Shown here: positions 1 through 64,000 of the stretch, piece by piece | How the letters are laid out: the number at the start of each line of letters is the position of its first letter | Numbering within the stretch: position 1 is the first letter of the stretch | Assembly: GCF_056712565.1 (NCBI RefSeq) | Contig: NZ_CM160072.1 | Strand: one strand, 5' to 3' | Length of the DNA: 64,000 nt | Notes under the pieces: generated by a model | Database searches by the model: none | What the model was told of the DNA's origin: nothing | Seen by the model: the letters and a program-made list of their open reading frames with translations, nothing else | Made by a program: the position numbers and the translations under genes

Positions 1-842
1 GTCACTGTCTGCACGCTCTTCGTCAGGGTAATTGGCACAATTTCCTGACCTTCAAACTGGGCTTCAGTGGTAGACAGCGGGTTATGGACTTCAATATAAC
101 GGCTGCCGTCTGGCTCGGTGGTCGCTTTTACCGGCTCATCAATAAACTGTACGCGGGTACCGACCGGTACTTTCTCGAACAGGAATTTGATGTCTTCGTT
201 ACGCAGACGCACACAACCATGACTTACACGCAGGCCGATACCGAAGTTGGCGTTGGTGCCATGGATAGCGTACAGGCGACCGATGTAGAGTGCATACAGC
301 CCCATCGGGTTATCCGGACCAGCCGGAACGACCGCCGGAAGCGGTTCGCCCGCAGCGCGGTACTCTGCGTGCATTTTAGCGGTCGGCGTCCAGGTCGGGC
401 CTGCTTTTTTACGCTCAACTTTGGTGGTCCAGTTGATAGGCGTGTCTTTGCCTAACTGACCAATGCCGATCGGCAGCACGATAACGGTGTTGGTCCCTTT
501 CGGATAGTAATACAGACGCATCTCTGCACTGTTAATGACGATGCCTTCATGAACGGTATCCGGCAGGATCAGCTGCTGCGGAATATTCAGTACAGTACCG
601 CCTTTCGGCAGGAAGGTATCCACACCCGGGTTCGCTTCCATCATATTGGAAAGTCCCATCTGGTACTCGGCGGCAAAATACTCCAGCGGCTGAGTGTTAC
701 CTTCAGGAATGGTGATCACCTGATTCTGACCAACCAGGCGACTCCCGTCGGTTGGCAGAGGATAAGTTACCGCAGAGGCGGTACTGCAAAAGCCGACAAC
801 AGCGAAGGCCGCTGCGAATAATGTTTTCAATTTCATATTCAT
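1..842 (-). CDS. ldtB: L,D-transpeptidase, partial (C-terminal part cut by window start)
   Basis: Reverse-strand translation from 842 reads [33 protein letters not shown] (signal peptide plus YkuD-type start); sits upstream of ybiT as in E. coli. Not in the ORF track because it is open at the window edge. Confidence 0.8.
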
Positions 843-1060
843 GTTAAGCGAGATTTTGTGCCTGGCAGGCCATTGGGTTGAGAATATTAGAGTATTGGAA
901 GTGCATTATAAGTTCATTCCAGCTCACAGTGAAATCAGATGTGTACGAAATCACATTTTTTGCCTTTGGCTTGAGTGTAGACCTTAAGCGAGGAGCAGGA
1001 TCTTCTTTCAGACTTATGGCATAATGCGCGGTTTGTCATATCTCTTTTCAGGATACGCCT

Positions 1061-2653
1061 GTGTTAGTTTCCAGTAACGTCACCATGCAGTTCGGCAGTA
1101 AGCCGTTGTTTGAAAACATTTCCGTCAAATTTGGCGGCGGCAACCGTTACGGCCTGATTGGCGCGAACGGTAGTGGTAAATCCACCTTTATGAAGATCCT
1201 CGGCGGCGACTTAGAGCCGACGTTGGGTAACGTTTCCCTCGATCCCAACGAGCGCATTGGTAAGCTGCGTCAGGATCAGTTTGCCTTTGAAGAGTTCACT
1301 GTGCTGGATACGGTGATCATGGGGCATAAAGAGTTGTGGGAAGTGAAGCAGGAGCGTGACCGCATCTATGCTTTGCCGGAAATGAGTGAAGAAGACGGCT
1401 ATAAAGTGGCCGATCTGGAAGTGAAATACGGCGAAATGGACGGTTACTCTGCGGAAGCTCGCGCTGGTGAACTGTTGCTTGGCGTGGGAATTCCAGTGGA
1501 ACAGCACTACGGCCCGATGAGTGAAGTTGCTCCTGGCTGGAAGCTGCGTGTGCTGCTGGCGCAGGCGCTGTTTGCTGATCCGGACATTCTCCTGCTCGAC
1601 GAACCGACCAACAACCTCGACATCGACACCATTCGCTGGCTGGAACAGGTGCTGAACGAGCGTGACAGCACCATGATCATCATCTCGCACGACCGTCACT
1701 TCCTTAACATGGTTTGTACCCACATGGCGGATCTGGATTACGGCGAGCTGCGCGTTTATCCGGGCAACTACGATGAGTACATGACGGCGGCGACTCAGGC
1801 GCGTGAACGTCTGCTGGCTGATAACGCCAAGAAGAAAGCGCAGATTGCTGAGTTGCAATCTTTCGTTAGCCGCTTTAGCGCCAACGCCTCGAAATCTCGC
1901 CAGGCAACTTCGCGCGCGCGCCAGATTGATAAAATCAAACTGGAAGAGGTGAAAGCCTCCAGCCGTCAGAACCCGTTCATCCGTTTTGAACAGGATAAGA
2001 AACTGTTCCGTAACGCGCTGGAAGTGGAAGGTCTGACTAAAGGGTTTGATAACGGTCCACTGTTTAAAAATCTCAACCTGCTGCTGGAAGTGGGTGAAAA
2101 ACTGGCTGTACTGGGTACCAACGGCGTCGGTAAATCAACGCTGCTGAAAACGCTGGTGGGCGATCTGCAACCGGACAGCGGCACCGTAAAATGGTCTGAG
2201 AACGCGCGCATTGGTTACTACGCCCAGGACCATGAATATGAGTTCGAAAATGATCTGACCGTGTTCGAATGGATGAGCCAGTGGAAGCAGGAAGGCGATG
2301 ACGAGCAGGCGGTACGCAGCATTCTCGGTCGTTTACTGTTCAGCCAGGACGACATCAAAAAGCCAGCGAAAGTGCTTTCCGGTGGGGAGAAAGGGCGGAT
2401 GCTGTTTGGTAAGTTAATGATGCAGAAGCCGAACATTCTGATCATGGACGAACCGACCAACCACCTGGATATGGAATCTATTGAGTCGCTGAACATGGCG
2501 CTGGAACTGTATCAGGGCACGCTGATCTTTGTTTCACACGACCGTGAGTTCGTAAGCTCCCTGGCGACCCGTATTCTGGAAATCACCCCGGAACGCGTGA
2601 TCGACTTTAGCGGTAATTACGAAGATTACCTGCGTAGTAAAGGGATCGAGTAA
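1061..2653 (+). CDS. ybiT: ABC-F family ATPase (two ABC cassettes)
   Basis: 530 aa; two Walker A motifs ([18 protein letters not shown]) and two ABC signature regions; GTG start. Confidence 0.93.
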
Positions 2654-2661
2654 GTTATTAT

Positions 2662-2690
2662 CAGTAGCCCTGATATGGTCAGGGCTACTG
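2662..2690 (+). terminator. perfect 12-bp stem-loop downstream of ybiT (terminator or RNA stability element)
   Basis: CAGTAGCCCTGA-tatgg-TCAGGGCTACTG; no strong T-run follows, so intrinsic terminator function is uncertain. Confidence 0.4.
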
Positions 2691-2704
2691 AAACTGATGA
2701 CAAA

Positions 2705-2815
2705 CGCAAGATTGCCTGGTGCGCTACGCTTATCAGACCTGGCAGTGTATCGCAATATATTGAATTTTCATGATTTTGTATGCCAAATAAGGCGGTCACG
2801 CCGTATCCGGCATAA
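2705..2815. repeat. REP/BIME-like extragenic palindromic units
   Basis: GCCTGGTGCGCTACGCTTATCAGACCTGGC and AAGGCGGTCACGCCGTATCCGGCAT resemble E. coli REP consensus units, in the ybiT–ybiV intergenic region. Confidence 0.45.
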
Positions 2816-2852
2816 TGACATGCACTTTCTCAATAAACTGAATTGGCGATAA

Positions 2853-3668
2853 TCAAAGATTAAACGGCGGTTTATTTTCCAGCACCGCCTGAATCACATT
2901 CAGCGCGCCTTCATGATTATTATCATCGGTAGCGTAACGGGCGATTTGTTTAATGTTTTCCGCAGCATTGCTCATCGCAAAGGAATAACGCGCCATTTTC
3001 AGCATCTCCGCATCGTTACCGCTGTCGCCAATCGCTACCACATTTTGCGGTGACAGATCCCAGCGTTTCAGTAACCGCGAAATACCGTTTGCTTTATGTA
3101 GACCGGGAATAATCAAGTCGATAAAGCCAAAACCACTGGTGACGGGTTTCATAATGCCATCCAGCGCTATGTGCAGTTTGTCGATCACTAACGGGATTTG
3201 TTCATCCGGCAGGTTGAGCGAAAACTTGAACAGTACGTCGTCAATCTCCTGATAATCTTTTACAGGTTTCAGGCGATGGTAGTGTTTTGCCATCAGTGCG
3301 ACGAATGCTTCGGGGGCATTTTCGCTGACATATGCACTTTGCAGACCGCAGGCGACAAAATTGAGTTGCTTATCTTTTAGCAACTCGCCAATAACAATCC
3401 GCGATTCATGTCGGGTCAGTTCGCCGTGGAACAACTGCTTGCCATGTTCGTAAACCAGTGCGCCGTTTTCCGCGACAAAAGAGATCTCATCCTTTAGCTC
3501 AGGAAAGAACGAAATAAGCTGGTAATACTGATTACCGCTGGCGACAACGAACTCAATGCCGCGCTTTTTCAGTTCCTGATATTGCGCCATAAAACGTGGT
3601 TGGTTGTACGTTTTGGCGTCGTTAAGAAAAGTACCGTCCATGTCTGTGACGATAACTTTTACGCTCAT
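2853..3668 (-). CDS. ybiV: HAD-family Cof-type sugar phosphatase
   Basis: 271 aa; N-terminal DMDGTF HAD motif I; GDSGND motif; K-12 gene order. Confidence 0.9.
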
Positions 3669-3813
3669 AGGTGTGCTCCTGGCTCGAAAATGAAACCGTA
3701 ACAGTGTAATAACAATGTGACGCAGAGCACAAATTATATTTCGAATGAAAGCGAGGCTGAAATTGATGATGTGAATGATTTGGCCCGGCGACGACGACGC
3801 CGGGCTGAGGGGA

Positions 3814-6246
3814 TTACAGCATGTGTTCGGTACGGGCGATGATATCGTCCTGTGCGTCTGGAGAGAGCGCGGTGAAGAAGGCGGAATAACCCGCTACGCG
3901 TACCACCAGATCGCGGTATTGATCCGGATGTTTCTTCGCCTCCAGCAATGTTTCGCGGGAAACAATGTTGTACTGAATATGCCAGCCTTTATGCACTTCA
4001 AAGAAGGTACGCAGCAGGATCATCAGTTTCTGCTTGTCAGATTCATTCTCCAGCGTTGCCGGATTCAGTTTCTGGTTGAGCAGCACGCCGCCGAGAATTG
4101 CTGCCGTAGGCAGTTTACCCACCGAGCCAATGACCGCAGTAGGGCCGAGATGGTCAGTACCGGAGGCCGGACTAGCGCCTTCTGCCAGCGGGGTATGTGC
4201 TTTACGTCCGTCCGGCGTTGCCATAGTCTGCGCGCCAAACGGTACGTTAGCGGAGATAGACGATGTGCCCGCATAATAGTTGCCGCCAATCGGACCACGA
4301 CCGTAGCGCGGGTTATGGTACTGCTTCAGTTCGTCGATATAGGTCTGATAAGCGCGAGCCAGCAGCGTATCGACAGTATCATCGTCGTTGCCGTACTTCG
4401 GCGCACCGTTAATCAGCCGCTGACGCAGCTGCTCGTGAGTCAGGCCGTCGAAGTCATCCGCCAGTGCGGCAGCCAGCTGTTGCTGACCAATCGCGCCCTG
4501 TTCAAATACCAGTTTCTTCACTGCCGCCAGGCTGTTGCCGAGGTTAGCAATGCCGACCTGCAGGCCAGAAACCCAGTCATATTTCGCGCCGCCTTGCTTG
4601 ATACTTTTCGCTCGCTCAATACAGTCATCGACCAGCGCCGAGCAGAGAATATCGTGTACGTTCTCTTCCAGCATGGTATCGACGACATATTCGATTTCGA
4701 TTGATTTACGCGTGTAGTAACGGATTTGCGTATCCCATGCGTCCATTACTTCATCGAAGTTGTTGAAGTTACCCGCTGACAACGCTTTTTCTTGTGGCAG
4801 GAACACTTTGCCGCTGGTGGCATCACGACCGCCTTCCAGCGCCGCCAGCATCACGCGGGCGAAGTTGATAAAGCTCATGCCGGTACAGCGATAGCCCCAT
4901 TTGCCACCGACGGCGGTTTCGATACAACCAATCGCTGCATAGTCGTAAGCGTCCTGCGGTTCAATACCGAGTTTAATAAATTCCGGGATGACGATTTCGT
5001 CGTTGTTGAACGCCGGCATCCCGAAACCACAGCGGATCACCTGAACACAGGCATCGAGGAAATCGTTGCTCATTCCCGCGTGGTAGCGCACGCTGAGGTT
5101 AGGCTGAGTGGAACGCAGGCGACCGCAAGATTCGAGGATCGCATAAGAGAGTGGATTTACCGCGTCCATCGGTTGACCATCAACCAGATTTTGCCCGCCA
5201 ATGGTGACGTTCTGATACAGTGGACTTCCCGCAGAGGCTTTTGAGTGTGAGCCGGAGCGGATTTTGTTCACTTCCAGCAATTTCAACCAGCAGCTATGCA
5301 GCATCTCGATGGCGTGTTCGCGATCCAGTGTCTGGTTCAGTTCAACGTCGCGGCGATAGTATGGGTAGAGATACTGGTCCATACGACCAAACGATACCGA
5401 GTGACCGTTAGATTCGATCTGCAAAATCAACTGGATGAAGTAACACAGTTGCAGCGCCTGCCAGAAAGTCTGCGGCGGCTGGTGGGCGATAAGATCGCAG
5501 TTTTCTGCTATCGTCAGCAGTTCATCGCGACGGCTTTCGCGGGTTTCGGTCGCGGCCATTTCACGCGCCAGGGCAGCGAAACGTTCAATGTGTTCACTGA
5601 CTGCCACCATCACGATATCAATCGCTTTCAGGAATTGCTCGCCATGTAAATCTTCCAGTACCGTCAGATTGATGCGCGAGCGACGTTCCGCCACTTTCTC
5701 ACGCAGACCATCAAGCCCTTTTTCCAGCAGTAGCGGGAAATTCACCGCCAGGTGCGCATCGCCGGAGGTCATATTGCCCTCCGCTTTAATGATGCCGGTC
5801 GCCAGCAGACCTTTTTGCTCATCGGTAAACATGCCGTAGCAGCGATCCTGTACGGTCTGACCGCGCCACCACGGGCACACTTCATGCAGAACACGTTTGT
5901 TCTCCTCGCTCACCGCAAAACCAGCACCCGGACGATCTGCCAGATCATCAATCTCTTTTTCGATCCAGGAGACGGTATATTCCGGGAAGATCGGCGCGGC
6001 GCGAACTTCGCTTGCCTGGTTGCCAATGATCAACTCATCGTGCTTGATCCAGATGGTGCGATTCGCCAGGTGATGCGCCAGTGCCAGCGCGCGACGTACC
6101 GGGATTGGCTTATCGAGATGTTGTTGATACATCTCGGTATAGTGTTGTGCTCGTTCGGTACAGACCGGCGGTTTCACAATATGCACCAGCGCATTTTTGT
6201 GCGCTTTAATGCGGTCGCTGAGCGTATCCAGTTTTAGTGTTGTCAT
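3814..6246 (-). CDS. ybiW: glycyl-radical enzyme, pyruvate formate-lyase-like
   Basis: 810 aa; C-terminal glycyl radical motif region (RVAGYSAFF); PFL-like length and context. Confidence 0.93.
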
Positions 6247-6251
6247 GATTG

Positions 6252-7151
6252 TTATCCTCGTAAGGTCGCGGTTAACCCTTTCTGGCAGGCATACTGCTGG
6301 GCAAAGTCGAGCAGTTCTGGCGCATCAAGCGGTTTTTCCGGGGCGTCATAGGGCAGATTAAGTAAGTGATATTTGTTGATGCCCAGTGTGTGGTAGGGCA
6401 GAAAATGAATTTCGCTAACGTGCAGCTCGTCGGCGGCAAAATCGGTAATGGCTTTCACAGAAGTTTCGTCGGCATTAAAGCCCTGAATCAGTGGCACGCG
6501 GATAATGATTTTTTTGCCGGCTGCGGCGAGTTTTTTCAGGTTATCCAGCACCCTGGCGGCGTTACCGTCGGTCCACTGTTTAAACGGCGCGTCGGCAACG
6601 TGTTTTAAATCGGCAAGAAACAGATCGATATAGGACAGAGAAGGGGCGATATATTTCCACGGCACATGCAGACAGGTTTCTACCGCAGTATGAATACCGG
6701 CTTCGTGGCTGGCTTGCAGTAGCCCCATCGCCATTTCCGGCTGCATAAACGGTTCTCCGCCAGAAAGTGTTAAGCCGCCGCCGCTGCGATCGTAAAACGG
6801 TTTATCGCGCAAAACGGTTGCCATGATCTCCTCAACGCTTTTCACTTCACCACACACGGTTAACGCCTGTGTTGGGCAGCAGTCGGTTAGCGCCGTAAAA
6901 TGCTCCGGGGTTAACTTTTCCCGATGAATAAGCAAACCATTCAACGCGCGCTCAATCACTTCCGGTGCGGTCTTAGCGCACAGCTCACAGCCTTCCAGAC
7001 AGAGTCGTGGGTCATACAGCAGATCCTGCGTGCGGGCGCGGCTTTCCGGGTTCTGACACCAGCGGCAACCCAGCGAACAGCCTTTAAGAAATACGACCGT
7101 GCGGATACCGGGGCCATCATGGGTCGAGTAGCGTTGAATATTGAAAATCAT
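6252..7151 (-). CDS. ybiY: glycyl-radical enzyme activating protein (radical SAM)
   Basis: 299 aa; CxxxCxxC radical SAM cluster ([13 protein letters not shown]) plus additional Cys clusters; immediately downstream of ybiW. Confidence 0.9.
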
Positions 7152-7281
7152 AGTTGCCTCTCTGTTTCGTTCAAATATTAAAATACTTTCGAATGAAAGT
7201 TAGATTGATGTGCGTCAACTGTTCAGAGAGTTTTCCCGTGATAGTCTACATTCAGACAAAAAGTACATTTTGAGGATGGTT

Positions 7282-7944
7282 ATGGAACTGTATCTGGATA
7301 CTTCAGACGTTGTTGCGGTGAAGGCGCTGTCACGTATTTTTCCGCTGGCGGGTGTAACCACTAACCCAAGCATTATCGCAGCGGGTAAAAAACCGCTGGA
7401 GGTTGTGCTTCCGCAACTTCACGAGGCGATGGGCGGTCAGGGGCGTCTGTTTGCCCAGGTAATGGCTACCACTGCTGAAGGGATGGTGAATGACGCACGT
7501 AAATTGCGTTCTATTATTGCGGATATCGTGGTGAAAGTTCCGGTGACCGCTGAGGGGCTGGCAGCTATTAAGATGTTAAAAGCGGAAGGGATTCCGACGC
7601 TGGGAACCGCGGTATATGGCGCAGCACAAGGGCTACTGTCGGCGCTGGCAGGTGCGGAATATGTTGCGCCTTACGTTAATCGTATTGATGCTCAGGGCGG
7701 TAGCGGTATTCAGACTGTGACCGACTTACACCAGTTATTGAAAATGCATACGCCGCAGGCGAAAGTGTTAGCCGCGAGTTTCAAAACCCCGCGTCAGGCG
7801 CTGGACTGCTTACTGGCAGGGGGTGAATCAATTACTCTGCCGCTGGATGTGGCACAACAGATGATTAGCTATCCGGCAGTTGATGCCGCTGTGGCGAAGT
7901 TTGAGCAGGACTGGCAAGGAGCGTTTGGCAGAACGTCGATTTAA
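7282..7944 (+). CDS. fsaA: fructose-6-phosphate aldolase 1
   Basis: 220 aa from internal Met ([10 protein letters not shown]...); transaldolase-like fold signature; K-12 context. Confidence 0.9.
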
Positions 7945-8019
7945 CCGGACGTTCTGCATTCTCATAAATTGCTGATGACGTGGCGGAGTGCCGCGTCTTA
8001 TCTGGCCTGGAGGTGGCAG

Positions 8020-8769
8020 TTACTGCCCGCACACCTCACACCCCGGATTACGCATCAGTTTCATTTCGCGAAACTGACAGGTCATCGCATCGTACATCAC
8101 GATTTTTCCGCTGGCAGGTTTGCCATAACCGGCCAGCAGTTTAATCGCTTCCATTGCCTGCAATGAACCAATTACGCCGATTAACGGTGCCATCACGCCT
8201 GCTTCTACGCAGGTTAACGCGTTCTCGCCAAACAAACGGCTAAGGCAGTGATAGCACGGTTCGCCGTCCTGATAAGTGAAGACCGTGATTTGCCCTTCCA
8301 TACGAATTGCCGCGCCGGAAACCAGCGGCACCTTCGCGGCAAAACAGCCTGCGTTCAGTTGATTACGTACCGCAACGTTATCCGTACAGTCGAGCACCAG
8401 ATCGTGTTTTGCAATCATCGCAGCAAGTTCAGCGTCATCAAGCAGCGCATTGACTGGCGTAATCGCGATATGTGGGTTGATCCGCGTCAGGGCGTCACGG
8501 GCGGATTCCACCTTTGGTTGCCCGACCGTGGCATCACTGTGCAGCGTCTGGCGTTGCAGATTGGAGAGCGAAACCGTGTCGAAGTCGAGCAGCGTCAGGT
8601 TGCCGACACCGGCGCTTGCCAGATATTGCGATGCCGCACAGCCGAGGCCACCAAGCCCCACCACCAACACGCGAGAATCCTTCAGCGCTTCCTGACCGTC
8701 AAAATCAAAACCACGCAGGATGATTTGCCGGTTGTAGCGCAGCATCTCCTGATCGCTGAGTTCTGCCAT
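8020..8769 (-). CDS. moeB: molybdopterin-synthase adenylyltransferase
   Basis: 249 aa; ThiF/MoeB Rossmann motif (VVGLGGLGC) and C-terminal CxxC pairs. Confidence 0.92.
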   Translation of the reverse strand: MAELSDQEMLRYNRQIILRGFDFDGQEALKDSRVLVVGLGGLGCAASQYLASAGVGNLTLLDFDTVSLSNLQRQTLHSDATVGQPKVESARDALTRINPHIAITPVNALLDDAELAAMIAKHDLVLDCTDNVAVRNQLNAGCFAAKVPLVSGAAIRMEGQITVFTYQDGEPCYHCLSRLFGENALTCVEAGVMAPLIGVIGSLQAMEAIKLLAGYGKPASGKIVMYDAMTCQFREMKLMRNPGCEVCGQ

Positions 8770-10004
8770 TACAGGCCTCCGAACAACGCGTTAAACGGTT
8801 CGACTTCCACCCATTCGCCCACGTCAACATTGCCGCGCTCGCGTTCCAGCACGATAAAGCAGTTGCCGAGGCTAAAGGAGCTAAATATATGTGAACCCTG
8901 ATGTCCGGTGGTCGTCACTTCCAGTTCGCCATCGGCGTTGCGTTGCAGCACGCCGCGCTGGAAATCAAGGCGTCCTGGCGTTTTTTTCAGGCGGGACGCT
9001 GTGCGTACACGCTGGCGCGCGGGCAGGCCACTGGCGGTATTGCCGCTTAGTTTTGCCAGCAAAGGCTGTACCAGTTGATAGAAGGTCAGCGTCGCTGAAA
9101 CCGGGTTGCCCGGCAGGCCGCAGAACCAACTATTAGAAAGTTTACCGAACGCGAACGGTTTACCCGGTTTAATCGCCAGTTTCCAGAAGGCGATCTCCCC
9201 CAGCTCTTCAAGAATCGTTTTGGTGTAATCCGCTTCACCCACTGAAACACCGCCGGAACTGATCACTACATCCGCCTGGCTGTCGGCTTCAATAAATGCG
9301 GCGCGCAGGGCATGGGGATCGTCGCGGATAATCCCTAAGTTGATTACCTCGCATCCCAACTGTTCTAACATCAGGTGTACGGCGAGACGGTTGGTATCGT
9401 AGATTTGGCCGTCGCCCAACGGCTGACCGGGCAACTGGAGTTCATCACCGGTAGAAAAAAGCGCTACACGCACTTTACGAATCACCGGAACTTCGGCAAT
9501 CCCTAGCGAAGCAATCACTGGCAGTTCAGCGGTAGTCAGGCGAGTCCCCGCCGGGAAAACAACCGCACCTGCAGAGATATCTTCACCGCGACGGCGAATA
9601 TTTTGCCCGCTACGCGCTTCAGCAGTAAAACGCACGCCATTGTCCGTTTGTTCAGTCTGCTCCTGCATCACCACCGCTTCGCAGCCTTCCGGCACCGGCG
9701 CACCGGTCATAATACGAATGCAGGTACCCGCAGGCCATTCACCATGGTACGGCTGACCGGCAAAGGATTTACCGGCAACGGGCAGCGGTTGCCCGGAGGC
9801 AATATCGGCTAAACGCACCGCGTAGCCGTCCATAGCGGAGTTATCAAACCCCGGGACATCCAGTGGCGAAACGACATCACTCGCCAGAATACGACCAAAA
9901 CACTGAACCAGTGGCAGCGTTTCCTGGGCGGTCAGTGGGGTAACGCGAGAAAGCATCTCATTAAGCGCGGTGTCGAGCGACATCAATCCGGTGGTAAATT
10001 CCAT
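8769..10004 (-). CDS. moeA: molybdopterin molybdenumtransferase
   Basis: 411 aa; MoeA family; overlaps moeB start as in the moeAB operon. Confidence 0.92.
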
Positions 10005-10207
10005 GAAAACACTCCTGCGGAGGCAAAATCGAATTTGCCTATTATGTCAGAAAAACGCCACAGACTGTATGCCACCTCGGGTGTAGCGCTGGCTCCTGCC
10101 TTTACATGCCATATCCATCTTTCTATATTCAAAAATTGAATGAGTCATTCATAAAAATTCTGATATTTATAGCAAAAGTGGCGAGTCACCCTTAATGGAC
10201 GAATACT

Positions 10208-11173
10208 ATGGGCAAAGCAGTCATTGCAATTCATGGTGGCGCAGGTGCAATTAGCCGCGCGCAGATGAGTCTGCAACAGGAATTACGCTACATCGAGGCG
10301 TTGTCTGCCATTGTTGAAACCGGGCAGAAAATGCTGGTAGCGGGCGAAAGTGCGCTGGATGTGGTGACGGAAGCGGTGCGTCTGCTGGAAGAGTGTCCAC
10401 TGTTTAACGCCGGAATTGGCGCTGTCTTTACGCGTGATGAAACCCATGAACTGGACGCCTGTGTGATGGATGGTAACACCCTGAAAGCCGGTGCGGTGGC
10501 GGGCGTTAGTCATCTGCGTAATCCGGTTCTTGCCGCCCGACTGGTGATGGAGCAAAGCCCGCATGTGATGATGATTGGCGAAGGGGCAGAAAATTTTGCG
10601 TTTGCTCATGGCATGGAGTGCGTCTCGCCGGAGATTTTCTCCACGCCTTTGCGTTATGAACAACTACTGGCAGCGCGCGAGGAAGGGGCAACAGTCCTCG
10701 ACCATAGCGGTGCGCCACTGGATGAAAAACAAAAAATGGGCACCGTAGGGGCCGTGGCGTTGGATTTAGACGGCAATCTGGCGGCAGCCACGTCCACGGG
10801 CGGAATGACCAATAAATTACCCGGACGAGTTGGCGATAGTCCCTTAGTGGGGGCCGGATGCTATGCCAATAACGCCAGTGTGGCGGTTTCCTGTACCGGT
10901 ACGGGCGAAGTCTTCATCCGCGCGCTGGCGGCATATGATATCGCCGCGTTAATGGATTACGGCGGATTAAGTCTCGCGGAAGCCTGCGAGCGGGTAGTAA
11001 TGGAAAAACTCCCTGCGCTTGGCGGTAGCGGTGGCTTAATCGCTATCGACCATGAAGGGAATGTCGCGCTACCGTTTAACACCGAAGGAATGTATCGCGC
11101 CTGGGGCTACGCAGGCGATACGCCAACCACCGGTATCTACCGTGAAAAAGGGGACACCGTTGCCACACAGTGA
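10208..11173 (+). CDS. iaaA: isoaspartyl dipeptidase / L-asparaginase (Ntn hydrolase)
   Basis: 321 aa; GTVGAVALD autoprocessing threonine region. Confidence 0.9.
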
Positions 11174-13031
11174 TGAACTTGATGCCGGTGATGTGCTGGC
11201 GGTTGAAAATCTGAATATTGCCTTTATGCAGGAGCAGCACAAAATAGCTGCGGTCCGCAATCTCTCTTTTAGCCTGCAACGTGGTGAGACGCTGGCAATT
11301 GTTGGCGAATCCGGCTCCGGTAAGTCAGTGACTGCGCTGGCATTGATGCGCCTGTTGGAACAGGCGGGCGGTTTAGTGCAGTGCGATAAAATGCTGTTGC
11401 AGCGGCGCAGTCGCGAAGTAATTGAACTTAGCGAGCAGAGTGCTGCACAAATGCGCCATGTGCGCGGGGCGGATATGGCGATGATATTTCAGGAGCCGAT
11501 GACATCGCTGAACCCGGTATTTACTGTGGGTGAACAGATTGCTGAATCTATTCGTCTGCATCAGAACGCCAGTCGTGAAGAAGCGATGGTCGAGGCGAAG
11601 CGGATGCTGGATCAGGTACGCATTCCGGAGGCACAAACCATTCTTTCACGTTATCCGCATCAACTCTCTGGCGGGATGCGCCAGCGAGTGATGATTGCGA
11701 TGGCGCTGTCATGCCGCCCGGCGGTGCTGATTGCCGATGAGCCAACCACCGCGTTGGATGTCACTATTCAGGCGCAGATCCTGCAATTAATCAAAGTATT
11801 GCAAAAAGAGATGTCGATGGGCGTTATCTTTATCACTCACGATATGGGCGTGGTGGCAGAGATTGCCGATCGGGTACTGGTGATGTATCAGGGCGAGGCG
11901 GTGGAAACGGGTAGCGTCGAACAGATTTTTCATGCACCGCAACATCCTTATACCCGTGCGCTGTTAGCTGCTGTTCCGCAACTTGGTGCGATGAAAGGGT
12001 TAGATTATCCCCGACGTTTCCCATTGATATCGCTTGAACATCCAGCGAAACAGGAGCCACCCATCGAGCAGAAAACGGTGGTGGATGGCGAACCTGTTTT
12101 ACGGGTGCGTAATCTGGTCTCCCGTTTCCCTTTGCGCAGCGGTTTGTTGAATCGCGTAACGCGGGAAGTGCATGCCGTTGAGAAAGTCAGTTTTGATCTC
12201 TGGCCTGGTGAAACGCTATCGCTGGTGGGCGAGTCTGGCAGCGGTAAATCCACCACCGGGCGGGCGTTGCTGCGCCTGGTCGAATCGCAGGGCGGCGAAA
12301 TTATCTTTAACGGTCAGCGAATCGATACCTTGTCACCCGGTAAACTTCAGGCATTGCGCCGCGATATTCAGTTTATTTTTCAGGACCCTTACGCTTCGCT
12401 GGACCCACGTCAGACCATCGGTGATTCGATTCTCGAACCGCTGCGCGTACACGGTTTATTGCCAGGTAAAGAAGCGGCTGCACGCGTTGCGTGGTTGCTG
12501 GAGCGCGTGGGCCTGTTACCGGAACATGCCTGGCGTTACCCACATGAGTTTTCCGGCGGTCAGCGCCAGCGCATCTGCATTGCTCGCGCGTTGGCATTGA
12601 ATCCAAAAGTGATCATTGCCGACGAAGCCGTTTCGGCGCTGGATGTTTCTATTCGCGGGCAGATTATCAACTTGTTGCTCGATCTCCAGCGTGATTTCGG
12701 CATTGCGTATCTGTTTATCTCCCACGATATGGCCGTGGTTGAGCGGATTAGTCATCGTGTGGCGGTGATGTATCTCGGGCAAATTGTTGAAATTGGTCCA
12801 CGGCGCGCGGTCTTTGAAAATCCGCAGCATCCTTATACGCGTAAATTACTGGCGGCAGTTCCGGTCGCTGAACCGTCCCGACAACGACCGCAGCGTGTAC
12901 TGCTGTCGGACGATCTTCCCAGCAATATTCATCTGCGTGGCGAAGAGGTTGCAGCCGTCTCGTTGCAATGCGTCGGGCCGGGGCATTACGTTGCACAACC
13001 ACAATCAGAATACGCATTCATGCGTAGATAA
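11160..13031 (+). CDS. gsiA: glutathione ABC importer ATP-binding protein (double ABC cassette)
   Basis: 623 aa from TTG start ([10 protein letters not shown]...); two Walker A motifs (GESGSGKS twice); start overlaps iaaA end. Confidence 0.88.
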
Positions 13032-13050
13032 CATTCAGGCGGAGAATAAA

Positions 13051-14589
13051 ATGGCAAGAGCTGTACACCGGAGTGGGTTAGTGGCGCTGGGCATTGCGAC
13101 AGCGTTGATGGCATCTTGTGCATTCGCTGCCAAAGAGGTGGTGGTGGCGGTAGGATCGAACTTCACCACGCTCGATCCGTATGACGCAAATGACACGTTA
13201 TCTCAGGCCGTAGCGAAATCGTTTTACCAGGGGCTGTTCGGTCTGGATAAAGAGATGAAACTGAAAAACGTGCTGGCGGAGAGTTACACCGTTTCCGATG
13301 ACGGCCTTACTTACACCGTGAAATTGCGGGAAGGCATTAAATTCCAGGATGGCACCGATTTCAACGCAGCGGCGGTGAAAGCGAATCTGGACCGGGCCAG
13401 CGATCCGGCGAATCATCTTAAACGCTATAACCTGTATAAGAATATTGCCAAAACGGAAGCGATCGATCCGACAACGGTAAAGATTACCCTCAAACAGCCA
13501 TTCTCAGCGTTTATTAATATTCTTGCCCATCCGGCGACCGCGATGATTTCACCGGCAGCGCTGGAAAAATATGGCAAGGAGATTGGTTTTCATCCGGTGG
13601 GAACCGGGCCGTATGAACTGGATACCTGGAATCAGACCGATTTTGTGAAGGTGAAAAAATTCGCGGGTTACTGGCAGCCAGGATTGCCCAAACTGGACAG
13701 CATAACCTGGCGTCCGGTGGCGGATAACAACACCCGCGCGGCAATGCTGCAAACCGGTGAAGCGCAGTTTGCTTTCCCCATTCCCTACGAGCAGGCCGCA
13801 CTGCTGGAGAAAAACAAAAATATCGAGTTGATGGCCAGTCCGTCAATTATGCAGCGTTATATCAGTATGAACGTGACGCAAAAGCCGTTCGATAACCCGA
13901 AGGTCCGTGAGGCGCTGAATTACGCCATTAACCGCCCGGCGCTGGTGAAAGTGGCCTTCGCGGGCTATGCAACGCCAGCTACTGGTGTGGTACCGCCGAG
14001 TATCGCCTACGCGCAAAGTTATAAACCGTGGCCTTACGATCCAGTGAAAGCGCGCGAATTACTTAAAGAGGCGGGATATCCCAACGGTTTCAGTACCACG
14101 CTGTGGTCGTCACATAACCACAGCACCGCGCAGAAAGTGCTGCAATTTACCCAGCAGCAGTTAGCGCAGGTTGGGATTAAAGCCCAGGTGACTGCGATGG
14201 ATGCCGGGCAACGGGCGGCAGAAGTTGAAGGTAAAGGGCAAAAAGAGAGCGGCGTGCGGATGTTCTACACTGGCTGGTCGGCTTCAACCGGCGAAGCCGA
14301 CTGGGCTCTATCGCCGCTGTTTGCCTCGCAGAACTGGCCACCAACGCTGTTTAATACCGCGTTTTACAGCAATAAACAGGTGGATGACTTCCTGGCTCAG
14401 GCACTGAAAACTAATGATCCGGCGGAAAAGACCCGCTTGTATAAGGCGGCGCAGGATATCATCTGGCAAGAGTCGCCGTGGATCCCGCTGGTGGTAGAAA
14501 AACTGGTGTCGGCACACAGTAAAAACCTGACCGGTTTTTGGATCATGCCAGACACCGGCTTCAGCTTTGAAGATGCGGATTTGCAATAA
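13051..14589 (+). CDS. gsiB: glutathione-binding periplasmic protein
   Basis: 512 aa; signal peptide [26 protein letters not shown]; SBP family 5 features. Confidence 0.9.
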
Positions 14590-14606
14590 GCAACGCAGGG
14601 AGTGGA

Positions 14607-15527
14607 ATGCTTAATTACGTTATCAAACGCTTACTGGGGTTGATTCCGACGCTGTTTATCGTCTCGGTGCTGGTGTTTTTATTTGTCCACATGCTGCCCG
14701 GCGATCCGGCGCGATTGATTGCCGGGCCCGAAGCTGATGCGCAGGTTATAGAACTGGTGCGTCAGCAGCTGGGGTTGGATCAGCCGCTGTATCACCAGTT
14801 CTGGCACTATATCAGCAATGCTGTGCAGGGGGATTTTGGCCTGTCGATGGTGTCGCGTCGTCCGGTTGCCGATGAGATTGCCAGCCGCTTTATGCCAACG
14901 CTGTGGCTGACCATAACCAGTATGGTCTGGGCGGTGATATTTGGTATGGCGGCGGGAATTATCGCCGCCGTCTGGCGTAACCGTTGGCCGGATCGATTGA
15001 GTATGACTATTGCGGTGTCGGGGATTTCGTTTCCGGCATTTGCTCTGGGGATGCTTTTAATTCAGGTATTCTCTGTTGAACTGGGCTGGCTGCCTACCGT
15101 GGGAGCAGACAGTTGGCAGCACTACATTTTACCCTCCCTGACGCTCGGCGCGGCAGTGGCCGCCGTGATGGCGCGCTTTACCCGCGCGTCGTTTGTCGAC
15201 GTTTTAAGCGAAGATTATATGCGTACCGCGAGGGCGAAAGGGGTGAGCGAAACCTGGGTTGTCCTCAAACACGGGCTACGTAACGCGATGATCCCGGTAG
15301 TGACCATGATGGGTTTACAGTTTGGCTTTTTGCTCGGTGGTTCCATCGTGGTGGAGAAAGTTTTCAACTGGCCCGGACTTGGACGCTTACTCGTTGACTC
15401 CGTAGAAATGCGCGATTACCCGGTGATTCAGGCGGAAATTCTGCTTTTCTCGCTGGAATTTATTCTTATCAACTTAGTGGTGGATGTGCTTTACGCCGCC
15501 ATTAACCCGGCTATCAGGTACAAGTAA
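14607..15527 (+). CDS. gsiC: glutathione ABC transporter permease
   Basis: 306 aa; multi-TM permease, DppB/OppB-like. Confidence 0.9.
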
Positions 15528-15529
15528 GG

Positions 15530-16441
15530 ATGCGACTATTTAACTGGCGACGTCAGGCGGTGTTAAACGCCATGCCACTGGTCAAACCTGACCAGGTACG
15601 TACACCGTGGCATGAATTCTGGCGACGATTTCGCCGTCAGCATATGGCGATGACCGCCGCATTGTTCGTTATTTTATTGATTGTGGTGGCTATTTTTGCA
15701 CGCTGGATCGCTCCCTATGACGCCGAAAATTATTTTGATTATGACAATCTGAATAACGGACCTTCTTTGCAGCACTGGTTTGGCGTCGATTCACTGGGGC
15801 GTGACATTTTCAGCCGTGTCCTGGTTGGTGCGCAAATCTCGCTGGCGGCGGGCGTGTTTGCCGTGTTTATCGGTGCGGCGATCGGGACGTTGCTGGGCTT
15901 GTTGGCTGGATATTATGAAGGCTGGTGGGATCGGCTGAGCATGCGCATTTGCGATGTGCTGTTTGCCTTCCCGGGTATTTTACTGGCGATCGCTGTTGTT
16001 GCGGTGTTGGGAAGCGGCATTGCTAACGTGATTATCGCAGTCGTCATTTTTTCCATCCCCGCGTTTGCCCGCCTGGTGCGCGGCAACACGCTGGTGTTGA
16101 AACAGCAAACCTTTATTGAGTCAGCACGCAGTATTGGTGCCAGCGATATGACCATTTTATTGCGTCATATCCTGCCTGGGACCGTCTCTTCTATCGTGGT
16201 GTTTTTCACCATGCGCATTGGCACCTCGATTATCTCTGCCGCCAGCCTGTCATTTCTCGGCCTCGGTGCGCAGCCGCCGACACCAGAGTGGGGGGCAATG
16301 CTCAATGAGGCACGAGCGGATATGGTTATCGCGCCGCATGTCGCTGTTTTTCCGGCCCTGGCTATTTTTCTGACCGTACTGGCGTTCAATTTGTTGGGCG
16401 ATGGTTTACGCGATGCGCTGGATCCGAAAATTAAAGGATAG
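15530..16441 (+). CDS. gsiD: glutathione ABC transporter permease
   Basis: 303 aa; DppC/OppC-like permease. Confidence 0.9.
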
Positions 16442-16617
16442 TTACGTTTGAATATTGCTTGAAAGGGTAATCACCTCACAGGAAATTATTGCCCTAAGCA
16501 AGTGTTGTAACTTTCTGCTGATTTTGTAGAATCGGGTAATTTGGTTAAAAAGCCGCAGCAAGGGACTATTTTGCAGCGGCACAGCGTTCAGACAGTTATT
16601 TTGTTAAATGTATTAAC

Positions 16618-18966
16618 ATGCTGAGTTTATACGAAAAGATAAAGATAAGGCTGATAATTTTATTTTTATTGGCAGCACTGTCATTTATTGGTCTTTTTTT
16701 CATCATTAACTATCAACTGGTATCGGAACGCGCGGTAAAACGTGCCGATAGCCGCTTTGAACTTATTCAGAAAAACGTTGGCTATTTCTTTAAAGATATT
16801 GAACGTTCGGCCCTGACATTAAAGGACTCACTGTATTTATTAAAAAATACAGAGGAGATTCAACGTGCCGTGATTCTGAAAATGGAAATGATGCCATTTT
16901 TAGACTCGGTGGGACTGGTACTTGATGATAATAAATATTATCTCTTTTCGCGGAGGGCGAATGATAAAATCGTTGTTTATCATCAGGAACAAGTAAATGG
17001 ACCGCTTGTCGACGAGTCAGGGCGGGTTATTTTTGCCGATTTTAACCCATCGAAACGACCGTGGTCGATGGCTTCAGATGACTCTAACAACAGCTGGAAT
17101 CCGGCATACAATTGCTTTGATCGTCCGGGTAAAAAATGTATCTCTTTTACGCTACACATCAACGGCAAAGATCATGATTTGTTAGCGGTAGATAAAATTC
17201 ATGTCGATTTAAACTGGCGATATCTGAACGAGTATCTTGATCACATCAGCGCTAATGATGAAGTTCTATTTTTAAAGCAAGGTCATGAGATCATTGCTAA
17301 GAATCAACTCGCTCGTGAAAAATTGATTATTTATAATAGCGAAGGTAATTATAATATTATTGATTCTGTCGATACGGAATATATTGAAAAAACATCAGCG
17401 GTGCCAAACAACGCATTATTCGAAATCTATTTTTATTATCCTGGTGGTAATTTATTGAACGCATCAGATAAACTTTTTTATCTGCCGTTTGCTTTCATTA
17501 TTATCGTATTGCTGGTGGTTTATTTAATGACCACTCGAGTGTTCCGTCGGCAATTTTCTGAAATGACAGATTTGGTCAATACGCTGGCGTTTTTGCCCGA
17601 CTCTACGGATCAAATCGAGGCTCTGAAGATTCGTGAAGGCGATGCGAAAGAGATTATCAGCATCAAAAATTCGATCGCGGAAATGAAAGATGCTGAAATT
17701 GAACGGGCAAATAAATTGCTCTCGCTGATCTCTTACGATCAGGAAAGCGGTTTTATTAAAAATATGGCGATTATTGAGTCCAACAATAATCAGTATCTGG
17801 CTGTGGGGATCATCAAACTGTGTGGTCTGGAAGCTGTGGAAGCGGTGTTTGGTGTTGATGAACGCAATAAAATCGTCAGGAAATTGTGTCAGCGAATTGC
17901 CGAGAAATATGCGCAATGCTGCGATATCGTGACATTTAATGCCGATCTCTATTTACTCCTGTGCCGGGAAAATGTACAGACGTTTACCCGTAAGATAGCG
18001 ACGGTAAACGATTTTGACAGCAGTTTTGGCTACCGCAATCTGCGCATCCATAAGTCTGCTATTTGTGAACCTTTGCAGGGGGAAAACGCCTGGAGTTACG
18101 CAGAAAAGCTGAAACTGGCGATTTCCAGTATCCGCAACCATATGTTCTCAGAGTTTATTTTCTGTGATGATGCGAAACTCAACGAAATAGAAGAGAATAT
18201 CTGGATTGCGCGTAATATTCGCCATGCAATGGAAATTGGCGAACTATTCCTGGTCTATCAACCGATTGTTGATATTAACACCCGCACCATTTTGGGCGCG
18301 GAGGCGTTGTGCCGTTGGGTGTCTGCGGAGCGGGGGATTATTTCACCGCTGAAGTTCATTACCATTGCTGAAGATATCGGGTTTATCAATGAGCTGGGCT
18401 ATCAAATTATTAAAACCGCGATGGGTGAATTCAGACATTTTAGTCAGCGTGCGTCGCTGAAGGATGATTTCTTACTGCATATTAATGTTTCGCCCTGGCA
18501 GTTAAACGAACCACACTTTCATGAGCGTTTTACTACCATCATGAAAGAAAATGGCCTGAAGGCGAACAGCCTTTGTGTTGAGATCACCGAAACCGTGATC
18601 GAGCGAATTAATGAACATTTCTATCTCAATATTGAACAACTGCGTAAACAAGGGGTACGGGTATCGATTGATGACTTTGGCACCGGTTTGTCAAACCTGA
18701 AACGTTTTTATGAAATTAATCCAGACAGTATAAAGGTGGATTCGCAATTTACCGGCGATATTTTCGGTACTGCAGGAAAAATTGTGCGCATTATTTTCGA
18801 TCTGGCACGCTATAACCGGATCCCGGTGATTGCGGAAGGCGTAGAGAGCGAAGACGTTGCGCGTGAATTAATCAAATTAGGATGTGTTCAGGCTCAGGGG
18901 TATCTGTACCAGAAACCCATGCCATTCTCCGCCTGGGATAAAAGTGGAAAATTAGTAAAAGAGTAG
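16618..18966 (+). CDS. pdeI: c-di-GMP phosphodiesterase (membrane sensor plus EAL domain)
   Basis: 782 aa; N-terminal TM and periplasmic region; C-terminal EAL motifs (EALCRW, QPIVD). Confidence 0.9.
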
Positions 18967-18973
18967 TTTACGT

Positions 18974-20302
18974 ATGTCCAGAATCAATAAATTCGTACTT
19001 ACAGTCAGTCTGCTGATTTTTATCATGATTTCAGCAGTTGCCTGCGGGATCTACACTCAAATGGTAAAGGAACGGGTGTATGGCCTGAAACAGTCCGTTA
19101 TTGATACTGCTTTTGCGGTGGCAAATATTGCTGAATATCGGCGTAGTGTGGCAATTGATCTCATCAACACGCTAAATCCTACGGAGGAACAGCTGTTGGT
19201 TGGCTTACGCACAGCTTACGCCGACTCGGTTTCACCCTCTTATTTGTACGATGTCGGTCCTTATCTGATTTCCAGTGACGAATGTATTCAGGTAAAGGAG
19301 TTCGAGAAAAATTATTGTGCAGATATTATGCAGGTTGTTAAGTATCGACATGTCAAAAATACAGGGTTTATCTCTTTTGATGGTAAAACCTTCGTCTATT
19401 ACCTCTATCCGGTAACTCACAATCGTAGTCTGATATTTTTGCTTGGTCTGGAACGTTTTTCTTTACTGTCAAAATCGCTGGCGATGGATAGCGAGAACCT
19501 GATGTTCTCCCTGTTCAAGAACGGTAAATCGGTGACCGGTGATGAATATAACGCTAAAAACGCCATCTTCACCGTTTCGGAAGCAATGGAGCACTTCTCC
19601 TATTTGCCGACCGGGTTGTACGTATTTGCTTATAAAAAAGACGTTTATTTTCAGGTATGTACATTGATTATTTTCTTTGCCGCATTGGTGGCAGTGATAT
19701 CGGGTGCCAGTTGCCTCTATCTGGTACGCAGAGTGATTAATCGTGGTATTGTGGAGAAAGAAGCCATTATTAATAACCATTTTGAACGCGTACTGGATGG
19801 CGGGCTTTTCTTTTCGGCTGCCGATGTCAAAAAACTCTACAGTATGTATAACTCGGCATTCCTGGACGATCTGACCAAAGCGATGGGCAGAAAATCCTTT
19901 GACGAAGATTTAAAAGCGCTGCCGGAAAAAGGCGGTTATTTGTGCCTGTTTGACGTCGATAAATTCAAAAACATTAACGACACCTTCGGTCATTTGCTGG
20001 GCGATGAAGTGTTGATGAAAGTGGTGAAAATCCTTAAATCACAGATCCCGGTAGATAAAGGTAAAGTTTACCGCTTCGGAGGTGACGAATTTGCGGTGAT
20101 TTATACTGGCGGCACGCTGGAAGAGTTGCTATCGATTCTAAAAGAAATCGTTCATTTCCAGGTGGGAAGCATTAATTTAAGCACCAGTATCGGTGTAGCG
20201 CATTCAAATGAATGTACTACCGTTGAACGTTTGAAAATGCTGGCGGATGAGCGGCTGTATAAGAGTAAGAAAAACGGCAGGGCGCAGATTAGCTGGCAGT
20301 AA
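18974..20302 (+). CDS. dgcI: diguanylate cyclase (GGDEF)
   Basis: 442 aa; RFGGDEF motif near C-terminus; N-terminal TM sensor region. Confidence 0.9.
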
Positions 20303-20312
20303 TCATTATTCG

Positions 20313-20344
20313 CAGGCCGGACAAATGATTTTGCCCGGCCTGAA
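20313..20344. terminator. bidirectional stem-loop between dgcI and rimO
   Basis: CAGGCCGGACAAA...TTTGCCCGGCCTG hairpin between convergent genes. Confidence 0.5.
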
Positions 20345-20348
20345 TTAA

Positions 20349-21674
20349 TTAAACCCGGCTACCCCACAAATCGTACTCATCGGCGTGCTCGACTTTCACT
20401 CGCAGGATATCACCCGGCTTAACGTTGGTTTCACCATTGAGATAAACCGCGCCGTCGATTTCCGGTGCATCTGCCATGCTGCGACCAATCGCGCCTTCTT
20501 CGTCCACTTCGTCGATAATCACCAGAATTTCACGGCCCACTTTCTCTTGCAGGCGCTCGGCGGAAATTTGCTGCTGCAACTGCATGAAACGGTTCCAGCG
20601 TTCTTCTTTCACTTCTTCCGGAACCTGGTCAGGCAGGGCATTGGCGTCTGCACCTTCAACCGGGCTGTATTTAAAGCAGCCAACGCGATCCAGACGTGCT
20701 TCTTTCAGGAAGTCGAGTAGCATCTGGAAATCTTCTTCCGTCTCGCCAGGGAAGCCAACAATAAAGGTTGAGCGTAGGGTCAGTTCCGGGCAGATTTTGC
20801 GCCACTGTTTGATGCGCGCCAGTTGGCGATCTACAGAACCCGGACGTTTCATCAGTTTGAGAATGCGCGGGCTGGCGTGCTGCAACGGAATGTCCAGATA
20901 CGGCAGGATTTTGCCCTCTGCCATCAGTGGGATGACGTCGTCCACATGCGGATAAGGGTAAACGTAGTGCAGACGTGTCCAGATCCCCAGTTTCGATAAC
21001 TGTTCGCACAGGCTGACCATGCTGGTTTTTACCGGCTCGCCGTTGTGGAAGCCAGTACGATGTTTAACATCGACGCCATACGCGGAAGTATCCTGCGAGA
21101 TCACCAGAATTTCTTTAACGCCCGCATCAACCAGACGTTTCGCTTCACTTAACACTTCGCCAATCGGACGGCTCACCAGATCGCCGCGCATAGACGGAAT
21201 AATGCAGAAGGTGCAGCGGTGATTACAGCCTTCAGAAATTTTCAGATAGGCATAATGACGCGGCGTCAGTTTCACACCTTGTTCTGGCACCAGGCTCAGG
21301 AATGGGTTGTGTTTCGGTTTTGGCACGTAGTGATGAACGTGCTCCAGAACCTGCTCATAGCTATGAGGCCCGGTGATTTCCAGCACTTTCGGGTGGACTT
21401 CGCGGATCTGATCTTCTTTTGCCCCCAGACAACCGGTCACAATTACCTTGCCGTTTTCATTCAACGCTTCACCAATGGCTTCCAGTGATTCTTGTACCGC
21501 GCTGTCAATAAAGCCGCAGGTGTTGACGATCACCATGTCCGCATCATCATAGCTCGGTACCACGTCATAACCTTCAGTGCGTAGTTCGGTGAGAATACGC
21601 TCTGAATCGACAAGGTTTTTCGGACAGCCAAGGGAAACAAAGCCGATTTTCGGCTGGGGAGTTACTTTGCTCAT
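20349..21674 (-). CDS. rimO: ribosomal protein S12 methylthiotransferase (radical SAM MTTase)
   Basis: 441 aa; CxxxCxxC (CNHRCTFC) radical SAM motif; N-terminal MTTase Cys triad. Confidence 0.93.
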
Positions 21675-21886
21675 AGCTTAAAAAATATTCAGTTACAGGA
21701 AAGGTCAGGGCAGGGATTCTACAGAGTTCTGGATAAAATTTGTATCGCAATCTCATTCGCTGGCGGAGTTGAAGGAAATGTAAATTTTGTTAATTCGGCG
21801 TGAAGAATTGATCCTGGACAGCATTTTGCTCAAAAAACAGCCATACTATTTAATTGCAACAAGGCTGGAAAGAGGAGGATCGAAGT

Positions 21887-22270
21887 ATGTTCGTTGACAG
21901 ACAGCGAATCGATCTGCTGAACCGGTTGATCGACGCACGCGTTGACCTCGCCGCATACGTGCAACTGAGGAAGGCAAAAGGATACATGTCCGTCAGCGAA
22001 AGCAATCATCTACGAGATAACTTTTTTAAACTGAATCGCGAACTGCACGATAAATCGCTGCGGTTGAATCTTCATCTGGATCAGGAAGAATGGAGTGCTC
22101 TTCATCATGCTGAAGAAGCATTAGCGACAGCCGCAGTATGTTTGATGAGTGGGCACCATGATTGCCCGACTGTTATTACCGTCAACGCCGATAAGCTTGA
22201 AAATTGTCTGATGAGCTTAACGCTGAGTATCCAGAGCCTGCAGAAGCACGCCATGCTTGAGAAGGCCTGA
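21887..22270 (+). CDS. bssR: biofilm regulator
   Basis: 127 aa from internal Met MFVDRQRIDLL... preceded by GAGGAGGA RBS. Confidence 0.85.
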   Translation: MFVDRQRIDLLNRLIDARVDLAAYVQLRKAKGYMSVSESNHLRDNFFKLNRELHDKSLRLNLHLDQEEWSALHHAEEALATAAVCLMSGHHDCPTVITVNADKLENCLMSLTLSIQSLQKHAMLEKA

Positions 22271-22277
22271 AAACTAA

Positions 22278-22305
22278 GGGGGAGAAAGCGTCTCCCCCTT
22301 CATGT
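22278..22305 (+). terminator. rho-independent terminator after bssR
   Basis: AAGGGGGAGA-aagcg-TCTCCCCCTT hairpin followed by a T-rich tract. Confidence 0.55.
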
Positions 22306-22380
22306 TTAAGTTTTTGTAAAAATGAATTTGTTATCTCCTCCACTGACTACGCTTTAAGCCAGAGTCAATCCGGAGGCGTT

Positions 22381-23496
22381 ATGCATCGACAATCCTTTTT
22401 CCTTGTGCCCCTTATTTGTCTTTCTTCCGCTCTCTGGGCAGCTCCTGCAACGGTAAATGTCGAAGTACTGCAAGACAAACTCGACCATCCCTGGGCGCTG
22501 GCCTTTTTACCCGATAATCACGGTATGTTAATCACTCTGCGCGGCGGCGAGTTGCGTCACTGGCAAGCAGGAAAAGGATTATCTGCGCCGCTTTCCGGAG
22601 TGCCGGACGTTTGGGCGCACGGGCAGGGCGGCCTGCTGGACGTGGTTTTAGCGCCCGATTTTGCTCAGTCGCGCCGCATCTGGTTAAGTTATTCCGAAGT
22701 TGGCGATGATGGCAAAGCCGGAACTGCTGTGGGTTATGGCCGCTTAAGTGATGATCTCTCAAAAGTGACCGACTTCCGCACCGTCTTTCGTCAGATGCCA
22801 AAACTGTCTACCGGCAACCATTTTGGCGGGCGGATGGTATTTGACGGTAAAGGTTATCTTTTTATTGCTCTGGGCGAAAACAATCAGCGCCCGACGGCGC
22901 AGGATCTGGATAAATTACAGGGCAAACTGGTGCGACTGACCGACCTGGGAGAAATCCCGGATGATAATCCTTTTATAAAGGAATCTGGTGTGCGCGCCGA
23001 GATCTGGTCTTATGGCATTCGTAATCCGCAAGGAATGGCGATGAATCCGTGGAGTAATGCACTATGGCTGAATGAACATGGCCCGCGCGGTGGCGATGAA
23101 ATTAATATCCCGCAAAAAGGCAAAAACTACGGCTGGCCGCTGGCAACCTGGGGAATCAACTATTCAGGCTTTAAGATACCGGAGGCGAAAGGGGAGATCG
23201 TCGCCGGGACCGAGCAACCTGTTTTTTACTGGAAAGATTCGCCCGCCGTGAGCGGCATGGCCTTCTATAACAGCGATAAATTCCCCCAGTGGCAGCAAAA
23301 ATTATTTATTGGCGCGCTGAAAGATAAAGATGTCATCGTGATGAGCGTCAACGGCGACAAAGTGACAGAAGATGGCCGTATTTTAACGGACAAAGGGCAG
23401 CGAATTCGTGATGTTCGCACTGGACCCGACGGTTATTTATACGTTCTCACCGACGAGTCCAGTGGGGAATTACTTAAAGTTAGCCCACGCAATTAG
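22381..23496 (+). CDS. yliI: soluble aldose sugar dehydrogenase (PQQ-dependent beta-propeller)
   Basis: 371 aa; signal peptide; beta-propeller dehydrogenase features. Confidence 0.88.
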
Positions 23497-24119
23497 CTAA
23501 CGGGAATCATCACCACTTTGCGCACTGCGGGGCGTTCAGTGAGTTGCTGATACCAGCGTTGCAGATTTGGACGCGGTGTCCAGGTCAGGCCAACGTTAAA
23601 CAAATTGTAGATGAACGGTGCGATAGCGATATCGCCCACACCAAACTCGTCGCCTGAGAACCATTTTACTTTTGCCAGTTCCGCATCTAGCAGGGCAAAC
23701 AGGGCGTCGCACTCTTTGCAACTGGCATCAATGGCGGCCTGATCGCGCTCTTCCGGTGGTGTTCTGACTAATCCCATCAGGATCCCGCGATGAGCATTAC
23801 TGAGCGTCTGGTTTGCCCAGTCCATCCATTTTTCTGCTTCCGCACGACGTGCCGGTGAGTCGATCCACAGGCGTTTTTGCCCGTACTGTGCCGCCAGATA
23901 GCGGACAATGGCGTTTGATTCCCAAAGAATGAGATCACTTTCGTCGTCACGCAACAACGGCACCAGCCCGTTAGGGTTCATCGCCAGAAAATCAGCATCG
24001 TGATTTATCCCAAACTCACGGCCCGCGAGAATTTGCTCATAAGGTAGTTCCAGTTCTTCGAGCGTCAGCAATACTTTTTTTACGTTGGTTGAATTATTCC
24101 GACCCCACAGCGTAATCAT
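23493..24119 (-). CDS. gstB: glutathione S-transferase
   Basis: 208 aa from [13 protein letters not shown]...; GST N- and C-terminal domain pattern. Confidence 0.88.
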
Positions 24120-24365
24120 ACTCACCCCTTTTCCGACAGGCAGCCACAGGCTGAACAGGACTCCGATGGTGAAGTAAAGTTAACTTTTAAGCAACAGCTG
24201 GCAAAAAAATGACACCAGAAGCAGCGAAGCGGCAGGATATTGCATAAACTTTAAAAACTTTACCAACTTACGGTTTCTTTAAGTTTGTGTGTGCGTTATT
24301 AATCACCGAACTTATCATACGGCGATATAACGTATTTTTTTTGAATGGATACTCGGGTGGCATTT

Positions 24366-25568
24366 ATGACGCAATACTCCTCTCTCCTTCGTGGTCTTGC
24401 AGCGGGTTCTGCATTTTTATTCCTTTTTGCCCCAACGGCATTCGCGGCGGAACAAACCGTTGAAGCGCCGAGCGTGGATGCGCGTGCATGGATTTTAATG
24501 GATTACGCCAGCGGTAAAGTGCTGGCAGAAGGCAATGCGGATGAGAAACTGGATCCCGCGAGCCTGACTAAAATCATGACCAGCTATGTGGTTGGGCAGG
24601 CGCTTAAGGCCGATAAGATTAAACTCACCGATATGGTGACGGTCGGTAAAGATGCCTGGGCGACGGGAAATCCGGCACTGCGTGGTTCATCGGTAATGTT
24701 CCTCAAACCGGGCGATCAGGTTTCGGTGGCAGACTTGAACAAAGGTGTGATTATCCAGTCCGGTAATGACGCCTGTATTGCGCTGGCTGATTACGTTGCC
24801 GGGAGCCAGGAGTCATTTATTGGTTTGATGAATGGTTATGCCAAAAAACTGGGTCTGACCAACACTACCTTCCAGACGGTGCACGGCCTGGATGCGCCGG
24901 GGCAGTTCAGTACCGCGCGCGATATGGCATTGCTGGGTAAAGCATTGATCCACGATGTGCCGGAAGAGTACGCCATTCATAAAGAGAAAGAGTTCACCTT
25001 CAACAAAATTCGTCAGCCTAACCGTAATCGTCTGCTGTGGAGCAGCAATCTGAATGTTGATGGCATGAAGACAGGAACCACGGCAGGCGCGGGATATAAT
25101 CTGGTTGCTTCGGCTACCCAGGGCGATATGCGTTTAATCTCCGTAGTGCTGGGGGCGAAAACTGACCGTATCCGTTTTAATGAGTCTGAGAAATTATTGA
25201 CCTGGGGTTTCCGCTTCTTTGAAACCGTGACGCCAATTAAACCTGATGCCACATTTGTGACTCAGCGCGTCTGGTTTGGTGATAAGAGCGAAGTGAATCT
25301 CGGGGCAGGCGAAGCGGGCTCAGTGACCATACCGCGTGGGCAGCTGAAAAACCTGAAGGCGAGTTATACGTTAATGGAACCGCAGCTTACCGCACCGCTG
25401 AAAAAAGGTCAGGTTGTCGGCACCATTGATTTCCAGCTTAACGGTAAATCCATTGAGCAGCGTCCGCTGATCGTGATGGAAAATGTGGAAGAGGGCGGAT
25501 TCTTTGGTCGGATGTGGGATTTCGTGATGATGAAATTCCATCAGTGGTTCGGCAGCTGGTTCTCTTAA
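24366..25568 (+). CDS. dacC: D-alanyl-D-alanine carboxypeptidase PBP6
   Basis: 400 aa from MTQYSS...; signal peptide; SxxK (SLTK), SGN and KTG motifs. Confidence 0.92.
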
Positions 25569-25575
25569 TCTTCTG

Positions 25576-25608
25576 ATAACCGGATGGCGCGAAACGTCAT
25601 CCGGTTAT
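25576..25608. terminator. bidirectional stem-loop between dacC and deoR
   Basis: ATAACCGGATG...CATCCGGTTAT inverted repeat between convergent genes. Confidence 0.5.
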
Positions 25609-25614
25609 ACGTCA

Positions 25615-26373
25615 TTAATACATCAACTTAATACGCTGCGTCTGCGCGTACTTCACATACTCATCTTCCGGGCAACAATCGCTCACAACAATATCAAAGC
25701 GTTTCAGGTCACCCATGCGCGCCGGACGCACCTTGCCAAATTTACTGTGGTCGACAACCAGCACATGCTTTTGCGCCATCGACATGGCCCAGTGTTTTAC
25801 CGGCAACTCTTCAAGATTAAAGCAGGTAGCGCCTTTACTGACATGCACGCCCGCAGCGGAATAAAAAGCGATATCCGGGCAAAAATTATTCAGCGTTTGC
25901 TGAAAATCGATGGGTTTGAAAATGGCGTTGCTGGCGTGAAATTCACCACCGCAAAGAAACGCGCGGCAATGGGGTTTCTCTTTCAGCGCCAGAAAGGTAT
26001 TTAGCGAATAACAAACGGCGGTAAAAGGGATTTCATTATCAATTGCTTCAATAATCCACGGCGTGGTGGTGCCACAGTCAAAAAAGAGGGTCTGATCGGG
26101 TTCTACCAGCGTCGCAGCCAGTTTTGCCGCCCGGCGTTTTTCTTCCACCAGGCGGGATTTTTGATCGCTTAACAGGTAATGGCTGGCGCTGCGTGGTTCC
26201 AGAACAATATAGCCGCCGAGCAAAACGACGGGCGCACTGTGGTTGTTCAGATCGCGACGAATCGTCATCTCCGAAACCCCAAGCAGGGCGGCGGCGTCTT
26301 TAAGATGTAACTTATCACTGCGTTTTAATTCTTGCAGCAGCTGCCCGATACGCTCTTCGCGACGTGTTTCCAT
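25615..26373 (-). CDS. deoR: DeoR-family transcriptional repressor
   Basis: 252 aa; N-terminal HTH (LHLKDAAALLGVSEMTIRRDL) plus DeoR C-terminal domain. Confidence 0.9.
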   Translation of the reverse strand: METRREERIGQLLQELKRSDKLHLKDAAALLGVSEMTIRRDLNNHSAPVVLLGGYIVLEPRSASHYLLSDQKSRLVEEKRRAAKLAATLVEPDQTLFFDCGTTTPWIIEAIDNEIPFTAVCYSLNTFLALKEKPHCRAFLCGGEFHASNAIFKPIDFQQTLNNFCPDIAFYSAAGVHVSKGATCFNLEELPVKHWAMSMAQKHVLVVDHSKFGKVRPARMGDLKRFDIVVSDCCPEDEYVKYAQTQRIKLMY

Positions 26374-26430
26374 AATCCCTCTGAATAGTTATTGAAGCGA
26401 GCCGCTCAATACTACACTTTTTAGCAGAGA

Positions 26431-27027
26431 TCAGTCACGCACCCAGCCTTTGCGGATCGGTAATGCAAAACAGAAGCGATACCACGATTGCAGACGTTGA
26501 TAGAGTTTATGCCCCATCGCTTGCCAGATAATCTGGGCGCTAAGGCAGCCAATCATACCTGCCAGCAATCCACCGAGCATATCCAGCGGCCAGTGGACGC
26601 CAAGATAAACGCGCGACCAGGCAATGACGACGGCCAGCACCATTAAAAGTGAGCCGGACCACAGGCGATGCCAGCATAAAAATGCCAGTGCAAAGGTGAA
26701 AATCACCGTACCGTGATCGCTCGGGAATGAGTCATCCGCCGCATGATGCAGGAAGTTATAGCCGATATTTTCGACAAAGGGTCGGTCGTGCGGAAAAAGA
26801 TGTCCCATCGTCCAGGACACAAACAGGCTGACCGCCAGCGCGATAGCGATTTTTATCACCAGTTGCCGTTGTGCTGTAAGCCCCCACAACCAAAGTACTG
26901 CGGCCAGCAACGGCACCACGGTAATCAAATCTTTAGCAATAAAAATCGCCAACGAGATCATCCACGGCGCAGAGTCTGGCGTTGCGTTAATAAGAGAGAA
27001 TAGAGAGAGATTCAAATTTTCCAGCAT
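26431..27027 (-). CDS. ybjG: undecaprenyl-pyrophosphate phosphatase (PAP2 family)
   Basis: 198 aa from MLENLNLSLF...; PAP2 motifs (PSDH, SR...H). Confidence 0.88.
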   Translation of the reverse strand: MLENLNLSLFSLINATPDSAPWMISLAIFIAKDLITVVPLLAAVLWLWGLTAQRQLVIKIAIALAVSLFVSWTMGHLFPHDRPFVENIGYNFLHHAADDSFPSDHGTVIFTFALAFLCWHRLWSGSLLMVLAVVIAWSRVYLGVHWPLDMLGGLLAGMIGCLSAQIIWQAMGHKLYQRLQSWYRFCFALPIRKGWVRD

Positions 27028-27311
27028 AACTTCCCGACGCAAAGTGATTAAAAGGGAGCCAATACAGGCAAGTCGTTGAGAATAAAGTGCAGGTTAAACT
27101 GGGTAAAGCGGCATCGTCTTATTTCCCTCAAGCGGCCTGTTTACGGTAGGTGATTGTAACGGGCAAAGGTTAAATAAAACTTAAAGAAAGCGTAGCTATA
27201 CTCGCAATAATGTAAGAATGTGCTTAACCGTGGTTTCAGCTACAAAATTCGCTTTCTCGTTAGCTGCGCTTTTATTAAACTTTGCGCGATTATTATTGGC
27301 GAAGAAATTGC

Positions 27312-28544
27312 ATGCAAAATAAATTAGCTTCCGGTGCCAGGCTTGGACGTCAGGCGTTACTTTTCCCTCTCTGTCTGGTGCTTTACGAATTTTCAACCTA
27401 TATCGGCAACGATATGATTCAACCCGGTATGTTGGCCGTGGTGGAACAATATCAGGCGGGCATTGATTGGGTTCCTACTTCGATGACTGCGTATCTGGCG
27501 GGCGGGATGTTTTTACAATGGCTCCTGGGGCCGTTGTCGGATCGTATTGGCCGCCGTCCGGTGATGTTGGCGGGAGTGGTGTGGTTTATCGTCACCTGTC
27601 TGGCAATATTACTGGCGCAAAACATTGAACAATTCACCCTGTTGCGCTTCTTGCAGGGCATAAGCCTCTGTTTCATTGGCGCTGTGGGATACGCCGCAAT
27701 TCAGGAATCCTTCGAAGAGGCCGTTTGTATCAAGATCACCGCGCTAATGGCGAACGTGGCGCTGATTGCTCCACTACTTGGTCCGCTGGTGGGCGCGGCG
27801 TGGATCCATGTGCTGCCCTGGGAAGGGATGTTTGTCTTGTTTGCCGCATTGGCAGCGATCTCCTTTTTCGGTCTGCAACGAGCTATGCCTGAAACCGCCA
27901 CGCGTATAGGCGAGAAACTGTCGCTGAAAGAACTCGGTCGTGACTATAAGTTGGTGCTGAAGAACGGCCGCTTTGTGGCGGGGGCGCTGGCGCTGGGATT
28001 CGTTAGCCTGCCGTTGTTGGCGTGGATCGCCCAGTCGCCGATTATCATTATTACCGGTGAGCAGTTGAGCAGCTATGAATATGGCTTGCTGCAAGTGCCT
28101 ATTTTCGGGGCGTTAATTGCGGGTAACTTGCTGTTAGCGCGTCTGACCTCGCGCCGCACCGTACGTTCGCTGATTATTATGGGCGGCTGGCCGATTATGA
28201 TTGGTCTGTTGGTCGCTGCTGCGGCAACGGTTATCTCATCGCACGCGTATTTATGGATGACCGCCGGGTTAAGTATTTATGCTTTCGGTATTGGTCTGGC
28301 GAATGCGGGACTGGTGCGATTAACCCTGTTTGCCAGCGATATGAGTAAAGGTACGGTTTCTGCGGCGATGGGGATGCTGCAAATGCTGATCTTTACCGTC
28401 GGTATTGAAATCAGCAAACATGCCTGGCTGAACGGGGGCAACGGACTGTTTAATCTCTTCAACCTTGTCAACGGCATTTTGTGGCTGTCGCTGATGGTTA
28501 TCTTTTTAAAAGATAAACAGATGGGAAATTCGCACGAAGGGTAA
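27312..28544 (+). CDS. mdfA: MFS multidrug efflux transporter
   Basis: 410 aa from [12 protein letters not shown]...; 12-TM MFS pattern. Confidence 0.9.
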
Positions 28545-28547
28545 AAA

Positions 28548-28580
28548 AATGCCTGATTGCTTTGTGCGATCAGGCATTCT
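28548..28580. terminator. stem-loop between mdfA and ybjH (T-run on the minus strand)
   Basis: AATGCCTGATCGC...GCGATCAGGCATT hairpin with an A-run on plus, i.e. T-run for the minus-strand ybjH transcript. Confidence 0.5.
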
Positions 28581-28584
28581 CGAA

Positions 28585-28851
28585 TTAATGGTGATGGTCG
28601 TCAATCTGGTGTTCGATAACCATCCCTTCACCTACGCTGGCAAGATGGCGAACATAAGGATGCGGGCGGTAAGCCGGAGCTGGCGCAGGAGCCACATAGA
28701 CGGTTTGCGGCACAGTCGCGACGCTGACTGAATCAGGAACCACAACCACTTTGTATCCACTCGGCACATCGACGGTGACACTTTGCGCCATCGCCACACC
28801 AGTAAAGCCCATTAAAAGCGCGCCCAACAGTAGACAATTTTTCATAATCAT
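28585..28851 (-). CDS. ybjH: small secreted protein
   Basis: Signal peptide MIMKNCLLLGALLMGFTGVAMA; C-terminal HHH; exact start uncertain. Confidence 0.7.
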   Translation of the reverse strand: MIMKNCLLLGALLMGFTGVAMAQSVTVDVPSGYKVVVVPDSVSVATVPQTVYVAPAPAPAYRPHPYVRHLASVGEGMVIEHQIDDHHH

Positions 28852-28935
28852 TTCGCCTGAAATAATGCAGCGGGTTAATTTCCGCGAATTATGCAATCTT
28901 CATTCAGGCATTGTGTTGCCGGGCGTGCTGCCGTT

Positions 28936-29751
28936 TTATTGGTTAAATGGCGCTTCGTGTTTAAGCACTTTATCGATCACATCCAGTACGCCTTCACGGT
29001 TATTGGAGCCTGCCCGGTATTTTGCCGCTGCGACGACCGCGCTGCCGGCATTTTCCATTGCAAAACTAAAGCCTGCCTGACGCAGCATCTCAATATCGTT
29101 ACCGCCATCGCCAAAGACCACCACTTCGCTGTCGTCTATTCCCCATAATTTCTGCAGTTGGCGAAGGCCATTGGCTTTATGTACACCGGGGATAATCAGA
29201 TCGATGCTGCCGTTGCCGGTATGGACCGGTACCATGATATCGCCGATGGCCTCATGTAATGCTTTTTGCACTTGTGGGATCAGTTCGTCAGAGAGATTAA
29301 GGCCAAATTTAAAGAAGATATCTTCTAAGTTGTCAAAGTTATCGACGTATTCCAGACGGTGATAATACATTTCCGCCACCGTTTTCATGGCATCGTCATA
29401 TTTTTTGAGGGTATAGGCGCTATTTTTTCCGCAGGCAATAATTTCCACTTCCGGGCGCGTCAGCAAATGTTCTACGACAGTAGTAAACGCATCCTTCGAC
29501 AGCTCGCCATTAAAAACATCTTTGCCTTCGCTCACTACCCAGCCGCCGTTTTCAGCCACAAAGGCAATTTCATTAGCAATTTCAGGAAAGAAAGAGATCA
29601 ACTGATAATATTGATTCCCGCTGGCGACCACAAAGCGAATGCCTTGTGCTTTCATTTGCTGATACTGAGCCATAAACCGCTCACGGTTATAGGTTTTTTG
29701 ATCGCTTAAGAAAGTACCATCCATGTCTACCGCAATTAATTTAATGCTCAT
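28936..29751 (-). CDS. ybjI: HAD-family Cof-type phosphatase
   Basis: 271 aa; DMDGTF motif; paralog-like to ybiV. Confidence 0.9.
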   Translation of the reverse strand: MSIKLIAVDMDGTFLSDQKTYNRERFMAQYQQMKAQGIRFVVASGNQYYQLISFFPEIANEIAFVAENGGWVVSEGKDVFNGELSKDAFTTVVEHLLTRPEVEIIACGKNSAYTLKKYDDAMKTVAEMYYHRLEYVDNFDNLEDIFFKFGLNLSDELIPQVQKALHEAIGDIMVPVHTGNGSIDLIIPGVHKANGLRQLQKLWGIDDSEVVVFGDGGNDIEMLRQAGFSFAMENAGSAVVAAAKYRAGSNNREGVLDVIDKVLKHEAPFNQ

Positions 29752-30959
29752 CAACTATTCTCCATCGCCGTCTGCGTTTTGGTATCGGGTTTGGCGACGG
29801 CTTTCGCGACAATAGCCGCGAGAATAACCAGCGCCAGTACAACCAGCATTGCACTACGTAATCCATAATGTTCGCCGAGATAGCCCAGCAGCGGCGGCCC
29901 GACGAGGAAAGCCAGATAACCGGTCGTAGCTACCACGCTGACGCGGGTTGGTGCATCGGGGCCGGTATCGCTGGCGGCAGAAATAGTCAGCGGGAAGCCC
30001 AACGAGGCACCCAGTCCCCAAAGTACAACAGACACCCCAGCGACCCAGGCGCTATCGACAAAAATAATCAGCCCAATACCCAACGCCCCCATTAGTGCAC
30101 TGGCCCGAACCACGGCAACGCGACTGTAACGGTCAATGAACCAACCGCCGGTAAAGCGTCCAACGGTCATCCCCAGGGTAAAACCGGCATAAATCAGCGA
30201 GCCGGAAGTAGGGCTAAAACCGTGACCATCAACCATTAATAAGGGTAACCAGTCGTTGGCAGAACCTTCGGCAAAGGCCATCGCCAGCACCACAACACCA
30301 ATCAACAGCAACTGGATATCCCGATAAAAAGGTACGCCTTTTTCACCATGCTGGGTGCCATCGGCAGCATTTTTGCCCGTACCGTCAGGGATTGCCTGAA
30401 TGGCGATATAAATAGGTGCGATGCCTACCAGCGCCGCCAATAAAATATGCACCGTTGCCGGAACGCCAAAGGCCGTCAGTGCCATCCCGACACCTGCGCC
30501 TGCCAGCGTGCCCAGGCTATAAAAACCGTGCATCATCGGTAAAACCGTCTTATTCATTTCTCTCTCAACGGCGGCACCTTCAACGTTTATCGCCACTTCC
30601 GCAGAACCAAAACTAGCCCCAAAGACGCCGAGACCAACGGCAAAGAGCAAGGGCGATGTCAGCCAGAGTGCCAGACTTAATATCATCATCCCAATCAATG
30701 CGCAGGACATCGTCACAAGGATGACATTACGCGTCCCAAAGCGTTTCACTAACCACGCCGAGCAGAGAATACCGCTCATCGAACCGATCGACAGACCAAA
30801 GAGAACACCGCCCATTTCAGCGATCGAGACAGAGAGAATATCGCGGATAGCAGGCGTACGGGTTGCCCAGGACGCCATTAACAGGCCTGGCAAAAAGAAG
30901 AACATAAACAGCGCCCAGGTTCGGCGTTTCAATGCATTACGTGAAGAATTTACGGTCAT
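29751..30959 (-). CDS. ybjJ: MFS transporter
   Basis: 402 aa from [15 protein letters not shown]...; multi-TM. Confidence 0.85.
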
Positions 30960-31042
30960 AGACCACGTCAAAATAAGAAGAGGGAAGACAACATTAGCAA
31001 GACTGTGTACATTTGTACACAATTGCAGAGAGAGGAAATGAC

Positions 31043-31579
31043 ATGCGTCGCGCTAACGATCCGCAACGGCGAGAAAAAATTATCCAGGCCACGCTGGAGG
31101 CGGTGAAACTTTACGGAATACATGCTGTTACACACCGCAAAATTGCTACCCTTGCCGGGGTGCCGTTGGGATCGATGACCTACTATTTTTCAGGAATTGA
31201 TGAGTTGTTGCTGGAGGCGTTCAGCCGTTTTACTGAGATCATGTCCCGGCAATATCAGGCATTTTTTAGCGATGTTAGTGATGCTCCAGGCGCATGCCAG
31301 GCTATCACCGATATGATCTACAGCTCACAGGTCGCAACGCCGGATAATATGGAGCTGATGTACCAGCTCTACGCGCTGGCTAGCCGAAAACCGCTCTTAA
31401 AAACGGTAATGCAAAACTGGATGCAGCGCAGTCAACAAACGCTCGAACAATGGTTTGAACCCGGAACCGCCCGCGCGCTTGATGCGTTTATTGAGGGAAT
31501 GACGCTGCATTTTGTCACCGACCGTAAGCCGCTATCACGCGAGGAGATTTTGAGGATGGTTGAGAGGATTGCTGGGTAG
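31043..31579 (+). CDS. rcdA: TetR-family transcriptional regulator
   Basis: 178 aa from [21 protein letters not shown]...; TetR N-terminal HTH. Confidence 0.85.
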
Positions 31580-31628
31580 TAGATAAATTTCAGGCAACAA
31601 AAAAACCATTTATGTAAACGGGTTAATG

Positions 31629-31662
31629 AAAACAATAAGTTAGATTAAAAACAATAAGTTAG
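31629..31662 (+). repeat. 15-bp direct repeat AAAACAATAAGTTAG x2 in the attL region
   Basis: Copies at 31629–31643 and 31648–31662, between the rcdA stop and the integrase stop; candidate att core or Int arm sites. Confidence 0.4.
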
Positions 31663-31683
31663 GTTGGTGGTCAGTGGTGGTTA

Positions 31684-32736
31684 TTACGGGGTAATGCCAA
31701 CCGCTGCCGCCACTTTGTCGCCACTTGGCAGCGTTGCCAGAGGATTGAAACGGAGCGCCGTTTCCAGATGATCCGGTGCCAGATGTGCGTAACGCATAGT
31801 CATTTTTATATCGTGGTGTCCGAGAATTTTTTGTAAGGCCAGAATGTTTCCACCCGACATCATGAAGTGCGCCGCAAACGTATGGCGCAGAACGTGTGTG
31901 AGTTGACCGCGAGGGAGCACGATAGACGTTTTTTCCATCACGGATAAAAATTGAAAATAGCAGTCTGTGAAGAAATTGAACCCATCAAGCGCCATGATCT
32001 CTTCGTAAAGCTCTTTACTGATAGGGATGCTTCTGTTTTTCTTCCCCTTCGTTCTGACAAAGGTAATTCGGTATTTGGTCACCTGTGAGCGGGTAAGATT
32101 TACGGCTTCACGCCAGCGTGCGCCTGTGCTTAAGCATATCTTAACTACCAGTGCCAGAATTGGGTCCTGACGTTTGCAATCAGCCAGCAATTCAACAATC
32201 TGCTCATGGGTAAGCCATGCCATCTCTTTTTCTGCGATGGTGAATTTTCGCATGTTCTCCAGTGGGTTCGGATACGACCATTCGCCCAGACGGGATAGTT
32301 CGCTAAAAACACTACTTAGATAGCTTTGCTCCAGGTTAATGGTGACCGGGCTTGCTCCTTTCTTCCATTTCTCGCTGAAGTAGATCTCGCCTGTCAGGCG
32401 TTTATCTCGATAATGGGCAAACATTTTAGAGGTGAGATCGGTTGCAAGAGGATTGCCCAGAGCGTCAACCATCAACAGCAATTTGTCATAGACATGCTGC
32501 CCAGCTGTCAGAGATTTACCATGTAGTTTGAACCATAGCTCAACCACGTCTTTCAGTGTTCGACGATCCACTGATTCACCCAGCCAGGGCTTTGCTTCGG
32601 TTTCTTCCATCGTGTGGCGCTCAAAAGCCAGTGCTTCGCCTTTGGTGGCGAATTGTTTACGCACACGACGCCCACTTCGTCCGGCGGGGTAACATTCGCA
32701 AAGCCATTTCCCAGTGGTGAGTTTTCGTACTGCCAT
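31684..32736 (-). CDS. int: phage integrase (tyrosine recombinase, P2-type)
   Basis: About 350 aa from MAVRKLTTGKW...; C-terminal catalytic region with HVLRHTFA and LGHHDIKMTMRYAHL (R, H-x-x-R, Y). Confidence 0.9.
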   Translation of the reverse strand: MAVRKLTTGKWLCECYPAGRSGRRVRKQFATKGEALAFERHTMEETEAKPWLGESVDRRTLKDVVELWFKLHGKSLTAGQHVYDKLLLMVDALGNPLATDLTSKMFAHYRDKRLTGEIYFSEKWKKGASPVTINLEQSYLSSVFSELSRLGEWSYPNPLENMRKFTIAEKEMAWLTHEQIVELLADCKRQDPILALVVKICLSTGARWREAVNLTRSQVTKYRITFVRTKGKKNRSIPISKELYEEIMALDGFNFFTDCYFQFLSVMEKTSIVLPRGQLTHVLRHTFAAHFMMSGGNILALQKILGHHDIKMTMRYAHLAPDHLETALRFNPLATLPSGDKVAAAVGITP

Positions 32737-32924
32737 AAAAAATGCCCTCCAGTAGAGAGCATTTTTACTGTATGTATAACCAGTGTCAATGTATGAAATC
32801 CTACGACCATACATCTCACTGAAGCCATAATGAAGTTGGCTATTCTTTTTGCTATGTGAGCATGTAACTTTTGCGGTTAACCTGCGGCTCATTTTTATTT
32901 TAGACGCAGATATAAAAGCAAAAG

Positions 32925-33116
32925 TTATCGTGAGTTTTTAGTACAGATTTTTTTGGATTTACTAATAGTTCCATCATTGCAAACAAATTTTCCATCGGAG
33001 GTACAGTGAGAGACACCTCCCTTTTTCCCAGAACAAGGATAATTTTTAGCATAGGTAGTTAGTGGGCTTAATAACAAAGAGCATGATAAAACCACAAAAA
33101 ATACTTTACCAAGCAT
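32925..33116 (-). CDS. small Cys-rich secreted peptide (moron candidate)
   Basis: 63 aa; signal peptide [23 protein letters not shown]; mature about 40 aa with 5 Cys; AT-rich; between int and repressor. Confidence 0.4.
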
Positions 33117-33131
33117 AGTTTCCTCCCGGTA

Positions 33132-33701
33132 TTATCTAACATATTTAACTGTTAAACTTATAATTTTACCAATTATTTCAATGTCTTCTATCTTACATTC
33201 GAAGGCTCTGTTTCCACCCTCGACGAAGATTCTTCCACCGGGTAAACGAGTAATGTCACGGATCGTTACTTCGCCATCAATACTTATTACCCATTTACCA
33301 TCACGTATGTCATCAAATTCTTTATCACAAATAAATTCAGAATTGTTATCTGTGATGACAAAAGGTTTTTTAAACGTAGAGGGTAGAAATCCCTTATCAA
33401 AAATATAAAAACCGTCTTCACGCAAGGCACCATCAGATAATACATATTTAGCAACTTCCATAGTATTTGTATTACCTGAAGTTTGCTTTGAACCATGTCC
33501 GGTTGTGAGCCAATTAAGCGAGGTGCCCGTTTCAAGGGCGCACTGGATTACCCATTCTGCTGGGAATGAGTCACGCATGTAGCGTGTGGCGAGTGTACTT
33601 TTAGAGATTCCTAAATGATCGCACAACGCCTGTCGAGTCTTGAATCCATAAGCTTCTACCATGCGCTCTATGGCGCCTCGTCCGCCTTTCTCCAAATTCA
33701 T
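33132..33701 (-). CDS. cI: 186 CI-like immunity repressor
   Basis: HTH region GRGAIERMVEAYGFKTRQALCDHLGISKSTLATRYMR; start taken at internal Met (MNLEKGG...) to leave a promoter region; adjacent and divergent to an Apl-like gene. Confidence 0.75.
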   Translation of the reverse strand: MNLEKGGRGAIERMVEAYGFKTRQALCDHLGISKSTLATRYMRDSFPAEWVIQCALETGTSLNWLTTGHGSKQTSGNTNTMEVAKYVLSDGALREDGFYIFDKGFLPSTFKKPFVITDNNSEFICDKEFDDIRDGKWVISIDGEVTIRDITRLPGGRIFVEGGNRAFECKIEDIEIIGKIISLTVKYVR

Positions 33702-33826
33702 GGTCACTCCAAGTGAACTTTTATCTTGACGATTTCGCCGTGCGATCGTATGTTTATGGTGTTCACAAAATACAAACGATCCGTATTCGTCCTGATTAAT
33801 CATCATTAAACGAGGAATGTTGCATC

Positions 33827-34048
33827 ATGAGACCTAACATTTCAATCACTCTTACCACGCCTCATGTGACTATTGAACGCTATAGCGAGCTGACAGGGCT
33901 ATCCATCGATACCATCAATGACATGTTGGCTGATGGACGCCTTATCCGTCACCGTCTGCGCAAAGATAAAAAACGCGAAAAAGTGATGATCAACATAGCA
34001 GCAATGACCGTTGATGCGCTTTCAGAATGCAATCTAAACCTTAATTAG
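33827..34048 (+). CDS. Apl/Cox-like excisionase-regulator
   Basis: 73 aa; small basic HTH protein ([11 protein letters not shown]) first in the rightward early operon. Confidence 0.55.
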
Positions 34049-34074
34049 TTCGATTCTGAAATACATCAGAGGCA

Positions 34075-34590
34075 TTGACCATGTTTGATTACCAAGTTTC
34101 CAAACATCCACATTTTGATGAAGCCTGTCGTGCATTTGCACTGCGCCACAATCTGGTGCAACTGGCAGAACGTGCAGGCATGAATGTGCAGATTCTGCGG
34201 AACAAGCTGAACCCAGCTCAGCCTCATTTATTAACCGCACCAGAAATCTGGCTGCTTACCGATCTGACTGAAGATTCAACGCTGGTAGATGGTTTTCTGG
34301 CACAGATTCATTGTCTGCCATGTGTACCGATTAATGAGGTGGCAAAAGAGAAACTGCCACATTACGTCATGAGTGCAACCGCAGAGATCGGGCGTGTTGC
34401 TGCAGGTGCGGTGTCTGGCGATGTAAAAACCTGTGCCGGTCGTCGTGATGCTATCAGCAGCATTAACTCTGTAACACGACTGATGGCGCTGGCTGCTGTT
34501 TCATTGCAGGCCCGTTTACAGGCTAATCCTGCGATGGCGAGTGCAGTTGATACCGTGACTGGCCTCGGTGCTTCATTCGGTTTGCTGTGA
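34075..34590 (+). CDS. CII-like phage regulatory protein
   Basis: 171 aa; position and size match 186 CII; HTH-like region [20 protein letters not shown]. Confidence 0.55.
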
Positions 34591-34597
34591 GGTGCTT

Positions 34598-34894
34598 ATG
34601 CTGACGAAAGAACCATCATTTGCATCGCTGCTGGTAAAACAAAGCCCGGCAATGCACTACGGTTACGGCTGGATCACGGGTGAGGATGGAAAACGCTGGC
34701 ATCCATGTCATTCACAAGATGAATTGCTGTCTGAATTGACCACGAGGAAACGGAGAAAGTCCAAATGTATGCGGCAGAAAGTGAAGTGGTTTATCAGTTT
34801 CGTTACAGAGGGGAGAGTTATTCAGTACCTGAAGATGATTTGCTCTGTTGCTATCCGTCATTGTCGGGAGATGGCAGTTACTTTTTCACGTTAA
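34598..34894 (+). CDS. hypothetical early protein (extent uncertain; overlaps next gene out of frame)
   Basis: Start MLTKEPSFAS with GAGGTG RBS; in-frame stop only at 34894, so the 3' part overlaps the next ORF. Confidence 0.3.
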   Translation: MLTKEPSFASLLVKQSPAMHYGYGWITGEDGKRWHPCHSQDELLSELTTRKRRKSKCMRQKVKWFISFVTEGRVIQYLKMICSVAIRHCREMAVTFSR

Positions 34895-34989
34895 AGGATG
34901 GGACGTTTTTACGGGGAGAGCAGGTTAAAGAGACGATACGAAAAAATGTATCTCCTCTTGAGCGTTACCGTAAGAACAAAGAACGATAG
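34765..34989 (+). CDS. hypothetical early protein
   Basis: 74 aa; GGAGA RBS 8 nt upstream of ATG. Confidence 0.45.
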   Translation: MYAAESEVVYQFRYRGESYSVPEDDLLCCYPSLSGDGSYFFTLKDGTFLRGEQVKETIRKNVSPLERYRKNKER

Positions 34990-35011
34990 CTGCGTTTGGG
35001 GAATATGAAGT

Positions 35012-35353
35012 ATGGCAATTAATGGCGCTGCAGCAACTGTTCCATTAAGCCCCGGTGAACGCCTGAATGGACTTAATCACATTGCGGAGTTAAGGGCGAA
35101 AGTTTTTGGCCTGAATATTGAGTCAGAGCTTGAGCAGTTTATTAAAGATATGCGTGATCCACGGGATATCAATAATGAACAAAATAAACGGGCACTGGCT
35201 GCCATATTCTTTATGGCAAAAATTCCAGCTGAACGTCATAGCATCAGCATTAATGAGCTGACCACTGACGAAAAGCGGGAGCTGATTAAAGCAATGAATC
35301 ATTTTCGTGCAGTGGTGAGCTTATTTCCCAGACGGCTAACCATGCCGAATTAA
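35012..35353 (+). CDS. hypothetical early protein
   Basis: 113 aa ORF in early operon. Confidence 0.5.
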   Translation: MAINGAAATVPLSPGERLNGLNHIAELRAKVFGLNIESELEQFIKDMRDPRDINNEQNKRALAAIFFMAKIPAERHSISINELTTDEKRELIKAMNHFRAVVSLFPRRLTMPN

Positions 35354-35420
35354 CCAACTAATGAAATTAATGGCGTAAACCCGCCGGGCATCCCTTTATC
35401 TAAATTCAGGAGAATTGATT

Positions 35421-35654
35421 ATGCGTAATATTGAAACCCTCTCGACCAAAACCGGACCGGATGACGCAGGGCTTAATATTTTACTGACAGAGGCTCGTCT
35501 GGAAGAACGCCGGGCAAGAGCAGAGGCAATGGCTGCCCGCCTTGATAGCCTTGCGTGCCATATCACATCCCGCCAGCTAAACCACGTCGAAGCGGCAGAA
35601 CTGCTGCGCGTGACTGCTGAAGCAATCCAGAACGAAGCGCAGGAGATCCACTAA
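35421..35654 (+). CDS. hypothetical early protein
   Basis: About 77 aa; coiled-coil-like; start at MRNIETL. Confidence 0.45.
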   Translation: MRNIETLSTKTGPDDAGLNILLTEARLEERRARAEAMAARLDSLACHITSRQLNHVEAAELLRVTAEAIQNEAQEIH

Positions 35655-35881
35655 TGGCTGATGCAATGGATCTCGTACAGCAGCGCGTTGAAGAAGAACG
35701 CCAGCGTCATATCCGTGCTGCCCGTGCCAAAACGCCGGGCGTGTCCCGCGTGCTTTGCATTGAGTGTGAAGCGCCAATTCCGCCAGCACGCCGCCGTGCC
35801 ATTCCAGGTGTGCAGCTTTGCATTACCTGTCAGGAAATCGCAGAGCTGAAAGGCAAACATTACAACGGAGGTGCTGTATGA
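35654..35881 (+). CDS. TraR/DksA-family C4 zinc-finger protein
   Basis: 75 aa; CIECEAPIP...CITCQ (CxxC-N17-CxxC). Confidence 0.7.
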   Translation: MADAMDLVQQRVEEERQRHIRAARAKTPGVSRVLCIECEAPIPPARRRAIPGVQLCITCQEIAELKGKHYNGGAV

Positions 35882-36735
35882 GCACCATCCTGAAATGGGC
35901 GGGAAATAAAACCGCCATTATGTCCGAACTGAAAAAGCATCTTCCTGCTGGCCCGCGACTGGTTGAACCTTTCGCGGGTTCCTGTGCAGTGATGATGGAG
36001 ACGGAGTACCCCAGCTATCTTGTTGCGGATATTAATCCTGATTTAATCAACCTCTATAAAAAGGTTGCTGCTGATTGTGAATCGTTTATATCTCGCGCCA
36101 GAGTTTTATTTGAGATCGCAAACAGGGAGGTGGCTTATTACAACATAAGGAAGGAGTTTAATTACTCAACTGAAATTACTGATTTCATGAAAGCGGTATA
36201 TTTCCTGTATCTCAATCGTCACGGTTACCGTGGTTTATGTCGCTATAACAAGAGCGGGCATTTCAACATTCCCTACGGCAATTATAAAAATCCGTATTTC
36301 CCTGAAAAAGAAATTCGCGCATTTGCAGAAAAAGCCCAGCGAGCAACGTTTATCTGCGCCAGCTTTGATGAAACGCTGGCGATGTTGAAGGCGGGGGATG
36401 TGGTGTATTGCGATCCACCGTATGACGGTACGTTTTCCGGCTATCACACTGACGGCTTCACTGAAGATGACCAGTATCACCTGGCATCTGTTCTTGAACA
36501 TCGGTCATCAGAAGGACATCCGGTCATTGTTTCTAACAGTGACACATCCCTGATCCGTTCGCTGTATCGCAATTTTACTCACCACTATATCAAGGTAAAA
36601 CGCATCATCGGTGTGGCAGCTGGCGAGGGTAAATCAGCAACAGAAATCATTGCTGTTTCCGGGCCGCGCTGCTGGGTGGGATTTGATTATTCGCGTGGCG
36701 TGGATAGTTCTGCCGTGTACGGAGTACGTGCATGA
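35878..36735 (+). CDS. Dam-like DNA adenine methyltransferase (orphan)
   Basis: 285 aa; LKWAGNK N-terminus, FAGS AdoMet motif, DPPY catalytic motif; start overlaps the TraR-like stop (ATGA). Confidence 0.9.
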
Positions 36736-39146
36736 GCCATGCCGATATGAACAACTGCTGCGGCTTTAACGAGGCTGCCGCAGCGTTCTCATGGAACAGC
36801 CCGAAAAAGGCCATTAACCCTTATCTGGACCCGGCGGAAGTTGCGCCGGTTTCTGCGCTTTCAAACCTGATCACTCTGTACGCTGCCGATAACGAGCAGG
36901 AACAGTTGCGCCGCGAGGCACTGAGTGATCAGGTCTGGGAGCGTTATTTTTTTAATGAATCACGTGATCCTGTCCAGCACGAAATGGAGCAGGATAAGCT
37001 CATTAGCCGGGCAAAGCTGGCGCATGAGCAGCAGCGTTTTAATCCGGATATGGTCATTCTGGCGGACGTCAACGCCCAGCCTTCCCATATCAGCAAGCCG
37101 CTGATGCAACGTATTGAATACTTCAGCAGCCTGGGCAGGCCAAAGGCTTATTCCCGCTATTTACGTGAGACGATTAAGCCATGTCTGGAACGACTGGAGC
37201 ATGTACGCGACAGCCAGCTATCTGCATCTTTTCGTTTTATGGCAAGCCATGTAGGGCTGGACGGCCTGCTGATTCTGCCTGAAATGAGTCAGGATCAGGT
37301 GAAACGCCTGTCTACCCTTGTCGCTGCGCATATGAGCATGTGCCTTGATGCAGCTTGTGGTGATTTGTATGCCACCGATGACGTTAAGCCAGAAGAAATC
37401 CGCAAGACATGGGAAAAGGTGGCAGCGGAAACCCTGCGTCTGGATGTCATCCCGCCTGCGTTTGAGCAACTCCGTCGGAAAAGAAACCGCCGTAAACCCG
37501 TGCCCTATGAACTCATTCCGGGTTCGCTGGCGCGTATGTTGTGCGCCGACTGGTGGTACCGGAAATTATGGAAAATGCGTTGCGAATGGCGGGAAGAGCA
37601 GTTGCGTGCTGTCTGCCTGGTCAGCAAAAAAGCATCTCCCTATGTCAGCTATGAAGCCGTGATGCATAAACGTGAGCAGCGCCGCAAGTCACTGGAGTTT
37701 TTCCGTTCTCATGAACTGGTGAACGAAGAGGGCGACACGCTGGATATGGAAGACGTGGTAAACGCCAGCAGCAGCAACCCGGCGCACCGCCGCAATGAGA
37801 TGATGGCCTGTGTTAAAGGTCTGGAGCTTATCGCGGAAATGCGCGGTGACTGCGCCGTTTTCTACACCATTACCTGTCCGTCACGTTTCCATTCCACGCT
37901 CAATAACGGCAGACCAAACCCAACCTGGACAAATGCGACGGTAAGACAAAGCAGCGATTATCTGGTCGGCATGTTTGCTGCATTTCGTAAGGCGATGCAC
38001 AAAGCCGGGTTGCGCTGGTATGGCGTGCGGGTGGCTGAGCCGCATCATGACGGTACAGTTCACTGGCACCTGTTGTGTTTTATGCGCAAAAAAGACCGCC
38101 GCGCCATTACTGCATTGTTGCGTAAGTTTGCCATCCGTGAAGACCGCGAGGAACTGGGTAATAACACTGGTCCACGCTTTAAATCTGAGCTGATAAACCC
38201 GCGCAAAGGAACGCCGACAAGCTACATCGCGAAATACATCAGTAAGAACATTGACGGGCGTGGTCTGGCTGGCGAGATCAGCAAGGAAACGGGTAAATCC
38301 CTGCGTGATAACGCTGAATACGTTAATGCCTGGGCGTCTCTGCATCGTGTTCAGCAATTCCGCTTCTTTGGTATTCCAGGGCGTCAGGCTTACCGTGAAC
38401 TGCGGTTGTTGGCTGGTCAGGCGGCAAGGCAGCAGGGTGACAAAAAAGCAGGTGCGCCGGTACTGGATAACCCGCGCCTTGATGCCATCCTGGCTGCTGC
38501 TGATGCTGGCTGTTTTGCCACCTACATTATGAGGCAGGGCGGCGTGCTGGTTCCTCGCAAATATCACTTGATCAGAACCGCTTATGAAATCAATGAAGAG
38601 CCGACCGCCTATGGCGATCACGGTATTCGTATTTATGGCATCTGGTCACCCATTGCAGAAGGCAAGATCTGCACTCATGCAGTGAAGTGGAAAATGGTTC
38701 GTAAAGCCGTTGACGTTCAGGAGGCGGCAGCCGACCAGGGCGCTTGCGCCCCTTGGACTCGTGGCAATAACTGTCCCCTTGCTGAAAATTTGAACCAACA
38801 AGGGAAAGACAAATCAGCTGATGGGGATACCAGGACGGACATTACCCGCATGGATGACAAGGAGTTGCACGATTACCTGCACAGTATGAGCAAAAAAGAG
38901 CGCCGGGAACTGGCTGCAAGGTTACGCCTGGTGAAACCGAAACGGCGTAAAGACTACAAACAGCGAATTATAGACCATCAGCGACAGCAGCTCGTCTATG
39001 AACTGAAGTCCAGAGGATTTAATGGCAGCGAGAAAGAGGTCGATTTACTCCTTCGCGGCGGCAGTATTCCGTCAGGAGCAGGCCTGCGTATCTTCTATCG
39101 GAACCAGCGTTTGCAGGAAGATGATAAGTGGCGAAACCTGTATTAA
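36732..39146 (+). CDS. A: replication initiation endonuclease (P2 gpA / 186 A family)
   Basis: 804 aa; HWHLLCF motif and tyrosine-rich active region (YIAKYISK). Confidence 0.88.
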
Positions 39147-39238
39147 TTACGCGGGTTAACAATTCGTGCTCTTAATAATACCAGGCATATCAGGCTAATG
39201 AACGTAAAAAAACGTTTTACATCAGTAAGATTATTATA

Positions 39239-39258
39239 TACTGTAAATATAAACAGTG
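39239..39258 (+). promoter_or_regulatory. LexA box (SOS operator)
   Basis: TACTGTAAATATAAACAGTG matches CTGT-N8-ACAG; 40 bp upstream of a small ORF plus dinI-like gene. Confidence 0.6.
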
Positions 39259-39299
39259 GTTATGTATACAGTATTGCTTGTGGTGTCATAGGAGGAAAG

Positions 39300-39488
39300 A
39301 TGCAGGACTATTTTTTGGAGTCTTTGAAGCTCCAGCGCATTGATTTTTTTCTTAAGCTTGTAGCGGCTAGTGAGTGTAGTGATGAAGAGAAGGGGCTGGC
39401 TTTGCAGTGGGTTTCTGAACTGACAGATGAACTCATGGCAAAAATCAGAACCCACGAATACAACCGCTCAATGGATGTCATCAGCTGA
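39300..39488 (+). CDS. small SOS-operon protein (possible Tum-like antirepressor fragment)
   Basis: 62 aa; GGAGG RBS; directly downstream of the LexA box and upstream of the dinI-like gene. Confidence 0.4.
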   Translation: MQDYFLESLKLQRIDFFLKLVAASECSDEEKGLALQWVSELTDELMAKIRTHEYNRSMDVIS

Positions 39489-39498
39489 GGTGACCTTT

Positions 39499-39732
39499 AT
39501 GCGCATTGAAATAATGATCGATAAAGAGCAGAAGATTAGCCAGTCTACCCTGGACGCCCTTGAATCCGAGCTTTACCGCAATCTGCGCCCCCTGTATCCC
39601 AAAACGGTAATTCGCATCCGCAAAGGTAGCTCTAACGGTGTGGAACTGACCGGACTGCAACTGGACGAAGAAAGAAAACAAGTGATGAAGATTATGCAGA
39701 AGGTGTGGGAAGACGACAGCTGGCTGCATTAA
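39499..39732 (+). CDS. DinI-family protein
   Basis: 77 aa; MRIEIMIDKEQ...VWEDDSWLH resembles DinI (MRIEVTI...); GAGGTGA RBS. Confidence 0.75.
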   Translation: MRIEIMIDKEQKISQSTLDALESELYRNLRPLYPKTVIRIRKGSSNGVELTGLQLDEERKQVMKIMQKVWEDDSWLH

Positions 39733-39891
39733 GAAAAGTTGCTGGCGTCTGAACTTGGTTCTGGCGTCAGCAAGGTTGAACAACGAGTACAGTGAGGCGT
39801 TAGGTGTGGCGTTTATTTGATGAGTGAACGCCCGTTCTGCGATAGGTTCGGAGATTAAGGTTGAAACTACGGGCAAAATACCATCTTTTTC

Positions 39892-40317
39892 CTACTTAAT
39901 TGAGTCCAGTAACAAGTTACAGTTACTCTCATTGTAGAGAGAACGAGCAATTAGTGTTACCTGCTTTCCATTCATTCCCGGCTTATCCCATAACACAGCT
40001 TCTTGCGACGCCACAAATTCAGCATAATCAATTATGCGTTGTTCGTGATCTGGTTCCTCATAGCCAAAGTATGAGAGCGCATCGTTGTAAGCGTGGTAAG
40101 CTGCTTTCTGTAATATCTTGATATCGGCTGTAGGTACTTGCTCCGTGTAGCTAGGATCTAATTGTGTGCTACTGCCATAGAATGCACATGAAAGGTAAGA
40201 TATTGATTTCTGTTGAGCTTTAGTTCCTTTCTCATAGTTTTTAGCTGTTACCGCCTGAACAGGGACGCTAACAAAGCTTGCAACCAGAATTAAAATTAAT
40301 ACGTAAAAGCTTTTCAT
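39892..40317 (-). CDS. secreted protein of unknown function (cargo)
   Basis: 141 aa; signal peptide MKSFYVLILILVASFVSVPVQA; lower-GC segment; opposite strand to flanking phage genes. Confidence 0.6.
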   Translation of the reverse strand: MKSFYVLILILVASFVSVPVQAVTAKNYEKGTKAQQKSISYLSCAFYGSSTQLDPSYTEQVPTADIKILQKAAYHAYNDALSYFGYEEPDHEQRIIDYAEFVASQEAVLWDKPGMNGKQVTLIARSLYNESNCNLLLDSIK

Positions 40318-40587
40318 TTTGACCTCAGCCGAAACGTTAGAGAGACTATCGAAATTTGTAAAACCCGTGGCGATTCAGTTTGAGATCCTCCCCCTTACAT
40401 GATTTTTAATCAAATATATGCTTTTGTAAGCATACCTGTTAACCGAATTATTTATTTTTAGAGATCTTCCGACATACTGATTATGCCCGCTGAGGAGTTC
40501 ACCTTGCGTAAAGTCCGATTCGCTTTACTCGTCTGTGCATGTCTATGCTGCATGAGATTGCATGATCGTTTGAGGATCGTTTTTGCT

Positions 40588-40617
40588 AAGGCCCGCCAGA
40601 ACTGGCGGGCTTTTGCG
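40588..40617 (+). terminator. rho-independent terminator
   Basis: GCCCGCCAG-aact-GGCGGGC followed by TTTTG. Confidence 0.5.
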
Positions 40618-40659
40618 TAGATCATGCTCCTGCATGAAAACCACTACATAAAGCGGGCA

Positions 40660-40678
40660 GGCGTGGCGGGGATACGAG
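40660..40678. other. cos-like site (P2/186-type cohesive end sequence)
   Basis: GGCGTGGCGGGGATACGAG; first 13 nt identical to the 186 cohesive end (GGCGTGGCGGGGAAAGCAT) as recalled from the literature. Confidence 0.45.
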
Positions 40679-40692
40679 CGCGCGCTTGCACC

Positions 40693-40721
40693 TTGATATT
40701 CACGGTTTGGTTAAGTATTGT
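40693..40721 (+). promoter_or_regulatory. putative sigma70 promoter for the protease operon
   Basis: TTGATA-N17-TATTGT about 40 bp upstream of the protease start. Confidence 0.3.
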
Positions 40722-40761
40722 CTTAGTCAGAGTCCATAACATATTACAGAATGGAGTTGTT

Positions 40762-41409
40762 ATGATTGGTCCTGAATATGTCGTAGTTGTTGGCGTGCTT
40801 AATGCAGGTTTGGTTAGTTTTTTAGGAACAGGTTTTTTTATTTCTAAGGATAAAATAATTACTTCCCGCCATGTTATTAATGGGTTTTCTTCTAACTTAG
40901 TTATTTCTCCATCTAATATAAATAACTTTAATAGTTATCAGGATACAAGTGTTGATAAATTTCAATGTATTGGAGTTGATGTTATTGATGAAGATCCAAT
41001 AAAAGACTTATGTGTGTTAAAAATTAAAAATGCACCTGTTTATGAACCTTGCCTAAAAATTGCTACTCTTGACGATGTTAATGTCGGTGAAGATGTGGGT
41101 ATTTTAGGTTTCCCACATTGTAATGAAAATAGAAAAGTATTGACATTTCAAACGGCAAAAATAGGTGCAAAAGTTTTACTTTCAAGCAGTAATATTCAAT
41201 CTAAACATGCCGTTATAAATATCCAAACCAGACCTGGTCAATCGGGATCGATTGTATTTAATTTAAAAAATGACTCGGTAATAGGCGTCTTGGTTGGCGC
41301 TTATGCAAATAATTCTGGAGGTTCTGTTTTGGTTGGAGGTATTAATCCAGCTGAACTACATCAGACAACTTATGCGGTTTCTGCAGAATATGTTAAGGAT
41401 ATGTTATGA
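40762..41409 (+). CDS. trypsin-like (S1/chymotrypsin-fold) serine protease, stand-alone domain
   Basis: 216 aa from MIGPEYVVVVG... (GGAG RBS); candidate triad His in GTGFFISKDKIITSRHV, Asp in DLCVLKI, Ser in RPGQSGSIVF; about 30% GC. Confidence 0.75.
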   Translation: MIGPEYVVVVGVLNAGLVSFLGTGFFISKDKIITSRHVINGFSSNLVISPSNINNFNSYQDTSVDKFQCIGVDVIDEDPIKDLCVLKIKNAPVYEPCLKIATLDDVNVGEDVGILGFPHCNENRKVLTFQTAKIGAKVLLSSSNIQSKHAVINIQTRPGQSGSIVFNLKNDSVIGVLVGAYANNSGGSVLVGGINPAELHQTTYAVSAEYVKDML

Positions 41410-41852
41410 TTGCTATACCAAATGAAGATGCTGAGTCTTGGTTGTCCACTTTAAAAACGTATCAATCTTCATCTGTCAGGAATTTTCTCGAAAATGGCGA
41501 TGAAGAAAAGGCTCTTGAGCTATGGCTAACTGCATCTGGCCCAAGTTCAGTTGCTCAATTTGGCGGTGATAATTCAAAAATGCCGGGAAGAAAAGCGTTT
41601 GTTGAGCAGTTTAAATTAGAGTTTAAGGCTTTTGTATGTGGAGGTGATAAATATGCAGAGGAGAGGGAATGTTTAGGAGCACTGACTGGTGATGTTAAAA
41701 CATACTTTGTAGGGGTGATCTCTTCGGCAATTGCGGGTTCTTTGGGGGCAACAGCAACATTTATTGCTCCAGCTGTAGTAATTATGTTGATAGCTGTCTC
41801 AAAAATGGGAATTAATGCTTGGTGTTCATTAGAGACAACGACAGAATCTTAG
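41406..41852 (+). CDS. small tail-anchored membrane protein, partner of the protease
   Basis: 148 aa; start overlaps protease stop (ATGA); C-terminal Gly/Ala-rich hydrophobic helix YFVGVISSAIAGSLGATATFIAPAVVIMLIAVS; AT-rich. Confidence 0.6.
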   Translation: MIAIPNEDAESWLSTLKTYQSSSVRNFLENGDEEKALELWLTASGPSSVAQFGGDNSKMPGRKAFVEQFKLEFKAFVCGGDKYAEERECLGALTGDVKTYFVGVISSAIAGSLGATATFIAPAVVIMLIAVSKMGINAWCSLETTTES

Positions 41853-41855
41853 GAA

Positions 41856-41880
41856 AACGCCCTTTTAGGGCGTTTTTTTA
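41856..41880 (+). terminator. rho-independent terminator after the protease operon
   Basis: AACGCCCT-ttta-AGGGCGTT followed by TTTTTTT; overlaps the portal gene stop on the other strand. Confidence 0.6.
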
Positions 41881-42906
41881 TAAATCATAATGCTGAAATC
41901 GGATAGTTTTCTCACCTAACCATTCATTAACTTCCATTATTCTTTTTTGGAGTGGAATTAGTTCATTTCTAACAAAAACCTTACTCGCCTTCTCCACATC
42001 CCCAAACCCTCCAACATTATTAGGCATTATCCCCATCATTTGTGGCGGCACACGATGCGCCGCCATCATGTCGTCCCGGCTCACGTTCTTGATATTCAGG
42101 AACTCATCCTTCGCCGCCACTTCTGACAACGGGATAATCTGAAGCCCGTCCTTTTTACCGTTAGGCGAGTACATAAACAGGTTACGGAAGTTACCAGGAC
42201 CTTTGGCACTTTTCATCGCGTTGCGGAGATTGTTCACATCCTCCTGATTCTGCGCGGCATCGGTCATATACATGATGAAGCCTGCATGGCTGCCGTTGAT
42301 GTAATACTTGCGGCGGAACAGCGTGGCGGACTTATTGAGCAGGGCTGACGGAATGGCAGAAAGATAGCCGGGCAGGCCGTAGATCTCCTGGTTGATGTCC
42401 GGTTCCATCAGATGAAAAATGCTGCCTTTCGTGAACTGATACGGCTGGGTTGTCATACCGTATTGCACAAACCAGTAGGTATCCAGGTCTAACCCGCGTC
42501 GGGTGTATTTTGCCAGCGCAGGATCAAGGGCGATAACTTCACCGAATCGGTTCGTGCGTTTCTCCAGGTAGGCGTTACCAAATACCAGATAGTCCTGCAC
42601 AAAACGCGAAAAAGCCTGCTGGCTGAGCAGCGGATGAGGGATATAGGTACTGGTCAGAATGTTGCACTTTACTGCAATCGGAGAACTGTGATGCACGGCG
42701 GCGCGGAAGGTGCGCGCCAGTCCGTCAAAGCTGACGGGCGGCTCATACCAGCGATCTGTCTGTACGCATTCCACATAGTCCAGCAGTTCACGGCGGTCCA
42801 GAACAGGAACGGGATCACCGAAGCTGAATGCTTCGGCTGAAGTCTGGCTTTTATGCTGGAGCTGGTTCGTCGACGCAGCGCGGTTCTTCTTACTCTTTCC
42901 CATCAA
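41878..42906 (-). CDS. Q: portal protein (P2 gpQ-like)
   Basis: 342 aa; size and position (upstream terminase on the same strand) match P2 Q. Confidence 0.88.
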   Translation of the reverse strand: MMGKSKKNRAASTNQLQHKSQTSAEAFSFGDPVPVLDRRELLDYVECVQTDRWYEPPVSFDGLARTFRAAVHHSSPIAVKCNILTSTYIPHPLLSQQAFSRFVQDYLVFGNAYLEKRTNRFGEVIALDPALAKYTRRGLDLDTYWFVQYGMTTQPYQFTKGSIFHLMEPDINQEIYGLPGYLSAIPSALLNKSATLFRRKYYINGSHAGFIMYMTDAAQNQEDVNNLRNAMKSAKGPGNFRNLFMYSPNGKKDGLQIIPLSEVAAKDEFLNIKNVSRDDMMAAHRVPPQMMGIMPNNVGGFGDVEKASKVFVRNELIPLQKRIMEVNEWLGEKTIRFQHYDL

Positions 42907-44582
42907 AAAATCTCCACAATATTACTGGTATTGGCGGACTCGCCCTGCAGTGGTTCGTTAAACAGTGCGTGCATTGTTGCCCAGGCCAGATCGGCGTGGC
43001 TGGCTTCTTCGCTGCGGCTGGCTTCATAGGTCGGGCGGTTGCCGCTGGCGGTGGTTGCGCGACGGATTGCCATGAATGACTGCGCAATGTCGGTGTGTCC
43101 GGCGTCAAACTCCAGACGGCGGTGGCTGATAATGTCGTAGGCCTTGAGTACCAGGGCGTTTTTAACGTTGGGGTTGTAGACAAACTCCCGGACGGCAGGA
43201 AAGAACGCTTTCACGTTCTCATAAACCCCGTGACCGACACCTGTCGAGTCGATGCCGATATATGTCACGTTGTACTGTTCGGTCAGTTTTTTGATGGCGT
43301 CCGCCTGGGCGCGGAAGTCCATCCCGCGCCACTGGTGACGCTCAAGAATACGGAACTTACCGCCCGGCACGGCTGGCGGAGCCACCACCACGCATCCGGC
43401 ACTGTCGCCGTTCTGCGTACCTTTTGCCGGGTCATAACCGATCCACACTTCGCGCCAGCCAAACGGGCGCAGCGCCAGTGCATGAAAGTCGGTCCAGACT
43501 TCCCAGCTGTCCACCATGCACGCCTGCAATTCGCTGAGCGGGAACACAGATGCGAGATCGTCAACGAACTCGCACATCAGCAGGTTCTGGTATTCGTCCG
43601 GGCTGTACTCCATGCGCAACTGGTCGAGGTCGAACAGGTTACAGCCGCCGCGTACCGCATCTTCCACGGTGACTATCTGGCGGTATTGCCCGTCTGCGCA
43701 CAGCAGGCCGGGGGCCAGATTGCTGTGGGACAGGTCGATGTCCACCTTATCGGCTTTGTTGCGCCCACGGTTGAACAACGCGCCGGACCAGAACGGATAA
43801 GCACTGTGGGTCAGGCTGGATGGCGTGGAAAAATAGGTCTGTCGCCATTTCTTGTGAATAGCCATACCGGAAGCCACTTTGCGCAGCTCCTGAAATTTTG
43901 GTATCCAGAAATATTCATCCAGATACAGGTTGCCGTGATAACTCTGGGCCGTGCGGGCATTGGTGCCTAGGAAGTAAAGCGTGGCCCCGTTAGGAAGCAC
44001 CATCGGATCGCCTTTCAGCTCCACCTCCACTTCTTTGGCGAAGTCGATGATGTACTGCTTAAAGACGTGGGCCTGTGCCTTACTGGCGGAAAGGAAAATC
44101 TGGTTACGCCCGGTAAGCAGAGCGTCAATCAGGGCTTCACGGGCAAAGTAAAAGGTTGCGCCGATCTGGCGTGACTTCAGCAGGTTGCGGATGCGGTTGT
44201 TTTTTCCGGCTTCCCACCAGTGGCGCTGGTAGTTGAACATGGAGGAATGGAAGATTTCTTCCAGCTTCTCAATCTGTTCATCGGTGAAAACGTTCTTTTC
44301 CGGCTGACGGCGCGGGCCTTTGTTGCGGTTGGCGACGTTAGGGTTTAAGTCGGCTTCGTTGCCGCCATTGTTAAACTTGCCGATCCGCGCATGGCGCTCC
44401 GACTGGCGCGCCAGCAGGTCAATCTCTTTGAAATCTTTCCCTTCTTTGTGCTCCTTCATAATGAGCTGGCAGTAGCGTGCGGCGGTGGTGAGCTGCATCT
44501 GATCCAGCGGCCCATAGTCACCCCACTTGTCGCGTTTTTTCCAGCTGTTCCAGTAAGTTTTTTCTAACGGAGCACGGCTCAT
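42903..44582 (-). CDS. P: terminase large subunit (P2 gpP-like)
   Basis: About 559 aa (ORF could extend to 44630 or start later); Walker-type ATPase plus nuclease; overlaps the portal start. Confidence 0.88.
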   Translation of the reverse strand: MSRAPLEKTYWNSWKKRDKWGDYGPLDQMQLTTAARYCQLIMKEHKEGKDFKEIDLLARQSERHARIGKFNNGGNEADLNPNVANRNKGPRRQPEKNVFTDEQIEKLEEIFHSSMFNYQRHWWEAGKNNRIRNLLKSRQIGATFYFAREALIDALLTGRNQIFLSASKAQAHVFKQYIIDFAKEVEVELKGDPMVLPNGATLYFLGTNARTAQSYHGNLYLDEYFWIPKFQELRKVASGMAIHKKWRQTYFSTPSSLTHSAYPFWSGALFNRGRNKADKVDIDLSHSNLAPGLLCADGQYRQIVTVEDAVRGGCNLFDLDQLRMEYSPDEYQNLLMCEFVDDLASVFPLSELQACMVDSWEVWTDFHALALRPFGWREVWIGYDPAKGTQNGDSAGCVVVAPPAVPGGKFRILERHQWRGMDFRAQADAIKKLTEQYNVTYIGIDSTGVGHGVYENVKAFFPAVREFVYNPNVKNALVLKAYDIISHRRLEFDAGHTDIAQSFMAIRRATTASGNRPTYEASRSEEASHADLAWATMHALFNEPLQGESANTSNIVEIF

Positions 44583-45930
44583 GACAGTGAAAGCAAAGCG
44601 TTTTCGCATCGGGGTGGAAGGTGCCACCACCGACGGACGCGAAATCCAGCGTGAATGGCTGGAACAGATGGCAGCCAGCTACAACCCGGCGGTGTATACC
44701 GCGCTGATTAACCTTGAGCACATCAAGTCTTATATACCGGACAGCACCTTTAACCGCTACGGCAAGGTGACGGCGCTGTTTGCTGAAGAAATCACGGAAG
44801 GTCCGCTGGCAGGCAAGATGGCGCTGTATGCCGACGTTGAGCCAACGGAGTCCCTGGTGGAACTGGTGAAAAAAGGCCAGAAATTATTCACCTCTATGGA
44901 AGTCAGCCCGAAGTTCGCTGATACGGGCAAAGCCTACCTGGTCGGCCTGGCTGCCACTGATGACCCTGCCAGTCTGGGTACGGAAATGCTGACATTCAGC
45001 GCCAGTGCAGCCCATAACCCGCTGGCAAACCGCAAGCAGAATCCTGCCATGACTGAGCAGTCCGGTCAGCTGCTGGGGCTGGGTGTTGGCAGCACCATTG
45101 CCGGAACCACTGACACCACCGCAAAAGAGCGTGAACCTGTCGATCCGACGCTGATGGTCGATGTGGAATATAAATGCGAGCAGACCAACTTTGACACGGT
45201 GCTGACCTACGCGAAGCTGGACCTGTGGGCGAAGTTTCAGGATTTCCAGGTGCGTATCCGTGACGCCATCGTGAAACGTCAGGCACTGGACCGCATCATG
45301 ATCGGCTTTAACGGCGTGAAGCGTGCGAAAACCTCCAACCGTAGTGAAAACCCGCTGCTGCAGGATGTGAACAAAGGCTGGCTGCAGAAAATCCGTGAGG
45401 ATGCACCGGATCACGTCATGGGCAGCACCACCACGGGCGGCGAAACCACACCGGGTGCGGTGAAAGTCGGTAAAGGGGGCGAATATGCCAACTTGGACGC
45501 TGTGGTGATGGATGCGGTCAATGAGCTTATCGACGTGGTCTACCAGGACGATGACGATCTGGTGGTGATTTGCGGTCGTGAACTGCTGTCTGACAAGTAT
45601 TTCCCGCTGGTCAACAAAGAGCAGGAAAACAGTGAAAAATTGGCAGCCGATATGATTATCAGTCAGAAACGCATGGGCGGTCTGCAGGCCGTGCGTGCGC
45701 CGTTCTTCCCGCCGAATGCGCTGCTGATCACCCGTCTGGATAACCTGTCCATCTACTGGCAGGAAGACACCCGCCGCCGTTCAGTTATCGACAACCCGAA
45801 ACGTGACCGGATTGAAAACTTTGAATCCGTTAACGAAGCCTATGTGGTTGAGGACTACCGCTGCGCCGCACTGGTGGAAAACATCCAGATTGGTGATTTC
45901 AGCGCCGCCGCAGCCGAAACCGGAGCGTAA
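44581..45930 (+). CDS. scaffold/protease (gpO-like N-terminus) fused in frame to major capsid (gpN-like) C-terminal region
   Basis: 449 aa; N-terminus FRIGVEGATTDGR...TSMEVSPKFADTGKAYLVGLAATDDPASLGTE resembles gpO; C-terminus YKCEQTNFD...LDLWAKFQDFQVRIRDAI...GFNGVKRA resembles gpN; interval is about 0.65 kb shorter than the O+N pair in P2. Confidence 0.65.
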   Translation: MTVKAKRFRIGVEGATTDGREIQREWLEQMAASYNPAVYTALINLEHIKSYIPDSTFNRYGKVTALFAEEITEGPLAGKMALYADVEPTESLVELVKKGQKLFTSMEVSPKFADTGKAYLVGLAATDDPASLGTEMLTFSASAAHNPLANRKQNPAMTEQSGQLLGLGVGSTIAGTTDTTAKEREPVDPTLMVDVEYKCEQTNFDTVLTYAKLDLWAKFQDFQVRIRDAIVKRQALDRIMIGFNGVKRAKTSNRSENPLLQDVNKGWLQKIREDAPDHVMGSTTTGGETTPGAVKVGKGGEYANLDAVVMDAVNELIDVVYQDDDDLVVICGRELLSDKYFPLVNKEQENSEKLAADMIISQKRMGGLQAVRAPFFPPNALLITRLDNLSIYWQEDTRRRSVIDNPKRDRIENFESVNEAYVVEDYRCAALVENIQIGDFSAAAAETGA

Positions 45931-45933
45931 TCC

Positions 45934-54527: not shown

Positions 54528-55930
54528 GCACAAAATTTTATACCCTGCTGACGGATATTGGCGCGGCGAAACTCGCCAGCGCCGCCGCGCTCGGTGTGCC
54601 TTTAAAAATTACCCATATGGCGGTCGGCGATGGCGGCGGAACATTGCCAACGCCGGACGCCAAGCAGACAGCATTGGTAAATGAGAAACGCCGGGCTGCG
54701 CTGAATATGCTCTATATCGACCCGCAGAACAGCAGCCAGATTATTGCTGAACAGGTGATCCCTGAAAATGAGGGTGGTTGGTGGATACGTGAAGTGGGCC
54801 TGTTTGATGAGTCCGGGGTATTGATTGCCGTGGGAAACTGCCCGGAAAGCTATAAGCCGCAACTGGCTGAAGGCAGCGGGCGTACCCAGACCGTGCGCAT
54901 GGTGCTGATTACCAGCAGTACGGACAATATCACCCTGAAAATCGACCCTGCTGTAGTACTGGCAACTCGCAAGTATGTGGATGATAAGGCACTGGAGCTG
55001 AAGGTGTATGTGGATGACCAAATGGCAAAACACCTTGCCGCAGCGGACCCACATTCACAGTATGCGCCAAAAGCCAGCCCGATATTTACCGGAACCCCCA
55101 AAGCGCCGACGCCAGCGGCGGGGAATAATACCACGCAACTTGCGACCACCGCGTTTGTTCAGGCGGCACTGACGGCCCTTATTAATGGTGCGCCAGCCAC
55201 GCTGGACACGCTAAAAGAAATAGCCGCAGCCATTAACAATGATCCGAAATTCAGTACCACCATTAACAATGCGCTGGCACTGAAAGCGCCGCTGTCGAGT
55301 CCGGCACTCACCGGAACGCCAACAGCCCCTACTGCCGCACAGTCGGTTAACAATACACAGATTGCCACTACGGCTTTTGTGAAATCGGCGATTGCAGCAA
55401 TGGTGGGGTCTGCACCTGCGGCACTGGATACATTGAACGAACTGGCGGCGGCGCTGGGGAATGACCCGAACTTTGCCACGACAATGCTTAATGCGCTAGC
55501 AGGTAAACAACCGCTGGACAATACGCTGACTAATTTGAGTGGAAAGGATGTTGCTGGTCTTCTCGCATACCTTGGTTTAGGAGAAGCGGCGAAAAGGGAT
55601 GTGGGCACAGGAGATAATCAGATACCGGATATGTCTTTCTGGTCTTCCGCATCGGGTGGCGTTAATTTCCCTAATGGATTCCAGATGCGATTCGGTGCTA
55701 TCGCTGGTAATGGTGGAAAATTATTTTCTACGCCATTTACAAATCAGTGCTATGGCATTGTTTTCGGACAAACATATGGAGCCAACTACTGGATGTTCAG
55801 CCCGATGTACAGAGCATCTGATCTGAGTAATACCAGTTTTGCATTCATTAACAAAGCCTGGTCTGGAATTCCGGGGACAGGTGCTCAGGACGCTGGTGAA
55901 TCAGTTTTTTATATTGCAGTAGGGTATTAA
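54524..55930 (+). CDS. H: tail fibre protein (gpH-like); C-terminal part lies inside the invertible segment
   Basis: 468 aa; repeated motif TTQLATTAFV / NTQIATTAFV and PxLTGTPTAPT repeats; crossover site inside the gene at 55560–55585. Confidence 0.85.
   Translation: MSTKFYTLLTDIGAAKLASAAALGVPLKITHMAVGDGGGTLPTPDAKQTALVNEKRRAALNMLYIDPQNSSQIIAEQVIPENEGGWWIREVGLFDESGVLIAVGNCPESYKPQLAEGSGRTQTVRMVLITSSTDNITLKIDPAVVLATRKYVDDKALELKVYVDDQMAKHLAAADPHSQYAPKASPIFTGTPKAPTPAAGNNTTQLATTAFVQAALTALINGAPATLDTLKEIAAAINNDPKFSTTINNALALKAPLSSPALTGTPTAPTAAQSVNNTQIATTAFVKSAIAAMVGSAPAALDTLNELAAALGNDPNFATTMLNALAGKQPLDNTLTNLSGKDVAGLLAYLGLGEAAKRDVGTGDNQIPDMSFWSSASGGVNFPNGFQMRFGAIAGNGGKLFSTPFTNQCYGIVFGQTYGANYWMFSPMYRASDLSNTSFAFINKAWSGIPGTGAQDAGESVFYIAVGY
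55560..55585. promoter_or_regulatory. DNA invertase crossover site (left), within tail fibre gene
   Basis: TTCTCGCATACCTTGGTTTAGGAGAA; 21/26 identical to the reverse complement of the site at 57351–57376, 14 bp perfect. Confidence 0.6.
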
Positions 55931-55931
55931 T

Positions 55932-56375
55932 ATGGAAATGGTTTATAGCGCCTCAAATAATAGTTTTTTCGCTAAAAATGATGTGGCGAAATATGAACAG
56001 GCCGGATGGGAACTTGCTGATATTGTCGAAGTGACATATGACACTTACCTGGAATTTATTGAAGACAGAACGTTGCAAGGGAAAGTACGCATCGCGGGTG
56101 ATGATGGCCTTCCCACCTGGGGGGAAATTCCACCGCCAACTCATGAGGAACAAATTGCCGCAGCCGAACTGGAAAAGCAGCAATTGATTAATCAGGTCAA
56201 CGAATACATATACAGTAAGCAATGGCCTGGTAAAGCAGCGATTGGTCGCCTGAAAGGTGAGGAACTGGCGCAATATAATTTGTGGCTGGATTATCTGGAC
56301 GCACTGGAACTGGTTGATACCTCCAGTGCTCCAGATATTGAATGGCCTACGCCTCCGGCAGTTCAGGCCAGATGA
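55932..56375 (+). CDS. tail fibre assembly protein
   Basis: 147 aa; C-terminal LDYLDALELVDTSSAPDIEWP motif shared with the convergent paralog. Confidence 0.8.
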   Translation: MEMVYSASNNSFFAKNDVAKYEQAGWELADIVEVTYDTYLEFIEDRTLQGKVRIAGDDGLPTWGEIPPPTHEEQIAAAELEKQQLINQVNEYIYSKQWPGKAAIGRLKGEELAQYNLWLDYLDALELVDTSSAPDIEWPTPPAVQAR

Positions 56376-56949
56376 CGTCCGGCGCTGTGCTGGTATCTGT
56401 TGCCGTCACCGCATCAATGTAATCCAGCACAGCGTTAAGTCGGGTGTTTTCTGTCTGCGTCAGCTTCCGCCCGGCCTGCAATTTCAGTTGAATCAGACTA
56501 ATGGAAGCCATTGCAGTATCAATCAGTGACTGACGCTGTGCTTCTGCCGCGTCTAGTGTGGCGCTATGCTGTGCCTCAGTATCTGTCACCCATTTCTCAC
56601 CATCCCATTCATCGTATGGCGTTAACGGGGCGATAGTGGTTGTATTTTCAGGGTAATCACCTGGTGCTGTGATTTCTTTTGATTCTCCTGTTTCGGTGCT
56701 AAAAACGATTTCACCGCGATGGTCTGGCACATATTCCCATGAGTTAAAATCTGCAGAACGGCAGATTGCATAACCAGCTTTACATGTAACTGGTGAATCT
56801 AAACAGGAATATGCAGGGATACCGACACCAATGGCAAGATATTCATTTGAAGTAGAAATATATTCCCGAGTTTTACCATCATAGTTATAGACGGTAATAT
56901 TCCCCGCCTTCGTGGCAATAATCTCGCTATTTAATACGGCGTTATCCAT
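56347..56949 (-). CDS. tail fibre assembly protein (alternative, opposite orientation)
   Basis: 200 aa; C-terminal LDYIDAVTATDTSTAPDVIWP. Confidence 0.75.
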   Translation of the reverse strand: MDNAVLNSEIIATKAGNITVYNYDGKTREYISTSNEYLAIGVGIPAYSCLDSPVTCKAGYAICRSADFNSWEYVPDHRGEIVFSTETGESKEITAPGDYPENTTTIAPLTPYDEWDGEKWVTDTEAQHSATLDAAEAQRQSLIDTAMASISLIQLKLQAGRKLTQTENTRLNAVLDYIDAVTATDTSTAPDVIWPELPEA

Positions 56950-57404
56950 TATGCAGCCCTTACGATATAGTTAAATGCAATATTTCGTGGACGGGTTTCG
57001 CTTCCGCCATATGATGATGTAAATCCCGAATATGCCCGGTGTCCCGCATCCGTCGTATTAGCCCAGGAAGGACCGCTAGAAGTATAGATGACCCCATTGT
57101 AATCATGGCCGTGTGCCTCAATGCTCCCGTCCTGAGCAGACAGGAGAGTCCGTCCTGAATCAATTCCTCTTCCATCATCCCACCCACGAATGAATTCGCC
57201 GCGTAAATCTGGCAATTTATTTGTCGGATAAACTTTTGCCAGTTCCGGATACTCTTCGGCAGAAAAAGCTGCACCGTTGCATTTCAGCCAGCCTGTTGGC
57301 GGTGTGACTGAAGGCCACGGAACAGGCACACCTACGGGTAATGCAGAGCCTTCTCCTAAACCAACGTTTAAGAAAATGCAGCGATTACGACTAACTGGCA
57401 TCAT
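56949..57404 (-). CDS. alternative tail fibre C-terminal segment (silent in this orientation)
   Basis: 151 aa ORF whose 5' end contains the right crossover site and encodes VGLGEGS, matching YLGLGEAA at the left site in H. Confidence 0.65.
   Translation of the reverse strand: MMPVSRNRCIFLNVGLGEGSALPVGVPVPWPSVTPPTGWLKCNGAAFSAEEYPELAKVYPTNKLPDLRGEFIRGWDDGRGIDSGRTLLSAQDGSIEAHGHDYNGVIYTSSGPSWANTTDAGHRAYSGFTSSYGGSETRPRNIAFNYIVRAA
57351..57376. promoter_or_regulatory. DNA invertase crossover site (right)
   Basis: TTCTCCTAAACCAACGTTTAAGAAAA, imperfect dyad; inverted relative to 55560–55585. Confidence 0.6.
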
Positions 57405-57431
57405 CCCCGGTTTTTATTCAAGGAGATGATC

Positions 57432-57998
57432 ATGCTTATTGGCTATGTACGCGTGTCAACAAATGACCAGAACACCGATTTGCAACGTAGTGCGCTGAAC
57501 TGCGCGGGATGTGAGCGGATTTTTGAGGACAAAATCAGTGGCACTAAGTCCGACAGACCGGGGCTTAAAAAACTGCTCAGGACACTATCGGCAGGTGACA
57601 CACTGGTTGTCTGGAAGCTGGACAGGTTGGGGCGCAGTATGCGGCATCTTGTTACGCTGATAGAAGAGTTGCGCCAGCGCGGCGTGAATTTCCGAAGTCT
57701 GACTGACAGTATTGATACCAGTACCCCAATGGGCAGTTTCTTTTTTCATGTCATGGGTGCCCTGGCTGAAATGGAACGCGAACTGATAGTTGAACGTACC
57801 AGGGCAGGGCTGGCTGCAGCTCGTGCTAAAGGCAGAGTAGGTGGACGCCGTCCTAAGTTGACTACCGAACAGTGGGCACAGATTGGGCGTTTACTCGAGG
57901 CCGGAGAATCAAGACAGCGTATTGCACTGATTTTTGATGTAGGCGTTTCTACCATTTATAGAAAATTTCCGGCAAATAAGAGCAATGAATCTCCCTGA
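57432..57998 (+). CDS. serine recombinase, Hin/Gin/Pin-type DNA invertase
   Basis: About 188 aa; MLIGYVRVSTNDQNTDLQ with catalytic Ser, resolvase domain plus C-terminal HTH (VSTIYRKF). Confidence 0.9.
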   Translation: MLIGYVRVSTNDQNTDLQRSALNCAGCERIFEDKISGTKSDRPGLKKLLRTLSAGDTLVVWKLDRLGRSMRHLVTLIEELRQRGVNFRSLTDSIDTSTPMGSFFFHVMGALAEMERELIVERTRAGLAAARAKGRVGGRRPKLTTEQWAQIGRLLEAGESRQRIALIFDVGVSTIYRKFPANKSNESP

Positions 57999-58046
57999 AT
58001 CAGCTTTATTTTGATTATCCCTGAAAGCAGACAAATACCGTCATTT

Positions 58047-58064
58047 TGTGTGAATAACGGTACA
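58047..58064 (+). promoter_or_regulatory. late promoter activator site (TGT-N12-ACA) upstream of the sheath gene
   Basis: TGTgtgaataacggtACA centred about 85 bp upstream of the FI start; CAGGAGG RBS at 58125. Confidence 0.5.
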
Positions 58065-58140
58065 ACTGCGCTTAGCTGTTTGTCAGGCACAATCACTTCA
58101 ACATAGGGCGAAGCCTAATCCAATCAGGAGGTTCGCCACT

Positions 58141-59313
58141 ATGGCTCAGGATTACCACCACGGAGTGCGCGTTGTTGAAGTCAACGAAGGCACCCGATCC
58201 ATTACCACGGTGAGCACCGCCATCGTGGGTATGGTCTGCACGGGCGATGATGCCGATGCAAAAATGTTTCCTCTTAATAAACCCGTGCTGATCACTGATG
58301 TGCTGACTGCCAGCGGTAAAGCGGGCGAGTCCGGTACGCTGGCCCGTTCGCTGGATGCCATCGCTGACCAGGCAAAACCCGTGACCGTTGTTGTGCGTGT
58401 GCCGCAGGGTGAAACGGAAGAAGAAACCACGACCAATATCATCGGCGCAGTGACTGCTGAAGGTAAAAAAACAGGCATGAAAGCCCTGTTATCTGCCCAG
58501 TCACAGCTCGGCGTTAAACCGCGCATTCTCGGCGTGCCAGGTCACGACACGAAGGCGGTAGCTACTGAGTTGCTGAGCGTGGCGCAAAGCCTGCGTGGAT
58601 TTGCTTACCTGTCAGCGTATGGTTGCAAGACGGTGCAGGAAGCAATCACTTACCGTGAAAACTTCAGTCAGCGTGAAGGAATGCTGATCTGGCCCGACTT
58701 TACTGGCTGGGACACGGTGCTGAATGCCGAAGCAACGGCTTATGCCACCGCCCGTGCGCTTGGTCTGCGCGCCAAAATTGACGAGCAGACCGGATGGCAC
58801 AAAAGCCTGTCCAACGTAGGCGTTAACGGTGTCACCGGAATTTCTGCTGATGTGTTCTGGGATCTGCAGGACCCGGCAAGCGATGCGGGACTGCTGAACC
58901 AGAACGACGTCACCACCCTTATCCGCAAAGACGGTTTTCGCTTCTGGGGTTCCCGCTGCCTGAGTGATGACCCGCTCTTTGCCTTCGAAAACTACACCCG
59001 CACGGCGCAGGTGCTGACGGACACAATGGCAGAAGCGCACATGTGGGCAGTGGACAAACCGCTGAACCCGTCGCTGGCGCGCGACATTATCGAGGGCATC
59101 CGCGCCAAAATGCGCAGCCTGGTCAGTCAGGGGTATCTCATTGGTGGTGATTGCTGGCTGGATGAGTCGGTGAACGACAAAGACACTCTGAAAGCCGGAA
59201 AACTCACCATCGACTACGACTACACGCCAGTGCCGCCACTTGAAAACCTGATGTTGCGTCAGCGCATCACCGATCAGTACCTGGTGAATTTCGCCAGCCA
59301 GGTCAGCGCGTAA
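58141..59313 (+). CDS. FI: contractile tail sheath protein (P2 gpFI-like)
   Basis: 390 aa; size and position before the tube gene. Confidence 0.88.
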
Positions 59314-59322
59314 GGGGACAAC

Positions 59323-59838
59323 ATGGCTTTACCACGCAAATTAAAACACCTGAACCTGTTTAACGACGGGAACAACTGGCAGGGGATCGTTGAGTCGCTG
59401 ACGCTGCCGAAATTCACCCGCAAATATGAGAAGTATCGCGGCGGCGGAATGCCGGGGGCAGTGGATGTGGATCTGGGGCTTGATGACAGTGCGCTGGACA
59501 CAGAATTTTCCATTGGTGGTACTGAACTGCTGCTGTTTAAGCAGATAGGCAAAGCCACGGTGGATGGCATCCAGTTGCGCTTTACCGGCTCTATCCAGCG
59601 TGACGATACCGGGGAAGTGCAGGCCGTGGAGCTTGTGGTGCGTGGACGTCACAAAGAAGTGGATTCCGGTGAGTGGAAGACGGGCGAAAGCAACACCACC
59701 AAAGTGACCAGTACCAACAGCTACGCGAAGCTGACCATCAATGGTGAGGTGCTCTATGAAGTGGACCTTATCAACATGGTGGAAATTGTGGACGGTGTGG
59801 ACCTGATGGAAGCGCACCGCAACGCTCTCGGCCTCTGA
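59323..59838 (+). CDS. FII: tail tube protein (P2 gpFII-like)
   Basis: 171 aa. Confidence 0.88.
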   Translation: MALPRKLKHLNLFNDGNNWQGIVESLTLPKFTRKYEKYRGGGMPGAVDVDLGLDDSALDTEFSIGGTELLLFKQIGKATVDGIQLRFTGSIQRDDTGEVQAVELVVRGRHKEVDSGEWKTGESNTTKVTSTNSYAKLTINGEVLYEVDLINMVEIVDGVDLMEAHRNALGL

Positions 59839-59892
59839 TGTATCTGAACGGCGCGGAATGCCGCGCCAGAACCCAATTTACAGGACAACAAA

Positions 59893-60195
59893 ATGAGCGA
59901 TAAGCAGACTGAAAAGACCATTCAACTGGATACCCCTATCAAGCGCGGTAAAACAGAAATTACCGAAATTGTGCTGCGTAAACCGCAGTCCGGTGCGCTG
60001 CGCGGTACACGCCTGCAGGCCATTATGGATATGGATGTGAACGCGATGATGACCGTGATCCCCCGCATCTCCAGTCCGGCACTGACTGCACAGGAAATTG
60101 CAGAGATGGACCCGGCAGATCTCACTGCCATGTCGGTTGAGGTTGTCACTTTTTTGTTGAAGAAGTCGGTGCTTGCCGGTTTACCGACAGCCTGA
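59893..60195 (+). CDS. E: tail assembly chaperone (gpE-like)
   Basis: 100 aa; contains slippery site near its 3' end. Confidence 0.8.
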   Translation: MSDKQTEKTIQLDTPIKRGKTEITEIVLRKPQSGALRGTRLQAIMDMDVNAMMTVIPRISSPALTAQEIAEMDPADLTAMSVEVVTFLLKKSVLAGLPTA

Positions 60196-60328
60196 CGGTT
60201 GACGATCTGGTGGCTGATATCGCCACCATCTTTCACTGGCCGCCATCCGTTACTGACGTTATGGCGCTGACCGAAGTGCTGGAATGGCGGTATAAAGCGA
60301 TTCAGAGAAGCGGGGCCAACGATGAGTG
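59893..60328 (+). CDS. gpE+E' -1 frameshift product (tail chaperone extension)
   Basis: Slippery heptamer T_TTT_TTG at 60150–60156; the -1 frame stays open to a TGA at 60326–60328, overlapping the tape-measure start at 60322. Confidence 0.6.
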
Positions 60329-63300
60329 ATAATAACCTGCGCCTGCAGGTCATTCTTAATGCGGTTGACAAACTCACCCGCCCATTCCGTGCTGCACAGG
60401 CCAGTTCGAAAGAGCTGGCTGGCGCAATTCAGAATACCCGAAACAGCCTCAAAGAACTGAATAAGCAGGCTGGCAGAATTGATGAATTTCGCAAGACGCG
60501 CTCGCAACTAGCCATAACAGCCAACAACCTGAACGCAGCCCGCGAAGAGGCGGCAAAACTCGCCACACAATTTGCTGCCACTAACAGGCCAACCGCCGCG
60601 CAGGCAAAGTTATTCAGTCAGGCCAAAACACGAGTACAGGAACTTCAGCAGACCTATAACGGCTTGTTGGGGGCGGTCCAAAGACAACGTCAGGCACTTA
60701 AAGAATCAGGGATTGATACCAGACAACTCAGTAGTGCCCAGCGAGAACTTAAGAAAAATGCTGAAGAAACAAGGCAGGCACTGGAGGGTCAGCAAAAAGC
60801 ACTTAAACGTCTGGGTGAACAACAGGCACGGATGAACGCTGCCAGAGAACAATACTCAAGACGGCTTGAAGTGCGCGATCGCATCGCAGGAGCCGGAGCC
60901 ACTACCACGGCTGCAGGGCTGGCAATGGGTGCGCCAGTGATGGCGGCAGTAAAAAGCTATACCAGCATGGAAGATGCCATGAAAGGTGTGGCAAAGCAGG
61001 TCAATGGTCTGCGTGACGATAATGGCAACCGCACTGTACGTTTTTATGAAATGCAGGATGCCATCAAGGCTGCCAGCGAACAGTTGCCGATGGAAAACGG
61101 TGCGGTGGACTTCGCTGCACTGGTTGAAGGTGGTGCGCGCATGAACGTCGCAAACCCTGACGACAGCTGGGAAGACCAGAAACGTGACCTGCTGGCCTTC
61201 GCCAGTACGGCAGCAAAGGCGGCAACAGCCTTTGAGCTGCCAGCGGATGAACTGTCAGAAAGTCTGGGGAAAATCGCCCAGCTCTACAAAATACCTACCC
61301 GCAATATTGAACAGCTCGGCGATGCACTGAACTATCTGGATGATAACGCCATGTCGAAAGGGGCGGACATCATTGATGTGATGCAACGTCTGGGCGGTGT
61401 GGCTGACCGTCTGGATTATCGTAAAGCGGCGGCACTGGGTTCCACCTTTCTGACACTGGGCGCTGCGCCGGAGGTTGCAGCCAGTGCAGCAAACGCGATG
61501 GTGCGTGAATTGTCCATTGCCACCATGCAAAGCAAGAGTTTCTTTGAAGGGATGAATCTGCTGAAACTCAATCCTGAAGTGATTGAAAAGCAGATGACGA
61601 AGGATGCGATGGGAACTATCCAGCGTGTGCTGGAGAAGGTGAACGCACTGCCGCAGGACAAGCGTCTGTCTGCCATGACCATGTTGTTTGGTAAAGAGTT
61701 TGGTGATGACGCGGCGAAACTGGCAAACAACCTTCCGGAACTGCAGCGCCAGCTAAAACTGACAGCGGGCAATGATGCGCTCGCTTCCATGCAGAAAGAA
61801 TCCGACATTAACAAGGACTCACTTTCTGCGCAGTGGTTGCTGATCAAAACCGGAGCGCAGAACACCTTCAGCAGCCTGGGCGAGACGCTGCGCCAGCCGC
61901 TGATGGATATTCTGTACACGGTGAAAAGCATCACGGGGGCGTTGCGCCGCTGGGTGGAAGCTAACCCGGGACTGACAGGCACACTGATGAAAGTAGCCGC
62001 TGTGGTGGCTGCGGTTACCGTAGGCCTCGGCACCTTAGCGGTAGCGCTGGCTGCAGTGCTGGGGCCGCTGGCAGTGATCCGTCTGGGATTCTCTGTGCTG
62101 GGTATCAAAACGTTACCTTCCGTTACGGCAGCAGTAACTCGAACCAGCAGCGCGTTGTCCTGGCTGGCTGGCGCACCACTGGCACAGCTGCGACGCGGGC
62201 TTGCTTCATCGGGCAACGCCGCGGGTTTACTTACTGCGCCGTTGTCGTCTTTGCGCCGCACGGCATCACTGACGGGAAATGTCCTGAAAACTGTAGCAGG
62301 TGCGCCGGTTGCACTGTTGCGGTCTGGATTATCCGGTTTACGTGCGGTTGCTGTGATGTTTATGAATCCACTGGCAGCACTACGCGGTGGACTGACCGCC
62401 GCAGGCGCGGTGCTGCGAGTACTGGCATCTGGTCCACTGGCGATGTTGCGCGTTGCCCTGTATGCCGTATCTGGTCTGTTAGGTGCTCTGCTTAGTCCAA
62501 TAGGTCTTGTGGTTACAGCACTGGCGGGTGTGGCACTGGTTGTCTGGAAATACTGGCAACCCATCACCGCATTTCTCGGTGGCGTGGTGGAAGGATTCAA
62601 AGCAGCGGCTGGTCCCGTCAGTGCCGCATTCGAACCACTTAAGCCTGTGTTCCAGTGGATTGGCGACAAAGTGCAGGCGTTGTGGGGCTGGTTTACTGAT
62701 CTGCTGACGCCCGTTAAGTCGACCTCTGCTGAACTGCAGAGCGCAGCGGCAATGGGGCAACGATTCGGGGAGGCACTGGCGGAAGGACTGAATATGGTCA
62801 TGCATCCGCTGGACTCCCTGAAATCCGGCGTATCCTGGTTGCTGGAAAAACTCGGCATTGTCAGTAAAGAGGCCGCAAAGGCAAAACTGCCGGAACGCGT
62901 GACGCGTCAGCAACCTGCGACGGTGAATGCAGACGGCAAAGTGATGATGCCATCGGGTGGTTTTCCGTCATGGGGATATGGCTTTGCGGGGATGTATGAC
63001 AGCGGCGGCTATATCCCGCGCGGGCAGTTTGGCATCGTCGGTGAAAACGGGCCGGAAATTGTTAACGGCCCGGCAAATGTGACCAGCCGGAAAAATACCG
63101 CTGCACTGGCTGCTGTTGTTGCCGGAATGATGGGCGTTGCTGCCGCGCCTGCAGAGCTTCCACCGTTACATCCTTTGGCACTTCCCGCGAAAGGCGGCGA
63201 AGCGATGGTGAGTCGTGCAGCCACTGTGCCGCCCGTTCAACGGATTGAGGCACCGACGCAGATCATCATTCAGACGCAGCCAGGACAAAGTGCGCAGGAT

Positions 63301-63399
63301 ATTGCGCGGGAGGTGGCCCGTCAGCTTGATGAACGTGAACGCAGGCTGAAGGCAAAAGCCAGGAGTAACTACAGCGATCAGGGGGGATACGACGCATGA
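60322..63399 (+). CDS. T: tail tape measure protein (gpT-like)
   Basis: 1025 aa; coiled-coil N-terminus, Gly/Ala-rich hydrophobic central segments. Confidence 0.9.
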   Translation: MSDNNLRLQVILNAVDKLTRPFRAAQASSKELAGAIQNTRNSLKELNKQAGRIDEFRKTRSQLAITANNLNAAREEAAKLATQFAATNRPTAAQAKLFSQAKTRVQELQQTYNGLLGAVQRQRQALKESGIDTRQLSSAQRELKKNAEETRQALEGQQKALKRLGEQQARMNAAREQYSRRLEVRDRIAGAGATTTAAGLAMGAPVMAAVKSYTSMEDAMKGVAKQVNGLRDDNGNRTVRFYEMQDAIKAASEQLPMENGAVDFAALVEGGARMNVANPDDSWEDQKRDLLAFASTAAKAATAFELPADELSESLGKIAQLYKIPTRNIEQLGDALNYLDDNAMSKGADIIDVMQRLGGVADRLDYRKAAALGSTFLTLGAAPEVAASAANAMVRELSIATMQSKSFFEGMNLLKLNPEVIEKQMTKDAMGTIQRVLEKVNALPQDKRLSAMTMLFGKEFGDDAAKLANNLPELQRQLKLTAGNDALASMQKESDINKDSLSAQWLLIKTGAQNTFSSLGETLRQPLMDILYTVKSITGALRRWVEANPGLTGTLMKVAAVVAAVTVGLGTLAVALAAVLGPLAVIRLGFSVLGIKTLPSVTAAVTRTSSALSWLAGAPLAQLRRGLASSGNAAGLLTAPLSSLRRTASLTGNVLKTVAGAPVALLRSGLSGLRAVAVMFMNPLAALRGGLTAAGAVLRVLASGPLAMLRVALYAVSGLLGALLSPIGLVVTALAGVALVVWKYWQPITAFLGGVVEGFKAAAGPVSAAFEPLKPVFQWIGDKVQALWGWFTDLLTPVKSTSAELQSAAAMGQRFGEALAEGLNMVMHPLDSLKSGVSWLLEKLGIVSKEAAKAKLPERVTRQQPATVNADGKVMMPSGGFPSWGYGFAGMYDSGGYIPRGQFGIVGENGPEIVNGPANVTSRKNTAALAAVVAGMMGVAAAPAELPPLHPLALPAKGGEAMVSRAATVPPVQRIEAPTQIIIQTQPGQSAQDIAREVARQLDERERRLKAKARSNYSDQGGYDA

Positions 63400-63881
63400 T
63401 GATGGTGCTGGGATTGTACGTGTTTATGCTGCGCACCGTGCCGTATCAGGAGCTGCAGTATCAACGCAGCTGGCGACATGCGGCAAACAGCAGGGTAAAC
63501 CGTCGTCCGTCCACGCAGTTTCTGGGACCGGAAAACGACATGCTGACGCTTTCCGGTGTTCTTATGCCGGAGATAACAGGCGGCAGGCTGTCGTTACTGG
63601 CACTGGAGCAGATGGCAGAACAGGGGAAAGCATGGCCCCTGATTGAAGGAAGCGGCACGATTTACGGCATGTATGTGATTGAGGGACTGAATCAGACTAA
63701 AACGGAGTTTTTCCGCGACGGTATGCCGCGCCGGATTGAGTTCACCCTGTCGCTAAAACGGGTGGATGAATCCCTGTCCGATATGTTCGGTGATCTCAGT
63801 ACTCAACTGAATAATCTGCAGGACACGGCAACGTCTGCTTTAAGCGATATCAGTAAAACGGTTGGAGGGCTGCTGTCGTGA
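63396..63881 (+). CDS. U: tail protein (gpU-like)
   Basis: 161 aa; follows T with overlapping start. Confidence 0.85.
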   Translation: MMMVLGLYVFMLRTVPYQELQYQRSWRHAANSRVNRRPSTQFLGPENDMLTLSGVLMPEITGGRLSLLALEQMAEQGKAWPLIEGSGTIYGMYVIEGLNQTKTEFFRDGMPRRIEFTLSLKRVDESLSDMFGDLSTQLNNLQDTATSALSDISKTVGGLLS

Positions 63882-64000
63882 ATTTCAGCTCTGAACTGCT
63901 TAACAAAAGCAACAAAACTCCGGCATTCAGCATCAGTATTGCAGGCAAGGATATCACCACTGTGCTGGACAACCGCCTGATGGGGCTTACGCTGACGGAT
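63878..64000 (+). CDS. D: tail protein gpD-like, partial (continues beyond window)
   Basis: ORF opens at GTG overlapping the U stop (VNFSSELLNKSNKTPAF...) and runs to the window edge. Confidence 0.6.
   Translation, partial: MNFSSELLNKSNKTPAFSISIAGKDITTVLDNRLMGLTLTD

Follow-up and report, generated by a model that had tools for sequence, protein, structure and literature searches.

A compact ybiT–ybiV spacer lacking ybiU in Escherichia: the probable scar of an old, inherited deletion

Why is ybiU missing between ybiT and ybiV in some Escherichia chromosomes, and how old is its absence? The question is raised by a 64,000-nt stretch of E. coli DNA (contig NZ_CM160072.1 of RefSeq assembly GCF_056712565.1; hereafter the window), in which ybiT (1061–2653, plus strand) and ybiV (2853–3668, minus strand) converge on a spacer of exactly 199 bp (2654–2852). 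We call this arrangement the ybiU-null haplotype. ybiT encodes an ABC-F family ATPase of 530 aa (NCBIfam PRK15064, 1067 bits), the protein being 100% identical to K-12 YbiT in a tblastn comparison, and ybiV encodes an intact Cof-type HAD-IIB sugar phosphatase of 271 aa, recognized by its match to the Cof-type HAD-IIB family. Both genes carry these names in an identical RefSeq record, and from 2300 to 3200 the window matches the E. coli ATCC 11775 / DSM 30083 chromosome at 100% identity. On the side of ybiV that faces away from ybiT lie ybiW (3814–6246) and then ybiY (6252–7151), both on the minus strand. We treated as spurious an ORF of 73 aa (2534–2755, minus strand) that lies across the 3' end of ybiT and the spacer, and for which Pfam gave no match.

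The original prediction described the locus as lacking ybiU, with a spacer of about 200 bp, and this description holds. It also gave the K-12 order as ybiT–ybiU–ybiV with a ybiU product of about 421 aa, and this too is correct: in a K-12 derivative (locus L001), ybiT is followed by 240 bp, by ybiU (421 aa, DUF1479, minus strand), by 151 bp and then by ybiV. K-12 does not have the compact spacer, whose presence there the original prediction had named as what would speak against it, and the difference is indeed an indel relative to K-12, with ybiU present there and absent here. To delimit it we relied on local alignments, because global alignment with cheap gap extension spread the junction over ybiU. 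On the left, homology runs from the ybiT stop codon through a hairpin, two REP units and a 27-bp tail (2815–2841, homologous to the K-12 sequence between the BIME and the ybiU 3' end), and stops at window position 2841. This corresponds to L001 4042 and leaves 52 nt to the ybiU stop codon; alignment to L004, the locus of E. coli WP2-W18-ESBL-08, ends at the same position. On the right, homology begins at 2860 in the comparison with K-12 and at 2845 in that with L004. The junction therefore falls at 2842–2852 (ATTGGCGATAA), of which only ATT (2842–2844) is unassignable relative to the L004 haplotype.

The additional segment in K-12 spans L001 4043–5518 (1476 bp), and the stretch missing from the window is about 1.46–1.48 kb long. 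This stretch comprises the terminator of ybiV together with the promoter, coding sequence and 52 bp of 3' flank of ybiU; in the K-12 segment the two regulatory sites are seen as a terminator-like hairpin immediately downstream of ybiV and a promoter-like site that would serve ybiU. Inspection of the breakpoints by eye gave no convincing microhomology. Nor does the junction carry an IS end, an inverted repeat or a target duplication, and all but 3–11 nt of the spacer matches K-12 or L004.

The hairpin and REP-like units of the spacer were originally thought to lie in the place of ybiU. This does not stand: they are positional homologues of elements in the K-12 ybiT–ybiU intergenic region, so they did not replace the gene, and it appears from the alignment that hairpin and REP pair were there before the deletion. 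The presence of REP-like palindromes as such was well founded. Unit 1 (2714–2739, plus strand) is a degenerate Y-type REP with two mismatches to the K-12 REP core and is the positional homologue of the first K-12 REP. Unit 2 (2779–2814, minus strand) is a degenerate, inverted Z-type REP, an imperfect palindrome with 16-nt arms that are 81% complementary, and is homologous to the second K-12 REP; it matches the Z-type pattern at 2782–2811 with three mismatches. Shuffled sequences gave no match to the patterns for either unit. Both fit the REP type, that of imperfect palindromes of roughly 30–40 bp with a conserved core, and they lie in opposite orientation in extragenic DNA at the 3' ends of the convergent ybiT and ybiV, as a BIME-like pair. 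The K-12 homologue of unit 1 is a multi-copy element: searches with the K-12 sequence matched at least 21 places in the median genome, counts being capped at 40.

We describe the window units as degenerate because stricter canonical REP consensus patterns found no match within three mismatches in the spacer; the units were recognized through their K-12 homologues and a looser pattern. A scan of 2500–3000 against Rfam 15 with a permissive E-value gave nothing at or above the gathering score. Sub-threshold matches to naRNA4 (CssrE; 19.3 versus 59.5 bits, plus strand) and ES036 (CssrF; 18.9 versus 37.6 bits, minus strand) cover 2735–2819, over the REP units, and most likely reflect REP similarity only, since naRNA4 is REP-derived.

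The hairpin (2661–2691, plus strand) starts 8 nt past the ybiT stop codon. The original prediction of a perfect hairpin with a 12-bp stem was right as to the perfect pairing and one pair short as to the stem, which has 13 bp: arms of 13 nt (2661–2673 and 2679–2691) are 100% complementary around a 5-nt loop. We estimate the chance expectation of a perfect 13-bp inverted repeat in 199 bp at about 1e-5. The spacer as a whole folds better than all of 200 shuffled sequences on both strands (z scores of -4.1 and -4.9), and the hairpin is present in the centroid fold of each. Null-type and K-12-type hairpins differ at four of the 13 stem pairs, every one a compensatory double change. In the hairpin alignment 92% of cells are paired, as against 30–45% in slid controls, and the covariation score exceeds that of all 500 shuffles. 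The 2661–2691 element thus behaves as a structured RNA whose base pairs are kept by compensatory changes, although this covariation amounts to one evolutionary contrast, since the alignment holds only six sequences in two haplotype classes. In other genera, unrelated hairpins occupy the same place after ybiT. Taken together, the compensatory stem changes and the recurrence of hairpins at this position support selection for structure at the 3' end of the ybiT mRNA.

The hairpin has the stem of an intrinsic terminator but not the U-tract, which is missing after it on either strand. A promoter/terminator scan of 2500–3000 found no terminator-like site on either strand and no promoter-like site in the spacer; the same scan called the K-12 ybiV terminator, which served as a positive control. 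Because there is no U-tract and no intrinsic terminator was called, a stabilizer or factor-dependent terminator seems more likely than a canonical intrinsic terminator, and the hairpin probably forms or stabilizes the 3' end of the ybiT mRNA.

Whether the compact form is a loss or an ancestral state can be judged from the wider family. A scan of species-representative genomes with YbiV yielded 46 loci, which were then searched by tblastn. The order ybiW–ybiV–ybiU, often followed by ybiT, occurs in Citrobacter, Klebsiella, Raoultella, Lelliottia, Trabulsiella, Pluralibacter, Enterobacter and others, and nearly all of these genera share the ybiV ending ...LDNT[SA]PFNx* and, after it, a conserved hairpin of the form CCGGAGC...GCTCCGG-T(n). 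As ybiV–ybiU synteny is general in the Enterobacteriaceae, the presence of ybiU is ancestral for the family and the compact form represents a loss. Salmonella enterica subsp. diarizonae (L025) has a rearranged locus unlike those of the other genera sampled: there ybiU is found upstream, on the strand opposite to ybiV, and ybiW downstream in inverted orientation.

The null allele is widespread. Of 5426 complete E. coli genomes, 1041 match an 80-bp probe across the junction at 93.8–100% identity, with a single, always chromosomal, hit in each, and 4309 contain the ybiU segment; expressed as proportions, about 79% of complete genomes have ybiU and about 19% the null junction. In 1052 genomes the match extends over the whole 901-bp query (2300–3200). 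Carriers identified by strain name include 536, LF82, JJ1886 (ST131), APEC IMT5155, A0 34/86 and ATCC 11775, all of which we take to belong to phylogroup B2. The same junction, with two or three substitutions, was read directly in E. coli WL297, which in this region has about 95% identity to the window and likewise to K-12, and which appears to represent a different, divergent lineage. The type strain of E. albertii, NBRC 107761 (L007), has the same compact spacer, hairpin stem and REP pair, with two or three substitutions in the junction; it is the one genome by which this species was sampled, in a comparison made without E. fergusonii. Over 7,986 bp, window and E. albertii align without a break in collinearity; identity is 92% overall and 91% in the spacer.

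The description of the indel as strain-level therefore has to be given up. The junction is identical in all carriers, as judged by the probe in the 1041 genomes and by direct reading in E. albertii and WL297, which argues for one event. As the divergence of the spacer equals the species background, the allele would be about as old as the split between E. coli and E. albertii, and this argues for inheritance rather than for recent transfer or a strain-level indel.

Sequence divergence around the junction tells of the history of the allele in E. coli. The spacer and the last eight or so codons of ybiV are much more diverged from K-12 than their flanks: the window is 84% identical to K-12 in the spacer and 97–100% in the flanks, returning to 98–100% rightwards of about 2880. 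The null allele is thus a deeply divergent patch of about 230 bp within ordinary E. coli flanks. The patch includes the ybiV 3' end (2853–2880, minus strand), where the window protein terminates in ...LENKPPFNL* and not in the ...LDNT[SA]PFNx* seen across the family. The ending in E. albertii and E. whittamii is ENKPPFTL*; that of K-12 and other genera is DNTSPFNS* or close to it. Nor is ybiV in the window followed by the CCGGAGC...GCTCCGG-T(n) terminator that is found after it in nearly all other genera sampled. In its sequence the patch looks like an old indel polymorphism with recombination homogenizing the chromosome up to its edges. A simple deletion would not leave so much divergence, for which one must suppose either that the allele is very old and recombination has acted on its flanks, or that one haplotype was imported. 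Identity falls a second time at 3669–3813 and about 3801–4000, in the ybiV–ybiW intergenic region and the ybiW 3' end, where K-12 is 90% and WL297 84% identical to the window and the flanks are 95–100% identical.

We consider it probable that the 199-bp spacer is the scar of one old deletion of about 1.46–1.48 kb, carried since then as an inherited allele across species. This single event would have removed the whole ybiU cassette and left ybiT and ybiV intact and convergent; what remains would be the ybiT-proximal half of the former ybiT–ybiU intergenic region, now joined to ybiV a few bases beyond its stop codon. Other explanations of the compact spacer have to be weighed against this one. 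We reject the possibility that an artefact of assembly or sequence, through collapse of the region, gave a falsely compact spacer, as it is contradicted by the identical arrangement in 1041–1052 independent complete genomes, which RefSeq annotates alike. The original prediction favored a strain-level indel at a REP site, which would mean that REP elements recombined to delete the gene recently or repeatedly, and the locus does have features that invite such a reading: there are REPs in the spacer, their number differs between O157 (one) and K-12 (two), and a REP in L004 has been the target of IS621. We nevertheless regard this mechanism as highly improbable. The same junction recurs in 1041 genomes and in another species, the spacer has diverged by 9% between the window and E. 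albertii, and neither breakpoint coincides with a REP. The left one (2841/2842) lies 27 bp past the second REP; the right one lies a few bases beyond the ybiV stop codon, where ybiU-bearing haplotypes have a terminator hairpin and not a REP, and no REP was found between ybiU and ybiV in those that we read (K-12, O157, L004 and L006).

A more serious alternative is that loss was followed by regain. According to this scenario, the compact form is ancestral in Escherichia, ybiU having been lost once in the stem of the genus and re-imported later from other enterics by homologous recombination, from a Citrobacter-like donor for the K-12 type and also in a second, divergent type, so that K-12 and not the window would be derived. 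Several observations can be read in this way. The null allele occurs in E. albertii, the ENKPPF..L end of ybiV occurs in E. whittamii, and the K-12 ybiV end is that of the family consensus, followed by a terminator that resembles the one in Citrobacter. The two E. coli ybiU alleles are only 74.7% identical, and 46% at third codon positions, within flanks that are 98% identical. In a neighbor-joining (NJ) tree, K-12 YbiU (L001 4095–5360), compared with the proteins of L009–L024, falls inside Citrobacter, nearest to Citrobacter sp. MGH106: a group of the K-12 type with all Citrobacter was recovered in 177 of 200 bootstraps, Citrobacter without the K-12 type in 0 of 200 and a monophyletic Escherichia YbiU likewise in 0 of 200, whereas YbiV gives a clean Escherichia clade. 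The tree suggests horizontal transfer of the K-12-type ybiU, but it is a simple NJ tree with moderate support, and the hint stays unconfirmed because nucleotide identity between K-12 and Citrobacter has no clear step at the ybiV/ybiU border. K-12 ybiU, at 79–86% nucleotide identity, is in fact no closer to Citrobacter than are ybiW (84–85%) and ybiT (85–87%). Moreover, the cryptic-clade Escherichia (L006, L008 and L045) carry ybiU, and the succession of hairpin, BIME and tail is common to null and ybiU-bearing haplotypes, which polymorphism retained from a ybiU-bearing ancestor explains equally easily. We therefore judge loss followed by regain to be unlikely. Either way, under a deletion retained as a polymorphism or under loss and regain, the compact form descends from a deletion and the allele in the window is old.

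The second type of ybiU is best seen in L004 (5874–7133, 419 aa), where it has 74.7% nucleotide identity to K-12 ybiU and 85% protein identity, and where the flanking ybiT and ybiV are 98% identical. It is also present in L006 and L008 and in about 211 genomes, and its protein forms a deep clade of its own with those of cryptic-clade Escherichia (200 of 200 bootstraps, NJ). It is an allelic replacement.

Other genomes have yet other contents in or beside the interval. In E. coli WP2-W18-ESBL-08 (L004 4442–5720), a 1279-bp IS621 of the IS110 family sits inside the first REP of the ybiT–ybiU spacer, between ...TTATCAGGCCT and ACGCAGTACC..., and the REP site is accordingly a target of the REP-seeking IS621 in some genomes; at this locus the element was seen only in genomes other than the window. 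In the O157-type strain FORC_044 (L005 4355–4521), the ybiT–ybiU spacer has a single REP and 167 bp, compared with an inverted pair and 240 bp in K-12. Both this variant in REP number and the IS621 insertion are events separate from the ybiU deletion. E. whittamii has an AT-rich insert of 1.08 kb (L039 6817–7891) where ybiU would be, with two small ORFs on the same strand, one of 93 aa that has no Pfam match and one of 99 aa that matches DUF6960 (E-value 8e-9). In E. coli HCM-24C-3 (L003 4358–8350), a sugar-utilization island with a GH31 glycosidase and an MFS transporter follows right after ybiT, where the sequence resembles Citrobacter loci; in other E. coli strains with the island, a LacI-type regulator adjoins ybiU.

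At least five fillings of the interval between ybiT and ybiV are thus seen: empty, K-12-type ybiU, the 75%-identical ybiU, the two-ORF DUF6960 cassette and the GH31/MFS island. This variety raises the possibility that the interval is an ancient multi-allelic replacement site that has been kept polymorphic across Escherichia species, an idea that we put forward tentatively and hold to be rather doubtful. If it were true, long-term balancing or niche-dependent selection on YbiU, or repeated exchange between genera, would have to be invoked in place of neutral loss.

Some functional consequences would follow for strains with the null allele. Since the canonical terminator is gone, ybiV transcripts may end or be stabilized at the REP pair and hairpin, a prediction that rests on sequence and folding. 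REPs stabilize upstream mRNA against 3' exonucleases, and the pair here begins 39 nt downstream of ybiV and folds well on the minus strand. For ybiT, the hairpin 8 nt past the stop codon may act as a stabilizer or terminator at the mRNA 3' end.

Strains with the null allele would also make no YbiU, a protein of the Gig2-like/DUF1479 type (PF07350) whose structure has been solved (2dbi, 2dbn and 2csg). A literature search on ybiU and DUF1479 returned no functional study and no mention of a lineage-specific absence. The null allele shows that a major extraintestinal-pathogenic E. coli group, like E. albertii, can do without YbiU, which may help in assigning a function to the protein. The main value of the present analysis is to set the record straight: the compact spacer is real and inherited, neither an error nor a private mutation, and its 80-bp junction cleanly marks the lineage in which it occurs. 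Some slight evidence that the hairpin after ybiT has a function comes from its compensatory changes, and the current understanding of REP elements and genome evolution is left unchanged by the findings at this locus.

Comparison with known systems places the null haplotype among familiar arrangements, with some differences. The closest is the BIME of the K-12 ybiT–ybiU intergenic region, which likewise follows right after the ybiT stop codon with hairpin, REP, linker, inverted REP and tail, and which aligns with the window over about 190 bp. The two differ in that identity is about 84%, four stem pairs have changed with compensation, the REPs of the window are more degenerate, and its tail runs into the ybiV stop codon where that of K-12 runs into the ybiU 3' end. 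The E. albertii NBRC 107761 spacer shares with the window the compact architecture, the hairpin stem, the junction, the ENKPPF..L end of ybiV and 8 kb of collinear sequence, and differs by about 9% substitutions, which is the species background, and in REPs that are closer to canonical. With intrinsic terminators the hairpin has in common a GC-containing perfect stem-loop right after the stop codon and a conserved structure; such terminators, however, have a U-tract, which the window hairpin lacks on either strand.

Among presence/absence polymorphisms of the accessory genome, the ybiU null allele is typical in that it concerns a single dispensable gene of unknown function and is split along lineages. 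It departs from the usual accessory-gene polymorphism in being common to two species, and in that two functional alleles, deeply divergent, and still other fillings of the interval occur beside it. The absence of ybiU is, in sum, ordinary lineage-structured variation in gene content that is visible in existing annotation, and neither a strain-specific feature nor a new element.

Follow-up and report, generated by a model that had tools for sequence, protein, structure and literature searches.

What do the two tandem copies of a 15-bp sequence at a prophage junction just downstream of rcdA represent? The sequence, AAAACAATAAGTTAG, lies on the plus strand at 31629-31643 and 31648-31662 of the 64,000-nucleotide stretch of contig NZ_CM160072.1 that we analyzed (hereafter the window), and the first-pass annotation had read the locus as a prophage in an intergenic site with the repeat as part of its attachment site, being either the att core or a pair of integrase arm-type sites. 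The prophage, the intergenic site and the place of the repeats within the attachment site all stood up to analysis, while both identities offered for the repeat did not. We argue below that the two 15-mers are probably IHF-type boxes in the P' arm, located between the core and the pair of Int arm-type sites, a reading drawn from sequence comparison.

The last host gene before the prophage is rcdA (ybjK; 31043..31579, plus strand), as defined by its ORF and by annotation in identical and related genomes, and the genes ahead of the prophage (mdfA, ybjH, ybjI, ybjJ and rcdA) are in the same order as in K-12. As stated in the first-pass annotation, rcdA is followed by ybjL in K-12: ybjL lies directly after rcdA in convergent orientation, and the P2-family prophage is seated between the two genes. 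The integrase stop, placed about 100 bp past rcdA in the first-pass annotation, is at 31684-31686, and the TAG stop of rcdA is at 31577-31579, so that the two stop codons are 104 bp apart. No tRNA or tmRNA gene is present in 29000-35000, in agreement with an intergenic site. The two copies of AAAACAATAAGTTAG are exact, they are the only two in the 64-kb window, and no further copy was found allowing up to 2 mismatches (expected number 0.09). In a repeat search the unit lengthened to 18 nt, with 17/18 positions identical and a spacing of 19 bp.

The prophage body (31610..64000, continuing past the window end) combines a 186-like early region with P2-like late genes, as established from ORFs, annotations, tail colinearity and the position of attR. 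The genes that come after int in the window are those for a CI repressor and a 73-aa Apl/Cox-like protein, cII, dam, a replication gene and P2-type late genes, and the window ends inside the prophage, past gpU. We took the right end from the lysogen APEC 16-1068, in which the 2541-bp attL region and the last 1243 window bases are 100% identical to the window. In window-equivalent coordinates, about 1.35 kb more of prophage lies beyond the window, extending to gpD, ogr, the P arm and attR, which gives a prophage length of about 33.8 kb. Between int and cI (32925-33116, minus strand) lies an ORF of 63 aa whose N-terminus resembles a signal peptide and which some identical genomes label as a YdcA family protein. 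The same slot holds a DUF4041 gene (MS8345, KP12) or other cargo in related prophages, and because this cargo differs from one prophage to another we consider the slot a moron position.

The right end of APEC 16-1068 reads, in order, gpD, ogr, about 65 bp, the 26-mer TAAATTTCAGGCAACAAAAAACCCAT and the ybjL side of the K-12 intergenic region. This 26-mer is common to attL, attR, attB and attP. Its attL copy, TAAATTTCAGGCAACAAAAAAACCAT (31584..31609), differs from it by A for C at 31605 and is the attL common core; it is the direct repeat present at both ends of the prophage and the stretch over which attL agrees with attB and attP. It has the general form TAAATTTCAGGCAACAAAAAA(A/C)CCAT, starts 5 bp past the rcdA stop and is present in a single copy in the window. 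The C form was recovered from attR of a lysogen with an identical attL (L004 2596-2621), and the empty site of AR_451, a prophage-free close relative, carries the C-form 26-mer exactly; K-12 attB matches the core at 22/26 positions, with the right 14 bp perfect. In records of excised forms (KP12, ESSI2_ev040 and ev129), ogr or cargo, the P arm, the core, the P' arm and int are contiguous, and the attP of each contains a core copy with at least one further difference from the 26-mer (19-25 bp shared). An inverted repeat, TAGATAAAT / ATTTATGTA, at 31580-31588 and 31608-31616, brackets the core with 19 nt between its arms. We considered it as the core-type Int sites but did not adopt this reading, its right half being phage-specific and having no counterpart in K-12 attB; the repeat may be connected with core-type Int binding or only with the hairpin described below.

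The match of both K-12 and the prophage-free close relative to the window stops at 31609, and the first 15-mer follows 20 bp later. Both 15-mers belong to the phage and not to the host: they start +20 and +39 bp into the P' arm, are found there in attL as well as in the excised attP of KP12, ev040 and ev129, and are absent from attB (K-12 and the AR_451 empty site) and from attR. Presence of the same sequence in prophage-free strains, with no matching repeat at the other prophage end, had been named as the observation that would refute the first-pass reading, and the 15-mers are absent from prophage-free strains. As for the 15-mer being the crossover sequence itself, nothing favours this except its closeness to the junction; with no copy in attR, in K-12 attB or in the empty site of the close relative, with host homology ending at 31609 and with another sequence, the 26-bp core, serving as the repeat shared by attL and attR, the idea is refuted by the comparison of att sites. 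The interval 31584-31726 is the attL (B-O-P') junction of a PhiECO1-type, 186-like P2-family prophage.

The int gene (31684..32736, minus strand) encodes a 186-type tyrosine integrase of 350 aa, and phage integrase is also its annotation in identical genomes. The protein matches two Pfam families, Int_N (3e-32) and Phage_integrase (7e-22). Its identity to 186 Int is 56% over 334 aa, compared with about 38-39% for Wphi/P2-like integrases. Its N-terminal region is conserved with that of 186 Int, and the positions proposed to discriminate between arm sites are occupied by W/E/Y, residues that have been linked to 186-type arm recognition (PMC3448106). The published arm-site consensus is tgTGGaCa for P2-type and tgccGCCActt for 186-type integrases (PMC3448106), and the sites annotated in the phage 186 record (NC_001317) give the consensus YAYCGCCAYTY. 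We located a P'1 site, TGCCGCCACTT, at 31705..31715 (plus strand, +96 from the core end), which matches tgccGCCActt exactly, and a P'2 site, TGTCGCCACTT, at 31716..31726 (plus strand, +107), both within the 3' coding end of int. A P1/P2 pair, TGCCGCCATTT and TGTCGCCATCG, is present just after the ogr stop in attR and attP, so that each arm has a tandem pair of arm-type sites at its outer edge. A search of attL and the P arm found neither the P2 arm motif TGTGGACA nor its complement. Judged by these sequences, the recombination module is 186-type and not P2-type. In CFT073, homology to the window ends immediately past P'2 and is followed by a 270-nt gene and an int with a different 3' end (L009 1880-2340). 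Since the homology stops right after P'2, this site marks the functional edge of the arm, and the replacement suggests recombination or cargo insertion exactly at the arm boundary.

Like arm-type sites, the 15-mers are tandem direct repeats located in an att arm and adjoining int, and the first-pass annotation had accordingly considered them as such. This is very unlikely, given that canonical 186-type pairs are found elsewhere, on both arms and at the 186 offsets (31705-31726 and just after ogr), and that the integrase retains the conserved N-terminal region of 186 Int, including the W/E/Y arm-recognition residues; moreover, the 15-mer is unlike YAYCGCCAYTY, and its P-arm relative is inverted and single.

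Each 15-mer contains the 13-mer AAACAATAAGTTA, located at 31630-31642 (+21..+33 from the core end) in copy 1 and at 31649-31661 (+40..+52) in copy 2, both on the plus strand. This 13-mer matches the IHF consensus WATCAANNNNTTR at 12/13 positions, the sole mismatch being, in both boxes, A in place of the T of WATCAA. The consensus, with its CA and TT core elements, represents one half of a footprint of >25 bp (PMC10380432; bioRxiv 10.1101/382655). Single matches are frequent: allowing up to 1 mismatch, we found 65 in the window against 58 expected, about 1 per kb. The reconstructed attP, about 205 bp long when measured between the outermost arm sites of P and P', contains 3 boxes, a density that is suggestive but not decisive alone. 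The third of these, AAATCATGATGTTAG, is located in the P arm, 11-23 bp from the core and in inverted orientation; it matches the repeat at 11/15 positions and the consensus with 1 mismatch.

The pattern of conservation points in the same direction. We compared eight intact lineages (window, KP12, CFT073, 813R9, M9682, Res13, ev040 and EC200461), and all eight carry both boxes at fixed offsets, 19 bp apart. W2, A6, A7, T12 and T13 are the same in all ten distinct 15-mers, and position 14 varies only between A and G; changes fall on the N positions and the two flanking positions, nearly every variant retains CA and TT, and in M9682 and Res13 box 2 matches the IHF consensus perfectly. Because the compared lineages are related, this conservation is not fully independent evidence. 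Complete identity of the two boxes (15/15) was seen only in the window-type lineage, and a comparison by eye found the boxes about half alike elsewhere, so that the perfect 15-bp repeat is a feature of the lineage and not the functional unit. On the other side of the core, three P arms (window type, ev040 and ev129) each contain, at a common offset, a minus-strand box that departs from the consensus at no more than 1 position (AATCATGATGTTA, AACCAACCACTTA and AATCAATAGATTA); the boxes retain the specified positions and differ from one another at all four N positions. We rejected the notion that these P arms are unrelated, as they are 43-51% identical in register, and for the same reason the argument from the P arm rests on which positions are conserved and not on independence.

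As a reference we used phage 186 (Eganvirus ev186, NC_001317), whose features are annotated from DNase I footprints, and counted positions from the last core base. The 186 record contains three Int arm sites on the left and two on the right, with IHF footprints to the left and right of the core; between the right IHF footprint and the right arm sites are five Apl sites, which occupy +45..+91. The order is the same in 186 and in the window phage: arm sites, IHF site (in the window phage, IHF-type box), core, IHF site (IHF-type boxes), Apl region (candidate RDF region), arm sites and int. The right arm sites are at +96 and +107 in both phages and IHF-like box 2 is at +40..+52 in both, with IHF-like box 1 at +20..+32 in 186 and +21..+33 in the window phage. 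The right IHF DNase I footprint of 186 (+27..+56) covers box 2 and half of box 1, and the left footprint (-36..-10) spans the place at which the window-type P arm has its box (-23..-11). Outside the arm motifs the arms of the two phages are not alignable, and it is this that makes the shared geometry meaningful. Since the 19-bp spacing is shorter than the IHF footprint of >25 bp, both boxes could hardly be occupied together. The 186 footprint extends over only half of the position of box 1, which may therefore be no more than the A/T-rich half of the box-2 site.

By analogy with 186 and lambda, we propose that host IHF would bind in any case at the box-2 position, and possibly at either box, together with the one inverted box in the P arm. 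IHF bound at these positions would bend the arms sharply, allowing Int bound at the distal arm sites (TGyCGCCAyTT) to reach the core, with its N-terminal domains holding the distal arm sites and its catalytic domains acting at the core. The intasomes for integration and for excision would assemble on arms bent in this way, as they do in phage 186 and lambda.

The alternative closest to this proposal in location is that the 15-mers are operators for the phage's own 73-aa Apl/Cox-like recombination directionality factor (RDF; 33827-34048), whose binding to the P' arm would favour excision. RDF sites are direct repeats in the P' arm, and the 186 Apl sites (+45..+91) begin within the box-2 position (PMC7498355; 186 record). 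The dimensions do not agree, however: Apl-type operators are about 6 bp long, are spaced by 10-11 bp and are needed in sets of at least three adjacent copies (PMC7498355), compared with two 15-mers at 19 bp here. An RDF with both functions would be expected to meet its words in the cI/apl switch region as well. The att region of the window and its cI/apl switch region share 2 7-mers against 1.8 expected, none of them from the 15-mers, whereas the same comparison was positive in the 186 control (ten shared 7-mers against 2.9 expected). The best match to the 15-mer in the switch region is 9/15, and a related box in inverted orientation on the P arm is not an RDF pattern. We conclude that operators of this kind are an unlikely explanation of the 15-mers. 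Co-variation between the 15-mers and the RDF was uninformative, because 63/73 positions of the Apl-like protein are identical in the phages of the window, MS8345, KP12 and 813R9. A 10-bp periodic repeat, TGGTGGTCAG/TGGTGGTTAT (TGGTGGT), is located between box 2 and the int stop (31665..31684, plus strand), in the stretch matching that of the 186 Apl operators, and this positional analogy makes it a candidate region for excisionase binding. The cI/apl switch region has no words in common with it, and AHB30 carries three copies of it (L094 about 1565-1600).

The 15-mers might also have no function of their own and reflect a recent local duplication or homogenisation in an A/T-rich spacer between core and arm. 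The restriction of the 15-bp identity to the window-type lineage, with boxes only about half alike elsewhere, fits such an event, as does the fact that single consensus matches are not rare. Duplication does explain the perfect identity in the window lineage, but it explains neither the fixed offsets (+21 and +40) and spacing, which are retained across lineages that are about 75% identical in the P' arm, nor substitutions that avoid exactly the IHF-specified positions, and the positions agree with a footprinted site in 186; as an account of the repeats as a whole we find it rather improbable. A Fis site was considered for the 15-mer and rejected by eye. The Fis motif has G...C ends, which the 15-mer does not have. 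We further considered that the boxes, too close together for joint IHF occupancy and yet keeping their 19-bp spacing as far as 186, could form a two-register switch in which IHF occupies box 1 or box 2 to set the geometry for integration or excision, or else that they could bind a factor other than IHF; judged from the sequence, either is a long shot. IHF-type boxes thus remain our preferred identification of the two 15-mers.

The core also bears on transcription termination at the site. Folding of the K-12 empty site gave, on the minus strand, a hairpin of -23.3 kcal/mol (z -3.85) followed by UUUUUUGUU (L001 3081-3145), together a probable intrinsic terminator of ybjL. The last five bases of the stem, as well as the U-tract, come from the core, and for this reason attR is predicted to rebuild the ybjL terminator intact, which would parallel the duplication of tRNA 3' ends by other phages. 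A smaller hairpin with the same U-tract was predicted by folding, after int, at the core end and proximal P' arm (31603..31624, minus strand; AACCCGUUUACAUAAAUGGGUU-UUUUGUUG in attP), with energies of -9.1 kcal/mol (z -2.06) in the KP12 attP and -4.1 kcal/mol (z -0.30) in the window attL; in ev040 it is a perfect palindrome, CCCATTTATATAAATGGG. It is a possible terminator of the int/lysogenic transcript. A simple terminator scan flagged neither the ybjL hairpin nor the attL hairpin, having missed the former because its loop is too long for the scan rule.

The base at 31605 is A in 12/760 genomes with the junction and C in attR of the same lysogen, in empty sites and in all attP copies. When registered with 186, this position falls within 31602-31608, the equivalent of the predicted 7-bp crossover, and A at 31605 accounts for the weaker int-side hairpin of the window (-4.1 vs -9.1 kcal/mol). 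By analogy, the A may impair excision; that it goes as far as locking the prophage in place is conceivable but doubtful.

Several relatives of the region were examined besides the intact lineages. A decayed relative of the arm is present at another chromosomal locus in 2015C-3121 and AHB30 (L093 and L094, 1480-1640), with an int pseudogene, one arm-type site, a differing sequence at the core position, and boxes that have two mismatches each and an 18-bp spacing. In the diverged prophage of Res13 (L003 3740-4330), about 650 bp separate the arm sites from int and contain a long run of near-identical units of about 30 bp, rich in CCACC/GGTCC when read on the plus strand; this run may represent a small repetitive gene. 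In M9682, the stretch at the expected attR distance is already past ybjL, indicating an element shorter than the full prophage. The record OM835953.1 (Klebsiella phage KP12 clone KP12_3; L005) has Vequintavirinae in its taxonomy line and encodes ogr, gpD, P2-type tail genes and a 186-type int with the same core and arm, nearly identical to the E. coli prophages; this is the gene content of a P2-family temperate phage, and the record is probably that of a co-induced prophage deposited under another phage's name. IMG/VR loci with this integrase (L010-L089) were left out of the comparison, nearly all of these contigs ending 3 bp past the int stop, before the arm.

The main value of the analysis is a correct annotation of the junction, in which the core, the IHF-type boxes, the arm-type sites and a possible RDF region are now labelled. 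The case also illustrates that the direct repeat that stands out most at a prophage junction is not necessarily its core or a site for integrase. Integration vectors aimed at the rcdA-ybjL site could be designed with the help of the geometry shared with 186, and the current understanding of site-specific recombination is unchanged by these findings.

Prophages at this site are already known. PhiECO1 (E. coli HS), PhiECO2 (ATCC 8739) and PhiECO3 (CFT073, 908870-942351) have been reported to share one integration site (Nilsson, Cardoso-Palacios and Haggard-Ljungquist 2011, PMC3448106). PhiECO3 starts at 908870 in CFT073, where rcdA ends at 908853, and its site is that of the window prophage. The PhiECO-type prophages have the core, the P' arm with both 15-mers, the arm sites and the 186-type integrase as in the window, and the CFT073 junction is the same as that of the window except for the SNP at 31605 and two changes in and next to the boxes. 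CFT073 differs in carrying a moron and a different int 3' end right after P'2, and the window prophage has other cargo between int and cI. The cI-apl spacer of the window is 125 nt long (33702-33826), the length reported for the PhiECO1/2 immunity class (PMC3448106). That paper covers cores and arm repeats and mentions IHF 0 times. The P' arm is present in 1153/5426 complete E. coli genomes (21%), including CFT073 and BL21. With its integration site published in 2011, the prophage is common and catalogued, and the feature is an ordinary one.

Phage 186 and the window phage have in common the arm motif YAYCGCCAYTY and the cI/apl/cII/fil layout of the early region. They differ in their target, as 186 integrates at the 3' end of tRNA-Ile (ileY) with a 36-bp core and the window phage in an intergenic terminator with a 26-bp core and no tRNA. 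Integration at a tRNA or tmRNA gene is a tendency of the 186 type and not a strict criterion, and the attB used here is the intergenic ybjL terminator. Furthermore, the left arm of 186 contains three arm sites, its int is separated from the arm by orf69, and its Apl operators (TTGCCA) are defined, whereas in the window phage int abuts the arm, so that P'1 and P'2 are in the 3' coding end of int, and the similarity of the RDF to Apl is no more than marginal (E = 1e-4 over 20 aa).

With P2, the window phage shares the virion and late-gene family (Peduoviridae) and an attP design with Int arm repeats on both arms. The P2 attP has a core of similar length and requires IHF (established knowledge and PMC3448106). 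The P2-type arm motif tgTGGaCa is absent from the window phage, its switch is CI/Apl/CII and not C/Cox, and the rcdA-ybjL site, for which a comparison with known P2 integration sites had been suggested, is not among the P2 loci in E. coli (locI, II, III and H). Lambda has an integrase of another lineage and other arm motifs, and it does not have two boxes within one footprint length, as the window phage does with its 19-bp spacing. Its IHF sites (H1, H2 and H') are nevertheless WATCAANNNNTTR boxes that, on either arm, separate the core from the arm-type Int sites, as here, and the role that we propose for the boxes of the window phage, that of intasome bending elements, is the same as that of the lambda sites.

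What the first reader, a model, noticed from the sequence alone, without database searches (positions are those of the whole stretch)
32925..33116. Small Cys-rich secreted peptide gene between integrase and repressor
The 63-aa ORF has a strong signal peptide and a roughly 40-residue mature region with 5 cysteines, is AT-rich, and sits in a position that is empty in P2 and 186. It may be a lysogenic-conversion moron (toxin-like or bacteriocin-like peptide, or periplasmic inhibitor).
Basis: partly seen in the sequence, partly recalled or inferred. Interest (0 to 1): 0.4.

Follow-up and report, generated by a model that had tools for sequence, protein, structure and literature searches.

The report
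Prophage YdcA-family periplasmic mini-protein gene
The small gene is real and belongs to the already catalogued but functionally unknown YdcA family: a 40-residue, disulfide-bonded, positively charged protein exported to the periplasm, which 186-like prophages carry directly behind their repressor gene and probably make in lysogens, perhaps to interfere with incoming foreign DNA.

Summary
The ORF at 32925..33116 (minus strand, 63 aa) is a real gene. It has a strong ribosome-binding site 15 nt after the cI stop codon. Across alleles, 18 of 22 variable sites are synonymous, and dN/dS against the most divergent allele is 0.04.

It is not new. The exact protein is RefSeq WP_000900884.1, "YdcA family protein" (NCBIfam NF007463, Pfam PF27300, PHROG 6000), and about 12% of complete E. 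coli genomes carry it. No function is known for the family.

The mature 40-residue peptide has four conserved Cys; the fifth lies in the signal peptide and is not conserved.

The order cI, then ydcA, then int recurs in 186- and HP2-like prophages of E. coli, Enterobacter, Hafnia and Haemophilus. The slot is empty in 186 and P2 themselves. The mature domain is more conserved than cI in every comparison.

Elsewhere the same domain occurs:
- fused to three unrelated secreted nuclease families;
- on small mobilizable plasmids;
- probably as each lobe of Legionella Dot/Icm protein Dis2.

Best reading: a lysogen-expressed periplasmic accessory ("moron") gene that likely acts on DNA traffic through the cell envelope, such as superinfection or entry exclusion. 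That mechanism is inferred, not shown. A toxin or bacteriocin reading is not supported.

The parts
32925..33116 (-). ydcA-family gene: 63-aa precursor plus stop codon (32925..32927)
   Evidence: ORF list. NCBIfam NF007463 scores 115.3 bits against a cutoff of 93. PHROG 6000, E 9e-34. The identical locus in RefSeq is annotated 'YdcA family protein', WP_000900884.1. dN/dS 0.044.
33048..33116 (-). Predicted Sec signal peptide, residues 1-23 ([23 protein letters not shown]), with SPase I cleavage after T-Y-A
   Evidence: Hydrophobicity profile. Signal regions vary between homologues (12-35% identity), but the Ala at -1 is invariant. Cys12 is not conserved and does not fit a lipobox: it lies too close to the N-terminus and K4 falls within the preceding residues. 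The lipobox check is my own reading of the sequence.
32928..33047 (-). Mature peptide: 40 aa, 4.27 kDa, pI 9.6, net charge +7, four Cys. Core motif is N-x-PCSGxKGG[IV]SHC-x(3-5)-F[VI]CxDG[ST]xSxSKxxC
   Evidence: AlphaFold2 model of the mature domain has mean pLDDT 80, and 82-89 across the core.
33122..33127 (-). Shine-Dalgarno GGGAGG, 5 nt upstream of the ATG, inside the 15-nt gap after the cI stop codon
   Evidence: Read directly from the sequence.
33132..33701 (-). 186-type cI repressor gene (189 aa as annotated by PGAP), immediately upstream in the same operon
   Evidence: PF07022 E 8e-34 and PF16452 E 8e-29. PGAP start position.
32737..32924 (-). 188-nt AT-rich spacer between ydcA and int. 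No minus-strand terminator was detected. Contains a promoter-like TTGACA-17-AAAAAT at 32789..32761
   Evidence: The overall promoter count is not above the shuffle expectation, so this site is only a candidate. The first 58 nt upstream of int are 96.6% identical to Klebsiella phage 4LV2017.
31684..32736 (-). P2/186-type tyrosine integrase, the downstream gene of the lysogenic operon
   Evidence: PF24624 and PF00589. Annotated 'phage integrase'.
33827..34590 (+). Divergent early lytic genes, given for context: an apl/cox-like 73-aa ORF (33827..34048) and cII (34081..34590)
   Evidence: PF06892 E 4e-42 for cII. Gene order matches 186.

Best explanation
The ORF is a genuine accessory (moron) gene of a 186-like prophage integrated beside rcdA in E. 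coli.

Expression (inferred). It is transcribed with cI and int from the lysogenic promoter, so lysogens make the protein.

Product (predicted). The 63-aa precursor is exported by the Sec pathway and cut after Ala23. This yields a 40-residue, strongly basic periplasmic mini-protein of the YdcA family (Pfam PF27300), held together by two disulfides.

Proposed mechanism (inferred). The YdcA domain is a small extracytoplasmic module that binds DNA, or binds envelope machinery through which DNA passes. As a stand-alone protein made by a prophage or a plasmid, it would hinder entry of foreign DNA, that is, superinfection or entry exclusion. This would benefit both the lysogen and the resident element.

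Shown here: the gene is real, it belongs to the family, it has a signal-peptide architecture, its position is conserved, and it is under purifying selection.

Inferred only: co-transcription with cI, export and disulfide formation, DNA or machinery binding, and any exclusion phenotype.

Confidence is about 0.9 for 'lysogen-expressed periplasmic YdcA-family moron' and about 0.35 for the DNA-entry mechanism.
For: Gene and family
- NF007463 scores 115 bits against a cutoff of 93. PF27300 'YdcA' is assigned to the protein's cluster. PGAP names it 'YdcA family protein'.
- dN/dS is 0.044, and 18 of 22 variable sites are synonymous.

Operon
- 15 nt separate the cI stop from the ydcA ATG, with GGGAGG as ribosome-binding site.
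- In HP2 the ATG overlaps the cI stop (TAATG). In Enterobacter and Hafnia the ydcA stop lies 2 nt before int.
- The pL lysogenic operon is annotated in 186, K139 and HP2.

Conserved linkage to the repressor
- E. coli, two immunity types; Enterobacter; Hafnia; Haemophilus HP2/S2 and Pasteurellaceae metagenomes.
- A Comamonas P2-like prophage has ydcA behind an HTH_3 gene (78).
- The mature domain is 64-90% identical where cI is only 35-71%.

The slot carries lysogen cargo, some of it defence-related
- A KAP NTPase, PADLOC candidate PDC-S20, follows ydcA in a variant prophage.
- Other cargo fills the slot in phages 813R9 and 4LV2017.
- K139 has Glo, a periplasmic exclusion protein, in the same slot.
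- A cI-int defence hotspot is reported for K139-like phages (PMC9122126).

Link to DNA
- The domain is fused N-terminally to Endonuclease_NS. All 120 listed top hits of such a fusion carry PF27300 + PF01223, out of 744 hits in total.
- It is also fused to SNase, inside a P2-like prophage, and to a PLD-type domain of the kind found in some nucleases.
- The domain's net charge averages +4, and is +7 here.

Other mobile elements
- 58 plasmids carry it, including a 3.9-kb MOBQ plasmid with only five genes.
- Acinetobacter and Moraxella prophages carry it in moron slots next to toxin-antitoxin genes.

Structure
Against: - There is no experimental datum for any YdcA-family protein binding DNA or excluding phage.
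- YdcA matches no PADLOC model.
- The nuclease fusions are equally compatible with an envelope-anchoring or localisation role.
- Dis2, the probable structural relative, contacts lipoproteins (DotC, DotD, DotK), not the translocation channel. Its deletion has only subtle effects (PMC12716638).
- The chromosomal E. coli ydcA has been linked only to acid and 3-hydroxypropionate tolerance (PMC7642389).
- The pL promoter and the transcript were not demonstrated here. The promoter scan is not above background.
- No isolated enterobacterial phage in the phage collection carries the gene. No phage with a known exclusion phenotype can therefore be tied to it.
Confidence: 0.4

Rival explanations
1. Host-fitness or envelope-stress factor. 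The prophage copy does what the chromosomal ydcA may do: help the cell envelope tolerate acid or organic-acid stress. This would be lysogenic conversion that benefits the host, with no role in phage or DNA exclusion.
For: - The chromosomal ydcA deletion makes E. coli W sensitive to 300 mM 3-hydroxypropionate. ydcA is reported as acid-induced via YdcI (PMC7642389).
- The mature domain is nearly identical across very different prophages and hosts. That fits a conserved host-side target.
- Carriers listed among the best matches include avian and human extraintestinal pathogenic isolates.
Against: - The 3-HP phenotype is a single observation and was overridden by a yieP deletion.
- This reading does not explain the recurrent fusion to nucleases.
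- It does not explain the gene's presence on a 5-gene mobilizable plasmid.
- It does not explain the tight linkage to immunity repressors.
Confidence: 0.2
2. Envelope adaptor or anchor. The YdcA domain is a disulfide-knotted module that docks onto outer-membrane lipoproteins, peptidoglycan or LPS, as Dis2 does in the Dot/Icm outer-membrane cap. The prophage protein would mask or modify a surface or periplasmic receptor rather than bind DNA.
For: - Dis2 is the top PDB hit by sequence (E 1.9e-5 for the full precursor, 0.023 for the domain-only profile).
- Dis2 is also the top hit by predicted fold (TM-score normalised to the query 0.60, probability 0.89).
- Dis2 sits near the outer membrane and contacts DotK, DotC and DotD (PMC8486379 and PMC12716638).
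- An anchor would also make sense as an N-terminal module of secreted nucleases.
Against: - There are no T4SS genes near the gene.
- No binding partner is known.
Confidence: 0.2
3. Periplasmic enzyme inhibitor. A small disulfide-rich protein that inhibits a protease or a lysozyme-type enzyme, for example the tail-associated muralytic enzyme of a superinfecting phage, as T4 Spackle does. (The Spackle comparison is from my own knowledge.)
For: - Weak sequence resemblance to Pin-II (potato type II) proteinase inhibitors (E 0.24-2.2).
- One metagenomic record names a homologue after a serine-proteinase/inhibitor complex.
- The size, disulfides and periplasmic location fit known inhibitors.
Against: - None of the similarities is significant.
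- Pin-II domains have eight Cys, whereas this domain has four (Pin-II count from my own knowledge).
- Recurrent fusion partners are nucleases, not proteases or muramidases.
Confidence: 0.1
4. Secreted toxin or bacteriocin-like peptide.
For: It is small, cationic, Cys-containing and has a signal peptide.
Against: - A Sec signal peptide alone delivers the product only to the periplasm of a Gram-negative cell.
- There is no adjacent immunity, processing or export gene.
- A chromosomal paralogue exists in E. coli K-12 and most other E. coli.
- The domain occurs in tandem repeats and as an N-terminal module of enzymes.
- It is extremely conserved, whereas toxins and bacteriocins usually diversify (my own expectation).
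Confidence: 0.04

Closest known systems
YdcA family (Pfam PF27300 'YdcA'; NCBIfam NF007463/PRK10040; PHROG 6000; E. coli K-12 YdcA)
   Same: This protein is a member. It scores above the curated NCBIfam cutoff and has the same architecture of signal peptide plus 4-Cys core. The exact protein is RefSeq WP_000900884.1, 'YdcA family protein'.
   Different: The K-12 ydcA gene is chromosomal and about 75% identical at DNA level over the core only. This copy is phage-borne, sits behind cI, and has a different signal peptide. The family has no established function.
Glo of Vibrio phage K139 (periplasmic protein involved in phage exclusion)
   Same: It occupies the same slot, between cI and int in the pL lysogenic operon of a P2-related phage. 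It is also a periplasmic product, and the record annotates it as involved in phage exclusion.
   Different: There is no detectable homology (hhalign probability 4%). Glo is 137 aa. Exclusion by the YdcA-type protein is untested.
[quoted passage not shown]
   Same: - It is the best PDB match both by sequence and by predicted structure (38% identity over 39 columns).
- Each Dis2 lobe shows the pattern C-S-K-x-G-G-I-x-x-C ... V-C-N-[ND]-G.
- It is disulfide-stabilised and lies near the outer membrane (PMC8486379).
   Different: - Dis2 has two lobes and five disulfides, and it is a stoichiometric T4SS component. The phage protein has one lobe, four Cys and no T4SS context.
- The statistical support is borderline.
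Secreted nucleases of other mobile elements that degrade incoming DNA (ICE-encoded IdeA/SxnA of V. cholerae, prophage CJIE1 Dns of C. jejuni)
   Same: They are mobile-element-encoded, extracytoplasmic, and act on incoming DNA (review PMC12378983). YdcA-nuclease fusions exist, and one lies in a P2-like prophage.
   Different: The window's protein has no nuclease domain. It is only the small module that such fusions carry at the N-terminus.
Prophage defence and moron hotspots of P2-like phages
   Same: The cI-int interval of 186-like prophages holds variable cargo, including a PADLOC candidate defence gene. A cI-int hotspot is described for K139-like Vibrio phages (PMC9122126).
   Different: As I recall that paper, its hotspots in E. 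coli P2-like phages lie at other loci; I did not check this here. ydcA itself is not a recognised defence gene.

Membership tests
YdcA family (NCBIfam NF007463 / Pfam PF27300) | Scores above the curated family cutoff | tested here: met
   NF007463: 115.3 bits against a cutoff of 93, covering residues 5-63 on model positions 1-58 of 58. PF27300 is precomputed for the cluster representative, and the exact sequence is in that cluster. The Pfam name 'YdcA' is shown. The local Pfam copy lacks this model, so one search gave no hit.
YdcA family (NCBIfam NF007463 / Pfam PF27300) | N-terminal signal peptide followed by the conserved 4-Cys core PCSGxKGG..C..F.C.DG..S.SK..C | tested here: met
   Alignment of 27 homologues: A23, K32, G33, G34, C38, F44, C46, D48, G49, S52, S54 and K55 are invariant; C28 and C58 are at least 90% conserved. 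The same motif appears in 183 distinct domain sequences.
YdcA family (NCBIfam NF007463 / Pfam PF27300) | Export to the periplasm and disulfide formation | not testable with these tools
   Only predicted, from the signal-peptide features. No experimental data were found.
Dis2-type domain (Legionella Dot/Icm outer-membrane cap) | Significant sequence similarity to the Dis2 lobes | tested here: inconclusive
   phmmer with the full precursor gives E 1.9e-5, but that alignment includes the signal peptide. The domain-only profile gives E 0.023, tied with LDL-receptor class A repeats. A two-repeat family member gives no PDB hit.
Dis2-type domain (Legionella Dot/Icm outer-membrane cap) | Same fold | tested here: inconclusive
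   [not shown]
Dis2-type domain (Legionella Dot/Icm outer-membrane cap) | Two lobes with five disulfides, encoded in an organism with a Dot/Icm T4SS and part of that machine | tested here: not met
   Single domain, four Cys in the mature part. The neighbours are phage lysogeny genes and E. coli rcdA/ybjJ.
Prophage periplasmic superinfection-exclusion proteins (K139 Glo as type) | Encoded in the lysogenic operon between repressor and integrase | tested here: met
   Same strand as cI and int. It lies 15 nt after cI, with no minus-strand terminator before int.
Prophage periplasmic superinfection-exclusion proteins (K139 Glo as type) | Sequence homology to Glo | tested here: not met
   hhalign probability 4%, only 5 aligned columns.
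Prophage periplasmic superinfection-exclusion proteins (K139 Glo as type) | Reduces infection by a superinfecting phage | not testable with these tools
   Needs plating and DNA-injection assays.
Known anti-phage defence systems (PADLOC-DB v2) | Match to a defence-protein model | tested here: not met
   No PADLOC hit for the peptide. The KAP NTPase next to ydcA in a variant prophage hits PDC-S20 at E 1e-171.
Bacteriocin / secreted peptide toxin | Adjacent immunity and/or dedicated export or processing genes | tested here: not met
   The only neighbours are cI and int. In other prophages the neighbours vary, and none is a transporter or immunity-like partner kept together with ydcA.
Bacterial lipoprotein | Lipobox with a conserved Cys at +1 after a signal peptide of usual length | tested here: not met
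   Cys12 follows V-L-S, but it is only 12 residues from the N-terminus, with K4 inside the preceding stretch. It is absent from most homologues. The conserved cleavage motif is of the A-x-A type, ending at Ala23.
Pin-II (potato type II) proteinase inhibitors | Significant similarity and the eight-Cys pattern | tested here: not met
   E 0.24-2.2 only. There are four Cys rather than eight; the Pin-II count is from my own knowledge.

The most novel reading that the evidence does not exclude
The YdcA domain would be a previously unrecognised, very small (about 35 residues, two disulfides) extracytoplasmic module dedicated to DNA traffic across the Gram-negative envelope.

- Temperate phages (coupled to their repressors) and small plasmids would use it as a stand-alone entry or superinfection-exclusion factor.
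- Three nuclease superfamilies would use it as a substrate-binding or targeting module.
- Duplicated, it would form the Dis2 subunit of the Dot/Icm T4SS.

This would make 'cI-ydcA' a widespread two-gene immunity-plus-exclusion unit of Peduoviridae.
Probability: 0.3. Interest if true: 0.6.

Novelty: already known. Interest (0 to 1): 0.35.

Why it matters
About one in nine complete E. coli genomes carries this gene, including BL21 and its derivative BLR(DE3). Relatives are very common in Acinetobacter baumannii, Haemophilus and Moraxella prophages. Yet the family has no known function.

Its conserved placement directly behind prophage repressors implies it is made whenever the prophage is silent. 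It could therefore shape phage susceptibility, gene transfer or envelope properties of many clinical and laboratory strains.

If the DNA-entry hypothesis holds, it would:
- add a very small new class of exclusion factor;
- give a function to an accessory domain of many secreted nucleases;
- offer a lead for Dis2, a Dot/Icm component whose role is unclear.

If it does not hold, the finding is simply a correctly identified member of an uncharacterised family.

Tried and rejected
- **Local Pfam scan.** It gave only a sub-threshold chance hit, because PF27300 is newer than the local copy. The family surfaced through NCBIfam and PHROGs and the precomputed Pfam column.
- **DNA search of the phage collection.** It found only the int-proximal 58 nt, in Klebsiella phages. 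tblastn found no isolated enterobacterial phage with the gene.
- **PADLOC.** No hit for the peptide.
- **Rfam and tRNA scans of 31.4-34.4 kb.** Nothing relevant.
- **Terminators and promoters.** No minus-strand terminator between cI, ydcA and int. Promoter-like sites are not above the shuffle expectation, so I do not claim a dedicated promoter.
- **Lipoprotein reading of Cys12.** Rejected: the position is wrong and the residue is not conserved.
- **Chance ORF in AT-rich DNA.** Rejected on dN/dS and cross-genus conservation.
- **Homology to K139 Glo.** Rejected.
- **Other weak PDB matches.** Profile hits to LDL-receptor class A repeats, hepsin and hen lysozyme (E 0.02-0.9) are treated as Cys-pattern coincidences.
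- **Domain-architecture census.** A domain-only profile search listed only single-domain proteins in its top 120. The architecture evidence comes instead.
- **Literature on ydcA.** No functional study was found beyond the 3-HP/acid observation. Many 'ydcA' hits refer to unrelated Bacillus or Neisseria genes.

Full report
**1. The observation**

The window holds an ATG-started ORF of 63 codons on the minus strand at 32925..33116. Its translation is [63 protein letters not shown].

Upstream on the same strand is a 186-type CI repressor gene (33132..33701; PF07022 E 8e-34, PF16452 E 8e-29). Downstream is a P2/186-type integrase (31684..32736; PF24624, PF00589). Across the divergent control region lie an apl/cox-like ORF and cII (PF06892). 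The element is therefore a 186-like prophage.

An identical locus in RefSeq shows the prophage inserted beside rcdA and ybjJ of E. coli.

The gene has 33.9% GC against 50.5% for the window. In phage 186, cI abuts int. In P2, C and int are 115 nt apart with no gene between them.

One detail is wrong. Only four cysteines (C28, C38, C46, C58) lie in the mature part. C12 is inside the signal peptide and is not conserved.

**2. Is it a real gene?**

Yes.

- A GGGAGG Shine-Dalgarno sequence sits 5 nt before the ATG, inside a 15-nt gap after the cI stop codon.
- The 80 IMG/VR viral contigs carrying close relatives, together with the window, give 13 distinct alleles. Of 22 variable sites, 18 are synonymous.
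- Against the most divergent allele, dS = 0.31 and dN = 0.014, so dN/dS = 0.044.
- 627 of 5426 complete E. coli genomes carry the gene at 93% identity or more. BL21 and its derivative BLR(DE3) are among them.
- 483 IMG/VR contigs encode a relative.

**3. What it is**

The peptide scores above the curated cutoff of NCBIfam NF007463 (PRK10040.1-2): 115.3 bits against 93. It matches PHROG 6000 at E 9e-34. It falls in a cluster that carries Pfam PF27300, named "YdcA". Current PGAP annotation calls the identical protein, WP_000900884.1, "YdcA family protein". The gene is thus already catalogued. The family, however, has no assigned function.

The literature search found only one relevant study. Deleting the chromosomal ydcA sensitises E. 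coli W to 3-hydroxypropionate, and the gene is reported as acid-induced through YdcI (PMC7642389).

**4. Anatomy**

In an alignment of 27 homologues, the first ~23 residues vary freely, but the Ala at the -1 position is invariant. Strong conservation begins right after it. This is the signature of a Sec signal peptide cut by signal peptidase I.

The mature product is 40 residues, 4.27 kDa, pI 9.6, with net charge +7.

The core motif is N-x-PCSGxKGG[IV]SHC-x(3-5)-F[VI]CxDG[ST]xSxSKxxC. It recurs almost unchanged in 183 distinct domain sequences. An exhaustive profile search finds 469 clusters at 50% identity.

AlphaFold2 models give a small two-strand unit with pLDDT of about 82-91 across the core.

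The lipoprotein reading of Cys12 fails on both position and conservation.

**5. Position is conserved**

The same order, cI then ydcA then int on one strand, is found in:

- a second E. coli immunity type (cI 71% identical), where a KAP NTPase gene follows ydcA;
- Enterobacter, with the ydcA stop 2 nt before int;
- Hafnia, with an extra 143-aa ORF between cI and ydcA;
- Haemophilus phages HP2 and S2, where the ORF is unannotated and its ATG overlaps the cI stop as TAATG;
- Pasteurellaceae metagenomic prophages.

A Comamonas P2-like prophage has ydcA directly behind an HTH_3 regulator.

Across these elements the mature YdcA domain stays 64-90% identical. Over the same comparisons, cI is 35-71% identical and int 47-98%.

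In 186, K139 and HP2, the cI-to-int operon is annotated as transcribed from pL in lysogens. No minus-strand terminator lies between cI, ydcA and int here. Co-transcription with cI is therefore the parsimonious inference, but I did not show it.

**6. The slot is a cargo site**

Other 186-like phages carry different genes between cI and int:

- a 1.7-kb ATPase gene in vB_EcoM-813R9, integrated at the same rcdA site;
- a 350-aa hypothetical protein in Klebsiella phage 4LV2017.

The KAP NTPase that follows ydcA in the variant prophage matches PADLOC candidate system PDC-S20 at E 1e-171.

Vibrio phage K139 has, in this same slot, glo, annotated as "periplasmic protein; involved in phage exclusion". 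Rousset et al. describe a defence hotspot between cI and int of K139-like phages (PMC9122126).

Glo and YdcA are not detectably homologous. YdcA has no PADLOC match.

**7. Clues to function from elsewhere**

(a) Domain fusions. The YdcA domain occurs after a signal peptide at the N-terminus of secreted Endonuclease_NS enzymes. All 120 listed best hits of one such fusion carry PF27300 + PF01223, out of 744 hits; many are from Methylobacter and other Methylococcales. It is also fused to a staphylococcal-nuclease domain, in a gene inside a P2-like prophage, and to a PLD-type domain of the kind found in some nucleases. Other partners are the PBCV basic adaptor domain (twice), VasL and DUF4124. Tandem repeats of two or three domains also occur.

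(b) Other mobile elements. In Acinetobacter and Moraxella siphovirus prophages the gene sits in a variable slot before the tape-measure gene. Its neighbours there include HicAB, SocA, Arc/KilA-N and DUF4236 genes. It is on 58 plasmids, including a 3.9-kb MOBQ plasmid with only five genes.

(c) Structure. By both sequence and predicted fold, the best PDB match is Dis2 (Lpg0823) of the Legionella Dot/Icm T4SS. Dis2 is a two-lobed protein with five disulfides, located near the outer membrane. It was reported to have no structural relatives and to be confined to Legionella and its relatives such as Coxiella.

**8. Most likely mechanism**

I hold with high confidence (about 0.9) that this is a lysogen-expressed, Sec-exported, disulfide-bonded periplasmic mini-protein: a moron of the lysogenic operon.

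For what it does, the commonest thread in the evidence is DNA crossing the envelope. The domain is linked to:

- three nuclease families;
- phages and plasmids;
- a cargo slot that holds an exclusion protein in K139 and defence candidates in relatives;
- a T4SS component as its likely structural cousin;
- a strongly basic surface.

I therefore propose that the domain binds DNA or DNA-entry machinery in the periplasm, and that the stand-alone phage protein hinders entry of foreign DNA (superinfection or entry exclusion). I put this at about 0.35. No step of it has been shown.

The rivals are:

- a host envelope-stress or fitness factor (0.2);
- an envelope adaptor or receptor mask without DNA binding (0.2);
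- a periplasmic enzyme inhibitor (0.1);
- a toxin or bacteriocin (0.04).

The last is disfavoured for four reasons. There is no export route beyond the periplasm and no immunity gene. A chromosomal paralogue exists. The domain is used as a module in larger enzymes. And it is extremely conserved.

**9. Novelty and verdict**

The gene and its family are already in the databases, so the finding itself is "already known": an annotated family member of unknown function.

As far as my literature searches went, three points may be new:

- the conserved coupling of ydcA to the repressor gene across 186-, HP2- and P2-like prophages;
- the unannotated copy in HP2/S2;
- the large YdcA-nuclease fusion family and the probable link to Dis2.

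These turn an anonymous small ORF into a testable hypothesis. They are leads, not results. Interest is moderate (0.35).

Noticed in passing
[not shown]
   Followed up: partly
L085 5198..6529 (E. coli variant prophage at the same rcdA site): A 443-aa KAP-family NTPase is inserted between ydcA and int. It matches PADLOC candidate defence system PDC-S20 (E 1e-171) and, more weakly, PifA and QatA. The cI-int interval of 186-like E. coli prophages thus behaves as a cargo or defence slot. vB_EcoM-813R9 carries a 1.7-kb ATPase gene there instead.
   Followed up: partly
window 33132..33806 (-): The cI reading frame stays open 35 codons upstream of the annotated start (a 224-aa ORF against the 189 aa that PGAP calls). 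The Pfam match begins at residue 44 of the long form, and GGAG precedes the internal ATG at 33701. The shorter protein is therefore the likely product.
   Followed up: partly
window 31580..31700 and 31013..31579: The prophage is integrated immediately downstream of rcdA (a TetR-family regulator), next to ybjJ. It is not at a tRNA gene as 186 is (ileY), and no tRNA lies within 30-35 kb of the window. The att core was not mapped.
   Followed up: no
L095-L099 (Acinetobacter baumannii prophages), gene at 5001..5177 and its neighbour starting at 5186 or 5269: In A. baumannii siphovirus prophages, ydcA is followed by a DUF4236 gene in all five places examined. The surrounding cargo varies: HicAB, SocA_Panacea, Arc/KilA-N, YedD, DUF4325. 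This version of the protein is extremely common; the index lists it in 4261 blocks of the collection.
   Followed up: no
L118 728..904 (Acinetobacter pittii plasmid pApiMCR53a, 3916 bp): A YdcA-family gene is one of only five genes on a 3.9-kb MOBQ mobilizable plasmid, next to a small 'TraD' gene and opposite MobA/MobL. This may be the source of the 'conjugal transfer protein' name that UniRef gives to the E. coli phage protein.
   Followed up: no
protein family level (P0056, P0057, P0060, P0114): Some family members carry a second small Cys-containing basic module, C-x-C-x(5)-C-T-G-x-R-G-G-x-Y-C. Two of the 60 longer proteins scanned match Pfam PBCV_basic_adap (PF08789), a domain described from chlorella viruses.
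   Followed up: no
window 32871..32887 (+): A weak hairpin containing the palindrome GGTTAACC, followed by a T-run, scores as terminator-like on the plus strand. It lies in the ydcA-int spacer. No plus-strand gene ends there, and on the minus strand its G-U pairs become mismatches. Its meaning, if any, is unknown.
   Followed up: no

What the first reader, a model, noticed from the sequence alone, without database searches (positions are those of the whole stretch)
35654..36735. Orphan Dam-like methyltransferase translationally coupled to a TraR/DksA zinc-finger gene in the early operon
A GATC-type adenine methyltransferase (DPPY motif) with no adjacent restriction gene is expressed from the phage early operon, and its start overlaps the stop of a TraR-like protein. 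It may protect against host restriction, modulate host gene expression or time replication; TraR-like proteins bind RNA polymerase.
Basis: partly seen in the sequence, partly recalled or inferred. Interest (0 to 1): 0.4.

Follow-up and report, generated by a model that had tools for sequence, protein, structure and literature searches.

The report
Known prophage Dam methylase, ordinary operon
This is the long-known, routinely annotated DNA adenine (Dam, GATC) methylase of a Fels-2/186-type P2-like prophage of E. coli, lying between a TraR-like RNA-polymerase-binding protein gene and the phage replication gene; the finding is correct but ordinary.

Summary
Window 35654-35881 encodes a 75-aa TraR/DksA C4 zinc-finger protein. 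Window 35878-36735 encodes a 285-aa Dam-family N6-adenine methyltransferase with DPPY at residues 179-182. The two genes overlap by ATGA. No restriction gene is nearby.

It is not new. The same DUF2732-TraR-Dam-gpA block is annotated in 1243 of 5426 complete E. coli genomes and in 56 phage records, including Salmonella phage RE-2010. A member of the same 90%-identity protein cluster is named "retron EC67 DNA adenine methylase", a name that goes back to a 1990 paper. The P2 homologue of the TraR-like protein has been shown to bind RNA polymerase.

The stop/start overlap is the normal packing of this operon. The stop of dam also overlaps the start of replication gene A.

New evidence on function: P2-like phages without dam (P2, 186, PSP3, YenM_31.17) have 13-32% of the expected GATC sites. 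Phages with dam, including this prophage (78%), are near expectation. The enzyme therefore most likely tops up the host's limiting Dam on replicating phage DNA. That would protect unmethylated GATC sites from MutH or from methylation-sensitive restriction.

Host reprogramming and replication timing have no sequence support.

The parts
33726..33754 (+). candidate early lytic promoter (pR-like) in the cI/apl-like intergenic switch region
   Evidence: Consensus scan found TTGACG-17-TATGTT. The position matches pR of phage 186 between cI and apl. Inferred, not shown.
35421..35654 (+). DUF2732 gene (homologue of 186 CP79/80 and P2 orf80), first gene of the tightly packed four-gene block
   Evidence: Pfam DUF2732, E=4e-29. 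RefSeq annotates this start in an identical prophage. Its stop overlaps the TraR start as TAATG.
35654..35881 (+). TraR/DksA-family C4 zinc-finger protein, 75 aa
   Evidence: It has D3 and D6 of the DxxDxA tip motif (A8 is replaced by V) and four Cys. It is 46% identical to P2 Orf82, 68% to the 186 homologue and 100% to the RE-2010 protein.
35867..35871 (+). GGAGG Shine-Dalgarno sequence for dam, inside the end of the TraR-like gene
   Evidence: Read from the sequence. Conserved as GGAGG or GGGGG in most of 74 related loci.
35878..36735 (+). dam: solitary Dam-family (D12 class, alpha) N6-adenine DNA methyltransferase, 285 aa
   Evidence: Motifs: LKWAGNK at 5-11, EPFAGS at 30-35, ADIN at 50-53, DPPY at 179-182. 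The EcoDam GATC-contact residues K9, Y119, L122, R124, P134 and Y138 are conserved; N120 is R.
35878..35881 (+). ATGA overlap of the TraR stop and the dam start
   Evidence: Present in 74 of 74 related loci.
36412..36423 (+). codons of the catalytic DPPY motif (GATCCACCGTAT), which themselves contain a GATC site
36732..36735 (+). ATGA overlap of the dam stop and the gpA start
   Evidence: The dam stop overlaps an ATG or GTG start in 68 of 74 related loci. In 186, translation to the end of the gene upstream of A is annotated as needed for A translation.
36732..39146 (+). gene A: rolling-circle replication initiator (nickase), 804 aa
   Evidence: Pfam Phage_GPA, E=2e-127. 31-34% identical to the A proteins of P2 and 186.
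38740..38775 (+). predicted origin nick region inside gene A (…GCGCCCCTTGGACTCGTGGCAATAACTGT…)
   Evidence: Located by DNA and protein alignment to the annotated P2 and 186 nick sites. The nearest GATC is at 38666, so there is no GATC cluster here.

Best explanation
This gene is the phage-borne Dam (GATC, N6-methyladenine) methyltransferase typical of Fels-2/RE-2010/retron-Ec67-type P2-like prophages.

It lies in the early lytic operon. That operon runs apl-like, cII, fil, DUF5347, DUF2732, TraR-like, dam, A. The dam gene is packed stop-to-start between a TraR-like RNA-polymerase-binding protein and the rolling-circle initiator gpA.

Proposed mechanism, with what is shown and what is inferred:
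1. On infection or induction the operon is transcribed. This is inferred from 186.
2. Dam is made together with gpA, because their reading frames overlap. The overlap is shown; coupling is inferred.
3. The enzyme methylates GATC. This is inferred from about 50% identity to EcoDam with conserved contact residues, and from the 1990 description of the Ec67 Dam.
4. Rolling-circle replication produces DNA faster than the scarce host Dam can methylate it. The phage enzyme keeps the roughly 100 phage GATC sites methylated.
5. Progeny DNA is therefore not nicked by MutH or cut by methylation-sensitive GATC-specific nucleases in the current or the next host. Steps 4 and 5 are inferred, and are supported by the comparative GATC data.

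The TraR-like protein acts separately, shifting host transcription as P2 Orf82 and lambda Orf73 do.
For: Identity of the enzyme:
- Pfam D12 class, E=2e-75.
- TIGR00571 'dam', 319 bits against a cutoff of 115.
- E=2e-72 to solved EcoDam. K9, Y119, L122, R124, P134 and Y138 are conserved and DPPY is present. The roles of these residues are taken from PMC4417163.
- A member of the same 90%-identity cluster is named 'retron EC67 DNA adenine methylase'.

Operon context:
- Synteny with 186 and P2.
- No terminator-like hairpin ahead of the block.
- ATGA overlaps are conserved.

Action on the phage's own DNA, from GATC observed/expected ratios:
- Markov expectation: 0.20 in P2, 0.13 in 186 and 0.22 in PSP3, all without dam. 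0.70 in this prophage, 0.79 in RE-2010 and 0.78 in the host flank.
- 213 IMG/VR loci: dam-carrying clade median 0.80 (range 0.69-0.97, n=70). P2 clade 0.23 (n=75). 186 clade 0.31 (n=68).
- Eleven enterobacterial genomes from eight genera: six with a Dam homologue score 0.56-0.92 and five without score 0.13-0.51, with no overlap.
- Synonymous-codon shuffle null: dam-less phages 0.13-0.32 (z from -9 to -11). This prophage 0.78, three other dam-carrying phages 0.98-1.04, host 1.03.

Published background: GATC counter-selection in enterophages, and its link to MutH and under-methylation, are established (McClelland 1984 and Deschavanne & Radman 1991, as cited and discussed in PMC5014478).

Recurrence: Dam homologues lie immediately upstream of gene A in other genera too, namely ESSI-2, Kp4861-1 and SI7.
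Against: - Nothing here measures expression, activity or specificity.
- The GATC contrast is a correlation across few independent lineages and could reflect ancestry. It could also run the other way: GATC-rich phages need a Dam.
- Exceptions exist. ESSI-2 has a Dam homologue but only 0.55-0.56 of expected GATC. Aeromonas phage A051 has no detectable methyltransferase yet scores 0.81. Two close relatives that have lost dam (L058, L087) still score 0.82-0.85, although these could be recent losses.
- N120 of EcoDam is replaced by R.
- The data cannot tell MutH avoidance from restriction avoidance.
Confidence: 0.6

Rival explanations
1. Anti-restriction or host-range function only. The phage Dam pre-methylates virion DNA so that it survives methylation-sensitive GATC-cutting restriction systems (MboI/DpnII/Sau3AI type) in the next host. 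MutH plays no role.
For: The methylase is solitary and sits in a lytic operon. The same slot in relatives holds other DNA-modification genes: a C5-methyltransferase, a DpdA-like transglycosylase and PAPS-reductase-like genes. Phage Dam enzymes are described as anti-restriction functions in 10.1101/2020.06.22.160242. GATC depletion in dam-less relatives fits selection by any GATC-targeting nuclease.
Against: All usual hosts (E. coli, Salmonella, Klebsiella) already have Dam, so DNA is largely methylated anyway. GATC methylation creates sensitivity to DpnI-type methyl-dependent enzymes. Sequence alone cannot separate this from the MutH version.
Confidence: 0.2
2. Regulatory role. Extra Dam changes gene expression or timing, either of the host (lysogenic conversion, phase-variable loci, mutation rate) or of phage promoters and the replication origin.
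For: Dam methylation controls promoters and prophage behaviour in enterobacteria (PMC7380047). Two GATC sites (33744, 33778) lie in the 125-bp cI/apl switch region. Dam overproduction has cellular effects, including triggering retron Sen2.
Against: In 186 the equivalent operon is repressed by CI in lysogens, so the gene should be silent there. No consensus promoter lies directly in front of dam on its strand. No GATC cluster lies at the predicted origin. GATC sites are spread at near-random density over the whole prophage. Host Dam already methylates the same sites.
Confidence: 0.1
3. Largely dispensable passenger. The gene is one of several interchangeable fillers of a variable slot. It is kept mainly because translation through the slot gene is needed to express gene A, and methylation itself gives little benefit.
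For: The genes in this slot of 186 are annotated 'not essential', and translation to the end of orf84 is annotated as needed for A translation. The slot content is highly variable, and it is empty in 19 of the 186-like loci and in two Fels-2-like loci.
Against: The protein is conserved with intact catalytic motifs at 70-99% identity in 75 loci, and is present in about 23% of complete E. coli genomes. Dam homologues recur next to gene A in several genera. The GATC contrast suggests the activity matters.
Confidence: 0.1

Closest known systems
Retron-Ec67 / retronphage phiR67 Dam methylase (Hsu, Inouye & Inouye 1990, PNAS 87:9454; element shown to be a 186-related prophage by Dodd & Egan 1996, Virology 219:115)
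   Same: A 285-aa solitary Dam on a 186-related prophage of E. coli. A protein in the same 90%-identity cluster carries this name. The Klebsiella copy of the same gene block has been compared with Ec67 in PMC7826664.
   Different: This prophage has no retron. The position between the replication region and the portal gene holds a PDC-M35-type gene pair instead. The 1990 paper could not be read here, so direct identity to the original sequence was not measured.
E. coli chromosomal Dam (EcoDam, PDB 2g1p/4gol)
   Same: Same fold family and motif order. About half of the aligned residues are identical. The catalytic DPPY, the AdoMet motifs and six of seven DNA-contact residues are conserved.
   Different: It does not reach the NCBIfam equivalog cutoff for host Dam (285 against 441 bits). 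N120 is R. The last ~22 residues (264-285) lie outside the aligned region. It is phage-borne and in a lytic operon rather than the damX-dam-rpe context.
Dam gene of Felsduovirus phages (Salmonella phage RE-2010, Klebsiella KP12 and 4LV2017, Escherichia phage Cartapus)
   Same: 96-97% DNA identity over the whole DUF2732-TraR-dam-A block, with the same gene order.
   Different: Only the immunity region and the accessory genes outside this block differ.
P2 Orf82, lambda Orf73 and F-plasmid TraR (RNA-polymerase secondary-channel binders)
   Same: The 75-aa protein has the C4 zinc finger and D3/D6 of the DxxDxA motif. It is 46% identical to P2 Orf82 and lies at the same operon position. P2 Orf82 binds RNA polymerase and inhibits rrnB P1 (PMC9239242).
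   Different: A8 of the motif is V, as it is missing in P2 Orf82, where this was suggested to lower activity. No activity data exist for this protein.
Phage 186 orf84-to-A translational coupling
   Same: The gene directly upstream of A ends in an overlap with the A start. In 186 the record says translation to the end of orf84 is needed for A translation.
   Different: In 186 the upstream gene is PAPS-reductase-like, not dam. Coupling has not been tested for dam-A.

Membership tests
Dam family / D12-class (alpha) N6-adenine DNA methyltransferases | Profile match above the curated family threshold | tested here: met
   PF02086: 254 bits against a cutoff of 22. TIGR00571 'dam': 319 bits against a cutoff of 115.
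Dam family / D12-class (alpha) N6-adenine DNA methyltransferases | AdoMet-binding motif I (FxGxG-like) near the N-terminus, followed later by the catalytic motif IV (D/N)PP(Y/F) | tested here: met
   EPFAGS at 30-35, ADIN at 50-53, DPPY at 179-182.
Dam family / D12-class (alpha) N6-adenine DNA methyltransferases | Residues that read GATC in EcoDam (K9, Y119, N120, L122, R124, P134, Y138) | tested here: met
   Six of seven are identical (K6, Y117, L120, R122, P132, Y136). N120 is R118. Residue roles are from PMC4417163.
Dam family / D12-class (alpha) N6-adenine DNA methyltransferases | Methylation of the adenine in GATC | not testable with these tools
   Needs DpnI/MboI digestion or SMRT/nanopore sequencing of DNA from a dam-minus host. 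Reported for the Ec67 enzyme according to the title of Hsu et al. 1990, which could not be read here.
Chromosomal Dam orthologue (NCBIfam NF008152 equivalog) | Score above the equivalog cutoff | tested here: not met
   285 bits against a cutoff of 441. It is a phage paralogue, not the host dam.
Solitary (orphan) methyltransferase | No cognate restriction endonuclease gene adjacent | tested here: met
   Neighbours are DUF2732, the TraR-like gene, gpA, cII, fil and DUF5347. No endonuclease is annotated in the related complete phage RE-2010.
TraR/DksA C4 zinc-finger RNA-polymerase-binding proteins | Profile match, four zinc-binding Cys, and the N-terminal DxxDxA tip motif | tested here: met
   PF01258: 43.5 bits against 24.9. 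TIGR02419: 65.8 against 59.7. CIEC and CITC are present. D3 and D6 are present, and A8 is V.
TraR/DksA C4 zinc-finger RNA-polymerase-binding proteins | Binding to the RNA polymerase secondary channel and inhibition of rRNA promoters | not testable with these tools
   Shown for P2 Orf82, which is 46% identical (PMC9239242). Not tested for this protein.
Translationally coupled gene pair | Overlapping stop and start codons | tested here: met
   ATGA at 35878-35881 and at 36732-36735. Conserved in 74/74 and 68/74 related loci respectively.
Translationally coupled gene pair | Downstream translation depends on upstream translation | not testable with these tools
   dam has its own strong GGAGG Shine-Dalgarno sequence, so independent initiation is possible. 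Dependence is annotated only for 186 orf84-to-A.
186/Fels-2-type P2-like prophage (Peduoviridae, Felsduovirus-like) early operon | Gene order cI / apl-cII-fil-…-DUF2732-TraR-(slot)-A-tum/DinI, then portal and terminase | tested here: met
   96-97% DNA identity to Felsduovirus records.

The most novel reading that the evidence does not exclude
In Peduoviridae, the position just upstream of replication gene A may be a swap-in site for alternative DNA-modification modules: Dam, a C5-methyltransferase, a DpdA-like transglycosylase and PAPS-reductase-like enzymes. Each would be translationally tied to the replication initiator so that modification keeps pace with replication. On this reading, gaining the Dam module is what freed the Fels-2-type lineage, this prophage included, from the strong GATC purging seen in P2 and 186.
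Probability: 0.4. Interest if true: 0.4.

Novelty: already known. Interest (0 to 1): 0.15.

Why it matters
It matters little as a discovery. The gene, its family, its phage context and its TraR-like neighbour are all described and are routinely annotated in about a quarter of E. coli genomes.

Two modest points of value come from this follow-up. First, there is a clean comparative signal: P2-like phages with their own Dam keep a normal GATC density, while dam-less relatives have purged 70-87% of their expected sites. This points to the phage's own DNA as the enzyme's substrate of consequence, and it gives a simple genetic test using a dam-deleted phage in mutH+/- or DpnII+ hosts. Second, the slot upstream of gene A holds interchangeable DNA-modification genes, which may interest people studying phage counter-defence.

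Tried and rejected
1. I tried to link the gene to M.EcoMIV. This is the prophage 'Dam homolog' of E. coli EC958 that RT-PCR showed to be untranscribed in the lysogen (PMC4659465).
   - The three EC958 stretches I inspected hold a P88-like prophage without a methyltransferase, and the end of a Mu-like prophage (Mor and gp16 genes), probably Phi2.
   - M.EcoMIV itself was not located. That expression result cannot be transferred to this gene.
2. Replication-timing idea. I located the origin nick region by homology (about 38754-38760). No GATC cluster lies there.
3. I looked for a terminator between the DUF5347 and DUF2732 genes, equivalent to 186 tR1. None was found by the scan, and folding was unremarkable at z=-0.26.
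4. An Rfam scan of 31000-42500 found nothing.
5. The promoter scan found no more sites than shuffled sequence does, and no + strand site in front of dam.
6. Hsu et al. 1990 (PMC55184) is not held. The claim that the Ec67 enzyme is active rests on the paper's title and on my memory.
7. The papers on Salmonella prophages (PMC7380047, PMC12455584) and on Serratia phages (PMC7556043) contain nothing on this enzyme.
8. The first synonymous-shuffle script timed out and a second failed on file loading. The rerun is.
9. Structure prediction and the large protein database searches were not run. About 50% identity to a solved Dam makes them unnecessary.

Full report
WHAT IS THERE

Window 1-31.6 kb is E. 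coli chromosome, 100% identical to phylogroup B2 strains such as SF-468 and ATCC 11775. From the integrase gene (31684-32892, minus strand) to beyond the window end lies a P2-like prophage inserted next to rcdA.

Its early region reads as follows on the + strand, apart from the repressor:
- CI repressor (33132-33701, minus strand)
- apl-like gene (33827-34048)
- cII (34075-34590)
- fil
- DUF5347 gene (35012-35353)
- DUF2732 gene (35421-35654)
- TraR-like gene (35654-35881)
- dam (35878-36735)
- replication gene A (36732-39146)
- a small ORF and a DinI-like gene

This is the gene order of phage 186 and of Felsduovirus phages such as Salmonella phage RE-2010. The 1.4 kb around the finding is 96-97% identical to 45 phage records. 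It is present in 1243 of 5426 complete E. coli genomes, where it is annotated 'DUF2732 | TraR/DksA family transcriptional regulator | DNA adenine methylase | replication endonuclease'.

CHECKING THE OBSERVATION

All the descriptive statements hold.

The methyltransferase:
- It matches Pfam D12 class (E=2e-75) and NCBIfam 'dam' (319 bits against a cutoff of 115).
- It matches solved E. coli Dam at E=2e-72, with roughly half the aligned residues identical.
- It has EPFAGS, ADIN and DPPY in the alpha-class order.
- It keeps K9, Y119, L122, R124, P134 and Y138 of EcoDam. These residues read GATC, intercalate or contact its first base pair, according to PMC4417163. Only N120 differs; it is R.
- It falls below the equivalog cutoff for the host dam (285 against 441 bits). 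It is therefore a phage paralogue.

The upstream gene:
- It is a 75-aa TraR/DksA zinc-finger protein.
- It has four Cys and the D3/D6 acidic tip.

The junctions and neighbours:
- The TraR stop and the dam start overlap as ATGA, preceded by GGAGG.
- No restriction gene is near.

WHY IT IS ORDINARY

The overlap is not a special TraR-Dam link. All four genes of the block are joined by overlaps (TAATG, ATGA, ATGA), which is common in phage operons.

P2 and 186 keep the TraR-like gene but carry different genes where dam lies here. P2 has DUF5405. Phage 186 has a DnaQ-like exonuclease, DUF5405 and a PAPS-reductase-like gene.

Across 240 IMG/VR loci, the slot between the TraR-like gene and A holds any of the following:
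- Dam
- DUF5405
- a DnaQ-like exonuclease
- DUF3850/ASCH
- a PAPS-reductase-like gene
- a C5-cytosine methyltransferase
- a DpdA-like (queuine tRNA-ribosyltransferase-like) protein
- nothing

The more conserved relationship is with gene A. The dam stop overlaps the next start in 68 of 74 loci. The 186 record states that translation to the end of the gene upstream of A is needed for A translation.

The enzyme family is old news. A member of the same 90%-identity cluster (4038 members) is named 'retron EC67 DNA adenine methylase'. [quoted passage not shown] Dodd & Egan 1996 later showed that this element is a 186-related prophage. Both are cited in PMC8989520 and PMC7826664. I could not read the 1990 paper.

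For the TraR-like protein, Gopalkrishnan et al. 2022 (PMC9239242) showed that P2 Orf82 binds RNA polymerase at the DksA site and inhibits rrnB P1. Orf82 is 46% identical to this protein and lies at the same operon position. They also note that Orf82 is expressed from the early promoter.

WHAT THE DAM MOST LIKELY DOES

I looked for a signature of the enzyme's substrate in the phage genomes themselves.

Counts against a Markov expectation:

| Genome | own dam | GATC sites | observed/expected |
|---|---|---|---|
| P2 | no | 25 | 0.20 |
| 186 | no | 14 | 0.13 |
| PSP3 | no | 25 | 0.22 |
| this prophage | yes | 95 in 32.4 kb | 0.70 |
| RE-2010 | yes | 116 | 0.79 |
| host flank | - | - | 0.78 |

In IMG/VR loci centred on gene A:

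| Clade | n | median o/e | range |
|---|---|---|---|
| dam-carrying (Fels-2-like) | 70 | 0.80 | 0.69-0.97 |
| P2 | 75 | 0.23 | 0.10-0.41 |
| 186 | 68 | 0.31 | 0.15-0.69 |

These loci amount to only three clades, so I added whole genomes from further genera:
- With a Dam homologue: SI7 0.92, Kp4861-1 0.90, Kp4875-2 0.89, ESSI-2 0.56.
- Without one: Yersinia YenM_31.17 0.33, Xuanwuvirus 0.51.

Among the enterobacterial phages the two groups do not overlap (six against five). By my own arithmetic the exact rank-sum p is about 0.004, uncorrected for phylogeny.

A stricter null shuffles synonymous codons within genes and so preserves proteins and codon usage:

| Genome | o/e | z |
|---|---|---|
| P2 | 0.21 | -10.6 |
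| 186 | 0.13 | -10.5 |
| PSP3 | 0.20 | -9.2 |
| YenM_31.17 | 0.32 | -9.6 |
| this prophage | 0.78 | -2.9 |
| RE-2010 | 0.82 | -2.6 |
| SI7 | 0.98 | -0.2 |
| Kp4861-1 | 0.99 | -0.2 |
| Kp4875-2 | 1.04 | 0.6 |
| host flank | 1.03 | 0.5 |

So dam-less relatives have purged GATC at the DNA level, and dam carriers have not.

GATC counter-selection in enterophages has long been attributed to MutH acting on under-methylated phage DNA (McClelland 1984; Deschavanne & Radman 1991; discussed in PMC5014478). The simplest reading is that the phage Dam is made together with the replication initiator and keeps the burst of new phage DNA methylated, which removes that cost. I give this 0.6.

It cannot be separated here from protection against methylation-sensitive GATC-cutting restriction systems (0.2).

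CAVEATS

- ESSI-2 has a Dam homologue but is still depleted (0.55).
- An Aeromonas phage with no detectable methyltransferase is not depleted (0.81).
- Vibrio and Mannheimia phages are intermediate.
- Two close relatives that have lost dam (L058, L087) keep a normal GATC density, possibly because the losses are recent.
- In L086, dam has been replaced by a DpdA-like gene, leaving the first codons (MSTILK). Its GATC ratio is 0.52.
- Several P2-type loci carry a different, distant D12-class methyltransferase downstream of A yet remain GATC-depleted (0.15-0.28). It presumably has another specificity or is a recent gain.

OTHER IDEAS

A regulatory or lysogenic-conversion role is unlikely:
- By analogy with 186, the operon is CI-repressed in lysogens.
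- No promoter-like site precedes dam on its strand.
- Host Dam already methylates GATC.

The predicted origin (about 38754-38760) has no GATC cluster, so a SeqA/oriC-like timing device is not supported.

Bobonis et al. (10.1101/2020.06.22.160242) showed that extra Dam can trigger the retron-Sen2 toxin by methylating msDNA. A phage Dam could therefore also be a liability that some retron defences sense. This is context, not evidence about this locus.

VERDICT

Novelty: already known. Interest: low (0.15). The GATC contrast and the variable DNA-modification slot are the only points that go slightly beyond routine annotation.

Noticed in passing
window 40624-41852 (+), between the DinI-like gene and the portal gene: A two-gene accessory cassette, a trypsin-like S1 peptidase of 261 aa plus a 148-aa partner, matches the PADLOC candidate defence system PDC-M35A/B (E=8e-94 and 4e-58). 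It lies at the P2-like hotspot where other relatives carry retron Ec67, an AIPR gene or old/tin.
   Followed up: partly
L183:4624-5451, L086:7046-7876 and 11 other loci; slot between the TraR-like gene and gene A: In 13 related prophages the slot holds a 276-aa protein matching PHROG 887 'queuine tRNA-ribosyltransferase' (E=3e-94). It is DpdA-like and hints at 7-deazaguanine DNA modification. Other relatives carry a C5-cytosine methyltransferase (L082) or PAPS-reductase-like genes there. The slot looks like an exchange site for DNA-modification genes.
   Followed up: partly
L086:6840-7876: dam has been replaced by the DpdA-like gene, but the first dam codons (…CMSTILK…) remain as a remnant ORF. 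This locus has an intermediate GATC observed/expected ratio of 0.52.
   Followed up: partly
L096:8682-9566, L102, L103, L116, L127, L136, L234 (downstream of gene A): Some P2- and 186-type prophages carry a distant D12-class methyltransferase of 294-333 aa with DPPY in the accessory region after gene A. The P2-type loci stay GATC-depleted (0.15-0.28), so the enzyme probably does not methylate GATC or is a recent gain. The single 186-type locus (L234) is at 0.52.
   Followed up: partly
window 33744 and 33778 (cI / apl-like intergenic region 33702-33826): Two GATC sites lie within the 125-bp lysis-lysogeny switch region. One lies between the hexamers of the candidate pR promoter. About 0.4 sites would be expected at the prophage's density. 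Possible Dam sensitivity of the switch was not examined.
   Followed up: no
window 32925-33116 (-), between int and cI: A 63-aa ORF has a signal-peptide-like N-terminus and six Cys ([16 protein letters not shown]…). It is annotated 'hypothetical protein' in RefSeq. Its position suggests a lysogen-expressed small secreted protein.
   Followed up: no
L256 (Cronobacter phage ESSI-2) and L258 (Aeromonas phage A051): These two are exceptions to the dam/GATC pattern. ESSI-2 has a Dam homologue (47% identity) directly upstream of gene A but a GATC observed/expected ratio of only 0.55. A051 has no detectable methyltransferase yet scores 0.81.
   Followed up: no
window 36412-36415: The codons for the catalytic DPPY motif (GAT CCA CCG TAT) themselves create a GATC site, so the enzyme's own active-site coding sequence is one of its substrates.
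   Followed up: no

Follow-up and report, generated by a model that had tools for sequence, protein, structure and literature searches.

The segment at 39239–39732 of the window (the whole 64,000-nt stretch of DNA that was analysed) is very probably the SOS-induction operon of a P2-like prophage of the Fels-2/DuoHS type, with tum in its 'split' form. It comprises a LexA operator, a gene for a 62-aa predicted antirepressor (tumA) and a gene for a 77-aa DinI-family protein (tumB). A first-pass annotation of the same DNA had pointed to these three elements, and each was confirmed where it had been placed. The split-tum operon found here is of an already known kind, the ordinary DNA-damage switch of a P2/186-like prophage. 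Within that kind it belongs to the split subtype of phages PSP3 and Fels-2, with a TumA of ∼60 aa, a DinI-like TumB of 77 aa and one LexA box.

The prophage lies between rcdA and ybjL, and the flanking chromosome carries the E. coli gene series mdfA-ybjGHIJ-rcdA. The integrase gene int (31684–32736, minus strand) marks its left end. Further in are the gene for a CI-like immunity repressor of the 186 type (33132–33701, minus strand), the presumed target of TumA, and the genes for a Dam methylase (35818–36735) and for the gpA replication endonuclease (36732–39146), with an Apl/Cox-like gene and a CII-like gene between those for CI and the methylase. The operon starts directly downstream of gpA, ∼70 nt beyond its end, and this order, gene A and then an SOS operon, is common to 186, PSP3, Fels-2 and the prophage of E. 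coli HS. The likeness to the tum operon of phage 186 that had been proposed from the sequence was borne out: in position and anatomy the module corresponds to the SOS operon of 186 (p95-tum), following gene A and having its LexA box on the putative −10 hexamer.

The LexA operator (SOS box), TACTGTAAATATAAACAGTG, occupies 39239–39258 and differs from the 20-nt consensus TACTGTATATATATACAGTA at three positions, none of them in the CTGT/ACAG arms. It is the sole match to the consensus with three or fewer mismatches in the 64-kb window, and 100 shuffles produced none. With a crude, uncurated position weight matrix (PWM) based on about 15 SOS boxes of E. coli, it scores 23.5 bits, towards the top of the 13.7–26.5 spanned by the training sites. 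The box was compared with those of six relatives (186, PSP3, Fels-2, a Yersinia phage, ESSI-2 and ESSI2_ev129), all of which have a single CTGT-N8-ACAG in the fetched locus, 20–45 nt 5′ of the tum or tumA start. These boxes score 23–28 bits with the same PWM and keep the arms, while their 8-nt spacers all differ, and this holds even where the protein is only 15–44% identical. E. coli HS also has a LexA box at this position. Conserved arms with variable spacers at the same place in relatives are what is expected of a functional operator, and LexA would be expected to bind at 39239–39258.

Short palindromes do arise by chance, and the minimal 16-nt pattern CTGT-N8-ACAG is expected 0.63 times per window, where it occurs once, as the tumA box. 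That the LexA-like sequence is a fortuitous AT-rich palindrome and the module free of SOS control is nevertheless barely conceivable, since the full 20-mer match had no counterpart in the shuffles, the box recurs at the same place in relatives with conserved arms and variable spacers, and a lexA(Ind−) allele blocks induction of the near-identical HS prophage.

A putative sigma-70 promoter on the plus strand, equivalent to p95 of 186, can be read at 39216–39244, with the −35 hexamer TTTACA at 39216–39221, a 17-bp spacer and the −10 hexamer TACTGT at 39239–39244. In p95 the −10 hexamer coincides with positions 1–6 of the LexA box, and the same was read here; the assignment is made purely by this analogy. 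A consensus scan for promoters and terminators returned nothing for the plus-strand operon, and it misses this promoter because the −10 hexamer matches at only three of six positions.

The PWM also picks out a weaker LexA-like site, CAGTGGTTATGTATACAGTA, at 39254–39273, which overlaps the main box by 5 nt and has a perfect right half and a degenerate left half. It scores 16.5 bits, its counterparts in Fels-2 and HS scoring 15.7 and 17.7 bits, and the HS copy is 1 nt off a second LexA box that lies upstream of int (described below). Its role is uncertain; it may be left over from a duplication or may bind LexA with low affinity. Occupation of 39254–39273 by a second LexA dimer seems doubtful, given the degenerate left half-site and the probable steric clash from the 5-nt overlap.

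The first gene, tumA (39300–39488, plus strand), has its ATG at 39300, 41 nt beyond the LexA box, a Shine-Dalgarno sequence AGGAGG at 39290–39295 and its stop codon at 39486–39488. The mechanical ORF is longer (39198–39488, 96 aa) and begins 5′ of the LexA box; the 62-aa form is that of the RefSeq annotation in E. coli HS. Orthologues in public records are often called from upstream starts (84–101 aa) that would run through the LexA box. They are nearly always named 'hypothetical protein', occasionally 'levan regulatory protein'.

TumA had no match in Pfam, NCBIfam or the PDB sequences, and BLASTP gave no alignment of it with either 186 Tum or PSP3 TumA. The case for its homology to Tum rests on profile methods. 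TumA belongs to phrog_698 (E 4e-38), which 186 Tum also matches (E 2.4e-5), residues 7–44 falling in register on profile positions 7–44; two more families, phrog_8554 and phrog_1993, are matched by both proteins. When 27 diverse TumA relatives were aligned with 15 relatives of the N-terminal half of Tum by hhalign, residues 1–46 fell on residues 1–46 without a gap (96.5%, E 7e-10), and a seven-sequence alignment has the common core LQRI..F..L.A...C...EK.LAL.W..EL. These comparisons uphold the earlier suggestion that the small ORF is Tum-like and place TumA, by its sequence, in remote homology to the antirepressor part of 186 Tum, its N-terminal half. To STM2728 of Fels-2, TumA is 98% identical. 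AlphaFold2 models it with a mean pLDDT of 85.8 as helices 2–23 and 28–61, a predicted helical hairpin.

The second gene, tumB (39499–39732, plus strand; ATG at 39499, stop codon at 39730–39732), begins in a different frame after a gap of 10 nt and has its own Shine-Dalgarno sequence, GAGGTG, which overlaps the tumA stop codon. Its 77-aa product matches the Pfam DinI profile PF06183 over all of its positions (1–63 of 63; E 8e-23), E. coli DinI (PDB 1GHH) over the full length (E 2.7e-6) and phrog_189. Against the equivalog model for chromosomal dinI (NCBIfam NF007893) it scores 42.7 bits, the cut-off being 111; by these matches TumB is a phage DinI-like paralogue and not dinI itself. TumB is also 41% identical, without gaps, to residues 71–145 of 186 Tum. 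Residue 71 of Tum is, in the 186 annotation, the GTG start of a separate 77-aa product that 'modulates SOS induction', and on this alignment TumB is equivalent both to the C-terminal half of Tum and to that separate product. A modulating effect of TumB on RecA, which had been suggested for the DinI homologue, is plausible; E. coli DinI and a single line of the 186 annotation are the sources from which a function for TumB is extrapolated.

Among known systems, that of coliphage 186 (p95-tum-orf97) is the reference. Like the operon here it lies downstream of gene A and has a LexA box over the −10 hexamer, and its Tum combines an N-terminal domain with a DinI-like C-terminal domain and acts in a phage whose CI is inactivated by binding and not by cleavage. 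The two differ in that 186 Tum is one 146-aa polypeptide with internal starts, whereas our operon has a pair of cistrons that lie in different frames; TumA shows only ∼20% identity to the N-terminal half of Tum, and the downstream cargo differs. The comparison with Tum and orf97 that had been proposed for the two ORFs thus held for Tum, whose N-terminal half aligns with TumA and C-terminal half with TumB, and failed for orf97; in 186 the DinI-like part is this C-terminal half of Tum and not orf97. By tblastn the window contains no homologue of orf97, of Fels-2 STM2726 or of the downstream gene of HS.

In PSP3 the annotation itself describes two genes: tumA is 'similar to 5′ end 186 tum; UV induction of prophage' and tumB 'similar to dinI and 3′ end of 186 tum'. 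Unlike those here, they lie in one frame, separated by the stop codon and one codon, and PSP3 TumA is ∼15% identical to TumA of this prophage. Fels-2 (STM2728/STM2726.1) is closer, with the same split layout, an identical LexA box and the same 10-nt gap between cistrons in different frames. The CI of Fels-2 shares only 38% identity with that of this prophage. The division of tum into two halves in Fels-2 and PSP3 was described by Lemire et al. (2011; PMC3121763), who cite Bunny et al. (2002; PMC151935), the primary source for the Fels-2 split, and report from G. E. Christie, as a personal communication, that the antirepressor activity is carried by the upstream PSP3 gene. A literature search for the names tumA and tumB returned unrelated papers only.

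Alike in logic are the LexA-controlled operons of the Gifsy phages and Fels-1, in which a dinI homologue precedes gfoA or gftA, and AntC of N15 (PMC3121763). These share with our operon a small LexA-repressed antirepressor, a non-cleavable repressor to which it binds and a DinI homologue in the operon. They differ from it in their reversed gene order and, by their descriptions, in unrelated antirepressor and repressor families.

A close relative with experimental data is the prophage of E. coli HS, published as DuoHS, which occupies the same rcdA/ybjL site and has the same gene order. Its CI is 96% identical to the one here, its TumA matches at 61 of 62 residues and the module as a whole is about 98% identical in nucleotide sequence. 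Downstream of tumB the two part, HS having two other hypothetical genes where this prophage has the gene for a 141-aa secreted protein and the PDC-M35 pair described below. In the Phollow study a gene called 'tum' was deleted from HS by an in-frame fusion of its start and stop codons (PMC11195241, PMC12055606). The deletion primers (...ATAGGAGGAAAGATG and TGAGGTGACTTTTATGCGCATTG) match the window at 39280–39302 exactly and at 39486–39508 with one mismatch, so the gene deleted in HS is the orthologue of the 62-aa ORF. Either the tum deletion or lexA(Ind−) abolished mitomycin C-induced lysis and the formation of virions and virion foci (PMC11195241, PMC12055606). The same study reports that the host SOS reporter still responds (PMC11195241, PMC12055606).

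The HS result could be read in another way, with the 62-aa ORF not an antirepressor at all but in some other role, and induction running through the DinI-like protein or another factor. TumA is without a match in Pfam, NCBIfam or the PDB and passes in the records as a hypothetical protein, and a tumA deletion might disturb translation of the downstream tumB, an effect that the HS deletion could in principle have had, though its primers keep the tumB Shine-Dalgarno sequence. We regard this reading as very unlikely. The HS deletion retains the tumB ribosome-binding site, TumA shares homology with the N-terminal half of Tum in 186, and UV induction or antirepressor activity is placed in the upstream gene both by the annotation of PSP3 and by the personal communication cited above. 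TumA of this prophage is treated below as a probable antirepressor by analogy with its relatives, its contact with CI included.

The first-pass annotation had left open whether the small ORF is a truncated or a split Tum. Split is right, as the tumA/tumB pair of PSP3 and the layout of Fels-2 attest, and truncated is not, the layout being widely conserved. Of 5426 complete E. coli genomes, 1125 contain the module, which also occurs in 67 phage records (Klebsiella, Salmonella, Escherichia, Yersinia), and the two-cistron layout is 90–100% identical across Salmonella, Klebsiella and E. coli. In a single-sequence phmmer search with TumA, 1.84 billion representatives yielded 66 relatives; almost all were short, and a fused Tum of ∼146 aa like that of 186 was not among them. 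Standalone TumA-like proteins of ∼60–75 aa are conserved down to 33% identity. For the N-terminal half of 186 Tum itself, many relatives at 67–98% identity are standalone proteins of 63–78 aa, some of them named 'Tum protein' by their sources.

These distributions bear on the idea that the two ORFs are the wreck of a fused, 186-like tum, broken by a frameshift or nonsense mutation in a prophage no longer SOS-inducible. The single 146-aa polypeptide of 186 invites it, as does the position of the two halves in different frames 10 nt apart. Decay is extremely unlikely as an explanation, however, for a layout that gives each gene its own Shine-Dalgarno sequence and start, is 90–100% conserved and recurs in 1125 E. 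coli genomes; it also sits poorly with the standalone TumA family (∼60–75 aa, down to 33% identity), with the standalone 63–78-aa relatives of the 186 N-terminal half and with the separate translation of the DinI-like half even in 186. HS, which has the same layout, is inducible and needs the small gene. A frameshift joining the two ORFs, which had been put forward as something to check, found no support in their separate frames, the 10-nt gap, the GAGGTG belonging to tumB and the conserved layout. Fusion by programmed frameshifting was rejected as well: it calls for a +1 shift, inspection showed no slippery site, tumB comes with an ATG and a Shine-Dalgarno sequence of its own, and in PSP3 tumA and tumB are already in one frame.

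Downstream of tumB, a stem-loop at 39739–39773 separates the operon from a convergent gene. It folds at −21 to −22 kcal/mol, with a z-score of only −1.7, has no U-run after it on the plus strand and folds more weakly on the minus strand. The terminator scan does not list it, and Rfam gave for 39000–40000 only a chance miRNA match (E 0.65). We take the stem-loop to be a putative terminator at the operon end.

The repressor had been called 186-like, and it is: it is 32% identical to 186 CI over 175 residues, contains both Pfam CI domains, PF07022 (Phage_CI_repr) and PF16452 (Phage_CI_C), and matches the 186 CI structures PDB 2FJR (E 3e-31) and 2FKD. Peptidase_S24 appears only at E 0.015. By analogy with 186, this CI would not undergo RecA-mediated cleavage.

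Tum of phage 186 binds CI. The following mechanism is proposed for the prophage here. In the lysogen, host LexA would occupy the box over the −10 region (promoter 39216–39258) and keep the operon off. DNA damage would bring RecA into its active state, LexA would cleave itself and the operon would be transcribed. TumA would then bind the 186-type CI and block its binding to operators, CI itself staying uncleaved; with CI inactivated, the early lytic promoter would be derepressed and lytic growth would follow. TumB would be co-expressed and most likely binds RecA filaments, tuning the strength or duration of the SOS response. Transcription would end at the stem-loop at 39739–39773, facing the convergent gene. 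The steps of LexA occupancy and of contact between TumA and CI draw on experiments with HS, PSP3 and 186, and the RecA-directed role of TumB on analogy with DinI and with the short 186 Tum product.

The convergent gene (39892–40317, minus strand) encodes a 141-aa protein with a signal-peptide-like N-terminus that matches phrog_7437, a family of unknown function, and nothing in NCBIfam or PADLOC. Two overlapping genes on the plus strand (40762–41852) lie between tumB and the next phage gene, which is probably the portal gene (41878–42906, minus strand), as in HS. They encode a trypsin-like protease (about 215–261 aa) and a 148-aa protein, matching the PADLOC candidate defence entries PDC-M35A (E 4.5e-94) and PDC-M35B (E 4.3e-58), and the cargo region that holds them differs from the cargo of HS, Fels-2 and 186. 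Between cI and int lies a gene (32925–33116, minus strand) for a 63-aa cysteine-rich protein, again with a signal-peptide-like N-terminus, which matches NCBIfam PRK10040.1-2 ('hypothetical protein', E 8e-34) and phrog_6000. This gene appears to be a moron that is co-expressed with the lysogenic operon.

The other top-scoring PWM site in the window lies upstream of int. This site, TACTGTATGTATAACCAGTG, at 32766–32785, reaches 23.7 bits, on a par with the tumA box, and on the minus strand it falls between the hexamers of a TTGACA-17-AAAAAT promoter (32761–32789; 10 of 12 matches). The box lies 29 nt upstream of the int start codon (32736). Box and promoter are both kept in HS, in the Klebsiella phages 4LV2017 and KP12 and in E. 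coli phage 813R9; in these relatives the arms of the box are conserved, the spacers vary, the upstream genes differ and cargo separates int from cI. No such box was found in the fetched stretches of 186, Fels-2, Cartapus and SopEPhi, in which int abuts cI. A search of 5426 E. coli genomes found the int-upstream segment in 924. The arrangement suggests an SOS-inducible integrase promoter that LexA would repress directly; the literature searched contained no description of a LexA or SOS box at the integrase gene of a P2-like phage.

TumA and CI also show unequal conservation. TumA is 98–100% identical among phages whose CI proteins are only 38–57% identical to the one here. The CI proteins of Fels-2, Cartapus and Kp4860-7 stand at 38–50%. 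In these divergent CI proteins the N-terminal DNA-binding (HTH) domain is 67–78% identical and the C-terminal domain 26–42%. The pattern weakly suggests that TumA targets the N-terminal domain of CI and can act across divergent CI proteins. A near-invariant TumA could mean either one antirepressor serving many divergent CI proteins or modules that are freely shuffled. We offer only tentatively, as a possibility somewhat short of even odds, that the prophage has a two-node SOS regulon (tumAB and a LexA-repressed int promoter) together with a broad-spectrum TumA. If so, TumA may cross-induce co-resident P2-like prophages with divergent CI proteins, for which cross-induction described among the Gifsy phages is a precedent.

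The module explains how a common prophage family, with hosts in E. coli, Salmonella and Klebsiella, can be woken by DNA damage (fluoroquinolones, mitomycin C) although its repressor is left uncleaved, by a mechanism already established for 186, PSP3, Fels-2 and DuoHS. Its practical value is one of annotation: a 'hypothetical' 62-aa gene with no Pfam or NCBIfam family is, on the reading preferred here, the induction switch, and about 20% of complete E. coli genomes carry prophages with this switch.

Follow-up and report, generated by a model that had tools for sequence, protein, structure and literature searches.

What does a small and apparently exported protein do for a P2-like prophage, or for the bacterium carrying it, when its gene sits in leftward orientation after the early replication operon and before cos? 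The question is raised by a 141-aa gene found in a stretch of 64,000 nucleotides (hereafter the window) of contig NZ_CM160072.1, NCBI RefSeq assembly GCF_056712565.1. The first-pass annotation of this DNA had proposed that the product, taken to be periplasmic and encoded in a variable prophage locus, acts in superinfection exclusion, as an inhibitor of a lysozyme or toxin, or as a host-interaction factor. The analysis described here favours, tentatively and with a probability of about 0.4, a lysogen-expressed periplasmic binder that would protect the envelope, most likely via superinfection exclusion. The existence of one more uncharacterised accessory gene in the cos-proximal hotspot of P2 is unsurprising to the specialist, and the gene is of interest only if its product is an envelope-level exclusion factor. 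The hotspot is known already, as is the protein, which appears unremarked in published arrangement tables. New are the characterization of the family to which it belongs, the position of the gene with respect to cos, its lack of dependence on the neighbouring PDC-M35 genes, the finding of orthologues in different accessory slots of unrelated prophages and the remnant of a partner gene at 40318-40424.

The open reading frame, which starts with ATG and corresponds to the hypothetical protein WP_000834899.1 in RefSeq, is a real gene under purifying selection. Identical copies are annotated in E. coli SF-468 and in many further strains (RefSeq), and the pairwise dN/dS values among four orthologues from different contexts (0.14-0.26) show that it is protein-coding and selectively constrained. 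In composition and orientation it stands apart from its surroundings, as had been remarked from the sequence at the outset, although the remark on composition has to be narrowed. The GC content of the gene (40.4%) and of the inserted module to which it belongs (40.6%) is indeed lower than that of core phage genes such as A (52.9%) and the portal gene Q (50.5%), or of the window (50.5%), but not lower than that of the right-hand neighbour, PDC-M35 (35.9%). The gene is the only one on the minus strand from the repressor region to cos; the leftward genes Q and P, further right, belong to the late region.

The prophage in the window is P2-like, with the gene order cI, cII-like, Fil, DUF5347, DUF2732, TraR-like, Dam and A (36732-39146), followed by a 62-aa open reading frame (39300-39488), a DinI-like gene (39499-39732) and the leftward 141-aa gene, beyond which lie the genes for an S1 protease and a 148-aa protein and, then, the leftward genes for portal Q and terminase P. 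At the end of the early operon (39300-39732, plus strand), the 62-aa protein (phrog_698, function unknown) and the DinI-like protein (PF06183, E 1e-22) replace orf91 of P2. The alignment with an empty-site prophage (L004) is conserved up to about position 39804 and again from 40535, and it delimits the insertion that brought the gene. The conserved block around cos is present in about one-quarter of the complete E. coli genomes, and the gene in about 2% (100 of 5,426, always at 99% identity or more), or about 8% of those with the cos block. The locus is, thus, a variable one, as first supposed: the presence/absence indel, its frequency, the empty-site alignment and the position in the cos-proximal hotspot all agree. 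Indeed, the cos-proximal region of P2-like phages is a documented variable anti-phage hotspot (Rousset et al. 2022, PMC9122126). In the P2-like prophage of E. coli FDAARGOS_1248 (L003, 4771-5828) the same pre-cos slot is filled by a pair of genes read rightward (71 and 280 aa), neither of which matches PADLOC, so that the pre-cos slot varies independently of the post-cos slot.

The approximately 125 bp that precede the cohesive end (from 40535) align with the right end of P2, and the sequence GGCGTGGCGGGGATACGAG aligns to the P2 cohesive ends; therefore, cos separates the 141-aa gene from the protease pair. The 141-aa gene thus closes the packaged genome on the right, and the protease pair is the first cargo at its left end. 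The variable cargo on the right of cos begins no more than about 8 bp past the cohesive-end sequence. The features of the locus are collected in table 1.

Table 1. Features of the 141-aa gene and of its surroundings (positions in the window; strand left empty where none is assigned).
Feature	Position	Strand	Evidence
CDS of the 141-aa secreted protein (WP_000834899.1; phrog_7437)	39892..40317	-	ORF, RefSeq, phrog_7437 match, dN/dS
Sec-type signal peptide, codons 1-22, predicted cleavage between VQA and VT, without lipobox	40252..40317	-	sequence; n/h/c-region features kept in 16/16 members
Mature 119-aa domain, predicted five-helix bundle	39895..40251	-	AF2 on 15-sequence alignment
Shine-Dalgarno GAGG, 5 nt before the ATG	40323..40326	-	direct sequence reading
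Putative proximal promoter-like element TTTACA-17 nt-TAACGT	40334..40362	-	invariant columns, alignment A4
Putative distal sigma-70-like promoter TTAACA-18 nt-TATATT, 10/12 matches	40413..40442	-	promoter scan
Decayed 3' remnant of the 215-aa 2-TM partner gene, in-frame stops	40318..40424	-	blastn, tblastn, alignment A4
Hairpin shared with the empty-site prophage, 3' of the DinI-like gene	39739..39773		fold energies; kept in empty-site prophage
Inserted module of 730 bp (gene, upstream remnant, promoters), missing from empty-site P2-like prophages	39805..40534		alignment with L004; two-piece matches
Conserved cos block, right slot boundary (context)	40535..40686		~1,280-1,320/5,426 E. coli genomes; aligns to P2 right end
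Cohesive-end sequence GGCGTGGCGGGGATACGAG (context)	40660..40678	+	aligns to annotated P2 cosR/cosL GGCGAGGCGGGGAAAGCAC
PDC-M35A (S1 protease, 40762-41409) and PDC-M35B (1-TM protein, 41406-41852), not part of the feature	40762..41852	+	PADLOC E 8e-94, 4e-58

As for expression, the proximal promoter-like element is kept upstream of the orthologues in 4/4 unrelated contexts; its match to the -10 consensus is weak, and the promoter scan made no call there. Promoter-like sites in the region number four, with 4.8 expected from shuffled sequences, and the promoter predictions for the gene, being no better than chance, are weakly supported. Downstream, the hairpin of table 1 has a predicted energy of -21.0 kcal/mol on the plus strand (z -4.2) and of -11.4 kcal/mol on the minus strand (z -1.7); on the latter it is weak but followed by CUUUUCUU, a U-run, and could serve the 141-aa gene as a terminator. 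A canonical, strong intrinsic terminator of the plus strand (about 40588-40617, -24 kcal/mol) lies just before cos.

The protein is very probably exported to the periplasm, as predicted from its N-terminus (MKSFYVLILILVASFVSVPVQA, followed by VT), which combines a lysine at position 2, an uncharged hydrophobic run of 18 residues and valine and alanine at positions -3 and -1. The call is based on rule-based features and on conservation within the family: the features are those of a type I signal peptide, and the N-terminus is kept in 16/16 members, in agreement with the Sec signal peptide that had been noticed at first reading. No lipobox was found when the protein was searched for one, and its first cysteine, residue 44, lies past the predicted type I site. 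The mature parts of the 16 members of the phrog_7437 family are acidic (pI 4.5-5.9) and devoid of hydrophobic segments of transmembrane grade, the maximal mean Kyte-Doolittle value over 19 residues being 0.35 in the mature 141-aa protein and at most 1.05 across the family. A periplasmic product, as the first-pass annotation had it, is therefore what a Sec-type signal peptide without a lipobox, and a mature part without a membrane anchor, would predict.

The structure prediction that had been suggested as a check returned a confident model of the mature domain, built on a 15-sequence alignment (AF2, pLDDT 94.8, pTM 0.87), in which residues 3-31, 41-61, 69-88, 98-108 and 111-118 are predicted to form a bundle of five helices; with the signal peptide retained the model is mediocre (pLDDT 76). 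Five residues are invariant in the family, namely C22, W88, Y106, N110 and C111 in the numbering of the mature protein. C22 and C111 correspond to C44 and C133 of the precursor, which has no other cysteines, just the two counted initially; in the model, C22 is found within helix 1 and C111 starts helix 5, and a C44-C133 disulfide is plausible. A helix-loop patch, DYAEFVASQEAVLWDKPGMN, is also conserved. No catalytic motif was recognized in the protein, and a search with the predicted bundle retrieved generic helical matches only, with no specific structural relative among them.

Homology searches place the protein in a tiny family. Along its full length (residues 1-141 against profile positions 1-141 of 141) it matches phrog_7437 of PHROGs v4 (E 4.3e-99), a profile that carries no functional annotation there, so that membership is uninformative on function. 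The protein matched no profile of Pfam, NCBIfam or PADLOC, 15 members of the family matched none of Pfam, and a PDB profile search with the family gave zero matches at E up to 10. No match was obtained by tblastn in 50,697 sequenced phage records, with the 141-aa protein and the phage-plasmid homologue as queries, and no relatives in a GTDB scan of 100,044 species-representative genomes. A word-indexed search of 5.8 billion proteins yielded seven related clusters, and about 14 true relatives, 126-168 aa long, came from an exhaustive HMM search across 1.84 billion representatives, all of them from Enterobacterales (Klebsiella, Hafnia, Enterobacter, Siccibacter, Rahnella, Scandinavium and Salmonella). 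The family is, thus, confined to Enterobacterales prophages and phage-like plasmids, and no homology to a housekeeping periplasmic protein, which had been named at the outset as a finding that would speak against a phage-related role, came to light. Known exclusion proteins, lysozyme inhibitors and immunity proteins showed no sequence or fold similarity to the 141-aa protein. WP_000834899 is mentioned in no paper text found in the literature and is absent from the supplements of a 2026 P2/P4 preprint; it occurs in the gene arrangement lists in the supplement of Rousset et al. 2022 (PMC9122126), and no entry for it as a curated system was found in the accessible part of Table S5B of the same work.

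The plasmid-borne members are distant from the E. coli sequence. They have 27-32% identity to it and are found on twelve IncFIB plasmids, all non-mobilisable and 105-230 kb in size; in both of the two whose flanks were inspected the family member is a lone opposite-strand gene. On IncFIB plasmids of 106-113 kb from E. coli and Citrobacter (L013 and L014) the member (27-31% identity) is flanked by a DUF4942 gene on one side and by small hypothetical genes on the other, with the genes for a phage N-6-adenine methyltransferase and a LprI-family lysozyme inhibitor nearby. The methyltransferase in the flanks is a hint that these plasmids are phage-plasmids.

The distribution of the gene among hosts bears on whether it serves the bacterium in ways that have nothing to do with phages. 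Exact copies are found in blood, urinary and avian pathogenic isolates, prophage ends are the classic position for morons, and the LprI-family inhibitor is found near the distant members on the phage-like IncFIB plasmids, all of which would fit a host-fitness or virulence conversion factor aiding ExPEC/APEC lysogens, for example through resistance to host lysozyme, complement or antimicrobial peptides, or through stress buffering. However, the gene comes from a wide mixture of hosts and sources (human, poultry, swine, cattle, wastewater and food), and the cargo of the flanking slots is overwhelmingly of the defence type. Furthermore, the profiles or folds of Ivy, MliC/PliC, PliG and LprI/DUF1311 were not matched by the protein, nor was similarity to the Bor and Lom families seen, and a conversion factor of this kind is considered rather unlikely.

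The nearest cargo of the defence type is the PDC-M35 pair, formed by a S1/trypsin-like protease of 215 aa and by a 148-aa protein with one C-terminal transmembrane helix, which fills the slot between cos and the portal gene Q. In Rousset et al. 2022 (PMC9122126) this pair is given as the two-gene 'system #93', with 35 occurrences. A 261-aa open reading frame starting at 40624 was rejected as the protease gene because it is an artefact running across cos, the true start being the ATG at 40762; its 46 artefactual N-terminal residues (40624-40761) gave a spurious match to phrog_28685. With PDC-M35A within 450 bp of the 141-aa gene in the window, and both of low GC content, the secreted protein might be taken for a third component of this candidate defence system of protease and transmembrane protein. 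Such a membership is contradicted by the co-occurrence data and is judged highly improbable: of the 100 E. coli genomes that have the 141-aa gene, no more than 12 carry PDC-M35, and in its place at least 22 different cargos fill the post-cos slot at the 37 loci with a gene copy of at least 90% identity, one slot being empty. These cargos include KAP NTPase-, DprA-plus-PRTase-, reverse-transcriptase- and HipA-like proteins, labels that come from reading the open reading frames by eye, and an AIPR-domain protein whose match to the AbiU profile of PADLOC supports its assignment. In addition, cos and the strong plus-strand terminator split the gene from the pair, which places them at opposite ends of the packaged genome, and Rousset et al. 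describe the system as one of two genes (PMC9122126). In the arrangement table of the same work, WP_000834899 is listed with HIRAN, DUF262/DUF1524 and Trypsin_2 cargos. The 141-aa gene is, therefore, independent of PDC-M35.

The gene is also found well beyond this one slot. A 90% orthologue in Klebsiella aerogenes and other species occupies the same pre-cos slot of P2-like prophages, with varied cargo alongside, whilst a 77% orthologue in Hafnia alvei lies in a P2-like late region, between the tail genes S and V, and a second 77% orthologue closes a lambdoid prophage, past the tail spike and adjoining bacterial trp genes. The orthologues at 77-90% identity thus fill three accessory slots, and about 50-130 nt of upstream sequence moves along with them. 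More distant members are met beside an integrase at the eco-mqo locus of Klebsiella, in small early-gene runs and on a ParA/ParG element. As these comparisons show, the gene moves between accessory slots of unrelated temperate phages, and its distribution over slots is the behaviour expected of an autonomous moron.

Some of these placements could point to the lytic cycle. Between S and V, the Hafnia orthologue has the same direction as the late genes. Several distant members are co-directional within the early-gene runs of lambdoid-like prophages, a placement that may reflect a role in lytic growth and not in lysogens. Accordingly, the protein could be a periplasmic factor of the phage's own life cycle, made in lytic growth and acting, for example, in lysis timing, in preventing the re-adsorption of virions to lysing cells or in wall modification before release. 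Nevertheless, the gene is missing from about 92% of related P2-like prophages, and is hence dispensable, none of the 50,697 sequenced phage records contains a member of the family, and in the window the gene opposes the early operon and apparently has upstream signals of its own (putative). A life-cycle function is, on these grounds, quite improbable.

In two lineages the gene has a companion. In Hafnia, the gene for a 215-aa protein lies directly 5' of that for the secreted protein, and in K. aerogenes and Scandinavium a gene for a 219-aa protein precedes that for a secreted protein with about 32% identity to the query. With 29% identity (E 3e-18), the 215-aa and the 219-aa protein are homologues of each other, and partner and secreted protein have remained linked while both diverged to about 30% identity. 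The partners feature two N-terminal transmembrane helices with a positively charged connecting loop and, because of this loop, their C-terminal domain of 160 aa probably faces the periplasm. In E. coli only a trace of the companion is left. By blastn, 40318-40424 aligns with the 3' end of the Hafnia partner gene (74% identity over 107 nt, E 3e-15), and by tblastn the remnant matches residues 190-215 of the partner, as a decayed form of its last 28 codons. The P2-like modules of E. coli and Klebsiella therefore descend from a two-gene unit of which the secreted half was kept; the descent of the 141-aa gene from a pair with a 2-TM protein is shown by these alignments. The possibility that the secreted protein and the C-terminal domain of the partner are paralogues was considered and rejected (hhalign probability 0.3%).

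The partner family itself gave no informative match against Pfam, PDB and PADLOC. In the Hafnia alvei P2-like prophage (L019, 4333-6640, between S and V) the 2-TM partner and the 77% orthologue are accompanied by a 338-aa PDC-S11 candidate defence gene (E 8e-110). In Enterobacter chromosomes (L059-L064, 5001-7443) the 219-aa partner family is found without the secreted protein, convergent with a HEPN_LA2681 gene, and in some Enterobacter strains SIR2_2 and DUF4225 genes lie near the partner, in a neighbourhood that resembles a defence island.

An ancestral pairing with a 2-TM protein of which only a stub persists upstream of the E. coli gene is the pattern expected of an orphan immunity gene. 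The protein would then be an inhibitor of a toxin acting in the periplasm, retained in E. coli after loss of the toxin gene, and candidate toxins would be T6SS amidases, colicin- or pesticin-like muramidases and the periplasmic domain of the former 2-TM partner. Yet the similarity to T6SS immunity proteins of the Tai4/Rap type is slight: Tai4 ranks 16th among hundreds of generic helical structure matches, below many unrelated helical proteins and with 5% identity to the 141-aa protein. No effector gene was seen near family members, nor T6SS, colicin or lysis genes, in any context inspected; the partner has no match to a toxin domain; and its presence alone in Enterobacter would be odd for a toxin without its immunity gene. 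An orphan immunity protein or inhibitor is, therefore, a doubtful reading, if one to be kept in mind.

Superinfection exclusion is favoured over these explanations because of the slot, of defence-type neighbours in three independent contexts and of the lack of a catalytic signature. Defence-type genes are found not only in the cos-proximal slots, but also beside the Hafnia pair (PDC-S11) and beside the lone partner in Enterobacter (HEPN and SIR2). For a defence role, however, guilt by association in a hotspot counts for little, and only about one-third of the hotspot systems cloned by Rousset et al. (PMC9122126) were active against their panel.

The slot itself offers the closest parallel, since the 141-aa gene shares both position and orientation with the old-tin exclusion operon of P2. 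The P2 operon, annotated as lysogenic conversion, runs leftward from starts about 150 bp to the left of cosR; here, too, a leftward gene (39892-40317) is found between the end of the early replication operon, where the DinI-like gene stops at 39732, and cos (40660-40678), that is, in the TO region. Both old-tin and the 141-aa gene are non-essential, variably present inserts of low GC content and foreign origin. According to the P2 annotation, Old is an AAA family ATPase/exonuclease that blocks lambda and Tin blocks the growth of T-even phages. The likeness ends with the products, as the 141-aa protein, unlike Old and Tin, has an export signal and no enzymatic motif, and is not related to them in sequence. 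Both Old and Tin act in the cytoplasm.

For a protein predicted to work in the periplasm, other comparisons can be made as well. Spackle of T4 (Sp, gp61.3) is a periplasmic superinfection-exclusion protein that inhibits the tail lysozyme gp5. Like Spackle, the 141-aa protein is small, phage-encoded, provided with a signal peptide, mostly helical and, as predicted, periplasmic, and both are thought to be stoichiometric inhibitors, in the case of the 141-aa protein by inference from its features. Cor of phi80 and N15 and Llp of T5 are, instead, lipoproteins that exclude phages by masking FhuA. With them the 141-aa protein would share being a phage-encoded envelope protein specified by an accessory gene, and Cor and Llp block the entry of other phages; however, it has no lipobox, and its first cysteine, as mentioned above, comes after the type I site.

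Taken together, the gene may be regarded as a self-contained lysogenic-conversion moron of a P2-like prophage, inserted at the far right of the phage chromosome, past the early operon and before cos. It would be transcribed leftward, as is old-tin, presumably in the lysogen, and the product would be exported by Sec, cleaved after Ala22 and folded in the periplasm as a soluble, acidic five-helix bundle of 119 aa with two invariant cysteines. Since there is no catalytic motif and a patch is conserved, the mature protein may be seen as a stoichiometric binder or blocker in the envelope. Most likely it would shield the lysogen by shutting out superinfecting phages once they have adsorbed, e.g. by blocking a tail-associated component for wall degradation or DNA ejection, or a host envelope factor that such a component needs. 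In origin, the gene was the downstream half of a two-gene unit with an inner-membrane protein of two transmembrane helices, the C-terminal domain of which is predicted to be periplasmic; because E. coli keeps only a stub of the partner, the secreted protein must be useful alone. A bolder version, unlikely but worth stating, is that the secreted protein and its ancestral 2-TM partner are an unrecognised two-component periplasmic system that stops infection at, or just after, genome ejection, with the secreted half being sufficient in P2-like coliphages.

To our knowledge, nearly all the cargo described in cos-proximal positions of P2 and P4 is cytoplasmic, being made up of nucleases, ATPases, reverse transcriptases and abortive-infection effectors, and we know of few defence mechanisms at the level of the envelope. 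A small exported protein in the position of old and tin would, on the contrary, act at the envelope. A bacterial defence system that blocks the entry of phage DNA in the periplasm has been described recently (PMC13128918). With a mature protein of 119 aa, a confident model and empty-site prophages as natural knock-outs, the proposal is cheap to test. Without a phage phenotype, the 141-aa gene would be one more uncharacterised moron, present in about 2% of complete E. coli genomes; if the bolder version is true, the secreted protein and its former partner would represent a new kind of envelope-level exclusion module, passed between the accessory slots of temperate phages.
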